Source: Octopus bimaculoides (Eukaryota). From it: a stretch of 64,000 nt of DNA. The stretch spans positions 5,070,134-5,134,133 of the forward strand of contig NC_068989.1 in assembly GCF_001194135.2 (NCBI RefSeq), in the 5' to 3' direction. The notes below the pieces were generated by a model. That model worked only from the letters and a program-made list of their open reading frames with translations. It was not told the origin of the DNA and made no database searches. This document shows positions 1-64,000 of this stretch, one piece after another. The position numbers were made by a program, and so were the translations under genes. Numbering within the stretch: position 1 is the stretch's first letter; each line of letters opens with the position of its first letter.

Positions 1-48
<48 letters not shown>

Positions 49-178
49 AATATGTGTGTATGTATATTTATGGAAGAGAAGCCCATATAAACATACGTAT
101 GTATGTATGTGTGAATAAATACATTTAGATGGGTATATATTTATATATGCTGTATAAACACATTTACATGTGTGGGTG

Positions 179-212
<34 letters not shown>

Positions 213-708
213 TACACATATCAAATGAAAGTTACAAAAATGGCTCCAGGGGGTAGAGTTTTTATGCCTGGCACTTAACAGCTTGACTTAAATTTGAGAG
301 TTTGTTCATAATTAATGTTACAGAGCCATAAACATTCCAGAAAAAAAAATTATTTACATTCTGTAGAACAAAAAAAACCTCATGGATTTTATGTGAGTCT
401 GATAGGTGCCATGCATGAAATTCTTTGACCATAGGCTTACTTATTCTGTTTCTCCTGTTTGTTCTACCAAACCTATACACATACACACAAACACACATGT
501 ATATTAAAACAAAGAATGGAAAATTTTAATTCAGTGTTACACACGTTTCATTAGTATCAGAAATACATTATAAATATAAATAATAATAATAATAATATAA
601 ATATAATGAATTTATAGTAGTTATATACAAGTAGAGAGCATGTAGAGGATCTCCTAAACTGTAACACAGCCTGGATTATAGCCCATTCTATACATGTGTG
701 TGTGTGTG

Positions 709-751
<43 letters not shown>

Positions 752-800
752 GCATATGTATATATGTGTATATATTTCTGTGTATCTGTATATGCATATG

Positions 801-839
<39 letters not shown>

Positions 840-884
840 CTATGTATTTTTATAAGTGTATGTATATATATCTACGTATATGTA

Positions 885-916
<32 letters not shown>

Positions 917-1290
917 CCATATATATATATGTGTGTGTTTGTGTATGTTACATAGAACAGATACATATATATGTTTGTGTTTGATAGAACAAACACATGT
1001 GTGTGTGTTTGTTTGGTAGAACAAATACTTATATTTTATATTTGTGTAAACATTTATTCAAGTTTAATCTAATTTTTGTTGATTGTTTTTCATATTTCTT
1101 TATTTGTCCTTTATATACTTACTTCGATACAGTTTCTTATTTTCATTAATTTATAAATTTTTTGAGTCTTTCTCAGTCCTATCATCAGAACAACATAAAG
1201 AGAATAATGTGCTGCATGATGATGGGGCATGAAGGTCTTGAGATGTTTATAGAGTATTTAGGAATACCACTGTTTCAAACTGCACATAAA

Positions 1291-1455
1291 GTACATTATT
1301 TACATTTGACGGATATTTGTCCTCATTTTGTTTGTTGTTAACACAACACTTCAGCTGATATGTCCTCCAGCCTTTCCCCGAGACACCTGATGAAGGGTGG
1401 AGATATATCAGCCAAACCGTTGAGGACAAATATCCGTCAAATGTAAATAATGTAC
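1291..1455. mobile_element. Inverted head-to-head pair of the same Penelope-like/hammerhead tail
   Basis: Perfect 35-bp inverted repeat at 1291-1325 and 1421-1455; CTGATGA core at 1387-1393. Confidence 0.7.
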
Positions 1456-3725
1456 ATAATTCCTCATAAAGTGCTTATAAAGAAATAAGAAATATTCTTA
1501 TTAAAAAGATCTAACTGAAACAACTGTATGAAAAGAAGGGTGAGACTTCAGAGTTGTGTCCTGTTTGCCTTTGTTGGACTTATGAAGGATAGGTCGAAAC
1601 ATCAAAGTTGCTTCCACCCCTCTTCTTGTATGCACACTACAAAAAGGATTGAGTCATCCATTAGTTTAATGTTTGTTCATTTTTACAATTTGACATAAAA
1701 GCAATACACACACACACACACACAGATATACACAGGTTTGTGTGCATGTGTATACATACATGTATCTGTGTAATGTGTGTTTTCAATGTGCATATCTGCA
1801 TGTTGTGATGAGCATTGAGTGTATCAAAGCTGTTGCCTGGCTTGACTGTTCTCATTTTCAGGTTGTGTTTTTATACTCATTCAAACTCTTCTACTACATC
1901 CATATCTGTATAATATCAATGAACATGTGCAAAAGAAGAGAAAATTATACAACTGCACAAGAGTCTTGGAGTTGTACAGCAATATTTACTTTGTACTAAG
2001 TTTTTTGTTGTTTTGTTTTTTAATCATTAACCAAACATTTTGATGGTGTTCCACCAGGTTTGTTTTGAGTTGACTAATATAGTTCAAGATTTAAAAGTCC
2101 ACTGAGTTCAAACTTAGAAGGGGCATGTGTCACTAAACTGGTGTCCTTCTCCTGTTTTCCATTACAGTTGCTAACCTTTAAACCCAACCTCAAAATGTTT
2201 CTATATCTATCTATGTGAATATATATGGATAAGAAAAGATTTCACCCTACTAAACATAAGTGTGTGTGTGTGTGTGTAGGAATGGTTTATGGTTAAGTAG
2301 TTTGTTTTGCAACCTTGTGATTTCAGATTCAATTCCAATGTACGGTATCTTGGGCAAGGGTCTTCATCTCTAGCTTCAGGTTGACCAATGACTCATGGAT
2401 GAAATTCGCTTGATTGAAAGACACACACACACACACACACACTCACTCCATCAGTCGATCCGTCTGTCTGTCTGGCAGGTAGGCAAATATCAAAACAGAC
2501 TGGAGTCTAGTGTAGCTCACTGGCTTACCAGTTCCAGTCAAACTGCCTTACAGATGCTAAGTGATGATGATGATGATGATATAAATAAAATAGCTAGTTT
2601 CACTTTCACAGCATTAACTTGCATGTGACCTGAGCTGACCAATAGAAGCCTAACATCTAGAATCCATGAATTTGTCTCATATTTCTAACTCTTCTTCAAA
2701 TATCTGATGGAAAGGATATATCCTACACATTAAAAAAACAACTGTCATAAAAAGCTGAGTCAAACTCTTACCAAAAATATATGTAACTTGAAAACCAGAT
2801 GTGTTGAGTACCAGTTTGTCTTCGCCCACACCATCATGTGTGTGTATGTGTGTATATATATACATATATACAAATTGAGGGAGTGGTGCAGGTTCGACTA
2901 AAATTCCTCCTGGTGGTGCCCCAGTATGGCCTCAGCCTACTGACTAAAGCAAATAAGCAGATAAAATTACACACATGCACGTGTCTTTACTCTGGACATT
3001 ACAGTCACTCCTAAAGAATAAATTCTCTTGAAGAGAATTGGAAGTAATCCGGATGTTAGTACAAATAATAACCAAAGCACTTGGAATGATCAACTATGAC
3101 CATCACAACCTTTGTTTCGCTGACATCATATAGCCTGGTCTACAGTATGCAATTTATCTTCATTACGCATATTGGTGATGGATTGCAGAGTCAGTATGTA
3201 AACGATAAAAGAAAAACATCATGCTATTTGGTGCCATACTGGTTATACCCCTTCGCCCTTTATACTTGCTTTTAATTTGTCACCAGTTTCACCACTTCCA
3301 GGGTTGACTGTGAACACTTTACACAACTTGCAATATATCCATTCTGCTGGTAGTTGCAGAACACTTCAGTAAAGATAGATGCTAACACTTCTGGTATATA
3401 AAAAGAGTAATTTTGGTCCTCAAGCGCCTTTCCAATCAATACCACCTATATTTCTGTTGCTGTTAAAGTTTTTTTTCCCTTCCATCATTTCATCTCTCCT
3501 AGTAGGAGTAATGGCAAATAGATGACGGCTTTAAAGTCCACCTTTTCCAGCTCACCTTTTACCTGCCACACCTCAAAAACAGCTTGTCTAATGGGTCATG
3601 CCTTTTGAATCTTTTATACTTATGGGACTGGCTTTAACTCTCACAAGGAGAAAACGCTGCAGTATAATCCTCTTCCTCTGCCTTTCTCACTCAATGTGAA
3701 AACCTGTGTAGGAAGAGTCTTCATT

Positions 3726-3928
3726 AGAAATCTTTAAGCATTTAAACTGGCCATATTCAACCTGTTTTATGTTCAAACCATCCATATCTGGTCTCTCACA
3801 CCTACCCTACAATATATTCTAAAATATATAATCACATCACCGAAATCTCGAAGTTACGAGATAATGCATGATTATTTCAAAACAATGTGAATAAATAAGC
3901 ATTACATTTGACAATATTAACGGGTTAA
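3726..3928. mobile_element. piggyBac-like MITE copy
   Basis: Internal sequence matches 34509-34717; ends in GGGTTAA. Confidence 0.65.
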
Positions 3929-3994
3929 GACAGTGCCTAGTGTAAAAAAAAATTGTTGAATGCCATAACCAGGAATATAGTGTTCGTTATAGAA

Positions 3995-4299
3995 CAGTGG
4001 TTTTCAATTGGGGTTCATATAACATTTTGGAAGGGTCCATGCTATGAAAAGAGTAAATTGTTCTTCAGTATTTTAAGGGACCATGAAAAGTTTTAACTAT
4101 ATGCATTACAAGAAACGGGTTTCTTTCTCTAATGTTTTACATAGTTCAACCTATAAAAGTGAATAATAGGAAATTTGAAAGAAGTATCTATGAAATTAGT
4201 TTTTAAATGTCGAATGGCTATAGGTGGGGGGAGTCCACCAGAATAAAATAGTTAACAAAAGGAGCCATAGGAAGTAAAAGAAATGTTTGAGAATCACTG
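3995..4299. mobile_element. hAT-type MITE
   Basis: Terminal inverted repeats CAGTGGTTTTCAA...TTGAGAATCACTG. Confidence 0.7.
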
Positions 4300-4462
4300 C
4301 TCTACTAGAGCGTCAGTGACAATAATGTGACTTACGACGTCATACTGTGACCAATCTTCGTCTTAAGAGAGTTGTCAGGGGTCATCTTCGCCATTGGTAC
4401 ATCTGCTATATCTTACCTACTAGCGTTTTCTATGAGACCCATTAGTCTGGTGTTTTCTAACA

Positions 4463-4833
4463 TATCTCGGGAGGGTCATTATTACCAATAATTTTCAAAC
4501 ATACTGGTTCTATTTCACTTTCACTTTATTTTTTATTAGTTAATTGGTTTGCGATTTAACTAATCTATTGTTCGATTAATCATTCGGTCGATCAATCAAC
4601 TGGTTTATCACCAATCGTGACCTCATCAATAACGTGCCTTCTCAACCGCATAGAAGATTTCGCGAGTAGCGATGAAAGAACTTCGACAAATATAACTGAT
4701 TGATTAATCGAACCATTAATCAACCTAACAGTCGATTAGCTTAATCGGTTAAGTGGTTAGCCAATTGACTAATAAATAATAAAGTGAAATAGAGCCAGTG
4801 CATATGCTTATTGGCATAACGACCCTCTCAAGA
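4463..4833. mobile_element. Foldback MITE (family also at about 31022-31376 and 59445-59650, left arm only)
   Basis: TCTCGGGAGGGTCATTAT...ACTGGTTCTATTTCACTT is mirrored by AAGTGAAATAGAGCCAGT...ATAACGACCCTCTCAAGA. Confidence 0.75.
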
Positions 4834-5631
4834 CACACTATACATTACAACACTCGAGTTCACATCAAGAATCTTGCAAAACAAGTAAATCTTGCAAAAC
4901 AAGTAAATCCCTCAGAACCTAGGCTTTTCTCTTTAACTCCACCTATCATATTCTGTTCGATTTGTATTTAGATTTCTCGTAATGCAATTCGATTTTTGCT
5001 GGAGCCCAAGTTTTACGTCGTATCTTTTTAGATACAATTTTGAGGGATGGCATCGACTCAGGAGCGATTGAAAGGTAAAGTTGGCCATGGCGGTATTTTG
5101 AATTCAGATTGTAAAGTGTCGGATTAAAATACTGCTGGACGTTTTCCCGACACTAACGATTCTACTAAACTCGAGGAATGTGTAAAATATTGCTATGTGG
5201 ACAGCAAAGAAAATTAAACAAAGATTTAATGGATCAGAGGAAAAATATAAAACTGACACTAAATAATTAGCCAATGTTCGTACCTTCTTGCCAGAAGTTG
5301 ATAAAATGTTATGGGGTATGTAGATGATGACAAGATGACTCTGGAAAACTATTAAGTATAAAACTGGAAATATTGGTCTATGTTAGTGTGATAAATATAA
5401 TTAGACACCTTTAGCACGGTATGAAGGAGAGGGAGAGAGAGAGAGAGAGAGAGGCAGACAATGTGAATGAGAGACGTAAAGAGAGTGGTGAACAACGATT
5501 TGATACGAAAGCAGAGGAAAACGTAATAGAAATTATGACGTCATAACAGATATTGTATTTGGAATAATATCCTTAACTTTTTGCGAGCTGTATTCTCAAT
5601 ATTTTCATGAATAAATGAAACATCTAATGTA

Positions 5632-5835
5632 CGTATTTGATGGCATATAAAACACTTTTTTTTTTTTTACAAAGAAATAAAAGCCCCAAAATAAATCATC
5701 CAGAATCCTATACACGGAGTTTAAATATTACATGCTTTAATGCACTAAGAACTCTTTTTTTTTTTTCTCGAATATGCGCTGCTGAAATAGGGGCTGTATC
5801 TAATGCCTGTGCATCTTTTATGCCATCAAATACGG
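5632..5835. mobile_element. Tc2/pogo-like MITE with TA flanks
   Basis: ta-CGTATTTGATGGCATATAA...TTTTATGCCATCAAATACGG-ta. Confidence 0.65.
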
Positions 5836-6493
5836 TATTAATTTTATTGTACGAGTTGTGGAAATAGATACTTTAGATTGTCAGACGACGCCATTACACT
5901 GGTGACGGAAATAACGAATGCCTTAATGTTGCAGAATCCCCCTAGACTCTATATGGTATTTTTGCCGTGACGGTCGCATATTTGTAGGATTAATATTTAA
6001 TGTTTCTTTCCATTTTATTTTTTTCAGATGCAGTTTGTACGAACTTATAGATTCCCCAGTTGACAACGTGTACAGACTCCATCTTTGTCTCGTTGGTGAA
6101 CTACTGTAAGCTGTCATAAGAGTATGTTCGCTATAAGAAATAACGATAACATTACATATCTATGGCCATATGTTACTAGCTATATTAGAAATGCGGAGGT
6201 AAAGAATACGCTCACCACCTATTTTCGGCGTAACCCTGACCCTAAACGCCGAAAACGGATGCTGTGCGTATTTTTTACCTGCACCATTAGAAGTATTAAA
6301 TTATTGCCAACAGACAGTTGTGGACCCTATACTTGTATGTAGAGATTATTGTGTAGATTTACTATATAGACTGGTCATGAACAACCTGTGGCCCGCGCGA
6401 TTTTCTGAATGGTACGCCTAATGAAAACTTAGCAGTGCTGCCCACTTCTTGAAAAAGTTGTCCACAATTAATATTGACAAATATCATACATAC

Positions 6494-6647
6494 AACAACA
6501 CACTATAGAACAAAAAATGGACTATATACCTGTTGTAACTTGGTTATCTATAGTCCGATGATATTGTAATTCCGAAATATCATCGGACTATAAATAACCA
6601 AGTTTCAACAGGTATATAGTCCATTTTTTGTTCTATAGTGCGTTGTT
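6494..6647. repeat. Long hairpin: 72-bp inverted arms, 3 mismatches, 10-nt loop
   Basis: 6494-6565 is the reverse complement of 6576-6647. Confidence 0.95.
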
Positions 6648-7600
6648 ATACCATTCTAAACTTTTTATTCTTTACAAACAATACACAATGTTTCAAGCGA
6701 ACTACAATACTCTCGTACATACAACAGTAATTCTTGATTTCTTAAAGTTATCTCTGCCCCTAGAGGATGTGTTATAATTACCAAATGGCAACTAAAAAGC
6801 AAGATAAGATTAATAAATCAAGCATTTATTTTGTATGGTATTTGATGCAGCTGTATCTGTCCATGTTTTTCAAATACATGTCATTGACCATGATTAAGTT
6901 ATTTCTCTTGGTTTAGGGTATCTATAGCGGGATTGAAGAACAATTTGTTGCTGATTCTCTACAAAATTATTTGTCCAAGGGTGAGAGACACACACTGTTC
7001 TTAACGAGGGAATATAGACAGTGCATATTAAGTGTTTCAGAAAGAGACATGATAATACTCGATGCTGAAAACGTTGTTCCAGTACAGAAGGATCTTCTGC
7101 AATGCTATTTTTCCTTCACATCTTAGGAACATCACCAAATCTTGTGAAATTTCTTCCAAGCAGTTGAAGTTCTTCAAACTTGTACCAAATAATATTTTTT
7201 GAAATGTAGTCCTGAGGTAATTTTGTGTTTTAAACGTTATGGTGTAGTTTAAGGGAAGATTTGGCTGCCATTTCTAGCCGGTGGAGAAACCACGTAAAGG
7301 TTCCGTAGGTGCTGATTTCCATTGCTATGGGGATCAGCACTGGTAATATGTCAATCTGTGGGTACGATTGGCTAAAATTACATAACTTGAAATGTTTGTA
7401 GCTTTGACCAACATCTTTTTTCCGAAGGCTATACCCAATATGCTATTTCCATATTTAAGGTACTATGGTCTGATATAAGGGAATTCTAGTTGCGATTCTT
7501 AGCAGATTCGGTAGCTACATAAAGTTTTTATTTGTTGTTGTAGTTAGTACAGGAATAAATGTAAGAAGCAACCAAAATGTTTTGAAAATGTTGATACAGG

Positions 7601-7634
<34 letters not shown>

Positions 7635-10600
7635 GGGGACGATTTCAGGGAGGTAACTCCGAATAGAATTCATTCATAATCCGTTTGAATTATCGTTTCC
7701 TTTCCTGCAGAGGACACAAGCATTTCTAAAGAAAATGGGTCGAGTCGTTCGACATGCTACAAATAGCAGCAGTCAAATATCATTGCAATGAAACCCACGA
7801 TCTTAAATATTGTAAGGACACAACAGATAATGATTTAACATGCAGCTTTGTATCTTAAAACAGTGAAAGTAAATTTCGTTTGAAGTAACGATAGCAAAAT
7901 CCATTAAGTTTTGAATTTTCCAATGTGTGTGTTTTCGTGAGCTTGTGTACCCCCCTCCACACACCCACACACAGTGTACTGTTCCGTGATGGTAAGATCA
8001 ACAAAAAGTACTCCATCTTTTGAGAGATAAATATTATTTAATAAACATAATACATATTTTCATGTCTAGCTTTCTGTATATGCTCTCTCTCTATCTGATC
8101 ATTTATCTTGTTGAGGTGGTTGTATTTATAGTGTTAAATCTTTACAACTACTCAAAACTTGAGCTGTGCCGGAGTAATTATTTATTGAAGCCCTTCACTC
8201 ACTATGGAACATCGGCCATCGATGTCCTTTCTAAACTATTCTCGACTTAGAACTGTCTTTTCTTCTTTTCTCCAGTTGGATCCCTGATTTTCGCCCGTGC
8301 TACCTGTACCTTCCTCTCCATTTCCCCGAGGAAAGGCCTTTTCCCTCCAGGTCTTGGTTTTGAACTGTCATCAATGCTTCTGTAACTTTGATTTTTTTTT
8401 CTGGGTAGAGATATTGGCTTTACGCAGACCAATTCTTACCTCTGACCTTTGACCTATCCATCATCAAAGGCCCTTCCAGGAGCTTATGCTAGATTGGTAT
8501 TACTCCCAGGGTCATTGGGGCACACGAGCCATCATATTGCCGCAGGGCCAAGACCTTGCGGTAGTATGTAAGAAATGGTGTGAGACATAACTATGAAACA
8601 ATATGCTGTGAATGGGGTAAGCTTAGATATGAACAGTGTAGAGGTGTAGTGAGGTTAGTCGATTACATTACTTGACTGGTACTTTATTTTATCGACGCTG
8701 AAAGAATGAAAAGTGAAGTTGATCTCGGCGAGATTTGAATTCAAAACGTAAAGAGCCGAAACAAATCGGGCAAAGGATTTTCCAGATGCGTTGTTGATTA
8801 TATTTGGGTTAATTTTCTTCAAGTAAATCTATCTTCAAAGATATGCCAGTCATAATTATTCGATTTTTTTACACCACAAAATCCAAGAAACAGGAAGGGT
8901 GTTTGATTTTTTTTATATATCTTGAAATGTTACGATATTAATCAGAGATATTCATGTTAGCTTACATTAAATGTTTATAGATAAATGTGCGGGATTAACA
9001 CAGCCAAAACGAGTTATATTGTTAATTGCTTATTGTAGAGATAAATGTAGATATTTACATACAGCACTGGTTCCTTTCTAAGTTATATATTTAAAGATTC
9101 TAGGGATGACAAGAGAGTATATTTAGAGTGTTGTTTCAGAGAGGCAGATCACATTTTTGGTAGCATATCACTCCAAGTAATTTGATAATGCTAGGAATGT
9201 TTTCTAGCACAATATTATCTCCGATATCATTATTTTCTCTCATATTTCATGTACATATATTTAAACACGTGTTTGTTGTTTTATTGTTTAATCCAAGGTC
9301 AAATCTTATCAAGGACGTCTATAATAAATGACATTTCTCTAGTGATTTCATCAGGAATGTTGTATCAACAACTTCATTGCCCAGTGGGCTCTTTGCTTTT
9401 AAAGGAATAAGTTGCAATAAAGAAGAGATTTTATAGTTACTGTACTTGTGTAAAACTTGCACCCAATAATTTAGCATTAACTCTTGGTACATTTTTTGTC
9501 CTTTCATATTCAAACTTGGTATTAGCTTTGCTCTGTTTTTTCAGTTGCACTCCAACATTTTTTTCTAGTTAAAATTAAGAATAAAATAATGCGTCTTATA
9601 TACGTGTAAATACTTTTTTTCCTAAAAGGTTAAACAACAGTATTAAAGTTTCTTCGATTGTATTTTGATAGTGATAAAATGTAGACTCGTTGGTGATTAG
9701 ACCCTTTAACAAAGTGTGTAAAAGTTGCTGGGGCTAGGACCCAGCTTTTATGTTACTCTAGTTTAAAAGCTAACAGCTATGATCAAGAAAATCTTAAAAA
9801 CTATAGACCAGAATATATCTTTGTATGTTGAATATACACCAGCCTTTTATGCTGTTTTACAGTGGAGAGAGGGAGAGATAGAGATAGAGACAGAGAGAGA
9901 CGGAGAAACAAAAACACACACGCAGAGAGTGAGTGAGAGAGAGAGGTAGGGAGAAAAAAGAAGAGAGTCATAGAGAGAAATAAAGAGATGGGCTATGCCT
10001 GTTGATGTATTGATGATTGAAAGACGGAGAAGACGCAGTAAATGTTTCAGTTATGGAAATATGACGTCATAGTAGATATAATAAAAAAACTTTATCCAAC
10101 TTCCAGAACAATATTCTCAGTATTTGCCTTTGTGTGTACAGTTACAGTTAACAGACAGTTGAAGTGTTAGAACACTACCCTACACTTGACACAATATGGT
10201 CAGCTGATTCTAGAGAATACAGTAACTATATTTACGTTGTGGTTTGTGAGAAGCAGAACAGGTAAAATTTTGCTATCCCATCCGCCCCACTTGGAGGGTG
10301 AAGTTTATGGTTTACCTATGGTTTTTGATGTGTTATGAACGAATCTGGCCATCAAAACCGTCTGAAGTCACTTGCTCTTTAGACAAATCACCCCCTTCAA
10401 AATGTGACAGGTGTATTAGCAAAGTGGCCAAAGCTTTCTTTTTCTATTGTGGCACTCCGTCGGTTACGACAACGAGAGTTCCAGTTGATCCGATCAACAG
10501 AACAGCCTGCTCGTGAAATTAACGTGCAAGTGGCTGAGCATTCCACAGACACGTGTACCCTTAACGGAGTTCTCGGGGAGATTCAGTATAACACAGAGTG

Positions 10601-10745
10601 AAACAAGGTTGGCCCTTTGAAATTCAGGTACAACAGAAACAGGAAGAAAGAGTGAGAGAAAAAGTACAGCAGGGTTCGCTGGACAAAAGTTTGGAACAAA
10701 TGTCTGAAAATCGTGGACAAAAGATTTACTATTATTTTTTTGTAT

Positions 10746-11134
10746 TCTTTTACTCTTTTACTCTTTTACTTGTTTCAGTCATTTGACTGTGACCATGTTG
10801 GAGCACCGCCTTTAGTCGAGGAAATCGACCCCAGGACTTATTCTTTGTAAGCTTAGTTCTTATTCTATCGGTCTCTTTTGCCGAGCCGCTGAGTTACGGG
10901 GACGTAAACACACCAGCATCAGTTGTCAAGCGATGGTGGGGGGACAAATACAGACACACAAACATATATACGACGGGCTTCTTTCAGTTTCCGTCTACCA
11001 AATCCACTTACAAGGCTTTGGTCGGCCCGCAGCTATAGTAGAAGACACTTGCCCAAGGTGCCACGCAGTGGGACTGAACCCGGAACCATGTGGCTGGTAA
11101 GCAAGCTACTTACCACACAGCCATTCCTACGCCT
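10746..11134 (-). mobile_element. SINE family A, full length
   Basis: Reverse complement of the 29286-29664 consensus. Confidence 0.85.
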
Positions 11135-13138
11135 GTATGTGAAATTTATGTCCGTCTCATTTTGAAGTTGAAATATTTGTTTTTGACCTGATTTCTGATA
11201 TGTTTTGAACGAATTTCACCATCAAAACCGTCGGAAATCAATCTTTCTTTAGGTAAACCACGCTCTTCAAATAGTGTCAGATATAATAATAAGAATTTAC
11301 TGCAAAGCTTGTATGGTAACATGACACACTACGTAAGCTGTGAATGCTTTTTCCCAAACACGTAACTTATGCATTTAGTTTCTTCCACGTTTCATAGATA
11401 CCATAGGATTTATTCATTGACTTGTAGATAAATAATTGTTGCTGTTTAATCCCAGGTAAGCAATTCAGTGCTTCAAAACTGCATTACAGGTACACAATTC
11501 ATTGCTTCAAAACTTTAAATTGATTGGTGAGAGCAATTCATTTCACATAATGAACGCTATTATTCAACAAGTTAGAATTTGAATAACATTCAACAGGTAT
11601 GCTCTTATAAAAATCTTTTCAGTTATTTGTGTAATTGTCTGAAGGACTTTGAAGAAAAGGAAATTTCGTCCTTGAGGACAAAAAAACAAAAAAACAAACG
11701 AAAGAAAAAAGAAAAAAGAAAAGAAGTTGGTTTCCTATTCCACTGAGCGAGGGAACATTTTGCTTAAAAACGTTTAACTTGAAATAAAACTTTTAACTTG
11801 AAATATATGGAGAAGTCATTTTTGCTTTCAAATGTTATGTGACCGACTTGTTGGTGCCGGCTTGAAAATATTAACAGAAAATTTTCCTGAAATTGCTATA
11901 CAGCCTACCATATTTTCCTACACTGAATTTCTCACATACTGTCCACATCGCACACTGTTTATCCATCACACCCAAAACAAACAATTTACTTTATTAATCA
12001 ATTTTTTTTCGGAGACGTCTATGCTTATGATAATTTCAATTAACCCATACCACAAAAGCTAATCACACAGATAGCAACACTCCACTCTCCACAAACAAAC
12101 ATAACTCCTACAATTCAACAAGTTCAATCGTATGAGCCAACCTCTACGTTGGCTCATTCGATTGTGGTCTTTTTGCCCTTCCATACGCATTTGATCGTTG
12201 GAAACCCGTTTTAAATTTTGCCTTGAGAACAATAAATTTGTTTCTTTCTCGAAAGTTGAAAGTTTTTCAAATCTTTTATTTATTATCTTTCTCAGTTATT
12301 AGACTGCGGCCATGCTGGAGCACCATATTGAAGAGTTTTTAGTCGAATGAATCACCTCTTGTACTTACTTCTATCGATCTCTTTTGCCGGACGATTAAGT
12401 TACGGGAACGTAAACATACTAACACCAGTTGTCAAGTGGTGGTCACACACACGCACAACGAGCTTCTTCCGTCTACCAAGTCCCTTTACAAGGCTCTGAT
12501 CGGCTCGAGGCCATAGTAGACAACACTTGGCCCAAGGTGCCGTGCAGTGGAACTGAACCCAGAATCGTGTAGATGGGAAGCAAACTTCTTACTACTCAGC
12601 CACACCTGCTGACACCATAGATATTCACAACAATTCTCTTTTTTACCCAATAGGTTCCATATCTTAAGTGAATTCCAAAAAACATTCAAAGATTGTCAGA
12701 AATCAAATGAAAGTAATTGCGCAAGAAAATCTATCATGTTAGAAAATAAGTCGGGTATAAATATTGTTCAATTCGTCCAATTCAATAAACAGAATCGATC
12801 TCTATTTGTTACAAATCGTATCACATTCCTCTTTATTGCTTATTTACCTTCGTGAGGAGTTACAGCAATCCACATAAATTATTATTATTATCATTATTTT
12901 GATTTGGCTCAATTCGGTCTTATTCCTGGTAGGATTTATCTAGGTAGTGCGTTGCTACCTGTAACCTTAGGTATCCACAAGTTTTCAGCAGTCTTTCAAG
13001 TGCTTAGAAGGCCCCACTGATAATGTTTGCTGTCCCTAAGAGGAAAACTTTCTGTTGGAGTTTCACCGGGCATTCTATTTTAATCTCCTTCAGCCATTTG
13101 TCTCTATCTTTGCTTCCTGTTCCCAACGTACAAATTAT

Positions 13139-13347
13139 TCTTTTCTACTCAAGGCACAAGGCCCAAAATTTTCGGGGGAGGGGTGGCCAGTCGATTAGAT
13201 GGACCCCAGTACGCAACTGGTACTTAATTTATCGACCCCGAAAGGATGAAAGGCAAAGTTGACCTCGGCGGAATTTGAACTCAGAACGTAAAATCAGATG
13301 AAATACCGCTAGGCATTTCACCCAGTATGCTAACGTTTCTGCCGCCT
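13139..13347 (-). mobile_element. SINE family B
   Basis: Matches the family consensus. Confidence 0.85.
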
Positions 13348-13517
13348 TCAACGCACCGATTATTATAGACATAATCTTTACTGTTCGCATGCTCCAAATT
13401 CTGCCTTTCAAATTTTAAGGGATTGCATTTTCATTGTTTTACGTCCTCTTTACGATCCTGGAATCAAACGGACATGATGGCTCGATTAGAAAGCAACTTC
13501 GCTTTACATTATCTACT

Positions 13518-13620
13518 GCGTGGCACTTTGGGCAAGTGTCTTCTACTATAGCCTCGGGCCGACCAAAGCCTTGTGAGTGGATTTGGTAGACGGAAACTGA
13601 AAGAAGCCCGTCGTATATAT

Positions 13621-13654
<34 letters not shown>

Positions 13655-13817
13655 TTGTGTGTCTGTATTTGTCCAGCCACCATCGCTTGACAACCGTTGC
13701 TGGTGTGTTTACGTCCCCGTAACTTAGCAGTTCGGCAAAAAGAGACCGATAGAATAAGTACTAGGCTTACAAAGAATAAGTCCTGGGGTCGATTTCCTCG
13801 ACTAAAGGCGGTGCTCC
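13518..13817 (+). mobile_element. SINE family A, 5'-broken, runs into a gap
   Basis: Near-identical to the family consensus. Confidence 0.8.
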
Positions 13818-14695
13818 NNNNNNNNNNNNNNNNNNNNNNNNNNNNNNNNNNNNNNNNNNNNNNNNNNNNNNNNNNNNNNNNNNNNNNNNNNNNNNNNNNN
13901 NNNNNNNNNNNNNNNNNNNNNNNNNNNNNNNNNNNNNNNNNNNNNNNNNNNNNNNNNNNNNNNNNNNNNNNNNNNNNNNNNNNNNNNNNNNNNNNNNNNN
14001 NNNNNNNNNNNNNNNNNNNNNNNNNNNNNNNNNNNNNNNNNNNNNNNNNNNNNNNNNNNNNNNNNNNNNNNNNNNNNNNNNNNNNNNNNNNNNNNNNNNN
14101 NNNNNNNNNNNNNNNNNNNNNNNNNNNNNNNNNNNNNNNNNNNNNNNNNNNNNNNNNNNNNNNNNNNNNNNNNNNNNNNNNNNNNNNNNNNNNNNNNNNN
14201 NNNNNNNNNNNNNNNNNNNNNNNNNNNNNNNNNNNNNNNNNNNNNNNNNNNNNNNNNNNNNNNNNNNNNNNNNNNNNNNNNNNNNNNNNNNNNNNNNNNN
14301 NNNNNNNNNNNNNNNNNNNNNNNNNNNNNNNNNNNNNNNNNNNNNNNNNNNNNNNNNNNNNNNNNNNNNNNNNNNNNNNNNNNNNNNNNNNNNNNNNNNN
14401 NNNNNNNNNNNNNNNNNNNNNNNNNNNNNNNNNNNNNNNNNNNNNNNNNNNNNNNNNNNNNNNNNNNNNNNNNNNNNNNNNNNNNNNNNNNNNNNNNNNN
14501 NNNNNNNNNNNNNNNNNNNNNNNNNNNNNNNNNNNNNNNNNNNNNNNNNNNNNNNNNNNNNNNNNNNNNNNNNNNNNNNNNNNNNNNNNNNNNNNNNNNN
14601 NNNNNNNNNNNNNNNNNNNNNNNNNNNNNNNNNNNNNNNNNNNNNNNNNNNNNNNNNNNNNNNNNNNNNNNNNNNNNNNNNNNNNNNNNNNNNNN
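13818..14695. other. Assembly gap. Other gaps: 18345-18613, 20167-20196, 25395-25404, 33533-33542, 34182-34293, 57762-58178, 60945-61068, 63106-63205
   Basis: Runs of N. Confidence 1.
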
Positions 14696-15074
14696 CCCCA
14701 TTGAGGCCTCTTGGTCTCGAATCAAAAGACGGTTGAAGTATATCACTGGATCATTGGGCCATAATGAAATGGTCTCGAGTCGACGAATCTATGTATGGAG
14801 AAATGTTATGGATTTACGGCGAAGAAAAATTTCCAGAATTTCTCTATATTTCTCAAAAAACATTGCCGAAGTTTATCTCCTGCCTAAATTCCAATGGCGG
14901 AGGTTTCAGTTGTAAGAAACAAAATGAAAACTTTAATTTCACTTTGTGATATTACTGCGGGAAATTACTCTGAAAGAAACCTTTACAGAAAGGTGAGTAG
15001 ATTGATTACATATTTCTTTCATTATGTTATCGCAATTTTGTAAGATTTGACTTTTATTGTAATCAATGATCACT

Positions 15075-15614
15075 TGACAGTTGTGTCTCTCACAAGTGCA
15101 TCAATATCAGGTGTCGAATCTTGAGTAGCAGCCAATTTCATGATGTCATTTAGGTGCTTATGTGTGAGCCTTGAGCGCAGAATTGTTTTATTAATGCTCA
15201 GTACAGAGAAACCTTGTTCACAAAGGTAGGTAGTCCCGAACATGCACAAAACTTTCGCAGGAAGGGCTGTCAGTTTGGGGTACTTTGGCGAGAGACACTG
15301 ACAAAACGTGTCCAAGCCCAGCGAGGTAAATTTGTTCTTCAACTCTGAATCACGCTGCATATTGATCTGTTGATGTTGAAGTTGATCTGCCCGTCAACAT
15401 CAAGTTGGATGTTTGTTGACAGGCAGATCAGAGGCGTTCACTGTAAATGGTGAGCAAAGAACTGTGAAATCTGTCTCAAGTTCAGCAAAAATCTGAAACT
15501 GTTGCTCAAACTCTCGCAGCAATCCCGTGATATTGTCTTTGTACCGATTCATGTCAATACCATCTGCGGTCGCAACCATATCTTTTAGACAAGAAAAATA
15601 AGCAGGGTGATCAC
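15075..15614 (-). pseudogene. Decayed hAT (SPIN/Charlie/GTF2IRD2-like) transposase C-terminus including dimerisation domain
   Basis: ...KYPKLTALPAKVLCMFGTTYLCEQGFSVLSINKTILRSRLTHKHLNDIMKLAATQDSTPDIDALV. An upstream frame reads DMNRYKDNITGLLREFEQQFQIFAELETDFTVLCSPFTVNASDLPVN. Frameshifted. Confidence 0.85.
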
Positions 15615-15624
15615 GTGCATATGC

Positions 15625-15830
15625 TTCGAAAATCCCTGGAACATTCCTCTTCTAATGGAGATGGCTTTGGTTTTTATGTGTCCCTCTTTCGTCTGGAGCT
15701 GTAGCACTGTCTGCCATTTATTCATAGAATGTTTTATATATTTTAGGATTATTGGTGCTACCTTGTTCATGGCCAGTGTTTCTTGGATCCCTGTTTGGGG
15801 AATAGTATCAAAAGCCTTTCTTTCGCTGCA
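15625..15830 (-). mobile_element. Non-LTR retrotransposon RT fragment (R4/Dong-NeSL-like)
   Basis: KAFDTIPQTGIQETLAMNKVAPIILKYIKHSMNKWQTVLQLQTKEGHIKTKAISIRRGMFQG contains the RT KAFD and RRG.FQG motifs. Confidence 0.8.
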
Positions 15831-17042
15831 GTTGGGATATTTTGGTCGGCTTCTGTGAACACGGCTAATTTCCCTTTCGGCAGAGAGAGATTCCGGGATT
15901 TTTTTTAGTTTGAATCTCATTCTGGAAGAGGCAACTACTTCGTCCAAATATTTCAGCTTTGATGTTGATTGAAAGAGAACTAAAAGAGACGCAGGTAAAC
16001 ATTCGTCTCAGTTATGGCATTATGACGTCATAGATATATTTGAAATCATAATCTAAATTCTAATGCAATATTCTCAATATCGCAAATGTTGACAGAAGAG
16101 CAGTAATTTCGAGGGAGGGGATTATTCGATTACATCGAACCTAATGATTAACTGGCATTTATTTCATTGACCCCCGAAAGGATGAAGGGCAAAGTCGACC
16201 TCAGCGGAATTAGAACTCAGAATGCAAAGGCCTGACCTAATGCCGCTAAGCATTTTCCCCCGGTATACTAAAGATTCTGTCAGCCATCGTCTTATTTAAT
16301 AAATCAACAAATCTTATTTCAGTAAAGACAATCAGATGGTGTAGGGGAGATAACTCAAACTAAAACGCAATCTGTCTATGATCGCCTCCCTTTGTTAACA
16401 GTTGCCAGAATGATTCTCCTTCAAAATTACGTTAAGAATGTCAGTGTGTGGAATACTCGGCCACATACAGTATTATGCACCGTATTGTTAGAGGAATTGA
16501 ACGAAAAACTGGGATTTTTTTCACTATGAGCCTTGTAGTTTCGAGTTCAATTCACCTTGGGCAGGTATCTTCTCTTACAACCTCGGGCCGGTCAATGACT
16601 TGTGAATAAATTTGATAAACGGAAACTCTGTGGATCCTCATCATGCATATTTGTATGTGCTCGCGCTTGTCCCTACTATCGCTTGACAACCGGTGTTGCT
16701 TTGTTGACACCCTCCCCCTAACTTAGCGGTTCGGCAAAAGATACCGATAAAATAAGTATCAAGCTTTAAAAAAGAAAAAAATTGAAAATACTGGTGCCGA
16801 TTTGCTCGACTGAACACTTCAAGTCGGTGCCCCAGCATGGTCGCAGTTCAATGACGGAAGCAACTAAAATGAGAGACGATAAATCAAAATTAATTGCTGG
16901 TAAAGGTACCGTATTTTGTTATGCAACCATGATATATCTACTCCCAAATATAGTAAAGCCTTGTAAGTTAATGTAGCGTCCCACCTGGATTAGCAGTGCT
17001 ATTCAATCACTGTTTAAAGTTATCTCTACAGACAAAGGAGTT

Positions 17043-17225
17043 CTACCAGAGGGACGAAAGAAGACAGGCAGACACAAGAAGACATGGCGTACCACCATCA
17101 AAGAAGATCTGAAGCAACTCAGCATCATTTAAGAAGATGCAGGCGACAATGCCGAAAACTAGGATGACTGGAGCCGTCTTGCTGTCCGATGCATGGGTTA
17201 GTTGTACAGAAAGAACTACGACTAA
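17043..17225 (+). mobile_element. RTE-clade LINE 3' end remnant
   Basis: PEGRKKTGRHKKTWRTTIKEDLKQLSII*EDA...DDWSRL resembles the RTE C-terminal GRPKKTW...EDL motif; contains in-frame stops. Confidence 0.7.
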
Positions 17226-17919
17226 GGCGAGATGATATGCAGGATATTTGACTGCTATTTTTTGCACGTTAAGCAGTCACGCACAGGTCTCTCATTGATT
17301 CTTTATAGCCGTTGTAGTCATCGTAAATATCGGTTAAACACCGCATGAGATACACTGGACATATTTCCTTCACGTTCGTGTATGATACACATTCCCATTT
17401 TTTTTCTTCTCAATCACCAGAGTAACTTGGGAGTTGTGGAAAAGCTTTATATTACTCGGACTATACGAAACAAGGGCTGACTGAAAGTCTGAAAACAAAC
17501 TAGGACGTTTAGGAGAAACTTATGAAAATGTTTTGGACGGGCAAAGGGTAAAGTTATCGCTAGATGGAATTTATTGCTTCGTAGTAATGTTTACACAACG
17601 AAGTAATTCGTACAGGACAATTTTGTGATGTAGGGGAGATAACTCTAAGAAAAAAACACGCTTCGTCTGAGAGTTAATATTTCGTTGTAGCAAATTAAAT
17701 CCTGTTGTATAATCCCCTATATTTTAAGTTTAAAAATCCTACTAGAAGCCCTCTTGACCCCTTGCAATTTTAGTTTTGTCACCTGTAATATTCAGTCAAG
17801 TTTAATTTTGCCTTTCGTCCAGTCTTGGCTCTGAGTACCAGTCAAATAATTAGTTAAATATGACCTTCACATTCAAAATCTGTCGGTTCATGCCATCTCA
17901 GAAATTATTTAAAATACTC

Positions 17920-18133
17920 TTTTCTACTCTAGGCATAATGCCCGAAATTTTGGAGGAGGGAGGGGCAGTCGATTAGCTCGAACCCAGTACGCAACTGGTA
18001 CTTAATTTAGCGACCCCGAAAGGATGAAAGGCAAAGTCGACATCGACAGAATTTGAACTCAGAACGTAGCAGCAGACGAAATACCGCTAAATATTTTGCC
18101 CGGCGTGCTAACATTTCTGTCAGCTCGCCACCT
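17920..18133 (-). mobile_element. tRNA-derived SINE family B
   Basis: Minus strand GGTGGCGAGCTGACAGAAATGTTAG...GAGTTCAAATTC (A/B boxes)...GATGTCGACTTTGCCTTTCATCCTTTCGGGGTCG. Other copies at about 5060, 8655, 16105, 25640, 28620, 28845, 41755, 50690 and 59660 (minus), and 31430 and 47860 (plus). Confidence 0.85.
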
Positions 18134-18734
18134 TAAATTATCTAAAATACCGTTTATCATTTCCGGCTTTGTTGTCGTCTCTTACCTTGTCTCTCACGTT
18201 TTTCAACTTGGGAAAATGTTTGTTTTGTGCCAGCTTTAGAAATCATTTGTAATCATCATCATCGTTTAACGTCTGCTTTCCATGCTAGCATGGGTTGGAC
18301 GATTTGACTGAGGACTGGTGGACCAGATGGCTACAGCAGGCTCCNNNNNNNNNNNNNNNNNNNNNNNNNNNNNNNNNNNNNNNNNNNNNNNNNNNNNNNN
18401 NNNNNNNNNNNNNNNNNNNNNNNNNNNNNNNNNNNNNNNNNNNNNNNNNNNNNNNNNNNNNNNNNNNNNNNNNNNNNNNNNNNNNNNNNNNNNNNNNNNN
18501 NNNNNNNNNNNNNNNNNNNNNNNNNNNNNNNNNNNNNNNNNNNNNNNNNNNNNNNNNNNNNNNNNNNNNNNNNNNNNNNNNNNNNNNNNNNNNNNNNNNN
18601 NNNNNNNNNNNNNAAGCAAACATCTTACCACACAGCCATGCTTGTTATCTATTTGTTGAAAAAAAAAAAAAAAATTTAATTAAAAACTACCTAGAAAAGT
18701 TATGAAGAAATTAATAGATCTGAAGGTAGCTGTG

Positions 18735-19030
18735 GAGATTTTTCATGGGGGAGCGCCATAGCCATGTGTTGAGAGGAATTCTTTGGAGGTCGAATAATTC
18801 ACTTCTGGAAATATGGGTGTTTCGTTCATCATCCTTAAACAAACCTTATTCAGGGACCTTTTGAGTGGAATGGGCTACTCAACCTGAAGAAAATTCTAAC
18901 TGGGTCCCACCTGCGGGGTCATGCGCTGTTTATCCTGATATGAGATCACCAGGTTGCACACATATGGTTGTGATGCACGTGCCTGGTGTACCCTTATCAG
19001 GCGGATAGTCATGGAGGGTATATTGGGATT
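18735..19030 (+). repeat. Interspersed repeat of unknown class; second copy at about 47455-47735
   Basis: Shared GGGGGAGC..CATAGCCATGTGTTGA.AGGAATTCTTTGG...GAAGAAAATTCTAACTGGGT.CCACCTGC. Confidence 0.65.
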
Positions 19031-19077
19031 TGTATATTTGTACCCTAGTGTCACTTTGATGGTGTGTGTTTCTCTCT

Positions 19078-19112
<35 letters not shown>

Positions 19113-19525
19113 ATAACAATTCAAAGAAGAAGAAGAAGAAGGTAAGAGTTTTAATTACAATGAAAACTATGCGAATATGCAATGAATGAACACTTTAGTC
19201 ATATTACAAGTGGGGGGAGGGGGTAAGTTTTAAAAAAATTGTAAAAAAAAAAATATTTAAAAAAATCCAAAATAAGAATTAAATAAATAATATAAAATAG
19301 GAATTAAAAAAAAACACTTCGAAAAATATACACATACAAAGCAAATTACATCTTTTTTTTTCTTGTTTTGTGTTTATACAACTTATGGAACAAACTCATT
19401 TCCTGTATGTGTGAATGTATGCATATACACACACACACACACATACATGTGTGTGCGTGTGTGTGTGTGTGTGTGTGTGGAGGAGGTGTATGCATACATA
19501 CATGTATGTACGCATATACATGCAC

Positions 19526-19562
<37 letters not shown>

Positions 19563-20332
19563 TACATACATACATACATATATGCATGTGTATGTGTGTG
19601 AAAGTATGTAGGTGTGTACATGTGTGTCTGTGTGTGTATATATTTCCATACAATAAAAAAAAAACAGAAAAACTTAAAAAATACACCTCGATACATGCAT
19701 GTATTGTAAGTGTGTATACAGTCTGATATATATATATATATATATATATAACATATGTATCGTAGGTGCATACATACTTTTTGTTTATATAAAACCTATA
19801 CCAAAAGATTGTATGCAAGCAGCAGCCCAAGGCTTTGCTAACTGGCTGGTTATATGTGAAACCTTTTAGGCATAGGGTTTGTGACCCTATTCACCACATA
19901 CACACACACACATACACGCATACATACACTTATTATATATACATTGGTTGGTTTTTTTTTTTTTTTGTTATCATGCCTTTCAAAACAAACCAGTCACTGA
20001 TCACGAAAAAGATAGAGAGAGAAGGCGAGAAAGAGAGAGAGAGAGAGAGGTGGAGAGAGAAGAGAAAAATTAAACAAAAATTTAAAAAAAAAAAAGTTTT
20101 CAGGAAGTAGAGTTGTGTTGTTGTCACGGTATGTATGAGAGAGAGTGTGTGTGTGTGTATTCATATNNNNNNNNNNNNNNNNNNNNNNNNNNNNNNTATA
20201 TATATATATATATATAGATCTGTATTTAAATGTACTACTGCACTTGACGCTGTCTGAGTCGACTTATTGTCAAAAGTAAGCTATAGCATCTTTTGAGCTT
20301 TATTTTTTTCATTAAATAAAATAATGATAATC

Positions 20333-20376
<44 letters not shown>

Positions 20377-20424
20377 TAATAATAAAAATAATGTTTATAG
20401 TGCAAGTGCAGCATTGAAATGTGT

Positions 20425-20544
20425 TCATGAAACTTGGGTCAATGTAGTATTGGCACTCTCTAGGTCAACAACAGGTTCGCAGTGAATAGTAGTCAGACTC
20501 CTCATGGCAGGAGACAGCTTGTGTTGGATGCTTTGTATGTAGTT
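20425..20544 (-). CDS. TMEM198: TMEM198 terminal coding exon 4 (NYIQSIQHKLSPAMRSLTTIHCEPVVDLESANTTLTQVS*)
   Basis: Acceptor ttttctctttcttatttttcag|AACTAC, phase 0; YIQS matches the family; TGA at 20427-20425. AATAAA on the minus strand at 20304-20299. Too short for the ORF track. Confidence 0.9.
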   Translation of the reverse strand, partial: NYIQSIQHKLSPAMRSLTTIHCEPVVDLESANTTLTQVS

Positions 20545-23500
20545 CTGAAAAATAAGAAAGAGAAAATTGAGAATTACTCAAACAAAGGAAGAAGCAAACG
20601 TGCCTTGTACATATACAATTAGGGCCTCACATATGCATTATACAGTAGGGAGTTGAAAAACTTGAAAACCTCAACAAAGGACTTAAGAAGACATCTCCAA
20701 CTGTGGGGAAATTTTAAAATCTAAAAATAAAAGCAAACAGGCAAAGCAGCAAATAATTCAAATAAGTTTGATTAATGGTACATTATTTACATGATTTACA
20801 TTTGATGGATATTTGTCCTCATCTTTGTGGTTAAGACAACATTTTGGCTGATATATCCTCCAGCCTTCATCAGGTGTCTTGGGGGAAATTTTGAACTTGG
20901 GTTCTCATTCCTAAGGTATTTTTCGATATTGTTGTTGTTATTATTATTATTATTCAGATCACTGTCTGGAATCGAACTTGGAATCTTGGGGTTAGTAGCC
21001 CGCACTCTTAACCACTATGCCATATAGAACTTTGAATTATGGGTTGACATCTTTGGAAAATGCTGACAACTGAAGACTGGAGATAGTCGGGCGCTAAACC
21101 CTTTAGCATTCTGATTACTCTGTCAAATGTAATGCTTATTTATTCACATTGTTTTGAATTAATCAAGCATTATCTTGTAACTTTGAGATTTCAATAATGT
21201 GCTTGTATATTTTTAGAATGACATTGTAGGGTAGGTGTGAAGGGTCGGATGTGGCTGGTTTGAACATGAAACAGAATATTTGGGCCAGTTACAGCCAGGT
21301 TATATGCTAAAGGGTTAAAGCTAACAAGTGGAAGTAAGAGATACATTTTAGTCTTATTAATCTCTTTGTTACCATCGTTTCACTGAAATACATTGCTTTT
21401 ATTTCAATTAGCTTTTGGAAATAATGAAAAATTCAATTAAAATTTAATAGAATTTATTATGCTTAACTTTGGAATTTTGATGGAAGATTTAATTTAGATG
21501 ATTTTAAAACAGGAATTTTTTATCGTACAGCTAGGAGCAGTCTTGGACAGATAGATGTCAAAAGGTTAAACAACCTCTGCAAAGAATTTTCTATTCAGTT
21601 TAATTAAGTGCAATCAGTTTATTCACACACGTATATATTGCAGACACAAACTGGATGTGTCGCTTCCTCACCTCTATTAACAGAAGGTAGTTGCCATTTC
21701 TTTCCATGCTGGTCAACTCTGACAAGCACCATTTTTAGATAATTGTCTGGTTATCTAATATCCTCTGAGAAACTGATTGGTAACATCAGTTGAAATCACT
21801 CTAAAACACTGTGTACTTCAATATATATAAACACACACACACACACACTAACTCACAAATGGAAACACAAACACAGACAAGCAGTGAACCAGCATAGTCT
21901 TACCTGTAATGACTTAAAACACACAATTTTTTTTTCTGGTATTTAAGTTTAAATAATAGATTAATTAACTCAATTATCTAATTTAAAATCAAAAATTTGG
22001 GAAGAAAACAAAAGGAATTGCTAAAAGACAATATATATATATATATATACATACATTAAAATGAAAGAAAAAAAATTACAGAAAAGTTAAAGAACAAACA
22101 AACAAACAAGCAAGCAAAGAAAACAGTTGTTAAGACACAAAAATTAAATAAAATTGAAACAAAGAAATGAGCCAAAACACAAATATATAATTAACAAATT
22201 GATTAATTTTAATTATAAATTTGGATAACTTGAAATGCATCACAAAGTATTATATACATACACATGTATGTACGTACATATGCACACATACATACATGCA
22301 CGCATATATGAACACACATGCACACACATATATCATGAACTAACTTTTACTTTCTCAGATGCAGCACGGAATTTTGTCAGTGAACAGGTCACGGTTTCAA
22401 AGCGAAAATATTTTGACAAATTAAATTTAAATGTTGAAGTCAGTCTGACGGTTTTTGTGTGTTTCTTAAATGGCTTATAAACACCTTCCATGCTGCAATT
22501 GTTTTTTGTCTCAGCACACGATCTCAGATCAGGTCACTTGCTATGCAAGTACATCTCCATAATAATAAAATAATATAAATCAGAATTATACAATGGTACA
22601 GCAACAGCAACAACAATAACAACAACAACGGTACTGATGATCATAGTGAATACATCACAAGTGTATTTCCTTAATACTTGTTAGAGAGAAATCAGAACTA
22701 ATCCCATATAGATTTCCACACCATTTGTGATAGTTACAATATGTCACCAACCCACAATGACCACCACCACAGAAAGAATTACTTTGGTTCTGGGAGTGAA
22801 ACCGAGAGAACTGTTCATCAATGATAAATAATTAATTAAACATGCAACAGAAACCAGGTAACTGATTGGTTTAGTAACTACTGCTACTAGTAGTAATTAG
22901 TAACTATTACAACTGCTACTACTACTACTTGTAGCAGTTAGTGATGAATGATGATGATGATGATAGTGATGATAATTGTGGTGAAGGTGGTGCAATGGTA
23001 GAGACAACAACAGGAGTGAGTGATGATGATGATGATGATGATGATGATGCAGACAACTATGATGGTGAAGATGGCATCTATGATGGTGGTGGTGGTGGAG
23101 ATATCAAAGATGACGGTGAAGATGAGGGCGGTGGCAGTGATGATGGTGATGATGGAGACATTGAAGACGAAGGTGGTGAGATGACAATGATGATGGTGGT
23201 GGTGGTGGTGATGGTAGAGATGATGGCAACGAGGGCGGTGGCAGTGATGATGGTGAAGATGAGGCTTACTGTGGTGGTGAGATGACAATGATGAGGGTGG
23301 TGGTGATGGTGATGGTGGAAACATCAATAATGGGAGATGATGATGGTGATGATGATAAAGGTAATGAAGGGGTGCTGATAATGATGAGGGCACCATGTGA
23401 AAGAAGCTTATGAGAAGAAGAGTTGAAAGCATACAAGAGGAAACTGGGCCCCTCTATTAAGGTCCAAACAATTCATAAGGACAGTAATATGCTGTATTTC

Positions 23501-26500
23501 TAGACATAGCCAACCCATAATAGTATAGAAAGAAATATGGATATTATAACAATAATTATCGTAATGGATAACGAACTGGATGATAAAGACATTAAATAAC
23601 TGTGAAGGTGATTAGGATAATAATAATGGTGACGGTGCCAATGGTATTATTTAACTGATTCCACAAAGAGTTAGACATTCCAGAAGAGGTGTAGAAACCA
23701 ATAATTTCCTGAAGAGGATTTTGACGAGAGAGAATCATGCCAGACCAAGTTGCAAAGATGGAGAAAAGATGAGAGAGATGAGTTAGTTTGAGGTTAATAA
23801 GAATCCCTGTCAAGAGGCAGACATCCGTCTCAGATTGGTTAGACATGCTACATTCCAGAAAACAGAGAAAGAGGGGAGAGTGGAGGGACAGAAAGGGAGT
23901 GAGAAAGTAGAGAGAGTAGGAGGATGAAGTGAAATGTGAGAGAAAGAAAGAGCACATGGGAGAGAGAGAGAGAGAGAGGGAGTGAATGGGAGGGTAGAGA
24001 GGGTGAGAGAATGAAGAGGAGCAAAAGAATGAAAAAGTGGGGGGGGGGGACCAGAAAGAGATGGAAAGTGTGTGAGATAGAGAGGTAGGAGGGGAAAGAT
24101 AGAGATGTAGAGAAATGAGAGTGGTAGCTAAGAGAGGCAGAGACAAGGAGAATGGAATAGGGGAAGTAGTAACGAGGAAAAGAAGTGGGTGTGACTTAAT
24201 ATAAGGAAAGGCGATGAAAGCCAGAAAGGGGCAGGAGACGAAGGATGGAAAAGGAAAAGGAGACCAAAGATGGAAAAGGAGGAGAAGATCAAAGAGAAAA
24301 GGAGGAGACCAAAGATGGAAAAGGGGAGGAGACTAAAGATGGAAAGGGGGAGGAGACCAAAGATGGAAAAAGGGGAGGAGACCAAAGATGGAAAGGGGAG
24401 TAGAGGAAAAAGGGAAGAAAGAGGGGAAAGGAGGAAGAGGCAAAAGATGGAAAGAGGGGAGGAGACTAAGAGAAAGGGGAGGAGGTTAAAGAGGGAAAAG
24501 GAGAAGAGACAAAAGATGAGAAAAAGAGACATGAAGGATGGGAATCGGAGGGGGGAAGAAAGTTAGAAAAGGAGGAAAGAAGAGAGCCAGAAGTGCAAGG
24601 AATAAAAAGACAAATGTCCCAAAAAAAAAAAACAAAAAAAAACAGGGTAGATTGAAAAAGAAGAGAAAGAAGTGAAAAGATATGTAGAGTGGAAACTGAG
24701 CGAATGTGTTAGAGAGAGAGAAAGAAAGAGATAAATGGGATAATGTTCCAGTTAGTACTACCTTAAAGTCGAACTTGATGTTGAACAGTGGTCATCAGGG
24801 CTATTGAAGGTAGCCTTCTCCATGAGGTGTGTGCCACTGCATACACTAGGGATCTTCATAGATTGGGAGACAACATCAACATACACACGCACACAAACAA
24901 TGAGGGAGAGAGAGAGAGAAAAAAAAAAATGAAATTAAAGAATTATAAGATGAAGAAGTTTGTATGTAAAAAGACAGTGAAATGGTTAAGACATATTTGC
25001 ACTGAGAGATGAGAGTGGCCTTGTGGTCAAACAAGTAGCAAGAATTTCATAGGATATATGTGGGCAGTACACTTGATTCTACAGCTACACTCCTGTCCCA
25101 TTCTGGTTCACCTGGTGGCTTGGAATATGTACCATGTCTTTGAGGAATACACAAACAACTTATCTGGGGAAGAGATTATACTGGTCTACTAAGCACACCA
25201 ACTCATCAATAGTGTGATATAAGAGGAGTAAAGACCCCCTTCAGTCAAGAATGACCGTAGTATTGCATCTAGAAAGTTCCCCTCCAAGGCACAAGTCCGG
25301 GCAAGGTTGTTTATGGAAGACCAGCAGTCACCCATGCATACCAGCCTCCCCTCTCCATGCCACTGATGTTATCCAAGGGAAAGGCAAAGGGGCCNNNNNN
25401 NNNNCCCTCTCCATGCCACTGATGTTATACAAGGGAAAGGCAAAGGGGCCGATACAGCTTGGTACCAGTGACATCACAACTCATTTCTACAACAGAGTGA
25501 ACTGGAGCAACGTGAAATAAAGAGTCTTGCTCAAGAAAACAACACACAGCTCAGTCTGGGAATTGAACTCACTACCTCATGATTGTGAACTTGACCCCAA
25601 CCACTGAACCATGTGCCCTAAAAAGCCTAGTATATTGGTTTCAAATCTTGGTACAAGGCCAGGAATCGCCTATGTGATTACATTGATCCCAGGAAACTGA
25701 CCATGAAAAGACGAAAGGCAAAGCCGAGCTTGGCAGAATTCGAACTCAGAGCGTAAAGGCAGACAAAATGCCGCTAAACATTTTGCCTGGCCTGATAATG
25801 ATTCTGCCAACTTGCCATTTTAGTGGCCTAGTGTATTAACCACAGTCATTTTAACTATTCTTTAGTCCAGTATCAATTTGGATTGATCAAACCTATAATC
25901 AAAGGCATTCTAGCCATGATCATCCCATCTCAGTATAACCTGACAAAACATGTCCAGAACCTCTTTGTTCTATGTATCTTCCCATAACACTGCAGGGAAA
26001 TTTGGCTGTTTTTTCTAGCAGGTCAAGCAAGCAAATATGTACAGGCTTCTTTAGATTATTGTGTTTCTGGACTATGTTAGCTAATGAATGTGACTTAAAA
26101 ACTAATTTCCTTGTAAAGAAGACCTGAGTATATTACTGGTACAGATTCCTGATTAGGTAAACTGAAGAGGTGTAGAATTAGAAGTGCACAGACCATGAAT
26201 GGCATAAATGCACAACTTGCAGGCCATAGGCATCTTAAGCCCCCACACATTGGTCGTTCACACTAGCCTCTCCCTGGAGACACAGACTTCTAGATTCTGC
26301 CATTCAAAAAATAAACCAAAAGTCTCCGAAAGCATCTTAAATCAGCCAAGGAAGAATGCATAGTTGTTGACGTTGAACTAAAATTGAATTATGAAAGAGA
26401 GCTGGATTGCCAGAGAAATGGAAATGAATGAAAGAAAGTAGAATGGAAGGAAGACACACAGACAGACAGACGGATAGAAAAGAGAGTTAAATAATGAGAG

Positions 26501-29250
26501 AATTTAAACAACTGTTTGAATAGATAGCTGCACAGAAAGCTTGGTAGTCTTTAAATGATGTCCCATACTTATTGTCTGAGTTATGATTAAATGTATTTTT
26601 GGCTGCAGTATTTCATCCACAGAATGTTCCTTTGGGGCATAAAGGGCTAAAGAGCACCCACACCAGCCCAAAGGCATTTAAATAACTCCCATACCCTCAG
26701 TAATGGTTAAAATTGAAGTTTAATTTATAAAGGATAAATACAAAGCTTCTAATTTCTTATTTCCCATTCTACATTTAATTTGAAATATTGAATAAAAAAA
26801 AAATTCATCAAAAGCTTCATGATTTAATGAAGAATGAAAAATGACAAAACAAAAATCACTACAAAAAGATAGATTTAGAATTAAATTTTATGTCGTTAAC
26901 GACATTAAATGCTAAGAACTGGTGTGCGTGTGTGAGAGAGAGAAGGGGAAGAGAGAAAGAAAGAGAGAAAAAAGGGGTTTGATCTGCATTTAACAATGAA
27001 GCAATAAAATATAGAAGAGTTATGCAGCAAAGGGAGATAACAGATATAACTCTAGACTTCCAAATTTTATGAGATTCTCTTATAGGTTTCAGTCAGTGGA
27101 CTATAGGTGGCCATATTGAGAGGACATTGCTTGCCAGAGTACATCTGAGTACATCAACCCACTCCTTGTTTTATTGGTTTCAGAAGAATAACATGCAAAG
27201 TGGGTTTGGAGAAACTGATTACCAAAGGATATTTTATAAGATGCTGTGTGCTTGAGAAGAAGACCCATCAAGCCAAGTCAAATTGCAGTCATAGCAGATA
27301 CTGGTGTCATGCAATTGGCACCTGTGCTAGTGGCACACAAAAAGCACCCACTACACCCTTGGAGTGGTTGGCGTTAGGAAGGGCATCCAGCTGTAGAAAC
27401 CATGGTAAATCAGATGAGCCTGGTGCACTCTCTCAGCTTACCAGCCCTAGTCAAACTGTCCAACCCATGCCAGCCAGCATGGACAACGGATGTTAAATGA
27501 TGATGATGATGATGATGATGACAATGCACAGAATGTCATCATCATTTTAACGTCTGCTTTTTCATGCTTCAAAAGTTCAGAGTGAACTGGAACAACATGA
27601 AATAAAGAATCTTGCTCAAGAATACAACAGCCTAGTCTGGGAATTGAACTCACTACCTCATGATTGTGAGCCCAATGCTCTAACCACTGAGCCATGTACC
27701 TTCATCTATACATATCCTCACCAAAATGGTATTCTTCTGAAGGATCTTTGGAGTAATGTTATTCATTAGTGTGAGTGTAGCTTGGAGATTGGGGGTCTCT
27801 CCATGCCAAAACACTGCTTATTTGCTTTGAGCAGTCAGAGCACTGTGGATATGTGATTAGAATATTGCAGGAAAGAAGTGCAAGATGGATTCTTGAAGCC
27901 AAACCAGCAGGAAATGTTGGGGTGGACCAAGAACGAGATGGTTGGATAAGATCCATCATGTCGGTTGGTTGTGCTTGGGAAAGTATAATGATGGCTGCAT
28001 CGAGGACTCTACACCTACAACCCTCCAAGGAATAGGGAGTGGAGAAGATGGATGAGTGTGTGTGTGTGTGTATTTGTTTGCTTTTACCCTAAACCACTTG
28101 AAAATCAATGTTGGTTTGTTTATGCCCCTATTGTTTAGTGGTTTGGCACGAGAGACCAATGGAATAAGTACTACATGTTAAAAAAATAAATATTGGGGGT
28201 CGATTTGTTTGACTATACCCTTCGAGGCAGTGCCCCAGCATGGTCGCAGCCCAATGACTGAAATAAGTAATAGATAAAAAAAAATCAAATAATGATTGGT
28301 TAAGAATGGAACCTAAAGAAGTCAGGAAGTTGGAGAGGAACAGGAAATATATAAACATAAAAAAACAAACGAAAATAACAACAAAATAAAGCAAATAATA
28401 CACACATATAAGCAGAATAAAACAATGGAACAACAATGAAATCTGCTACATTTCATAACAGAAACATAAAAAGATGAGGGGGGAAATAAATATATTTATG
28501 TATATCTATTTCCCCACCCCCTCATTTTCTTTTAAAAACTAAACAAATTTTGATTGTGAAATGATTTAAACTCATAAAGATTTTGACAAGGGACACAACC
28601 CATTCTATTATAAAATATTGCTTTCTACTATAGGTACAAAGCTTGGGGGAGGGGGAGTGGCTAGTTGATAACATTAAACCCCAGTTCTGAACTGGTACTT
28701 ATTTTATTGACCCTGAAGGGTTGAATGGTTAACATCAACTTCATTGGAATTTGAACTCAGAACATGAAAACATGAAATGCTGCTAAGCAATTTTCTCTGG
28801 CATGCTAACAATTCTGCCAGCTCACCATCTTCCTAATTCCTAAAATACTGGTTTCAAATTTTGGCACAAGGCCTGCAATTTTGGGGGGAATGGGGGGAGG
28901 GCTATGTTGATTACATTGACCACAGTACTCAACAGGTACATGTTTTATTGACCCCAAAAATATGAAAAACAAAGTCAACCTTGATGTAATTTGAACTCGG
29001 AATGTAAAAACAGATGAAATGATTCTAAGCAATTTGTATGGCATACTAATAATTCTGCAGCTTGCCGCCTTGCTAACTCCTGAAATACAAGGTGTGGCAA
29101 AACTAATGCCCTTTTGTATTTCAGTTTTCTTGCTTCTAATGGAGTTTCTTTTCTATTTCCTAAAACTTCTGCGATTTTTCCCATTAGTTTTATTATTCAT
29201 TTCTTTAAGTAATGCAATAAATTTGTGTTCAATAAAAAATTACTTAAACA

Positions 29251-29286
<36 letters not shown>

Positions 29287-29449
29287 GGCACAGGAGTGGC
29301 TGTGTGGTAAGTAGCTTGCTTACCAACCACATGGTTCTGGGTTCAGTCCCACTGCGCGGCACCTTGAGCAAGTGTCTTCAGCTATAGCCTGAGGCCGATC
29401 AAAACCTTGTGAGTGGATTTGGTAGACGGAAACTGAAAGAAGTCCGTCG

Positions 29450-29498
<49 letters not shown>

Positions 29499-32400
29499 TT
29501 ATTTGTCTGTGTTTATCACCCCAACATTGCTTAGTGGTTCGGCAAAAGAGACTGATAGAATAAGTACTAGGCTTACAAAAAATAAGTCCTGGGGTCGATT
29601 TACTCGACTAAAGGCGGTGCTCTAGCATGGCCGCAGTCAAATGACTGAAACGAGTAAAAGAGTATACTATAAAAGTTATTAAATGCAAAAACGGTATTAC
29701 TTCTGTCGGACCCTGTATTAAAGATAGGCATGGCTAGTGAAAAAGCACAGCTGTTGCTTTGTGGTTCAGAAGTTTAGTTTCCAACCATGTGGTTTTGGGT
29801 TCAGTTCTGGGTTCAGTGTCTTCTACTACAACCCCTTTGCTAACCAAAGCCTTGTGAATGGGTTTGGTAAACAGAAAGTGAAAGAAGCCCATCATATATG
29901 TGTGTATCTCTATGTCTTGATACTGCATGACTGTTGTAAAAGAATGGCACACATTTCCAGTGTTTTGTGTGTGAGTGTGTATGATTATGGTGATGGTCTG
30001 TTATCACTCTAAAAAATCAGGTGAATAGAGAAAAAAAGGAGAAAACAAACAAACGAACAACCTTTTCTATTATCATGATTGAGTTAATAGAAACTCTAGC
30101 TTGTCTAGAGACATACCTGAGATATAACATCACCATTGAAGCGCCGAACTTGATATAGATGTCGGTACCTCGATTGTTGCTGTTCTCGTTTCTGCTTTGC
30201 TCGTATTCTTTGTAGGTTCACTTTGCGGCTTCGTTTGTTCTGTAAAACTGCAAAAAAAAAAAAAAAAAAAGGGTAGAGAAGGCTTATAATAAATAAAATA
30301 CCGTATTTTGATGGCACATAAGATGCACTTGCTTTCCCAAAAACACTAACTCCAAAAATATTACCTGGGGTTCTGTAAGTGATGTTGGGTCTCCCATAAG
30401 CTTTAATGCCCTAAAAACATTTTTTTTCTGAAAATATGTTGCTGAAATTGGGGGCAGCTAATACACCTGTGCGTCTTTTATGCCATCAAATATGGTTAAA
30501 AAAGGTAAAAATATTAGTTCATTTGTTGGTGGGCTTCCTTTCAACTCTTTCTTCCTGTTTACAGCAAATCTATGGCATTTTATGCATTATTTATATTCTG
30601 AAATTTTTATTGATTTGAAGGATCAGCAAATTTACCCAGTTCTACATGTGTGTGCGTGTGTGCGCATATGTAGTTTCTCTTATCTTTTAGCAAATTTGCT
30701 ATTAATCCTATTTCCTTTACCAAATCATAATGGAATGTGCATAAAAATAAAAAAAAAATTCTTAAATCCACATTATTAACACAACTACTATTACTCTCTA
30801 TGTATCAGGTATATGAGACTAGCAGGAACAACATACTGCAGCTACTATAACTACTACTACTACTACTACTGCCATTGATTCTCAAATGTATCATTATTAT
30901 TATTATTATTCTTTGCCCAGTCAAGGGAGATAAATGACAAAAACTGAAGAAAATTATGAATGTTCTGTTTTTGTATTTGGCTTGCAAGATACTTGATATG
31001 AGCTCATGTGCTGAAACATATTTTGTTATATCTTGGGTGGGTCACTGTGCCAATGGTAAACACACACACACACTGGTTCTATTTCACTTCTTGATTTGAC
31101 AATTGGTTAGCAGTTTAATTAACTATCTTGTCGATTGTTTGATTAATCATTACAGTTAAACAATTAATCAGTTATGCTTGATATCGCTTCAGTGACATAC
31201 CCCCACTACTTCAGGTGAGCCTCTAAGTTATAACCAACATAACTTATTGACTGATTAACCAAACAATCAATAAATTCACTGGCTAAATAGCATACCAATT
31301 GATGAGTAATAAAGAAGTGAAATACAACCAATGTGTGTTTATTATCGGCATAATGACCCTCCCAAGATACAACAAAGTATATTAAGTTCTTAACGGTAAT
31401 TACTTACATTCTATTTTATGTTCTCGGTTCAAATGATGTTGAAGTCAAATTTGCCTTTCATCCTTCTGTGGTCCACAAAAATAAGTAGCAGTAAAGTGCT
31501 GAGCACTGATCTAACCAACATTACCCACCACCAATATAATATTATGGCTTTGTATCAATGTTAAAAAAAAAAAAATCATTGCTGTAGTAGAAGTACCACT
31601 ATTAGTTGTTATCCTACCAACAAACCAAAATAACAATCCCAGACCACCATTAATTTTCCTTGGACCCAGCAATTTACTTCTGCTATTATAATAGAGTTGA
31701 AGCCTTTGCTCTGCCATCCACCCCCTTTTTTAGTTAATTTTCTTTTGCTTGACATTCGAACTAAGGACAAATATAAACAAACTTTCTGTCCCTCCACCTC
31801 CAGCCTTCTAAAAAGCTATTGGGTTGGTGCATAATTATTGCAGCTTTTTTGCAACAAATTTTATTCAACAAAAACAATAACAATATTTAACAAAAACATC
31901 TTTAAATGACAGTCTGACCGTCTGCCAACCAAATGGGAAGCAGTAATTGAAGTAGATGGTGAATATGTTCCAGAATAATTATTTAAAGATGTTTTTGTTA
32001 CGTGTTATGATTGTTTTTGTTGAATAAAATTTGTTAAAAAAAAAGCTGCAATAATTATGCACCAACCCCAAAAAAAAAAATATAAAAAAAACTACTAGAT
32101 TTGGGATATTTCTGAATGATTTGCATTCTATCCTTATTATTCATATCACCTTGAATCTAAGGTGTGGTTACAGGCGTAAGTGTGGTTATAGGAGCAGGTG
32201 TGTCTGTTTGGTTAAAAGGTTTTCTTCCCAGGCCATGTGGTTTCTGGTTCAGTGCCAATGTGTAACACCTTGAACAAGTGTCTTCTACCATAGCCTTGTA
32301 AGTGAATCTGGTAGACAGAAACTGAAAGAAGCCTGCCCTACATATGTACACACACAGACACAAACACATATATATATTGTTGGTATTATGTTAAACTGTT

Positions 32401-32757
32401 GTATGTTCAAATTTGGCCAAATGCGTTTTTTTCAATATTTATTTTTGCTTGCAATAGCCAGTTCTTTTTGTTAAACTATCGTATCTCCAGCTGTCTCAGA
32501 TACCAAGAATTGTCAAAGTATAGTACAATGGTTTTGCTATGGAATGGTGAAGCTATTTTTTCGTTTTCTGAAGAAGCAACGTTGTGGACTTATGACATTT
32601 TTGCATGATAACAATGATACACACACACACACACAGAAGGCACAAGTATTTGTGCTCACACGCACGTGTGCATACATATATATGCATGTCTGTCTATTGT
32701 TTATCTCCTATTTATCCATTTATCTACCTACCTATCAACCTCTGTGTGTTGATGCAG

Positions 32758-32800
<43 letters not shown>

Positions 32801-33497
32801 CATCATCATCATCGTTTAACATCTGCTTTCCATGCTAGCATGGGTTGGACGATTTGACTGAGGGCTGGCGAACCAGACGGCTGCACCAGGCTCCAATCTG
32901 ATCTGGCAGAGTTTCTACAGCTGGATGCCCTTCCTAACGCCAACCACTCTGAGAGTGTAGTGGGTGCTTTTACGTGCCAGCGGCACGAGGGCCAGTCAGA
33001 CGGTACTGGCAATGACCATGCTCAAATGGTGTTTTTTATGTGCCATATATATATTGTGTATCTAATATAGGATAAAATTTTCGAAAAATTTTATCAGTGG
33101 CCAGCATATTAAAAAATACCTTTTACGGTGAAAATTATAAACAACGTATAAATAAGGGCAAAAGAAAAAAATTCCTATGCCAAATATGCCAAGAAATAGA
33201 CTTTAAATCATCAATAACCACATATAATTCATCACCAAAAGCACACATCTTGAAGAAAGCTGACAGAAATTTCAAAAAAATTCTGTTATTACCAAATCGG
33301 TCCAATTTCTGAGTTAATTCATAAAGAATTTTCTCGCCATCAGCGGTAAATACATTAAGAAATAAATGAAATACTTACTTGCACGCATGGAACAAGCATA
33401 TGCAGTGATGAATTATATGTGGTTATTGACAATTTAAAGTCTATTTCTCGGCATATTTGACATATGATGTTTTTTTCTTTTGCCTGTATTTATAAGT

Positions 33498-33532
<35 letters not shown>

Positions 33533-33542
33533 NNNNNNNNNN

Positions 33543-33575
<33 letters not shown>

Positions 33576-34125
33576 AAGTATCCATGAGTTAGGTAAATTC
33601 TAAACATGAAACAACCTAAAATTACAAGAAGTGTGTATGGCATTAAGTTCTAAGCATTTATTCCTACACACCCTCTTAACAAGAAGTCATTTGGGTGAAA
33701 ATAGTAACTTTTTATCAAAGCTATTGTTTGTGCATACACTAAAGTGCCACAGATGTGAGATGGGTGAATGGCGAGTCACACACCCTGTTTGTATATCAAT
33801 GAATATGAAATCAATACAGATTATATTTGTACTAAAAGCAGGTTAGAAAAGGTCATCCAAGTATAAACAAATAAAAATCAGCAGAATTATTGAATTGAAC
33901 ACCAAAAACTACCCCAAAATTTTAGAAAAGAAATATTCAATTTTCACACACACACACACACAGTTATTATTCATAACAGACGGAAATTACAGAGTGACTT
34001 GAGAGGTGAGAGTTTCATGCTCAAGCACTTATATCTTGGATCTTGAATTACTCTGTAACTTCCGCAAATTATTAATAATAAAAAATTACGTTTTGAGTTC
34101 CATTTTCCTGTTTGCATCACTAAAC

Positions 34126-34181
<56 letters not shown>

Positions 34182-34293
34182 NNNNNNNNNNNNNNNNNNN
34201 NNNNNNNNNNNNNNNNNNNNNNNNNNNNNNNNNNNNNNNNNNNNNNNNNNNNNNNNNNNNNNNNNNNNNNNNNNNNNNNNNNNNNNNNNNNNN

Positions 34294-34373
<80 letters not shown>

Positions 34374-34390
34374 AAGAGAGAGATAGAGAA

Positions 34391-34421
<31 letters not shown>

Positions 34422-37400
34422 AAGAGAGAGATTTAATTTATTGTCTGTGACCAGGTAGTGTTTGGGTTCAAATCAATATGTCTGCTGTTATACTACCATT
34501 CATCAATTTTAACCCCTTAGCATTTAATCTGGTCATATCTGGCCCTAAACATTCTATCTGGTTCATGTTAGGACTGATGAGATCCAACCTCTCACACCTA
34601 CCCCTCAATGTCATTCTAAAAATATACAAACACATCTTTGAAATCTTGAAGTTACAAGATTATGAACGATAAATAAGTGTTGCATTTGACAGAGTAATCT
34701 GAATGTTGAAGGGTTAAAGATACACAATAAATGGCCAGCTAGAATGCAGAGAGACAACAGTTAGGTGTGGAGGTGAGGAGACAGGATGCAATAATTATAT
34801 GAATAAATTAATTAAATCATCAATAAAAAGACCAAAGAAAAAAACCCCATAAAAATCAGAACCACATGAGTGAGTGCAAAGGTTAAAACAAGAAACGATT
34901 AGTCAGAAATCTCCAATATCAGTTCATGCCTTTTCAATGTTAACAACATGCTTTTGAAGTTTGCTAATTTATATAAGATTTTAACCATCACCTTGTTACA
35001 AAGAGCACAAAAGATACTATTTCCTACAAACAGAGCAGTGTGTGCTCCACAGCCATGCTTACAAATGACCTCCTGTTATTGTCAGTAAGAGTAAAGCTCT
35101 AATAATAAAAAGCACTGACAAACGATCTTTGGTCTGAACTGGCATATGAATCCTGGCTGCAATCGGTGCCAGAAAATGACCCTTTCAGATAATCAGTTCT
35201 GGCAAATGGCTCTTGATCAAAGTCAGTCCCAGCAAAAGATTTCTGGTCATAATCAGTCCCAGAATTAGACGTCTTGTCAACGTCTGTATCAGAATAAGAC
35301 CCCTGATTAACATCTGTACCGGAATTAGACTCCTGATCAACGTCTGTGCCAGAATTAGACCTGTTATCAATGTCTGTGCCAGAGTAAGACCCATCATCAA
35401 CGTCTGTGTCAGAGTAAGACCTCTGGTTAAGGTCTGTGCAAGAATTAGACCCCTGATCAACGTCGGTACCTGAATCAGACCCTTGATTAACGTCTGTACC
35501 AGAATAAGATCCCTGATCAACGTCTGTACCAGAATAAGATCCCTGATCAACGTCTGTACCTGAGTAAGATCCTTGATCAACGTCTATACCAGAATAAGAC
35601 CTGTCGTCAACGTCTGTACCAGAATAAGACCTGTCGTCAACGTCTGTACCAGAATAAGACCTGTCGTCAACGTCTGTACCAGAATAAGATCCCCGGTCAA
35701 CGTTTGTATCAGAATAAGACCCGTCGTCAACGTCTGTACCAGAGTAAGAGCTCTGGTTAATATCTGTGCCAGAATAAGACCCCCGATCAACGCCTGTACG
35801 TGAATAAGATCCCCGGTCAACGTCTGTATCAGAATAAGAACTCCGGTCAACGTCTGTGCCAGAATAAGATCCCTGGTCAACGTCTGTACCAGAATAAGAA
35901 CTCCGGTCAACGACTGTACCAGAATAAGATCCCTGGTCAACGTCTGTGCCAGAATAAGAACTCCGGTCAACGTCTGTGCCAGAATAAGATCCCTGGTCAA
36001 CGTCTGTACCAGAATAAGAACTCCGGTCAACGACTGTACCAGAATAAGAACTCCGGTCAACGTCTGTGCCAAAATAAGAACTCTGGTCAACGTCTGTGCC
36101 AAAATAAGAACTCCGGTCAACGTCTGTACCAGAATAAGATGCTCGGTCAACGTCTGTGCCAGAATAAGATTCCCGGTCAATGTCTGTACCAGAATAAGAT
36201 CCCTGGTCAACGTCTGTGCCAGAATAAGATCCCCGGTCAACGTCTGTACCAGAATAAGATCCCTGGTCAACGCTTGTACCAGAATAAGATCTCCGGTCAA
36301 CGTCTGTGCCAGAATAAGATCCCTGGTCAACGTCTGTACCAGAATAAGAACTCCGGTCAACGACCGTACCAGAATAAGAACTCTGGTCAACGTCTGTGCC
36401 AAAATAAGAACTCCGGTCAACGTCTGTACCAGAATAAGAACTCTGGTCAACGTCTGTACCAGAATAAGATCCCTGGTCAACGTCTGTACCAGAATAAGAT
36501 CCCTGGTCAACGTCTGTACCAGAATAAGAACTCCGGTCAACGACTGTACCAGAATAAGAACTCTGGTCAACGTCTGTGCCAAAATAAGAACTGCGGTCAA
36601 CGTCTGTACCAGAATAAGATCCCCGGTCAACGTCTGTACCAGAATAAGATCCCTGGTCAACGCTTGTACCAGAATAAGATCCCCGGTTAACGTCTGTACC
36701 AGAATAAGAACTCCGGTCAACGTCTGTGCCAGAATAAGATCCCCGGTCAACGTCTGTACCAGAATAAGAACTCCGGTCAACGACTGTACCAGAATAAGAA
36801 CTCTGGTCAACGTCTGTGCCAAAATAAGAATTCCGGTCAACGTCTGTACCAGAATAAGATCCCTGGTCAACGTCTGTACCAGAATAAGAACTCTGGTCAA
36901 CGTCTGTGCCAAAATAAGAACTCCGGTCAACGTCTGTACCAGAATAAGATCCCCGGTCAACGTCTGTACCAGAATAAGATCCCTGGTCAACGTCTGTACC
37001 AGAATAAGAACCCTGGTCAACGCTTGTACCAGAATAAGATCCCCGGTCAACGTCTGTACCAGAATAAGATGCTCGGTCAACGTCAGTACCAGAATAAGAA
37101 CTCTGGTCAACGACTGTACCAGAATAAGATCCCTGGTCAACGTCTGTACCAGAATAAGATCCCTGGTCAACGTCTGTACCAGAATAAGAACTCTGGTCAA
37201 CGTCTGTACCAGAATAAGATCCCTGGTCAACGTCTGTACCAAAATAAGATCCCTGGTCAACGACTGTACCAGAATAAGATCCCTGGTCAACGTCTGTACC
37301 AGAATATGTTCCCTGGTCAACGTCTGTACCAGAATAAGAACTCTGGTCAACGTCTGTACCAGAATAAGACCCCTGATTAACATCTGTACCAGAATACGAC

Positions 37401-40400
37401 CTCTGATGAATGTCTATAGCAGAGTAAGATCCTTCATCAACGCCTGTAGCAGAGTAAGATCTCCAATCAACATTGTTGCTAGAATAAGATCCCTGATTAA
37501 CGTCTGTACCAGAATAAGAACCCCAATCAACATTTTTACTAGAATTAGACCTCTGGTCATAATCAGTCCTAGCATGTGGCCTCTGGTCAAAGTCAGTCCC
37601 CAAATTGGATTTCTTGTCAAACTCTGTCTCAAATGATTCTGCCCCACTGAGAGATCCCTGCCCACTGCTCATTACAACAAACGACCTCTGGTCACCTTCT
37701 GTTCCAAAAACTGATGCCTGATCAAACTCTACTCCGGGAAAGGAGCCATGGTTGCCTTCTGTCCCAGCAAATGAATCTTGGTTATGTCTTTTTCCAACAA
37801 GTGACTCTGAGTCAACCTCAGTGCCACCAATGGACCCTGTCACAGCAGATGAGTCTTGATTGAAAGCTAACCTGGGAAATGAATTCATACTGAGGTGTGC
37901 CCTTGGAAAAACCTCACGAGATATATCTACTCTTACAGGTGACTCTTTTACATAGCCTGTTGCCCCAAACAAACACTGGGTGATGCTTGCCCTTGCAAGG
38001 GATGCTTCTACCCCATTTGTTCCAACAAGTGATTTAAAAGTATCGGTGGTTGCAGTATAAGAACCTTGAGGTGTGTATATCTTTGAGAGTGATTTGCTGG
38101 TAGTATTTTTCCCATCTGAAAACCAAGGTGTCTTCATTTGTTGTGGTAATGAGCCAAGCTCTGTTTCTTGTTGACCAAAATGACGGAATATTCGACAACA
38201 CCAAAGTCCTGATCAAAAAAAGGCAGAAGTATACAATACTGAAAAGTGGCAAGCTGACAGAACCTGTGTTGGACAAAATGCTTAGCTGCATTTCTTCTGG
38301 CACTCTGGCATTCTGAGTTCAAATCCTGCCACGGTCAACTTTGCCCTAAGTTCTTTCAAACTCAATAAAATAAAATACTAGTCAAGTACTGGGGAAGGAA
38401 GTGGGTGTTGACGAAATCAGCTTGCTGCCCCTGCCCTCAAAAACTGCTGGCCTTGAATCCTGCAAACAGACTAGCATACTGTTTAGGGGTACTGTTGCGA
38501 TCTTCGTCACATATAAACCACAGAAACCAGGTAACTAACCTGATGAATCCTGGGGCTCAAAAAAAAAAAAAAAAAAAAAAAAAAAGAAGCCCTAAACAAC
38601 TCAGTTGCGGAGGTGTAGGGCTTAGTGGTTAGGGTGTTATGCTCATGATTGTAAGATTGTTGTTTCAATTCCTGGACCAGGAGATGTATTGTGTTCTTGA
38701 GCAAGACACTTCATTTCACGTTGCTCCAGTCAACTCAGCTGGCCAAAATGAGTAACCTTGTGATGGATCGGTGTGCCACCCAGGGAGGAATGTGTGTGTG
38801 TATGTATGTGTGGCTGCTTGGGCAAACGACTTCTAATATAGCATCAGGCTGACCAAAGCCTAGAGATTGGATTTGGTAGAGAGAAGCCCATCATACATAT
38901 ATATATATATATATATACATACATATATGTTTGTGTGTTTGTATGTCTCTGTAACTTAGTGGTTTGGCAAAAGAGACTGATAGAATATGTACCAGGCTTC
39001 AAAAAAAAAAAAAAAGCAAAAAAATACTGGGGTCAATTCATTCAACTAAAAAAAATTCTTCCAGAAGAATGGGGGCAGTCAAATGACTGAAACATGTAAA
39101 AGATAAAAGATGGGTACTGAAAATTTGGCTACTACTTCTAGCAAGTCAAATGACCACGTAGAGGATTGGTTAATGGAAGCAATAGTAATTACTAAATAGC
39201 TACGCATACCTCTGCTGCACACCTCAAAAGAACCTCTTGCTGTTGTTGAAGAGGAACCTAGTGACTTTTTAGTGAATGTCATATATGCACAACATTTAAC
39301 TCTTTAACATTCAGATTACTGTCAAACGTAATGCTTATTTATTCACACTGTTTTGAATTAATCAGGTGAAGGTGTGTGGCTTGCTGGTTAGGGTATTCAG
39401 CTTACAACCATAAAATCATGGGTTCAATCCCCGGCGGTGCATTGTGTCCTTGACTAAGGACACTTTATTTCGCGTTGCTCCAGTCCACTCAGTTAGCAAA
39501 AATGAGATGTACCTGTAATTACAAAGGGTCAGCCTTGTCATATTCGGCATCATGCTGAATCTCCCTGGGAACTATGTTAAAGTTACATGTGTTTGTGGAG
39601 TGCTCAGCCACTTGCATATTAATTTCACAAGCAGGCTGTTCCGTTGATCAGATCAAATGGAACTTTCGTGTACTAGATTTTGAATTAATTATGTATTAAC
39701 TAGTAGCTTTGAAATTCTGATGATGTGATGGTTTATTTTTAGAGTGACATTGTCGGGTAGGTATGAGAGGCTGGATCTGACTTCTCATAAAACAAGTAGG
39801 TATGGCTGGTTTAAATGCCTGAAACCAATACATAACAATCACCTGGGGTGGTTTGAGTCCCATCACTGGCCTGTTTGCTCTATACTTTTTCAAACTGGTG
39901 ATTATAATACCTTATACAGTTTTGGTTTAATATTAGTGTAGGCATGGCTCTGTGGTAAGAAGTTTGCTTCCCAACTACATGATTTCATGTTCAGTTCCAC
40001 TGCACGGCACTTTGTGCGAGTGTATTCTACTACATGGCCCTCAACAGAGCCCACAGGTAACCACAACAAATACAAAACTTTGACAGGTCTGCAATTTTTG
40101 GCAACTGTCTATGTTCCTGAAATTGATTATTTGTTGGTTAGTCAAAGATCAGCTTTAACTAAGCAGACCTATAATCAAAGATATCCAGCCATGACCATCC
40201 CATCTTTTTGTTTTGTGTTTTCTACTGCAGTCATTGAGTAATTTAGGTTATGTTATCCAACATGTAGTCTATTATAATTATATTCACATATCACTGTATC
40301 CACCGGATCACTGGATGTTTGTTACACACCGCTAGTTACAATACACTTTCCTTGCATTGTTGTATCGTTCAAATGATGGTACCCCACTGGCTAAGCGGGC

Positions 40401-43400
40401 AAGCCAATGATCTCCCTGAATGGGACACTTACCTCTCACAGGGTTACCCATTTAAAGTCGAGTGGACTGGAGCAAGCTGAAATGAAGTGTTCTGCTCAAG
40501 AACACAATACACTGCTCAATCCTGGAACTGAACCCACAGTCACTAGACCATGAGTGCAACACCCTAACCACTAGGCTACACGCCTTCACATATCCACATC
40601 TAAGAATAGTAAACTGAATCCAGCACTTGACATTTTTCCTTATTTTACAGACTTCATAAGAATGAAAGACAAAGCCAACCTCTGATTTGAGCTCAAAAAT
40701 ATAAAGGGCCATTACTAAATACTTGGCTTGCTTACTATTTCTAACAGAAAAAGCATCCACATAGAAGTTCCTTGTTGATTTAATATTACTTCGTCTTTAT
40801 TGGTGGATATGTAAAAAAATAAAATAGGGAAAAAAAAAAAAAAAAACCATTGGTACTAGTTTTCTAGCTAAAGGAAGGGCAAAGTCAAATACTTTATCAT
40901 TCACACACACAAAGAGGGCCAGGTCTCTTGGGATTAGCATTCTGACACCATATGTAACTCCCTAGATTTGACATATCACAAAATATCAGTTAGAGAGAGG
41001 AAGAGGGAAGAAAGAAATAGGGAAAGACAGTGATGGGGAAAGAGGGGGGAGATTCAAACAGAAAGTTCGTTTTTGGTAGTGTTTCTGCTTTTATATAACC
41101 ATTTTTTTTTTTTAACGAATCTTTTTTCAAAGAATCTCCCTCTTTCCCTTCACATGCAAAACAACAGGGCAGGATAAACCATTTGCAGAAGAAAAACAAA
41201 TCTGGAAGATGCGAAGACAAAGGAGGTGGGGGAAGAGGAAGTTAAGTGTTCAAATTTGTGGCAAAAACAAAAACCACAGGCAACGACCATATTTTCATTT
41301 ATGTTGCAAACAGAAACAAAACACTACTACTACTACTACTAATACAAAACATCAAATAAAAACTAAAATCTTAAAGCAACTACAACAACAAGAACAAGCA
41401 GGGAAATTTACAAAGTAAACACAAGTAAAACATTTAACTCCATTTCTGAAGGCAGCTGAATATTAATTATGTCTCCCCCCTCTAATAGCTACAGAAACAT
41501 TCCTTCAGCCAACCCCACTAACAACAATAACAATAATTACTACACAATTTTAAACCCTGCATGGCCTTGCAGTTAAGAAGCTTTCTTGTCAGCCATCTGG
41601 TCTCCCAGGTTCAATCCTGCTGTGTGGTACCTTGGACAAGTGTGGCAAACTGGATGTTAAAATGATGAAGATAATTTATAGGTGCACGTGTGGCCTTTTG
41701 GTAAGAAGTATGCTTCCCAACCACAAGATTTGGGTTCAGCCAATAAGCTAATGCTTTTCTCTCCAATTTTAGCACAAGGCTAGCAGATTTGTAGGGACAA
41801 GGCAAGTCACTTACACTGACCTCAGTATTCGACCGATACTATATTTTATTGACTCCTAAAGGGATGAAAGGCAAAGTGGACCGCTTGGGATTTGAACTCA
41901 GAACATAAAATGCCAGATGAAATACTGCAGAGCACTTTGTCCGTGTTCGCAACTCTACCAGTTAGTTGCCTTAAACCAATAAAATAATAAACAGTAAAAT
42001 ATGTTTTAAAATTAGGGTCATCAGAGACATGCCTTACAGACCAATGTGATCAGGGATATATTCAATAGATCAATGTTACTCAACCAGTTTTTGCTTATCG
42101 ACCCCTTTGAATCCTGTTTTACTCTCCTGGATCCTCATTCCCATTTAATGTTTTAAAAAAGTCCCATTATGCTTTTATAATTAATCATTACTAGGAATTG
42201 TAATTTACATGTTTCAGCCCTAAGGCTGTAACTAATTTATTGGACATAAACAATTAACACCAAAACCTTATATGGAACCCCAAGGGTCATGTGGACCCTG
42301 GTTGAGAACCACTGCAATAAAGAAATCAGTGATACATAACTTTTTGCATCAGGTGGTTCATAAAATCCACAAAAAAATACTTCATAGATCACTGAATATA
42401 CATGAGATTATAATTGTATTATGGAAAAATGCAGGCCATAAAAACTTGCCATAGGTCACCATAACTTTGGTGTGGATCATGTTACGCAGCAGTGCAATAG
42501 ATCAATGCAGAAAAGGATGTGTACTAGACCAGAGCAGCAAGACACAGGATGTGTCTGCTCGCTCAATATGATCAGAGGCATGGTTAATAGTCCACTGTAG
42601 TGACAGAATGCTTGATAAGAAATGTATTAGCTTGACCAGTACGGTCAGACATTATTCTAGCCAGTCAATTTCTTGAGCTGTGCAGGTAGGTTAAGTATAT
42701 TTGTAAATCCAGATCAGTGGTTCTCAGCTGGGGTCGATGTAAGATTTTGTTGTTAAAATTTATGAGCAATAAACTTGTTATACTTCTACAATATGCAGAA
42801 TATCTTAACAATTTTTCTTTATACAATTCCTAATATTTAATTATGAAAATATAACATGATTTTTCAAAGCATCAAGTGACTATGGTGGCCCACTTCAATA
42901 AAGTAAGAATCAAAGGGAACCATAGGCAAAAATGGTTGAGAAGCACCGAGACAGATAAACCTGGATGTGGTTCACTGACCACACTCATTTACATCAAACA
43001 CTAAGCTACTCCTCGAAAACTTATGAATGGAAAAGTTTAACACAAAAAGCTGCTCAAAAAAAAAGAGAGTTAAATAAATCATAAAGGATGGAAAACGAAG
43101 AGAAAATATTTACATTAAAAACATTCAAATTGTCACAACAGAGGCAGGAAAAGCGACAATTACATCATCAACAGCGGCACAAGGGATTTTGGAGGAAAAG
43201 GCTTTATACATACATATATATATATATACACATACATATATGTATGTATGTATAATTGAGGTTGCATGCATCATGCTACTGGGATAAACACATGTGATGC
43301 AATCAAACCAAAGTCTTACCATCAACTTCATCAGAGCTCGGAGACCGATATTTGGCAGATGAGACATTATTTCTATGTACTCCTAAAGAGTAAAGAAATG

Positions 43401-44152
43401 CAATAATTCTTACACAAATAACAAAAATTTAGAAAAAAAAAAAAATAGTGAAAATACAGTTACTCATAGAATACATTTTCTTTCTCACAATCCAACAACA
43501 TTCTGCAAAGCCAACATTTTGAACAACTCACTTGTTAACAAATGTTTTCAATTAACCCTTCAAATACCAAAACTCTATTTTCTTTAACCAGCATCCCTGC
43601 CATTACATCTGTAAATTCACTCAGAAACTTTTCTCTCTTATTCAACACTTTTTGGAATTGGTTTGCAAAGTTCTTGATGTGAACTTGTGTATTGAAACAG
43701 ATTGTGTTGCCTCTCAGGAGGTTAATTATGTCATTACTAAACACACACACTGTTAGCATTTCACCATTATGAATTTATATTTCTCACACTGCTACTTAAA
43801 ATTTTAAATCATTAATGAGACACTAATTACTCAAAAAAAGAAATTTGATAACTTAATATCTTCCGCACTATTATTTATCTTATTTTTGTGTTTTACAAGA
43901 CATTACAATCAGTTGAACCTCCGATGTTTTTCAGAAGACATATTCTTTCATATACACATTCCCACTTAACACATGAGAGAGTCTATGCAGTTGCTTGATC
44001 TGCTAGAAACTCTCCTTCAAAATCAAGTGTCTTTGAAAAAGACACATTAAATGATGTGATCCTAGATGCACCATGCCTCCATCGGCATCAGTAAAGGTTG
44101 AGGTAGTCAGAGTTGCAATACTTTTAATAATGAGATCAGCTCAATTGGGACT

Positions 44153-44206
<54 letters not shown>

Positions 44207-46344
44207 TCTTTTATTTGTTTCAGTCATTTGACTGCGGCCGTGCTGGAGCACCACATTTAGTCAAACAAATCAACCGCAGGACTTTCTTTGTAAGCCTAGT
44301 ACTTATTCTATCGGCCTCTTTTGCCGAATTACTAAAATTCACACAAAAGATTTTGGTCAGCCTGAGGCTATAGTAGAAGACACTTGCCCAAGGTGCCATG
44401 CAGTGGGACTGAACCCAGAACCATGTGGTTGGTAAGCAAGCTACTTACCACACACACACACACACTCTTATATGTAATATATATATATAAGAGAGAGAGA
44501 GAAATCTGTTTTCCAACCATGTGGGCTTTGGGGTCATTCTTCAGAAGGGGCATTCTGGTCAAGTATGTTCTACTACAACCTGAGCAGACCAAAGCTTTGT
44601 GGAGTGGATTTGCTCGATGGAAGCTGAAAGAAACCTGACAGTCAACCAATTGTGGTCGTAAGTCAACGCCAACCTGTATTCCTCAGCTAGAATCATTGTC
44701 TGCGACAAAGCTGGATCTTTTGAATTACAGGTACAATCCATCAGATGAGCTTCCTTACAGTTTCCATCTTCCCAATTTCATTCGGATGGTTTGGGTTGAT
44801 CCAAGGTTATGGTAAAAAAAAAACACTTGTCCAAGACGCCATGCAGTGGGATTGAACCTGAGATCTTATGATTGCAAACTGAACTTCTTAACCATTCAGC
44901 CATGCTACCTACAACAGCAAACTACCACTAACTGCACCAGCTGACCAAGAGTTAGGGTTGGGCTGTAATTTCACAAATCAACCGGAAAGAAAGGAGTGGA
45001 AATGTCCATGACCTGTTCAGACCCTCCAAGATGAATGGGACCGATATATCTTATATGAAGCCTGTGAATATCTAACAATCAATAGATGCAAAAAGGGGGG
45101 AAAAAACCACTTGTGAGTGAAGAGAACTGGGACAGAGGGGTGGGTGGGGTGGAGGTGTCAGAGACTCTGACAGGGTCAGCTGCACTTAAAAACATCCTGA
45201 CGGAACTTGTGACAGGCAGAGCTGTTAATCTTTAAAGTAGCTAAAACAGCCACCTGCTAAACAAATGCTTTTTTATAGTATTCATCATCGTCATGTAACG
45301 TCCACCTTTCCATGCCCACATGGGGCAGATAGAATTTGAGATAAATTTTCCATGAACGGATACTCTTCCTCACCCATTGCATGGTAAGTAGCTTGCTTCC
45401 CAACCACATGGTTCTGGGTTCAGTCCCACTGCATGGCACCTTGGGCCAGTGTCTTCTACTATAGCTTTGGGCCGACCAAAGCCTTGTGAGTGGATTTGGT
45501 AGACGAAAACTGAAAGAAGCCCGTCATATATATGTGAGTGTATATCTTTTATTATTTACTTGTTTCAGTCATTTGACTGCAGCCATGCTGGAGCAACACC
45601 TTGAAGGGTTTTAGTTGAATGAACTGAGCTTGGTATTTATTCAATTAATCTCTTTTGCTGAACTGCTAAGTTACAGGAACATAAACAAACCAACATTGGT
45701 TTTCTAACAGTAGTAGGGGCAAAAACAAATACACCCACACACACACATAATGGGCTTCTTTCAGTTTTCTTCCACCAAATCCACTCACAAGGCTTTGGTT
45801 GGCCCAGGGTTATAATAAAAGACACTTGGCCATGGTTCCATGTAGTGGGACTAAATACAAGACCACATGGTTGGGAAACAGGCCTCCTGACCATGCAGTT
45901 ATGCCTCCACTGTCTACTGTAACCATCTTTATCTAAAACTGTAGGGTGGGATTTAAATGATATCTGACTGCTATTTCTAGTACATCAAGTGACTACCATA
46001 CAACTGCTTCACAGAGTTAGCATACAACCTTTTCTAAATTTTCAAGGCAGTCCAAATCGTGACCATCCAGTCTTGTTGCACTCTGAAAACTACATTAGCC
46101 AATGTATTTCTTCAATTTTATTTTAAACCAGAAAGATGACTTTTGAGGGTGTTGTGTGTGCTATTTCTAGCCGGTCTAGCAATCATGTAGAGGATACCTC
46201 ATTTATTTGTCTGTTATGAATGTTGTGTGTCACAGTGTTATGCAATATCATAAGGGTGTGTGTCTGTGAGGGGAGGGGCATGATGGAGAGGATATTGTCG
46301 AAAAGGTAGGGTAGGTATTCATATGCATGTATACGTAATTGCAT

Positions 46345-46376
<32 letters not shown>

Positions 46377-49300
46377 GAAGAGTCAGCTGGCGTTTTTCTT
46401 TTGTTCAACATGAATAAATAATCGAAAGAGATAAAGTAAAATTGAATATCAATTGAGCATCTAGTAACAGCTGTGGGTGATAGTGGGAGAAGATAGGACA
46501 ACAGGCAAACCCAATTTCCCCCCTCCCACCTCCACCACTAATACTATCACCACTACTACCACCATCACCATTATAAAAATGGTGTTGGGCTGTTGAAAAA
46601 GAAAAATTGTTATCATGATTTTAATGTCTACTTTTTCATGCCTGCATGGGTCAGGGGACGGTTTTCTAGAGTGGAGTTTTCTATGATCAGATGCCATTCC
46701 TGATGCCAATCTTCATTTGTTTCCAAGCAAGGCAATAACCAACCAGTCTATTGACCAACAAACAGTTCAGACATGGTTGCGTTGAGAACAAGAACCAAAT
46801 GGACTTGTCAGTAAGACCATTGTTTACCATCAGCCAACACATGTAAAGATGAAGAAGATACGAATCCATTCACTCACACACATACACCACTTTTCCATGC
46901 TTGCATGGGTTGGACAATTTACTGAGGCAGATTTTTCTTCAGCTGAATGCTCTTCCTGTCACCAACCCTCATCTGTTTCCAAAGTAATACTTCCTCACGG
47001 GCAGACAATTCTCTACAGATGATTAGATGATTGGAAATGAAAGACATTCATTTACATCAAGCTCATGATATTCAGGAGATGCAAACATATACACACTAAT
47101 GCACAGTTATATACACACATATATACATATATGACAAGCAGTTACTTTTAGCTTCCAGCAATCAATTTCACTTGCAAGGTTTTGGTTGGCTTGGTGCTCT
47201 CATTGAAGACCCTTGCCCAAGTTTCCACACAGTGGGACAGAACTTGAAACAATGTGGTTGGAAAACAAACTTGTTAACCATATGGTCATATCTATACTTT
47301 GTCTGGGTTTCATATGTTCGTTACACAAAATAATAATAATAATAATAATGCTCTGATGCAGTACCAGGCAGTGGCTCTTGATTGGAAGTGTTATCATGTA
47401 CATTGTTTTGTCCTGGTATAAAAGATGGAATACAACAAATATTCTGCTCAATACCACAGATTTGCTTGTCAGTTGTTTGACCTTAACCATTTGAGCATGT
47501 CCCTTGGTGGCTGACGATATGTGCATCTCTGATCATGAGCAGAAGTAGTGGGGGAGCATCATAGCCATGTGTTGAAAGGAATTCTTTGGGGTTTGGATAA
47601 TTCGCCTTTGGAAACATGAGTGTTTCGTTCAACATCCTCAAACAATCCTTATTTAGGGACCTTTTGAGCATATGGGCTACTTGACCCGAAGAAAATTCTA
47701 ACTGGGTACCACCTGCAAGGTCATGTGCTGTTATAACCTATAGGCCTACTCAAAATACAAGTGTATGTATATGCTTTATGAGATATGTAGACCGTAATCA
47801 CTTAATTATGTGAAGAGAAGTCAGAGGTGCCAAAAGTAGAGGAGTTTCGACTTCACAGCCCTGGGTCAAAATGCTTAGTGTTATTTCATCCGTCTTTAAG
47901 GTTTGAATTCAAGTCCTGCCAAGGTCAATTTTGCCTTTCATACTTTTGGGATTGATAAAATAAGGACCAGTTGAGCACAAGGGCCAGTGTACTTGATTTA
48001 TTCCCACCCACAAATTTTCCATTGTCTTTTAAAGAATTTTGAAAACTAAAATTTAGAGGGATTTAGTAAACCAAGTAACTTATTTTTTTGTTTGGTTGGA
48101 GTTTGAACACTCTAGTAAAAGGCTTCATAACTTAGCATTAATTATCTCTTATATAAATATTGATAGAAGCTTCTAATTGAGGCCCTTTACTCCTAAATAC
48201 ATGACCATCATCATTTTAACATTCATTCTTCCATTCTGACATGGAGTGAAGGGGGTGGGTTACAGTAAATTGATGTTTAGCTGGGTTGTGCATAAGTGTA
48301 TCTGTGTGTATGTGTGAGCATGAATGTGCATAAATGTGTTTTGTGTGTGTATGTGTATGTTGTTTAATCCTGATCCAGAAGGTGTTTGGTTAAAGGCTTT
48401 CCAGCTATGACCATCCATTCTAATTTTTAGACAGTCTACTGTAACTATGTTATCCAAATTGCTCTTCTTTTATGATGATATGATACGATATGAAGGTGGT
48501 TTACTTGTATTTCTAGCAAAATGAAGCAACCATGCAGAGTCCCCTCATTAACTCTGTGATGTGATTGTTTGTGTGTAAATATACTCTCTTCCATAGATCT
48601 AGATTAACTCCTTGTTTAAAACCCTACAACTGTTAGTTATATCATAGATACACGCACACAAAGGTACAAGCACTCACATATACACAAACACATACAGGCA
48701 AGTGCACACACACACATCTTAAAAATTACTTACTTTCGTGATGGTCTGAGCTCTGTCCTGTTATTCTCCACTGGGTCAAGGAGCCTACAAGGAAACAGAA
48801 AGGCCAGCAACCGAGAATCAGCCAGCTGTACCAACAGGGAGGATCAGAATCCTCCACTTTGATACACTCCCACACATAGTTCACGATCAGGAATTTTTCT
48901 ATAAAATAGTCCAGGCAAATTGCCATCAAGGCGGCACCAAAGACGCTTGTACCGACAATGGTGCCTGCCTTTTGGAACTTGAGAGTCAGCAGCGCAAATA
49001 AAATACCAACACCAATGAGAACGCCGATTGGTATCCATTTGTTGGCAATGTTATAGAACTGGTCCACAGTGACCAACACTCCGGTCGAGAGACCGACGCC
49101 AAAGTGGAATCCGGTCAGAAAAAGTCCAACATACTGGACCAACATGGTAATTAGTCCGCAGATTATGCCGGCACCCACTGCAATGCCAATGTTTGCCTCT
49201 TTCGGCAATACTGTCTCTTCTATACAAACTATATATACAACCACTGTGCCAAAGATGAAACCAGTTAAGAACATGACAGCCTTGAAGAATCGGTAACCTG

Positions 49301-52300
49301 AAAGTAAAAGACAAAAAATATTTGTGGGTTTAAAGTATACATGTAACATGGTTATACATACATAAATAATCAGCATCAATTAATGTTCAGTCTTCCATGC
49401 TTGCATGGGTCAGACAGAATTTGTTGAGGTAGATATTCTATGGTTGGGTGCCCTTCCTATCACCAACCCTCACCTGTTTCCAAGCAAGGAAATGTTTTTT
49501 CATAGCAACACATTTTCCATAGAGGACTGGAAATGGACATCCGTGATTGCATGAGGGCGATGCTTCTTTTTACAACCATCAACTGATGTCAAGACAAGGG
49601 CAGACACAATCTACCTACCTATGACAAGCTTTCTATTTCTATCATTCAAGTCCTCTCACAAGGCTTTGAGGTTATAGCAGAAGGCACTTGGCCTCTTCTT
49701 ATTTCTTTACTGCCCACAAGGGGCTGCACACAGAAAGGACAGACAAACGGATTAAGTCGATTATATCGACCCCATTGCATAACTGGTACTTATTTAATCG
49801 ACCCCGAAAGGATGAAAGGCAAAGTCGACCTCAGCGGAATTTGAACTCAGAACGTAGCGGCAGGCAAAATACCGCTAAGCGTTTTGCCTGGCGTGCTAAT
49901 GTTTCTTCCAGCTCGCCGCCTTTCTAGGTGCCTCTTGGTGGGACTGAACCTGGGACCACATGCTTGGGTAGTACACACTCATACCTGCACATATGGCGTG
50001 TGTGTGTGTGTGTGTGTGCATATGGAGAGAGAGACCTTGTTTACTATAATTACTCACAAAAACACATGACGGCAACCAAAGACTAAACTAATCCTTAATT
50101 TAAAAGAAAAGGTTTTATCTCTAAAAGATAAGTCTAATAATGCAAAATATTATAATCCCAAGACTTCAGAGCTTAGAGACAAAAGACCAAACAAGGTAAT
50201 GAAGAAAATAGGCAGGTGTACTTGAGTTTATTTCTATGAAGGTCTCAATTTGAAAGCTGTTAAGTTTCATGTTGAATAAGAATAAAAAGGGGTTGATTAC
50301 TTAAACACAGATTTGTTAGAACAAAGCTATAAGAACATTATATATAATTATGCGATGATATAATATGGTATGCTAAGAAGCAAGGAGAAGCGAGTTAGTA
50401 ATGCGTTAAACTAGGTTAAATTCTGTACAGCATGGTAAAATTTAAGGTTAAGAAGGCCTGGAGCATTTTCAGGCTGTTCACCAATAACATCTATGTATTT
50501 CAAAACAATTACATGAGCCATTGAAGAAATGTTTATGAGGTCAGTAAACTTGCTAGAAATAGCAGCTAAATTTCCCTCGAATTACACCCAGCTGTTTAAA
50601 AAAAAAAAGGTTATATAAAATAATGATGCCTTAGATAAATTACGATATTTGATGGTGTATAAAATGTCTCGAAAATTCACTCAGACAAAGGGATTAAGTC
50701 GATTACATCGACCCCAGTGCGTAACTGCACTTAATTTATCGATCCCGAAAGGATGAAAGGCAAAGTCGACCTTGGCAGAATTTGAATGTTGGGGAGGATT
50801 AAGTTGATTACATCGATCCCAGTGCATAACTGGTACTTATTTAATCAACCCCGAAAGGATGAAAGGCAAAGTCGACCTCGGCAGAATTTGAACTCAGAAT
50901 GTAAAGATGGACGAAATACCACTAAGCATTTCACCCAGCGTGCTAACAATTCTGCTAATTCATCACCTTGAAAATAATAATAATAATAGCACCTTGGGCA
51001 GGTGTCTTCTGTCATAGCCCCAAACTGACGAAAGCTTTCTCAGTGGATTTGGTAGGGAGAAACTGAAAGAATACTCTCGTGTGTGTGTGTGTCCTCGTCT
51101 CAACACTGCGTGATTGTTGTAAAATGGTTGTCAACTGTTATTCAAAGCAGCATCATTCATTTGCAGTATTCTGGAAAAGCATGTCTGGCCATGGGAAAAT
51201 ATTACCTTGCTTGGAAACAATTTTCAGCCGTAGAAAATCTGTCTCAATAAATTCTCTCTGACCCATGTAAGCATGGACAAGTGGACATTAATGTGATAAT
51301 GATGATGGTAGATTCAAGAGGAAATGAAACGAAAAGTCAACCCAAGAGCTATTTGAACTTGAAGAAACTCAATTTAAAATGGAAGTCCACAAGATGCCCC
51401 TCCCTGTCACCAGCCCTCACCTGTTTCCAAGCAAGGTAATATTTCCCATAGAACAATGGGAATGAACACCTTCACTTGTATGACAATGATACTTGTTTAC
51501 AACCACCATGTGATATCAAGACAAAGGTATACACACACACACAGATGGTGGCTTTTTTCACTTTCATCAAGCAAATCTGCTCGCAAGGAAGTGATCGACC
51601 CAGGGCTATGGCAGAAGACACGAGCCCAAAGTGCCATGCAGTGGGACTGAACCCGGAACCATTTGGTTGGGAAGCAAGCTTCTCAACTGTACAGCCTCAT
51701 CTTTACTTAAAATTGAGGAATAAAATCTGCAGGCAGAGTTTTGACTTACAGACAACGCCTTTGTGTTTGGGTGAGTCTGTATTATTGCTCCAGGAGATCT
51801 TCTGTAGAGCAAGTTCTATTGTATCCCCTTTTTGTAGGGGTTGATGGTGAAGAAGGATCAAGTGATCCAAGGGAGATGTAGAAAGCAGTGATGAAGGCTG
51901 ATATCGAGATAAAAGGAGCTCAAGGAGAAGATGACAAAGGATTGCAACGAATCTCAAAATCCTGTGGTGGAGGATATCTGCCGTACCCATGGGTAAACGG
52001 ACATAAAATTATAGTGACGGTGGTAATGATGATGGAAGATAAGTAAAATAGGGGTGGGGGTGCATGCACAAGGTATAAGAATGAATCAGCTAGGGAAATG
52101 GAAAGCAGTGAGAACGGAAGCTTAAGACCAAAAACTCAAACCAAAGCAGAATGCGTGTGAGAGAGGGCATAGGGGGGAAAGAGAGAGTAAGAGAGAGGGT
52201 GAGAGTGTAAGAGAAAGAGAGAGATAACAAAAGGGAATGAGAGAGAGAGAGAGAGAGAGACAACAAGAAAGAGACAGAGCAAAGGAAAGAGAAAGAGAGA

Positions 52301-52590
52301 ACAAGAGAAAGAGAAAGAGAAACAAGAAGAAAAAAAGGATAGGCAAGTAAAAGGACACGATATAAGGGTCACCTAGTAAACTTACCAAAGAATGTGTAGA
52401 CAATTCCAAAGAGAAAACACATGGAACATATCACAGCTGGAATGACTGTGTAGTCATAATCAATCTTGGCACAGCGTGCAGGCCTCCGACTCGGGCTCAT
52501 GCTTATATTGTTTGGGAACACTGTGGTTCTAAACATTAATTGTGGAAGTGGGTGGTTTACGTGTGGTGGTGACAGCTCCGATGTCTCCAT
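20425..52590 (-). CDS. TMEM198: Transmembrane protein 198, spliced CDS join(52590-52386, 49297-48734, 30247-30117, 20544-20425), 1020 nt = 339 aa + stop
   Basis: The joined translation carries motifs I recognise from TMEM198: VIPAVICSMCFLFGIVYTFFG|YRFFKAVMFLTGF...LDYFIE...PPCWYSWLILGCWP...QWRITG...RRFNGDVISQ|NYIQS (human, from memory: [32 protein letters not shown]...KRFNGDVLSPSYIQS). All introns are GT-AG with matching phases 1, 1, 0. Confidence 0.95.
20778..21025 (-). mobile_element. tRNA-derived SINE with (AAT)n middle and Penelope-like hammerhead-type 3' end
   Basis: Head ATGGCATAGTGGTTAAG...AAGTTCGATTCC (A/B boxes). Tail GACACCTGATGAAGGCTG...CAGCCAAAATGTTG...GAGGACAAATATCCATCAAATGTAAAT. 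Confidence 0.7.
21095..21318. mobile_element. piggyBac-like MITE copy
   Basis: taaaCCCTTTAGCAT...ATGCTAAAGGGttaa terminal inverted repeats. Confidence 0.75.
22940..23390. repeat. Compound (GAT)n/(GGT)n low-complexity tract
   Basis: Directly visible trinucleotide runs. Confidence 0.9.
24240..24410. repeat. About 24-bp purine-rich minisatellite (GGAGACCAAAGATGGAAAAGGGGA)n inside an AG-rich tract at 23850-24730
   Basis: About 6 imperfect units visible. Confidence 0.75.
25245..25620 (-). mobile_element. tRNA-derived SINE family D (CORE-like central motif)
   Basis: Central TGTG(T/C)(T/C)CTTGAGCAAGACACTT-type motif. Related copies at about 10455, 27560, 38606, 39365 and 40380. Confidence 0.65.
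27800..27990 (+). mobile_element. RTE-like LINE C-terminal remnant
   Basis: EHCGYVIRILQERSARWILEAKPAG, then after a frameshift GGPRTRWLD. Confidence 0.55.
29286..29664 (+). mobile_element. tRNA-derived SINE family A, full length
   Basis: A box TGGCTGTGTGG, B box GGGTTCAGTCC, internal (TG)n, 3' ...GACTGAAAC..GTAAAAGAG. Many other copies (about 2275, 12290, 16520, 29735, 32186, 38813, 39940, 45380, 45555, 51520, 53265, 63030). Confidence 0.85.
30117..30247 (-). CDS. TMEM198: TMEM198 coding exon 3 (ILQNKRSRKVNLQRIRAKQKREQQQSRYRHLYQVRRFNGDVISQ)
   Basis: Acceptor (t)n-gcag|TTTTACAG; donor TCTCAG|gtatgt; contains the conserved RFNGDV motif. Confidence 0.93.
30301..30495. mobile_element. Tc2/pogo-like MITE, second copy, about 50 bp from the TMEM198 exon-3 acceptor
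   Basis: ta-CCGTATTTTGATGGCACATAAGATGCAC...GTGCGTCTTTTATGCCATCAAATATGG. Confidence 0.65.
31022..31376. mobile_element. Foldback MITE, second copy
   Basis: TTTGTTATATCTTGGGTGGGTCA at the left end; TGACCCTCCCAAGATACAACAAA at the right end. Confidence 0.75.
32801..33046 (-). mobile_element. SINE/LINE-tail family C with (GAT)n 3' tail
   Basis: CATCATCGTTTAACATCTGCTTTCCATGCTAGCATGGGTTGGACG... Other copies at 18257-18344, 27300-27520 (plus) and degenerate ones at about 46610, 46890, 49385 and 51260. Confidence 0.75.
34128..34430. repeat. (TG)n / gap / (AG)n compound microsatellite
   Basis: Directly visible. Many other (TA)n, (TG)n, (CA)n, (AG)n and (AAT)n runs occur throughout (e.g. 1-48, 700-930, 19420-19750, 20330-20390, 52180-52330). 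Confidence 0.95.
34509..34717. mobile_element. piggyBac-like MITE (TTAA-CCC...GGG-TTAA)
   Basis: ttaaCCCCTTAGCATT...AATGTTGAAGGGttaa. Same family at about 3726-3928, 21095-21318 and (split) 39297-39820. Confidence 0.75.
35099..38208 (-). CDS. Large intronic coding exon with decapeptide repeat: candidate alternative terminal exon of TMEM198 (or nested gene using ATG 38137, 1012 aa)
   Basis: Frame is open from 38212 to TAG at 35101-35099. Acceptor acttctgcctttttttgatcag|GACTTTGG at 38209/38208 is phase 1, matching the exon-2 donor (A+GA = Arg). No indel, TE or microsatellite interrupts the 3.1 kb. Confidence 0.75.
35161..37620 (-). repeat. 30-bp coding minisatellite, 82 units in unbroken register, consensus GGA TCT TAT TCT GGT ACA GAC GTT GAC CAG (GSYSGTDVDQ)
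   Basis: Columns stay aligned across consecutive 60-nt lines; degenerate units continue on both sides (to about 35130 and 37860). Confidence 0.98.
38246..38460 (+). mobile_element. SINE family B, just upstream (in gene direction) of the candidate repeat-exon acceptor
   Basis: GTGGCAAGCTGACAGAA...GAGTTCAAATCC...GGTCAACTTTGCC. Confidence 0.7.
39297..39820. mobile_element. piggyBac-like MITE interrupted by a SINE at 39365-39677
   Basis: The MITE halves rejoin across a duplicated TTTTGAATTAAT(C/T)A. Confidence 0.75.
39365..39677 (+). mobile_element. SINE family D-type copy nested in a MITE, with 14-bp TSD
   Basis: GTGTGGCTTGCTGGTTAGGG...GGGTTCAATCC head; flanked by TTTTGAATTAAT(C/T)A on both sides. 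Confidence 0.75.
42070..42314. mobile_element. hAT-type MITE
   Basis: CAATGTTACTCAACC...GGTTGAGAACCACTG. Confidence 0.6.
42715..42948. mobile_element. hAT-type MITE (related to 3995-4299)
   Basis: CAGTGGTTCTCAGC...GGTTGAGAAGCACCG; flanks ATCCAGAT / AGACAGAT resemble a decayed 8-bp TSD. Confidence 0.65.
44195..44460 (-). mobile_element. SINE family A, internally deleted
   Basis: Head and tail both match the family. Confidence 0.75.
48734..49297 (-). CDS. TMEM198: TMEM198 coding exon 2 (multi-TM core, 564 nt)
   Basis: Acceptor cttttactttcag|GTTACCGA; donor CACGAAA|gtaagt; hydrophobic TM-rich translation; phase 1 at both ends. Confidence 0.97.
49765..49921 (-). mobile_element. SINE family B in TMEM198 intron 1
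   Basis: Matches the family consensus; CpGs retained. Confidence 0.8.
52386..52590 (-). CDS. TMEM198: TMEM198 coding exon 1 (METSELSPP...GIVYTFF-G)
   Basis: ATG at 52590 in gttATGG context, with an in-frame TGA upstream. Donor TTTG|gtaagt, phase 1. Confidence 0.9.
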
Positions 52591-52787
52591 AACTTCAACG
52601 GTTAAAACACATCGGAACTTTTTGGACAGATTTCTGTTATGTTTCTCTCTCTCTCACCCCTTTCTTTTCTTTTTGTGAGAAAAAGGGGTTCTTTTCTTTT
52701 TTGTTTTTTTTTCCTCCTTTTTAGTTTTACTCGATTACTGTTGCCATAATAAACCAATGAATGGATTGGTTGGTCAGGGTTTCAAAT
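52591..52787 (-). other. TMEM198: 5'-UTR part of TMEM198 coding exon 1, bounded by a splice acceptor at 52788
   Basis: Minus strand ttttttcttcttgtatatttccag|ATTTGAAACC implies at least one upstream non-coding exon. Confidence 0.6.
52727..52747 (-). promoter_or_regulatory. Upstream ORF (MATVIE*) in the TMEM198 5' UTR
   Basis: attATGG (A at -3, G at +4), then GCA ACA GTA ATC GAG TAA; it ends 136 nt before the main ATG. Confidence 0.5.
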
Positions 52788-54912
52788 CTGGAAATATACA
52801 AGAAGAAAAAAACAATTAATAACAAAAATTAATTATATGTAAAAAAAGAAAACATTAAGGTAGTGCTCGAGCATGACCACACTCAAGGCAGTGCCCCAGC
52901 ATGGCCACAATCTAATGACTAAAACAAGTAAAAAAATAAAAGACTGGTTCAAATGTAGAACAGAATCCTCATTATCTCTCATTAATGCTGTAATGAGACT
53001 TTTTTAATTGAGGTTTTAATTCAAATACGAACACTTAGTGAGTTGGTATAAAAAAGCTTAAAAGAAGAGTATTAGTACATTACATATATTTTACTCCATC
53101 AGAGATAAAAGACAAAATAGATTCTCTCTCTCTCTCTCATCAATTAATTACCCAGAAAACAAAGCCTGAATTTTATATTGATTCCTTATATAGGACAGAG
53201 GAATAAGAGCTAAAAGAAATGGAATAAACAGGCATTTCAGAAAAAAAAAATTGTCTTTATATAGGCATAGTGATGGCTGTGTGGTTAACAAGCTTGTTTT
53301 GTAACCATGTGGGTTTGGGTTCAGTCTCACAGCACAATACCTTGGGCAAGTGATTTTTATTATAGTAATGGTTCAACCAATGCCTTGTGGGTGAAGCCCA
53401 TCATTTATATACATGTGTGTGTGTGTGTGTGCTTGACCCCATGCTAGTTTGTTTATATCTCTGTAACTTAATGGTTCAGCAAAAAGGCACCAGTAGAATA
53501 AGTACCACACCTAAAAAATAAGTACTGAGGATGAACTATTTGACTAAAAAAAACCCTTCAAGGTGGTGCTCCAGCATGACCATAGTCTAATAACTGAAAG
53601 AAGTAAAAAAAAAAAAAAAAAAAGCTTGGTGAATGCAGTTAGAATCAGTGCATCCCAACTTTATGTTACTCACAGACCTGGGCCTAAATTCTTGCTTCAT
53701 ATTGGACTCTACTAAAACGGTACCCGAGGACTGCGCGGTTGTGATTATCTGGGTTACCACTGTAGTGGGGATTCAAAACCTAGCCGCCTAGATACTTGGT
53801 CAGACGCCATCAGTGAACCACAGCAATTTCATGTGATCAGACTATAAACTGACCAATCACCATGAAGCTGTGGAGTGATATAGTTTCCTTGAATGTTCTA
53901 AAGTTTGACTTCTTGTCTCCAATAAGAACCGTTTTTGACACTTTCCTAATTGCTGTGAGATGAAGGTGGCTGACTGACTCACACACCTATTCATGCCAGG
54001 CAGATGGCCAATGGACTGTTGATCGCTTCAGCAATTTGGGCAGACGACTTCATATATTTTGGACTGACCACCTGATGTCACACGGCTTTCTATATTTCCA
54101 GTGCAGTTTTCCTCTCCTCTCATTCAGCAATTATCAATGGTGTTCATCACAATTTGCTAACACCAAATATCTTTATAACCAGCACAAAATATTACAGTTT
54201 ATTTCAACTATTATTCACGCAGCCAAAGGAATATGTCTTCGTTGACCAGCTGAACTCAAGCGTCAGCAAAACGCCTCGTGACACCACCCTAAAACATGTT
54301 CATCCATCAGATAGACCTCTGGAGTTTTGTGAATCTAATTTCTCTCGAGTTCGGGTTGAGCTGAGGCCTTGAGAGAAGACGCTAGCCTAGTGGCGTGTTG
54401 CACATTAAGATCTATCCAAGAATGGTGGTTGCAAAAGGAACGCCATAACCACACATCCAGGCAAGCGCTCATTTTAGCTAGGAACTCACTTGTTACTCTA
54501 TAGTGATTAAAAAAGATGCTAGTGAATACAGAATGCCACACACAAAGGTTGCGTTCCTAATATATCATTAAAAATCCATATCTTCCTTTACCAAATTTAT
54601 TTTCCATTTTTTTCTCAAAATTAAATAAGTTATGTACACACACACACACACACACATTCTCTTTCACATGCACACTCACAGATGTACGTATATTATTTGT
54701 ATGCAAAGTATAATAGACATATATGTATAAACTTGTGTACACATGCATAATTAACATACACATTTCTTTTCCCTTTACATACGCAGACATACACATAAAT
54801 GTATGGACAGCGTGTGCATGTACATAACAAAATATGTATATATTAACGTGTGTACATAATAAACATACAAGCATATATGTATGATAAACAACTAGACTAT
54901 ATAAATATACAT

Positions 54913-54947
<35 letters not shown>

Positions 54948-56942
54948 GTGCATTACAAGTATATACACATGGAAGATTAATTTCTTTCTCAAATAGAAGC
55001 CACGAATATTTTTTTTATTTAGCATTTTCAATTTTATTTATTATTGTTGTGATTCTAATTTCTTGTTTATTCAAAAAATCTTCCAAAGTAAAAGAATTCC
55101 CCCCCTTTTTTTTAATTTTCTTTTTTCGTTATTTCAGACAAGTAGATGAGATATAAGAAAGACTAAATAACAATAAAGGATTTCTATTATATCTCACATG
55201 TAAATAGTGTATGGATGGTGGGTAGGTGGAAAGGGGTGGAGGGCAGTCGACCAGGATCTGACTTTCAGTTAGGATCTAGAGGAACCCCACCCCCTCCTCC
55301 TTATTCAAATAAATCAGGCTCTGACACCGATTGGTTGAAATGTGTGTGTGTGCATGTAATTAGATATGTGCGTGTAAGGTATGTGTGTGTTGTACATTTA
55401 TAATTTAAAGAACAAATGCGAAAAAACAAAGAAAGATATTAAATAAAAGAAATAATGAGGACGTGAAGAATGAGAACTACGAAATGATGATGATGTTCTC
55501 TTCAAACCAAACTACTAAAAGGAACGACGGAAAGGCTGAAGACTTAGACTTGTCATAACGATGTAGTTTCTTTTCTTGAATCTCTCTCTGTCTCTCTTTT
55601 AAATATTACAACATACACCTTTCTTACTTTTTGCCTTTTCCCTGCTTTTCTTTTCTTTGAATGAAGCTGATATTTAGGTCACGCACATTGTGTGTGTGTG
55701 TGTGTGTGTTTGCTTATACGGAATATGTGTGTTAGATATTATCGTACTTATTTGAATATTTATACGTATTAATTAAATTCCATGCAACAATTTATTTGAG
55801 AGAGAGAGAGAGGAGGGAGAGAGAGGGGCTCATAGCAACAGACAATCGAGCGTACGCGCACACGAGCAGACAGACAGGTAAATTCGCATAACACGAGCAT
55901 TCACACACATATATAGGAGACAGATACATTTACACACACAATCAGATACATATACACAGACAGACAATTAGACGCTTATATAGACAGACACTTCACACAG
56001 ACAGGCACTGAATGACAGAAGGACCGACATTCTGCAGTTTATTATTATTCAAAGTTAGTTACTAAGATCACTAGTTAGTTACTTTTGTATACGTAGTTCA
56101 GTTAGTCGGACCCTAGGTTCAAATAACCACAATACACCGACAATATCTGTTTCGAGTCGGAACAAGTCAAATTATATTTATATATAATAGGCTTCTCTTA
56201 CCGACAAAAATGTCGCAAAACTTGACTTAAAAATGACTTAACATATTATATCGGGTGGTGCTATTAAGTTAAACACGGCCTGGGCGAATCTTTGGCCGAA
56301 ACTTACCCTATTTGATGGCAGACACAAGACACACGGGGTATATTTGATGCACCTTGATTTCAAGAGAACAGGTTCAGTAAAAAAGTGAGCGCCAGTTACA
56401 AAATTAGCCTAAGGGAAATCAAACTTCGTATTGGAGACCCTGAGGGGCGTTTTGTAATTTTTGGGGAGTGGTGCATCTTCTTAGCCAGGACTCCAGCCAC
56501 CGGGTCAGGCCGTGGATCATCTGGAACCGGGCAGCAGAGAAAGAATAAGTTTTAAAATTATATAGGCTGCGAGCTTGCAGGGTATTTTTGCATTGTTTAT
56601 GTAATAATTTATATATTATGCATTTGTTGGCGTCGTTTCCCCAGTCCGTGGTGCAAAAGTAGTCGGGAACCATTGATAAGCTATTAAATACGGTAGTTAA
56701 ATATAACCAGTTTATTATTTACAAAGTGATTAAAGTTAAAGTGTAAAGTTCAACTTGCAAAGAAGAGGGGAGAGAGAGAGAGAGGGGTAAGTAATAGAAA
56801 TAGAAAAACAAAGACAGAGAGAGAGACTGGCAGACAGAGAAAGAGTGATAGTCAGACACAGGGTCTGAGGGGGAGAGAGAGAGGTGGGGTATAAAAAGCA
56901 ATGAAATGAAAAAGCATGAAAGTTTTACATAAGCTTTCTTAC

Positions 56943-57223
56943 CTAAATTTTTCTATGAATTTTTGAAATGAAATTAAACCAATGGCAGAGACCCAAGAAA
57001 ACGGTTACTGGTGGTTACCGTTGCCGGGCCCCACCCAATAAAGGAGACGGGTGAGTGAACCCTCCAGTGAGTAGCAGAGTTAGCAAGATCGGTTATTCAG
57101 TTACTATCAATCCAGCTAACGCAAATAATATACCACGAGAAACATTATCACCGACATTGCTAACCAACAATATTATCGACATAGTATCAAGTACTCGCCC
57201 CTCCACCACCGTCCTTCCGTTAG
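56943..57223. promoter_or_regulatory. Candidate promoter / first-exon region (possibly bidirectional)
   Basis: CpG-retaining, repeat-free stretch with CCAAT at 56979 and 57035. Minus-strand donor AG|gtaaga at 56943/56942; plus-strand donor AG|gtaagt at 57223/57224. Confidence 0.35.
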
Positions 57224-57514
57224 GTAAGTTATAGCACCGACTGTGCAACTGTAGCTAGTTTCTAATGCCAAACATTTTAAAAGACAGTATTAAATATCTG
57301 TGTGTGAAATCTCTGTCCCTGAACACACTTCAGCAAAAATATTGGGATTTAGAAACTGGTAAGAGAGTACGGCGACTACACGAGTTTCTCTCTTTCTCTA
57401 TAAATCCCTCCGGGTTTTTATCGTCTGTAAAAACCTACAGACGACTAGAAACTGACTGGAGACAAAGAGAACAGTTACCTTCGAAAGTGTATGCATTATA
57501 TAATATATCATCGA

Positions 57515-57761
57515 TTTGTTTCAGTCATTGGCATGCGGCCATGCTGGGGCACTTCCTTGAAGGGTCTAATCGAATGAATCGACTCCAGTTTTTTTTTTTT
57601 TGAAGAGTAATACTTACTCTATAGTTCTTTTGCCCAACCGTTACATTACGGGGGCGTAGACAAACCAACAACGATTGTCAAGTGGTGGTGAACACACACA
57701 CACACACATACGCCGTGGGTTTCCTTCATTTTCCACCTACCAAATCCACTCACAAGACTTT
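57515..57761 (-). mobile_element. SINE family A 3' half, runs into a gap
   Basis: Matches the family 3' consensus. Confidence 0.75.
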
Positions 57762-58178
57762 NNNNNNNNNNNNNNNNNNNNNNNNNNNNNNNNNNNNNNN
57801 NNNNNNNNNNNNNNNNNNNNNNNNNNNNNNNNNNNNNNNNNNNNNNNNNNNNNNNNNNNNNNNNNNNNNNNNNNNNNNNNNNNNNNNNNNNNNNNNNNNN
57901 NNNNNNNNNNNNNNNNNNNNNNNNNNNNNNNNNNNNNNNNNNNNNNNNNNNNNNNNNNNNNNNNNNNNNNNNNNNNNNNNNNNNNNNNNNNNNNNNNNNN
58001 NNNNNNNNNNNNNNNNNNNNNNNNNNNNNNNNNNNNNNNNNNNNNNNNNNNNNNNNNNNNNNNNNNNNNNNNNNNNNNNNNNNNNNNNNNNNNNNNNNNN
58101 NNNNNNNNNNNNNNNNNNNNNNNNNNNNNNNNNNNNNNNNNNNNNNNNNNNNNNNNNNNNNNNNNNNNNNNNNNNNNN

Positions 58179-58218
<40 letters not shown>

Positions 58219-59049
58219 GTGTCTAATTCGCACATACATCCCTACATGCTTCGCTGTGAAAGTCCACTAAGAAATTCCTGTTCCCTTCACAGTATGTTTC
58301 TAATCATATGTTAAAAGCTCACTACATAAAATGTTAACACTACCTTAGCTATTGCTTTACACGAGGATGGCGGGACTGAGTAATTTAATTCCAGTGATTT
58401 TATGTGGGTGTGCGGGTATGTATGTAAATAAACATGCACACACGTGCCGGCGGTCGGTAGGAAAAGTAATGGTGATCCATCCAGTCTTGTGGGAAATTGC
58501 AGGAGATGGAGGCCCGAATTTTTGTCACAGAATAAGCAACACTCAAGGCACCCAAGGACCGAGTGAGTGGTGATATTGAAGAAACTATTTTGCAGGAGTG
58601 TAAATTCTACTCAACCAAAACTGCAATGATAAAAATTATATTTAAAAAAAAAGAGAAAGAAATCAAAACCTGTGAGAAAAAAAAAAAACATAAGAAAGAC
58701 TCCATTCCCCCTCACTGCACACTTCACGGTTGACTGGTTACCATTTAGACCATTCAAATCACACTTCATTACACACAGACACATTTTTCTTGCAGATGTT
58801 CAGGCTGGGCTTCAGTCACTCTAAAAGCCATGACTCTAAGAAGATCATTGCCTTTCATTCAAAACGTTACACACACACACACAAGTTGTGTAGAACTAAC
58901 CATGCGCGCGTGTGTGTATGTGTGCAAATACACGTAAGACTGCCAGGAGGTGCGAGAGGAGAGGCACAAGCCTAAATTAAAACCTAGCCTCCTCTCCAGC
59001 TAAATATTCACAAGTCCCATATAACAGAAGCTGTGCATCAAGGATTGGG

Positions 59050-59428
59050 AGGGCTGTGTGGTAACAAGCTTGCTTCCCAACTACATGGTTCCGGGTTCAG
59101 TCCCACTGCGTGGCACCTTGGGCAAGTGTCTTCTACTATTGCCTTGGGTCGACCAAAGCCGTGTGAGTGGATTTGGTAGACGAAAACTGAAAGAAGCCCG
59201 TAGTATGTATGTATGTATGTGTCTGTCCTCCCGCCACCGCTTGACAACCGATGTTGGTATGTTTACGTCCCCGTAACATGGCGGTTCGGCTAAAATAACC
59301 GATAGAATAAGTACTAGGCATACTAAGAATAAGTCCTGGGGGCCGATTTTGTTCGACTAAAACCCTTTAAGGCTGTGCCCCAACATGGCCGCAGTCTAAT
59401 GACAGACAAGTAAAGGATAAAAGATAAA
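59050..59428 (+). mobile_element. SINE family A, near full length
   Basis: Matches the family consensus. Confidence 0.85.
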
Positions 59429-60294
59429 CCGTAATAGGAAGGTTTTTGTACCTTGTGTGGGTCATTTGGTCAATAAGATACACACATGCTGGTTCTATTT
59501 AATTCGTTATTATTACTAATTGACCAATTAAACAATTAACTAATCAATTGATCAATCGTTCGGTCAACCAATAAATTGATCGAATGATTGGTTGATCAAA
59601 CAAAACAATCAAGTTTGATTAATCAATCAAATGATTAACTAGATAACGAGTTAACTATAATTCTTTCTAAATTTTGGCAGAAGGCCGGCAATTTTGAGAA
59701 GTGGGTTGTGGATTACACTGACCCCAGTACTCGACTGGGGTGAAAAGCCAAGTCAACCTCGGTGTGTAAAGCTTGAAATGCCGCTTTGCATTTTGTGTCC
59801 GTTTTAACCAGTTAATAATAAAACGAGTGCGTGAGATAATTTTGTTGAGAGAGAGAGAGAGAGTGTATGTGTGTGTGTTTGAATCTGCGAACAGATGTAA
59901 AAAATATTTGATATGCAATGTAGCAGAGCATATTCAGAATGGCGGGGATGGAAGCTGAGCTTTGAATAAACAAATGAATACACATCACCCTCCTCGTCAT
60001 TATCATCAATTGATGCTTGTTTTCCCCTGCTGGTAAGAGTCGTATGGGGTCCCTCTTGTTGCGACATAGCAAAGAAGAAAAGAAAACTAGGAATCTGTTG
60101 TTATTGCATATGTCATTTTTGTTTAGTTTCGTACTTTTTAAAATTTTTCTTCGACTGGATGTCCGTTTTACAGAATGCACTGGGTACATTTTATCACACA
60201 TATGCTCTGACTAAAAAGATACTTAGAAACCAAAATCTGCGAATTGAATGCAAAAACGTATATTTAACTATCCAGCAACCCCAGTAATAATCCT

Positions 60295-61220
60295 TTCTAT
60301 TAAAGTTACAAAGCCTCAAACTTGGCGGGAAGGAACTAGTCGAGTACATCGACCCCAGTGTTTCACTGGCACTTAATTTATCGACTCCGTCGACTTCGGC
60401 AGAATTTGAACTCAGAACGTAGCGGCAGACGAAATACCGCTAAGTATTTCGCCCGGCGTACTAACGATTCTGCCAGCTCGTCAATAATAATCACAACAAC
60501 AACAACAATAATAATAATTTCAAATTCTGGCACAAGGATAGCAATGTCGGGGGAGGGGGTAAGCCGATTACATCGACCCCAGTGCTCAACCGATACTTAT
60601 TTTATCAACCCGCGAAAGGATGAAAGGCAAAGTCGACCTCGGCGGAATTTGAACTCAGAATGTCAAGACGGACGAAATGCCACTAAGCACTTTGTCCGGC
60701 GTGCTAACGATTCTTCCAGTTCAATAATACTTTCTATCATAAGCACTAGGACTGCAATTTTGTAGGGGGGGGGGCTAATCGATTACATCGACCTCGACTG
60801 GTACTTTGTTTCATCGAAAGACAAAATCGACCCCAGCGGTATCTTGAACGTAAAGCCAGAAGAAATGCGGTTAAGCATTTTCTTTCCCGATACTTTAACG
60901 ATTCTGCCAGCGCGTCGTCTTAATAACAATGGCTTCAAATTTTGNNNNNNNNNNNNNNNNNNNNNNNNNNNNNNNNNNNNNNNNNNNNNNNNNNNNNNNN
61001 NNNNNNNNNNNNNNNNNNNNNNNNNNNNNNNNNNNNNNNNNNNNNNNNNNNNNNNNNNNNNNNNNNNNCCCACCCCAATCCCCCAGTACTTATTTTATCG
61101 CCCCCGCCCCGCAAAGGTATAAATAGCAGGGTCGACCTTGGCGGAATTTGAACTCAGAATGTATGAAGGCGGAAGAAACGCTACTGAGCATTTTATCCGG
61201 CATGCTAACCATTCTGTCAT
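60295..61220 (-). mobile_element. Head-to-tail cluster of four SINE family B copies (one crosses a gap)
   Basis: Units at about 60295-60481, 60520-60722, 60732-60918 and 61069-61220, separated by AAT/AAC runs. Confidence 0.8.
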
Positions 61221-61267
61221 ACACAAAATATCTGAAATGTCATCATGGGTATATTTCAATTCTTTGC

Positions 61268-61307
<40 letters not shown>

Positions 61308-64000
61308 GTGACTCCCACAGTTTTCTGTGTCATTTAAAATATATGTTAGTTATTTAGTAAAATGTTTAAATTTGCCTTCTAACATTCAGAACATCCGGTT
61401 CCAACCACCACGGTACACAAGCAGTATTATGTGCATGCATGCACGCACAAGCACAACGAAGAAGCTAGTTGATTGCAATTAAAATCTCCTCAAAGAGTTG
61501 ACACCAATTCTCTACCGAAAGAAGCAAAACTGGGAAAAGTCACTTTGGCATTCAAAATAACCAGCTCAAAACGATCCAACGAAAAAGACTCTTTACTGCG
61601 TGGTCTTTCGATCTGCTAGAAATAATAGGCAAATCTCTCTCAAATAAGTATACCGTCTTTAAAAAAAAAATCATATTAGTTAATGTAGTCCAAGATACGT
61701 CTTAAAAGACATGATGGTCATGGCTTGAACGCTTTTACTCATAAATCTATTCGATCAGGGTTGACCTCGAGTAACAATATTCTCATCAAAGAAGCTTAAA
61801 GAATGGTCGTTCTGCCTCTTAATATTACGAAACAGATTAAACATCACATTACAGAACTTGGGAGATATATTTTTACAACCTAGTGACACCAAAATAGGTA
61901 GAATTAAATATTTATCCCCAAGTCAAAAATGACCAGGATACGGATTGAGGTTTTTCCTCTTTTCAGGTAATATTTTGCCCGGCTACAATTTTCCCCCCCC
62001 CTTCCTCAAGCTCCAAGCACTGTCACAGACTATGTGTGTGAGTCACCTCAAGAGACATAGGGGAGAGAGACAAACAGACAGACGAGCAATATCAGAAAGT
62101 GTAAAAATGAAAGTGGCTCCAAAATTTCAAAAGACTTTCTGAGGCTGTGCTTAACTCAGGTTTCATAGCGAATATGGACAGGAGATAAAATTCCTCTGGA
62201 TAGGATGGCCATCAACTAAAAACCAATCTCCGGGAAAAGTGAGGACAGTCTATGTCAGCCAAAAAGAAAAAAATTAATAATGTACGCAAATAATAATGTA
62301 CCATGGAAGTAGGAAGGAGGCGAAAATCCAACGTCCTATGCTTAGCCCTTTACTGGGAGCCTTTAAGAGCTGCAACTTGGCCCCAGTGAGCCAGTGATAA
62401 ACGGTTAAGAGATAACTATCATTCCAAACATTCCCCTAGGATCTAGTACCAGTTTTTGATAAAGAACTTTGCAGGAAATGTCAAGATTCTTGACTCCCTC
62501 TGTCATAATAAACCTTATCTAAATTTTGCGAACTTTACTGTTTGTAAATCAAGACATCATAAGTTGGAGACAACATATATACGTGTTTGTGTTTGTGTGT
62601 GTGTGTTAGTCCATGACTATATCTAATCCACTGTTTCACTTTAAAATGTGAGACGTGTGCACCAGCTTGTCTTCAGAAAGAGGTCAGTTGTAGTCTCTCG
62701 AGAGAAACTGATTGTGCAACGTTATCTACTTTGAACCGCACAGCGCATACAGAGCATTTGCATAGCTTACGTGTCTGCACACCAACTAGTTCTTGAACCT
62801 GACTGAAGGCCGGTGTGGAAAGTGACCAGATGACAATGGCACGACATAAATTTTGATACCAAGAAATACACGAAAAGTGAATTTAACAGGTTTTGTGTGT
62901 TGGCTCAAAGTTGAAGCTTCATGTGATGTAAACGCTGTCTTCAAAGCTCAAAAGAGAAAACACAGAAATAAGGGAGACAAGAATAGAATCAAACAATGAG
63001 TTGGTAAGTGCATGAAACCACGTGTTGGTGTAGAAGACACTTGACCAAGGTGCCACGCAGTGGGACTGAACCAGGACCCATGTGGTTGGTAAGCAAGCTA
63101 CTTACNNNNNNNNNNNNNNNNNNNNNNNNNNNNNNNNNNNNNNNNNNNNNNNNNNNNNNNNNNNNNNNNNNNNNNNNNNNNNNNNNNNNNNNNNNNNNNN
63201 NNNNNTATATATATATATATATGACAGAGAGAGAGTATTATTACATACATATATGCCTGTGTATCTAAGCAAAACATTTTGCTTATAAATACGTTTTTAT
63301 GAAGTATTCTGCTTATCGTTTTACCTTAATGCTACACACACACGTGTATTATATATATATATATATAAGATTGCACTCATGATACATGTATTAACGATTT
63401 TTACATTCATTTCTACATATAATGTGTAATTGTAATACGTTTGTATCATGATCAGAAGCCTGATTGTTCAACAGAATTCCACTCTTTACATAAGCAAAGA
63501 GAAGATTCACCTGTAAAAACAATACCTTCAGTTACATACTCATGAAAGACTCTAGTTCGTTTGTCGATTTGTTAGAAATAACAGCTAAATTTCCTTCAAA
63601 CCACACCCCACTATCTTGAGAGAGAGAGAACGTTGAAAAATGAAGACCCAGATATTGAAAAAGACAAACTGGTCAATGGTTTGAAAGCTGTTGGTAAATC
63701 TGATCGGTCTGGCATGAATTAGGGCACAAAAAGGAAAAAGAAAGCGCTTCAACTTTATGCAAACATTCAAAATTTGTATGATTTATGGAGAATGGGAGAA
63801 AGAGAGCGACGTGTGTGTGTATATGTGGGGGGTAATGGACACGCGTGCCTAGACGAAGAAAGGTAAAAGAACTTCACAAAAATAAGTTCAGAAAATGATG
63901 TTGCCTATATGCTTTGAAATTCCATCTTTATGTATTCCGATCAGACTGTCTGTCTCTTTCTCTTTGCAATGCATACACATGCACGCCTATACACACAAAC

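Follow-up and report, generated by a model that had tools for sequence, protein, structure and literature searches.

TMEM198 and an open frame in its second intron

The window is a 64,000-nucleotide stretch of the Octopus bimaculoides genome (contig NC_068989.1), which contains the gene TMEM198 and, within the second intron of this gene, a long open frame built largely of short repeats. All exons and signals given below lie on the minus strand. Coding exon 1 (52386..52590), located by tblastn and blastn with a Sepia pharaonis transcript (P0001/L001), begins with an ATG at 52590 and ends in a phase-1 donor (G|gtaagt). Six of the seven predicted spans of the membrane protein come from exon 2 (48734..49297), which is 564 nt long, begins and ends in phase 1 and closes with ...SSDHHE and A|gtaagt; its translation matches the Pfam family PF13886 (TM7S3_TM198) with E = 2.6e-36, scoring 125.6 bits where the gathering cut-off is 29.2. 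The conserved C-terminal tail, YRHLYQVRRFNGDVISQNYIQS... (RFNGDV/YIQS), is encoded downstream at conserved junctions in canonical exon 3 (30117..30247; ILQNKRSRK...RFNGDVISQ) and in the coding part of canonical exon 4 (20425..20544; NYIQSIQHKL...TLTQVS and the stop codon). Splicing the four exons in silico gives a product of 339 aa. Identity to Sepia pharaonis TMEM198 is 85% in exon 2, 86% in exon 3 and 97.5% in exon 4, and the exon junctions coincide with those of transcript L001. On sequence comparison, exons 1-4 of the window are a clear orthologue of the TM7S3_TM198 family, which bears out the identity assigned to the gene in an earlier sequence-only reading of this DNA. That reading also gave vertebrate TMEM198 a reported role in casein-kinase-dependent LRP6 phosphorylation, in agreement with the passage of PMC8473786 that cites a 2011 study reporting TMEM198 as a CK1-gamma/LRP6 scaffold.

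Within intron 2, on the strand of the gene, one frame runs without a stop from 38212 to 35102, bounded by a TGA at 38215-38213 and a TAG at 35101-35099. Its 3111 nt make it the longest open stretch of the whole window, and it holds about 100 ten-residue units. The frame opens with a unique leader of 127 codons (37826..38208; R-LWCCRIFRHFGQQETELGSLPQQMKTPWF...), which contains the ATG at 38137 that would start a rival single-exon model; nhmmer and a protein HMM found no decamer homology above noise in this leader. Degenerate 5' decapeptide units of the form S-[FYL]-x-G-T-[DE]-x-D-Q-x follow (37414..37825), then a homogenised core array of ~61 units of 30 bp (35587..37413) with the consensus TCTTATTCTGGTACAGACGTTGACCAGGGA, which encodes SYSGTDVDQG, and finally degenerate 3' units and the C-terminus (35102..35586; ...SFSGTDCSQDSYASSDQRSFVSAFYY). 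Both sets of degenerate units are open in this frame alone, whereas several frames are open across the core. Two further degenerate units stand in frame beyond the TAG (35099..35101), at 35098-35039, with a weak nhmmer match at 35087-35054 (E = 0.019), and the frame past the TAG stays open up to the next stop at 35023-35021.

TRF described the array at 35276-37559 as 76 copies of a 30-bp unit with 85% matches and 0% indels, and self-BLAST found no dispersed repeats from elsewhere in the window inside 34716-38270, the array itself aside. The stop-free frame and its position in intron 2, as first read, were thus recovered directly from the sequence, and the claim that the 3.1 kb carries no indel or transposable element agrees with both programs. 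The same reading placed hundreds of bases that are not homogenised ahead of the array; this is right, except that the unique part spans only ~380 nt (38208-37826) and the remainder (37825-37414) is degenerate decamer repeat. Since this is a 2.3-kb array of 30-bp units in a gapped assembly, the copy number may be wrong.

Signs of purifying selection on the repeat peptide

The core array (~35587-37413) is also open in a second frame of the same strand and in plus-strand frames, so its openness is uninformative on coding. Together with a core dN/dS of ~0.8, this openness on both strands favors the alternative that a stop-lacking 30-bp unit expanded in the intron without being translated, the ORF and its acceptor being a coincidence or the relic of a once-used exon. 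The degenerate units in frame past the TAG point the same way. The sequence outside the core behaves differently. No stop interrupts the leader (38212-37829) in this frame, whereas the two alternative frames contain 8 and 2; the shuffle P for this openness is 6e-4, and 0.65% of equal-length intronic windows are stop-free. When neutral decay was simulated for the 23 diverged units, 5.1 stops were expected on average and the probability of finding none was 0.005. Taken jointly, an open leader and diverged units free of stops have a very small probability, which argues against an untranslated minisatellite, as does the finding that a single frame of six is open through ~1.3 kb of diverged sequence.

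The substitutions themselves carry the same signal. We calculated dN/dS by the Nei-Gojobori method from paralogous repeat units rather than from orthologues. By this measure the diverged 5' units (tested subset ~37391-37609) gave 0.34 against the consensus when read in this frame, compared with 0.59 and 1.19 for the alternative frames; for the diverged 3' units (35102..35586) the value in this frame was 0.25, compared with 1.05 and 1.53. In the diverged units 156 of 230 residues match the consensus, compared with 128±4.6 when the same substitutions were placed at random (maximum of 146 in 20,000 trials), so that substitutions spare the amino acid about 6 SD more than random placement would. 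Both the low dN/dS in this frame (0.25-0.34 versus ~0.6-1.5 in the control frames) and this sparing of residues speak against an untranslated or decaying array, which we consider improbable. We conclude that the repeat ORF is more than a chance-open minisatellite and that its peptide shows evidence of purifying selection; the ORF is very probably coding.

Database searches returned no relative of this peptide. No homologue of the leader or of the tail was found among 5.8 billion clustered proteins, 1.84 billion representatives and JGI metagenome contigs, and the same protein searches showed no similarity of the repeat tail to any TMEM198 sequence. The host gene has the PF13886 domain in common with the TM7S3_TM198 family, and the exon junctions and the RFNGDV/YIQS tail in common with Sepia pharaonis; none of the 97 TMEM198 relatives retrieved has a repeat tail. 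In the Sepia pharaonis transcriptome, four contigs have the canonical tail alone, and the exon, if real, would be young and restricted to the lineage of the window. Many database proteins have analogous period-10 arrays, but they are not homologous: identity is 11-46%, motifs and flanking domains are different and unrelated, and the likeness is one of periodicity and composition. Membership in the Pentapeptide or Decapeptide families (PF13599, E = 2e-4; PF25296, E = 2.7e-9) is not supported, both scores falling below the gathering cut-offs (21.8 versus 38 bits and 37.2 versus 45 bits); the resemblance to these beta-helix families lies in a hydrophobic residue at every fifth position (Y2, V7). 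An AlphaFold2 model of the repeat showed a periodic pattern of short strands with a pLDDT of 34 and a pTM of 0.28, and neither AlphaFold2 nor Pfam above cut-off yielded a known fold or family. The missing homologues, the unconfident structure prediction and the Pfam matches confined to sub-threshold scores are what an untranslated or decaying array would also give. Coding minisatellites with decapeptide-like repeats exist, as in the 10-residue repeats of primate involucrin and in mucin VNTRs; what these have in common with the octopus array is a 30-bp unit, a period-10 peptide, a homogenised center with older diverged margins, and length change that occurs in frame only.

Candidate splice sites and the 3' end

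A candidate 3' splice site (38209..38229), with a polypyrimidine tract and CAG, cttctgcctttttttgatcag|GA CTT TGG TGT TGT, lies just inside the opening TGA, where the first reading had placed it, with its AG at 38210-38209. We scored it with an acceptor PWM that is crude and generic, being written from general knowledge rather than trained on this species; on this scale the acceptor at 38208 reaches 7.5 bits and the true TMEM198 acceptors 8.8-10.2. This ranks it in the top 0.33% of the 3324 AGs on the strand, and 3 of the 1080 intron-2 AGs score as high. In 62 kb of this strand there are 11 acceptors this good, three of them the true TMEM198 acceptors, so the chance that one falls within the 76 nt from the opening TGA to ATG 38137 is ~0.9%. 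The site lies outside a neighboring SINE copy (38271-38394), and by its score would be comparable in quality to the three genuine acceptors of the gene.

The exon-2 donor at 48734 (...CAC GAA A|gtaagt) is strong and in phase 1, as is the cag|GA acceptor at 38208. Joining the two in silico reads ...DHHE-R-LWCCRIF... and reproduces the 1292-aa protein that had been proposed in place of the 339-aa product. A phase match is by itself a 1-in-3 event. Past the stop codon, the AATAAA noted previously is present ~660 nt downstream (34437..34442), and a second candidate poly(A) signal, ATTAAA, lies at 34528-34523. The AATAAA directly adjoins a (TC)n microsatellite and an assembly gap (34182-34293), and the 3' end is uncertain for this reason. 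As evidence for the link to TMEM198 we counted the shared strand, the position inside intron 2, the strong phase-matched exon-2 donor and the AATAAA and ATTAAA downstream.

The coding constraint would be equally strong if TMEM198 were a mere host and the ORF were translated from a transcript of its own, either as a single exon from ATG 38137 (1012 aa) or from an unrecognised first exon or promoter in intron 2 spliced into 38208. Large invertebrate genomes commonly contain orphan repeat genes, and the ORF has no homology to TMEM198 tails. In addition, ATG 38137 stands only 25 codons past the opening stop, and by our own arithmetic 25 open codons before it are not significant alone (~0.18 by chance at the composition of the window). 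A single exon, however, does not lead one to expect a top-0.33% acceptor exactly where the frame opens, and the context of ATG 38137 is weak (C at -3, A at +4). For the spliced version, we saw no other plausible coding exon and found no upstream exon or promoter feature in 38213-48733, which consists mostly of SINE copies and simple repeats; moreover, a spliceosome engaged at the strong host donor should hardly be able to pass over an acceptor on the same strand. We consider an independent nested gene unlikely.

Two further accounts, that the repeat exon is an internal cassette spliced onward to exon 3 or that the assembly has collapsed or mis-joined repeats, are together very improbable. The cassette lacks a good phase-1 donor before the TAG, because the GTAAG-type sites at ~37936 and ~37951 are in phase 0 and that at ~35062 comes after the stop. 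Misassembly is suggested by nine N gaps in the 64 kb, one of them ~800 nt past the ORF stop codon, and short reads struggle with a 2.3-kb array whose 30-bp units are 85-88% identical; yet the informative evidence (the leader, the diverged flanks and the acceptor) lies outside the collapsible core.

A predicted repeat tail for TMEM198

Whether 38208-35099 is an alternative last exon of TMEM198 is, from the arrangement of sites, a close call that falls just short of even. According to this model, 38208-35099 would be a translated, lineage-restricted coding exon that grew by expansion of a 30-bp minisatellite encoding SYSGTDVDQG; it would have 127 unique leader codons, units at either end that are older and diverged, and a core that was homogenised recently. 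It would be entered by splicing at the strong acceptor 38208, for which we infer the phase-1 donor of exon 2 (48734) to be the likeliest partner. It would serve as an alternative 3'-terminal exon, with polyadenylation inside the intron at a putative poly(A) site, and would compete with splicing to exon 3 at 30247, the rival acceptor for the same donor. Alternative last exons of this skipped terminal type are known from calcitonin/CGRP and from many receptor C-tail switches. The candidate resembles them in its intronic acceptor, in-phase ORF, stop codon, downstream AATAAA/ATTAAA and a shared donor contested with the canonical acceptor. It differs from typical alternative tails in that its coding part of ~3.1 kb is far larger and almost wholly tandem repeat, and in that its usage is predicted.

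The predicted product would retain the seven-span TMEM198 core and exchange the 83-residue basic/RFNGDV/YIQS tail for one of 1036 residues. This tail is strongly acidic, with 177 D+E versus 63 K+R, and is 37% Ser/Thr/Tyr; it is most likely disordered and presumably cytoplasmic. It may function, for example, as a phospho-scaffold that offers multiple sites to acidophilic kinases (CK1 or CK2). Palmitoylation of the Cys-Cys pair and a Wnt tail switch are speculation. A broader reading is possible, though we lean slightly against it: an octopod-lineage innovation in which TMEM198, a conserved seven-span Wnt-pathway scaffold, acquired an alternative terminal exon from an intronic 30-bp minisatellite and would switch between an ancient tail of 83 residues and a repeat tail of 1036. 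With CK1/CK2-type consensus sites in each unit, the repeat tail could then serve as a membrane-anchored multi-site phospho-scaffold or kinase sink.

The locus also carries a warning for annotation, as the element would come out of an ORF caller as a single-exon orphan gene and would be hidden by a repeat masker. If the junction is absent, the element would still be an orphan repeat gene, under constraint and nested within an intron, and of modest interest. If the junction is real, it would be a clean case of an exon born de novo from a minisatellite, with a coding signature that is already measurable within a single genome by comparing old and young repeat units. It would also mean a lineage-specific rewiring of the cytoplasmic tail in a protein whose conservation otherwise extends from arthropods to vertebrates, and the tail so rewired would belong to a scaffold that, in the cited passage of PMC8473786, is reported to bring CK1 to LRP6.

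TMEM198 and the repeat frame in its second intron

TMEM198 occupies the minus strand, and its four coding exons were placed by tblastn with P0001, its best database relative (from the cuttlefish Sepia pharaonis), and by blastn with transcript contigs. Exon 1 (52590-52386) begins with the ATG at 52590, exon 2 (49297-48734) ends at a phase-1 donor (...CAC GAA A/gtaagt), exon 3 (30247-30117) opens at the canonical acceptor, and exon 4 (20544-20425) carries the stop. Both introns flanking exon 2 (introns 1 and 2) are phase 1, and joining the four exons in silico gave the canonical product of 339 aa. Exon 2 matched Pfam PF13886 (TM7S3_TM198; E = 2.6e-36) and was identical to the cuttlefish at 85% of amino acids and 74% of nucleotides. 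P0001 occurs in four runs, of which SRR3011300 is a transcriptome of Sepia pharaonis (PMC5541922). The window and the cuttlefish transcripts (Logan contigs L001-L004) agree at each of the three junctions between coding exons; the ORF called in these contigs is 283 aa and begins only at a Met within exon 1, with >290-630 nt further upstream.

Intron 2 spans 18.5 kb and contains, on the gene's own strand, an open frame (38212 to 35102) flanked by a TGA (38215-38213) and a TAG (35101-35099). Its 3111 nt exceed by a wide margin any other stop-free stretch of the window, N runs excepted. The sequence-only reading had proposed that this frame is a hidden last exon giving TMEM198 a long repeat tail, and its coordinates, sequence strings and product lengths all proved correct upon sequence checking and in-silico splicing. 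Tandem Repeats Finder reported a 30-bp unit from 35276 to 37559 (76 copies, 85% matches, 0% indels). Written in rows of ten residues, the translation forms about 100 units. Near-identical SYSGTDVDQG units with Q/R and G/S variants make up the centre, and units become increasingly diverged to either side (SNSGTDVNQG, SFAGTDFDQE, PFARTDYLKG, SFAGTEGNHG, SVFGTEGDQR); a unique leader completes the ORF. HMMs of the units, at both the DNA and the protein level, detected repeat ancestry only from ~37825 to 35131, with weak traces just beyond the stop, and the protein HMM saw it in the ORF frame alone.

The homogenised core (~35587-37413) has no clear higher-order periodicity. Its main polymorphism is CAG (Gln) versus CGG (Arg) at unit position 9, and the CpG-bearing GACGTT is kept. 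The CpG observed/expected ratio was 0.72 in the ORF and 0.21 in the leader, against 0.51 for the window as a whole; the young array has thus yet to lose its CpGs. Beyond the TAG, the frame remains open as far as the next stop (35023-35021), and two more degenerate decapeptide units (SFTLTDNNRR and SFVSMAVEHT; 35021-35098, minus strand) lie in frame there. The array was formerly longer at its 3' end, and the present TAG arose within an old unit.

Elsewhere in the window, a 96-aa ORF (15073-15360, minus strand) matched PF05699, the C-terminal dimerisation domain of the hAT family (E = 2.8e-5, above cut-off), and is a transposase remnant downstream of TMEM198; the adjoining 120-aa ORF (15588-15947) had no Pfam match. 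In intron 3, a low-complexity block of ~1.6 kb (22938-24566) holds long ORFs on both strands (<=184 aa), with His/Pro/Ser-rich and Asp/Gly-rich translations, and looks like a simple-sequence expansion rather than a gene. Rfam had no match anywhere in the window.

Probable selection on the repeat peptide

Since a further frame of the minus strand and frames of the plus strand are likewise open across the core, its openness is uninformative on coding. We therefore consider the leader and the diverged units. The 384-nt leader (38212-37829) has no stop in the ORF frame versus eight and two in the other two frames (shuffle P = 6e-4); of the other minus-strand windows of this length, 0.65% were stop-free. 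For 23 diverged units, we simulated neutral decay of the consensus, keeping the number of changes and the transition bias seen in those units, which produced a mean of 5.1 stops and a probability of 0.005 for none.

Substitution patterns were compared by the Nei-Gojobori method. Relative to the consensus, dN/dS in the ORF frame was 0.25 in the 3' flank and 0.34 in the 5' flank, versus 0.59-1.53 in the two control frames; over all pairs it was 0.31 versus 0.64-1.25. At the residue level, 156 of 230 positions equalled the consensus, and random placement of the same substitutions left 128±4.6 (maximum 146 in 20,000 trials). The young core had a dN/dS of ~0.8, matching the expectation for recent expansion. 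Each of these constraint tests compares paralogous units of one genome rather than orthologues, and on that footing we hold with considerable confidence that the repeat peptide has been under purifying selection throughout the lifetime of the older units. That the ORF is an untranslated or dying element appears improbable.

Proposed splice entry, partner donor and 3' end

A candidate acceptor, cttctgcctttttttgatcag/GA CTT TGG TGT TGT (slash at the predicted junction), follows the opening stop by four to six bases and would start the exon at 38208. All AGs of the minus strand received scores from a crude, generic matrix (pyrimidine tract at -20 to -5, C or T at -3, G at +1) drawn from general knowledge rather than trained on the species. 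The candidate scored 7.5 (99.67th percentile), and the genuine TMEM198 acceptors scored 9.0, 10.2 and 8.8. In 62 kb of minus strand, 11 of 3324 AGs scored at least as high as the candidate, three of them the true TMEM198 acceptors; within intron 2 the count was 3 of 1080.

A SINE-like dispersed element of ~120 bp recurs in both orientations across the window, with 68-79% identity between copies (38271-38394, ~13204-13318, 16158-16256, 41820-41942, 50818-50931, 60626-60697 and others). The copy at 38271-38394 lies upstream of the candidate acceptor, ending ~40-60 nt from it, and is not the source of the pyrimidine tract. An acceptor derived from a transposable element, as in Alu-like exonisation, is out, the SINE copy ending at ~38243-38271, short of this tract.

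The frame could instead be read as a single-exon gene of 1012 aa from ATG 38137. Against this, an acceptor this good would land by chance in the 76 nt separating the opening stop from the first ATG with a probability of ~0.9%, and the context of ATG 38137 is poor (C at -3, A at +4). Because an acceptor of rare quality sits at the opening of the frame, with its tract outside the SINE, the sequence favours a spliced exon over the single-exon gene. Taken together, we conclude that the repeat ORF is very probably coding sequence that opens at a real-looking acceptor.

The exon-2 donor is the only recognised upstream donor on the minus strand. It is a strong site in matching phase, a match that chance alone would give one time in three. 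From 38213 to 48733 we found just simple repeats, SINE copies and short ORFs that lack coding character. Splicing 48734 to 38208 in silico reads ...SSDHHE-R-LWCCRIFRHFGQQ..., with the predicted junction peptide …SSDHHERLWCCR…, and gives a product of 1292 aa. Because of its position, strand and phase, and because there is no alternative donor, an alternative last exon of TMEM198 is our tentative choice as the best single explanation of the repeat ORF, at a little under even odds. A nested or independent transcript, for example one with its own first exon in intron 2, is a somewhat less likely alternative. A cassette exon continuing into exon 3 is unlikely because no good phase-1 donor precedes the ORF stop. 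A donor-like GTAAGC (~35062, minus strand) lies in the units beyond the TAG.

Within the leader are two donor-like sites on the minus strand, GTAAGA (37931-37936) and GTAAAA (~37946-37951), both phase 0. Splicing from them would yield a short, ~270-nt exon that does not keep the frame into exon 3; they could be a poison-exon route or chance. Downstream of the ORF lie ATTAAA (34528) and, further on, AATAAA (34442). Directly after the AATAAA come a (TC)n tract and the assembly gap at 34182-34293. This 112-N gap, one of nine N gaps in the window, breaks a compound microsatellite (34129-34431) of (TG)n then (GA)n. Since the candidate AATAAA adjoins microsatellite and gap, any transcript of this region would end in poorly assembled sequence.

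Relatives and the predicted product

The N-terminal 240 residues of the ORF had no match among 5.8 billion clustered proteins, and the leader found nothing among JGI metagenome contigs. Against 1.84 billion representatives, the full ORF gave 3020 matches, all to the repeat part and none to the leader. We rejected these as homologues: they are unrelated period-10 repeat proteins (11-46% identity) with other motifs and contexts. The top match, P0098, is a single ORF of 4012 aa from an ENA assembly, and the match closest in motif, P0209, lies within a C2H2 zinc-finger protein at an unrelated locus. Pfam returned repeat families below cut-offs only. The 1012-aa ORF and the exon-2 ORF had no exact record in the searchable collections, which do not include this species (best TMEM198 match 85%), so the missing matches say nothing on its expression. 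In the Sepia pharaonis contigs, only the canonical TMEM198 tail was assembled.

The repeat tail is rich in Ser (20%), Asp (15.5%), Gly (13%), Thr (9%), Val (9%) and Tyr (8%), with 177 acidic versus 63 basic residues. AlphaFold2 gave a pLDDT of 34 for 200 residues of repeats (alignment of in-register segments), and we treat the tail as probably disordered or of unknown fold; a pentapeptide-repeat beta-helix was unsupported and rejected. S/T-x-x-D is a CK2-type consensus, and Asp at -3 an acidic CK1-type consensus. Each unit places Asp at +3 of S3 and T5, and the preceding unit supplies Asp at -3 of S1. By these motifs, every unit would offer CK2-type sites (S3, T5) and a CK1-type site (S1).

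TMEM198 has been described as a scaffold, with seven membrane spans, for CK1-gamma and LRP6 (PMC8473786). Our literature search found no paper connecting it to cephalopods, and none with the repeat peptide. The sequence-only reading had proposed palmitoylation of a Cys-Cys pair and consequences of the repeat tail for Wnt signalling, both of which are speculative. The proposed exon belongs to kinds already known, namely alternative last exons and coding minisatellites, and if real it would be young and lineage-restricted.
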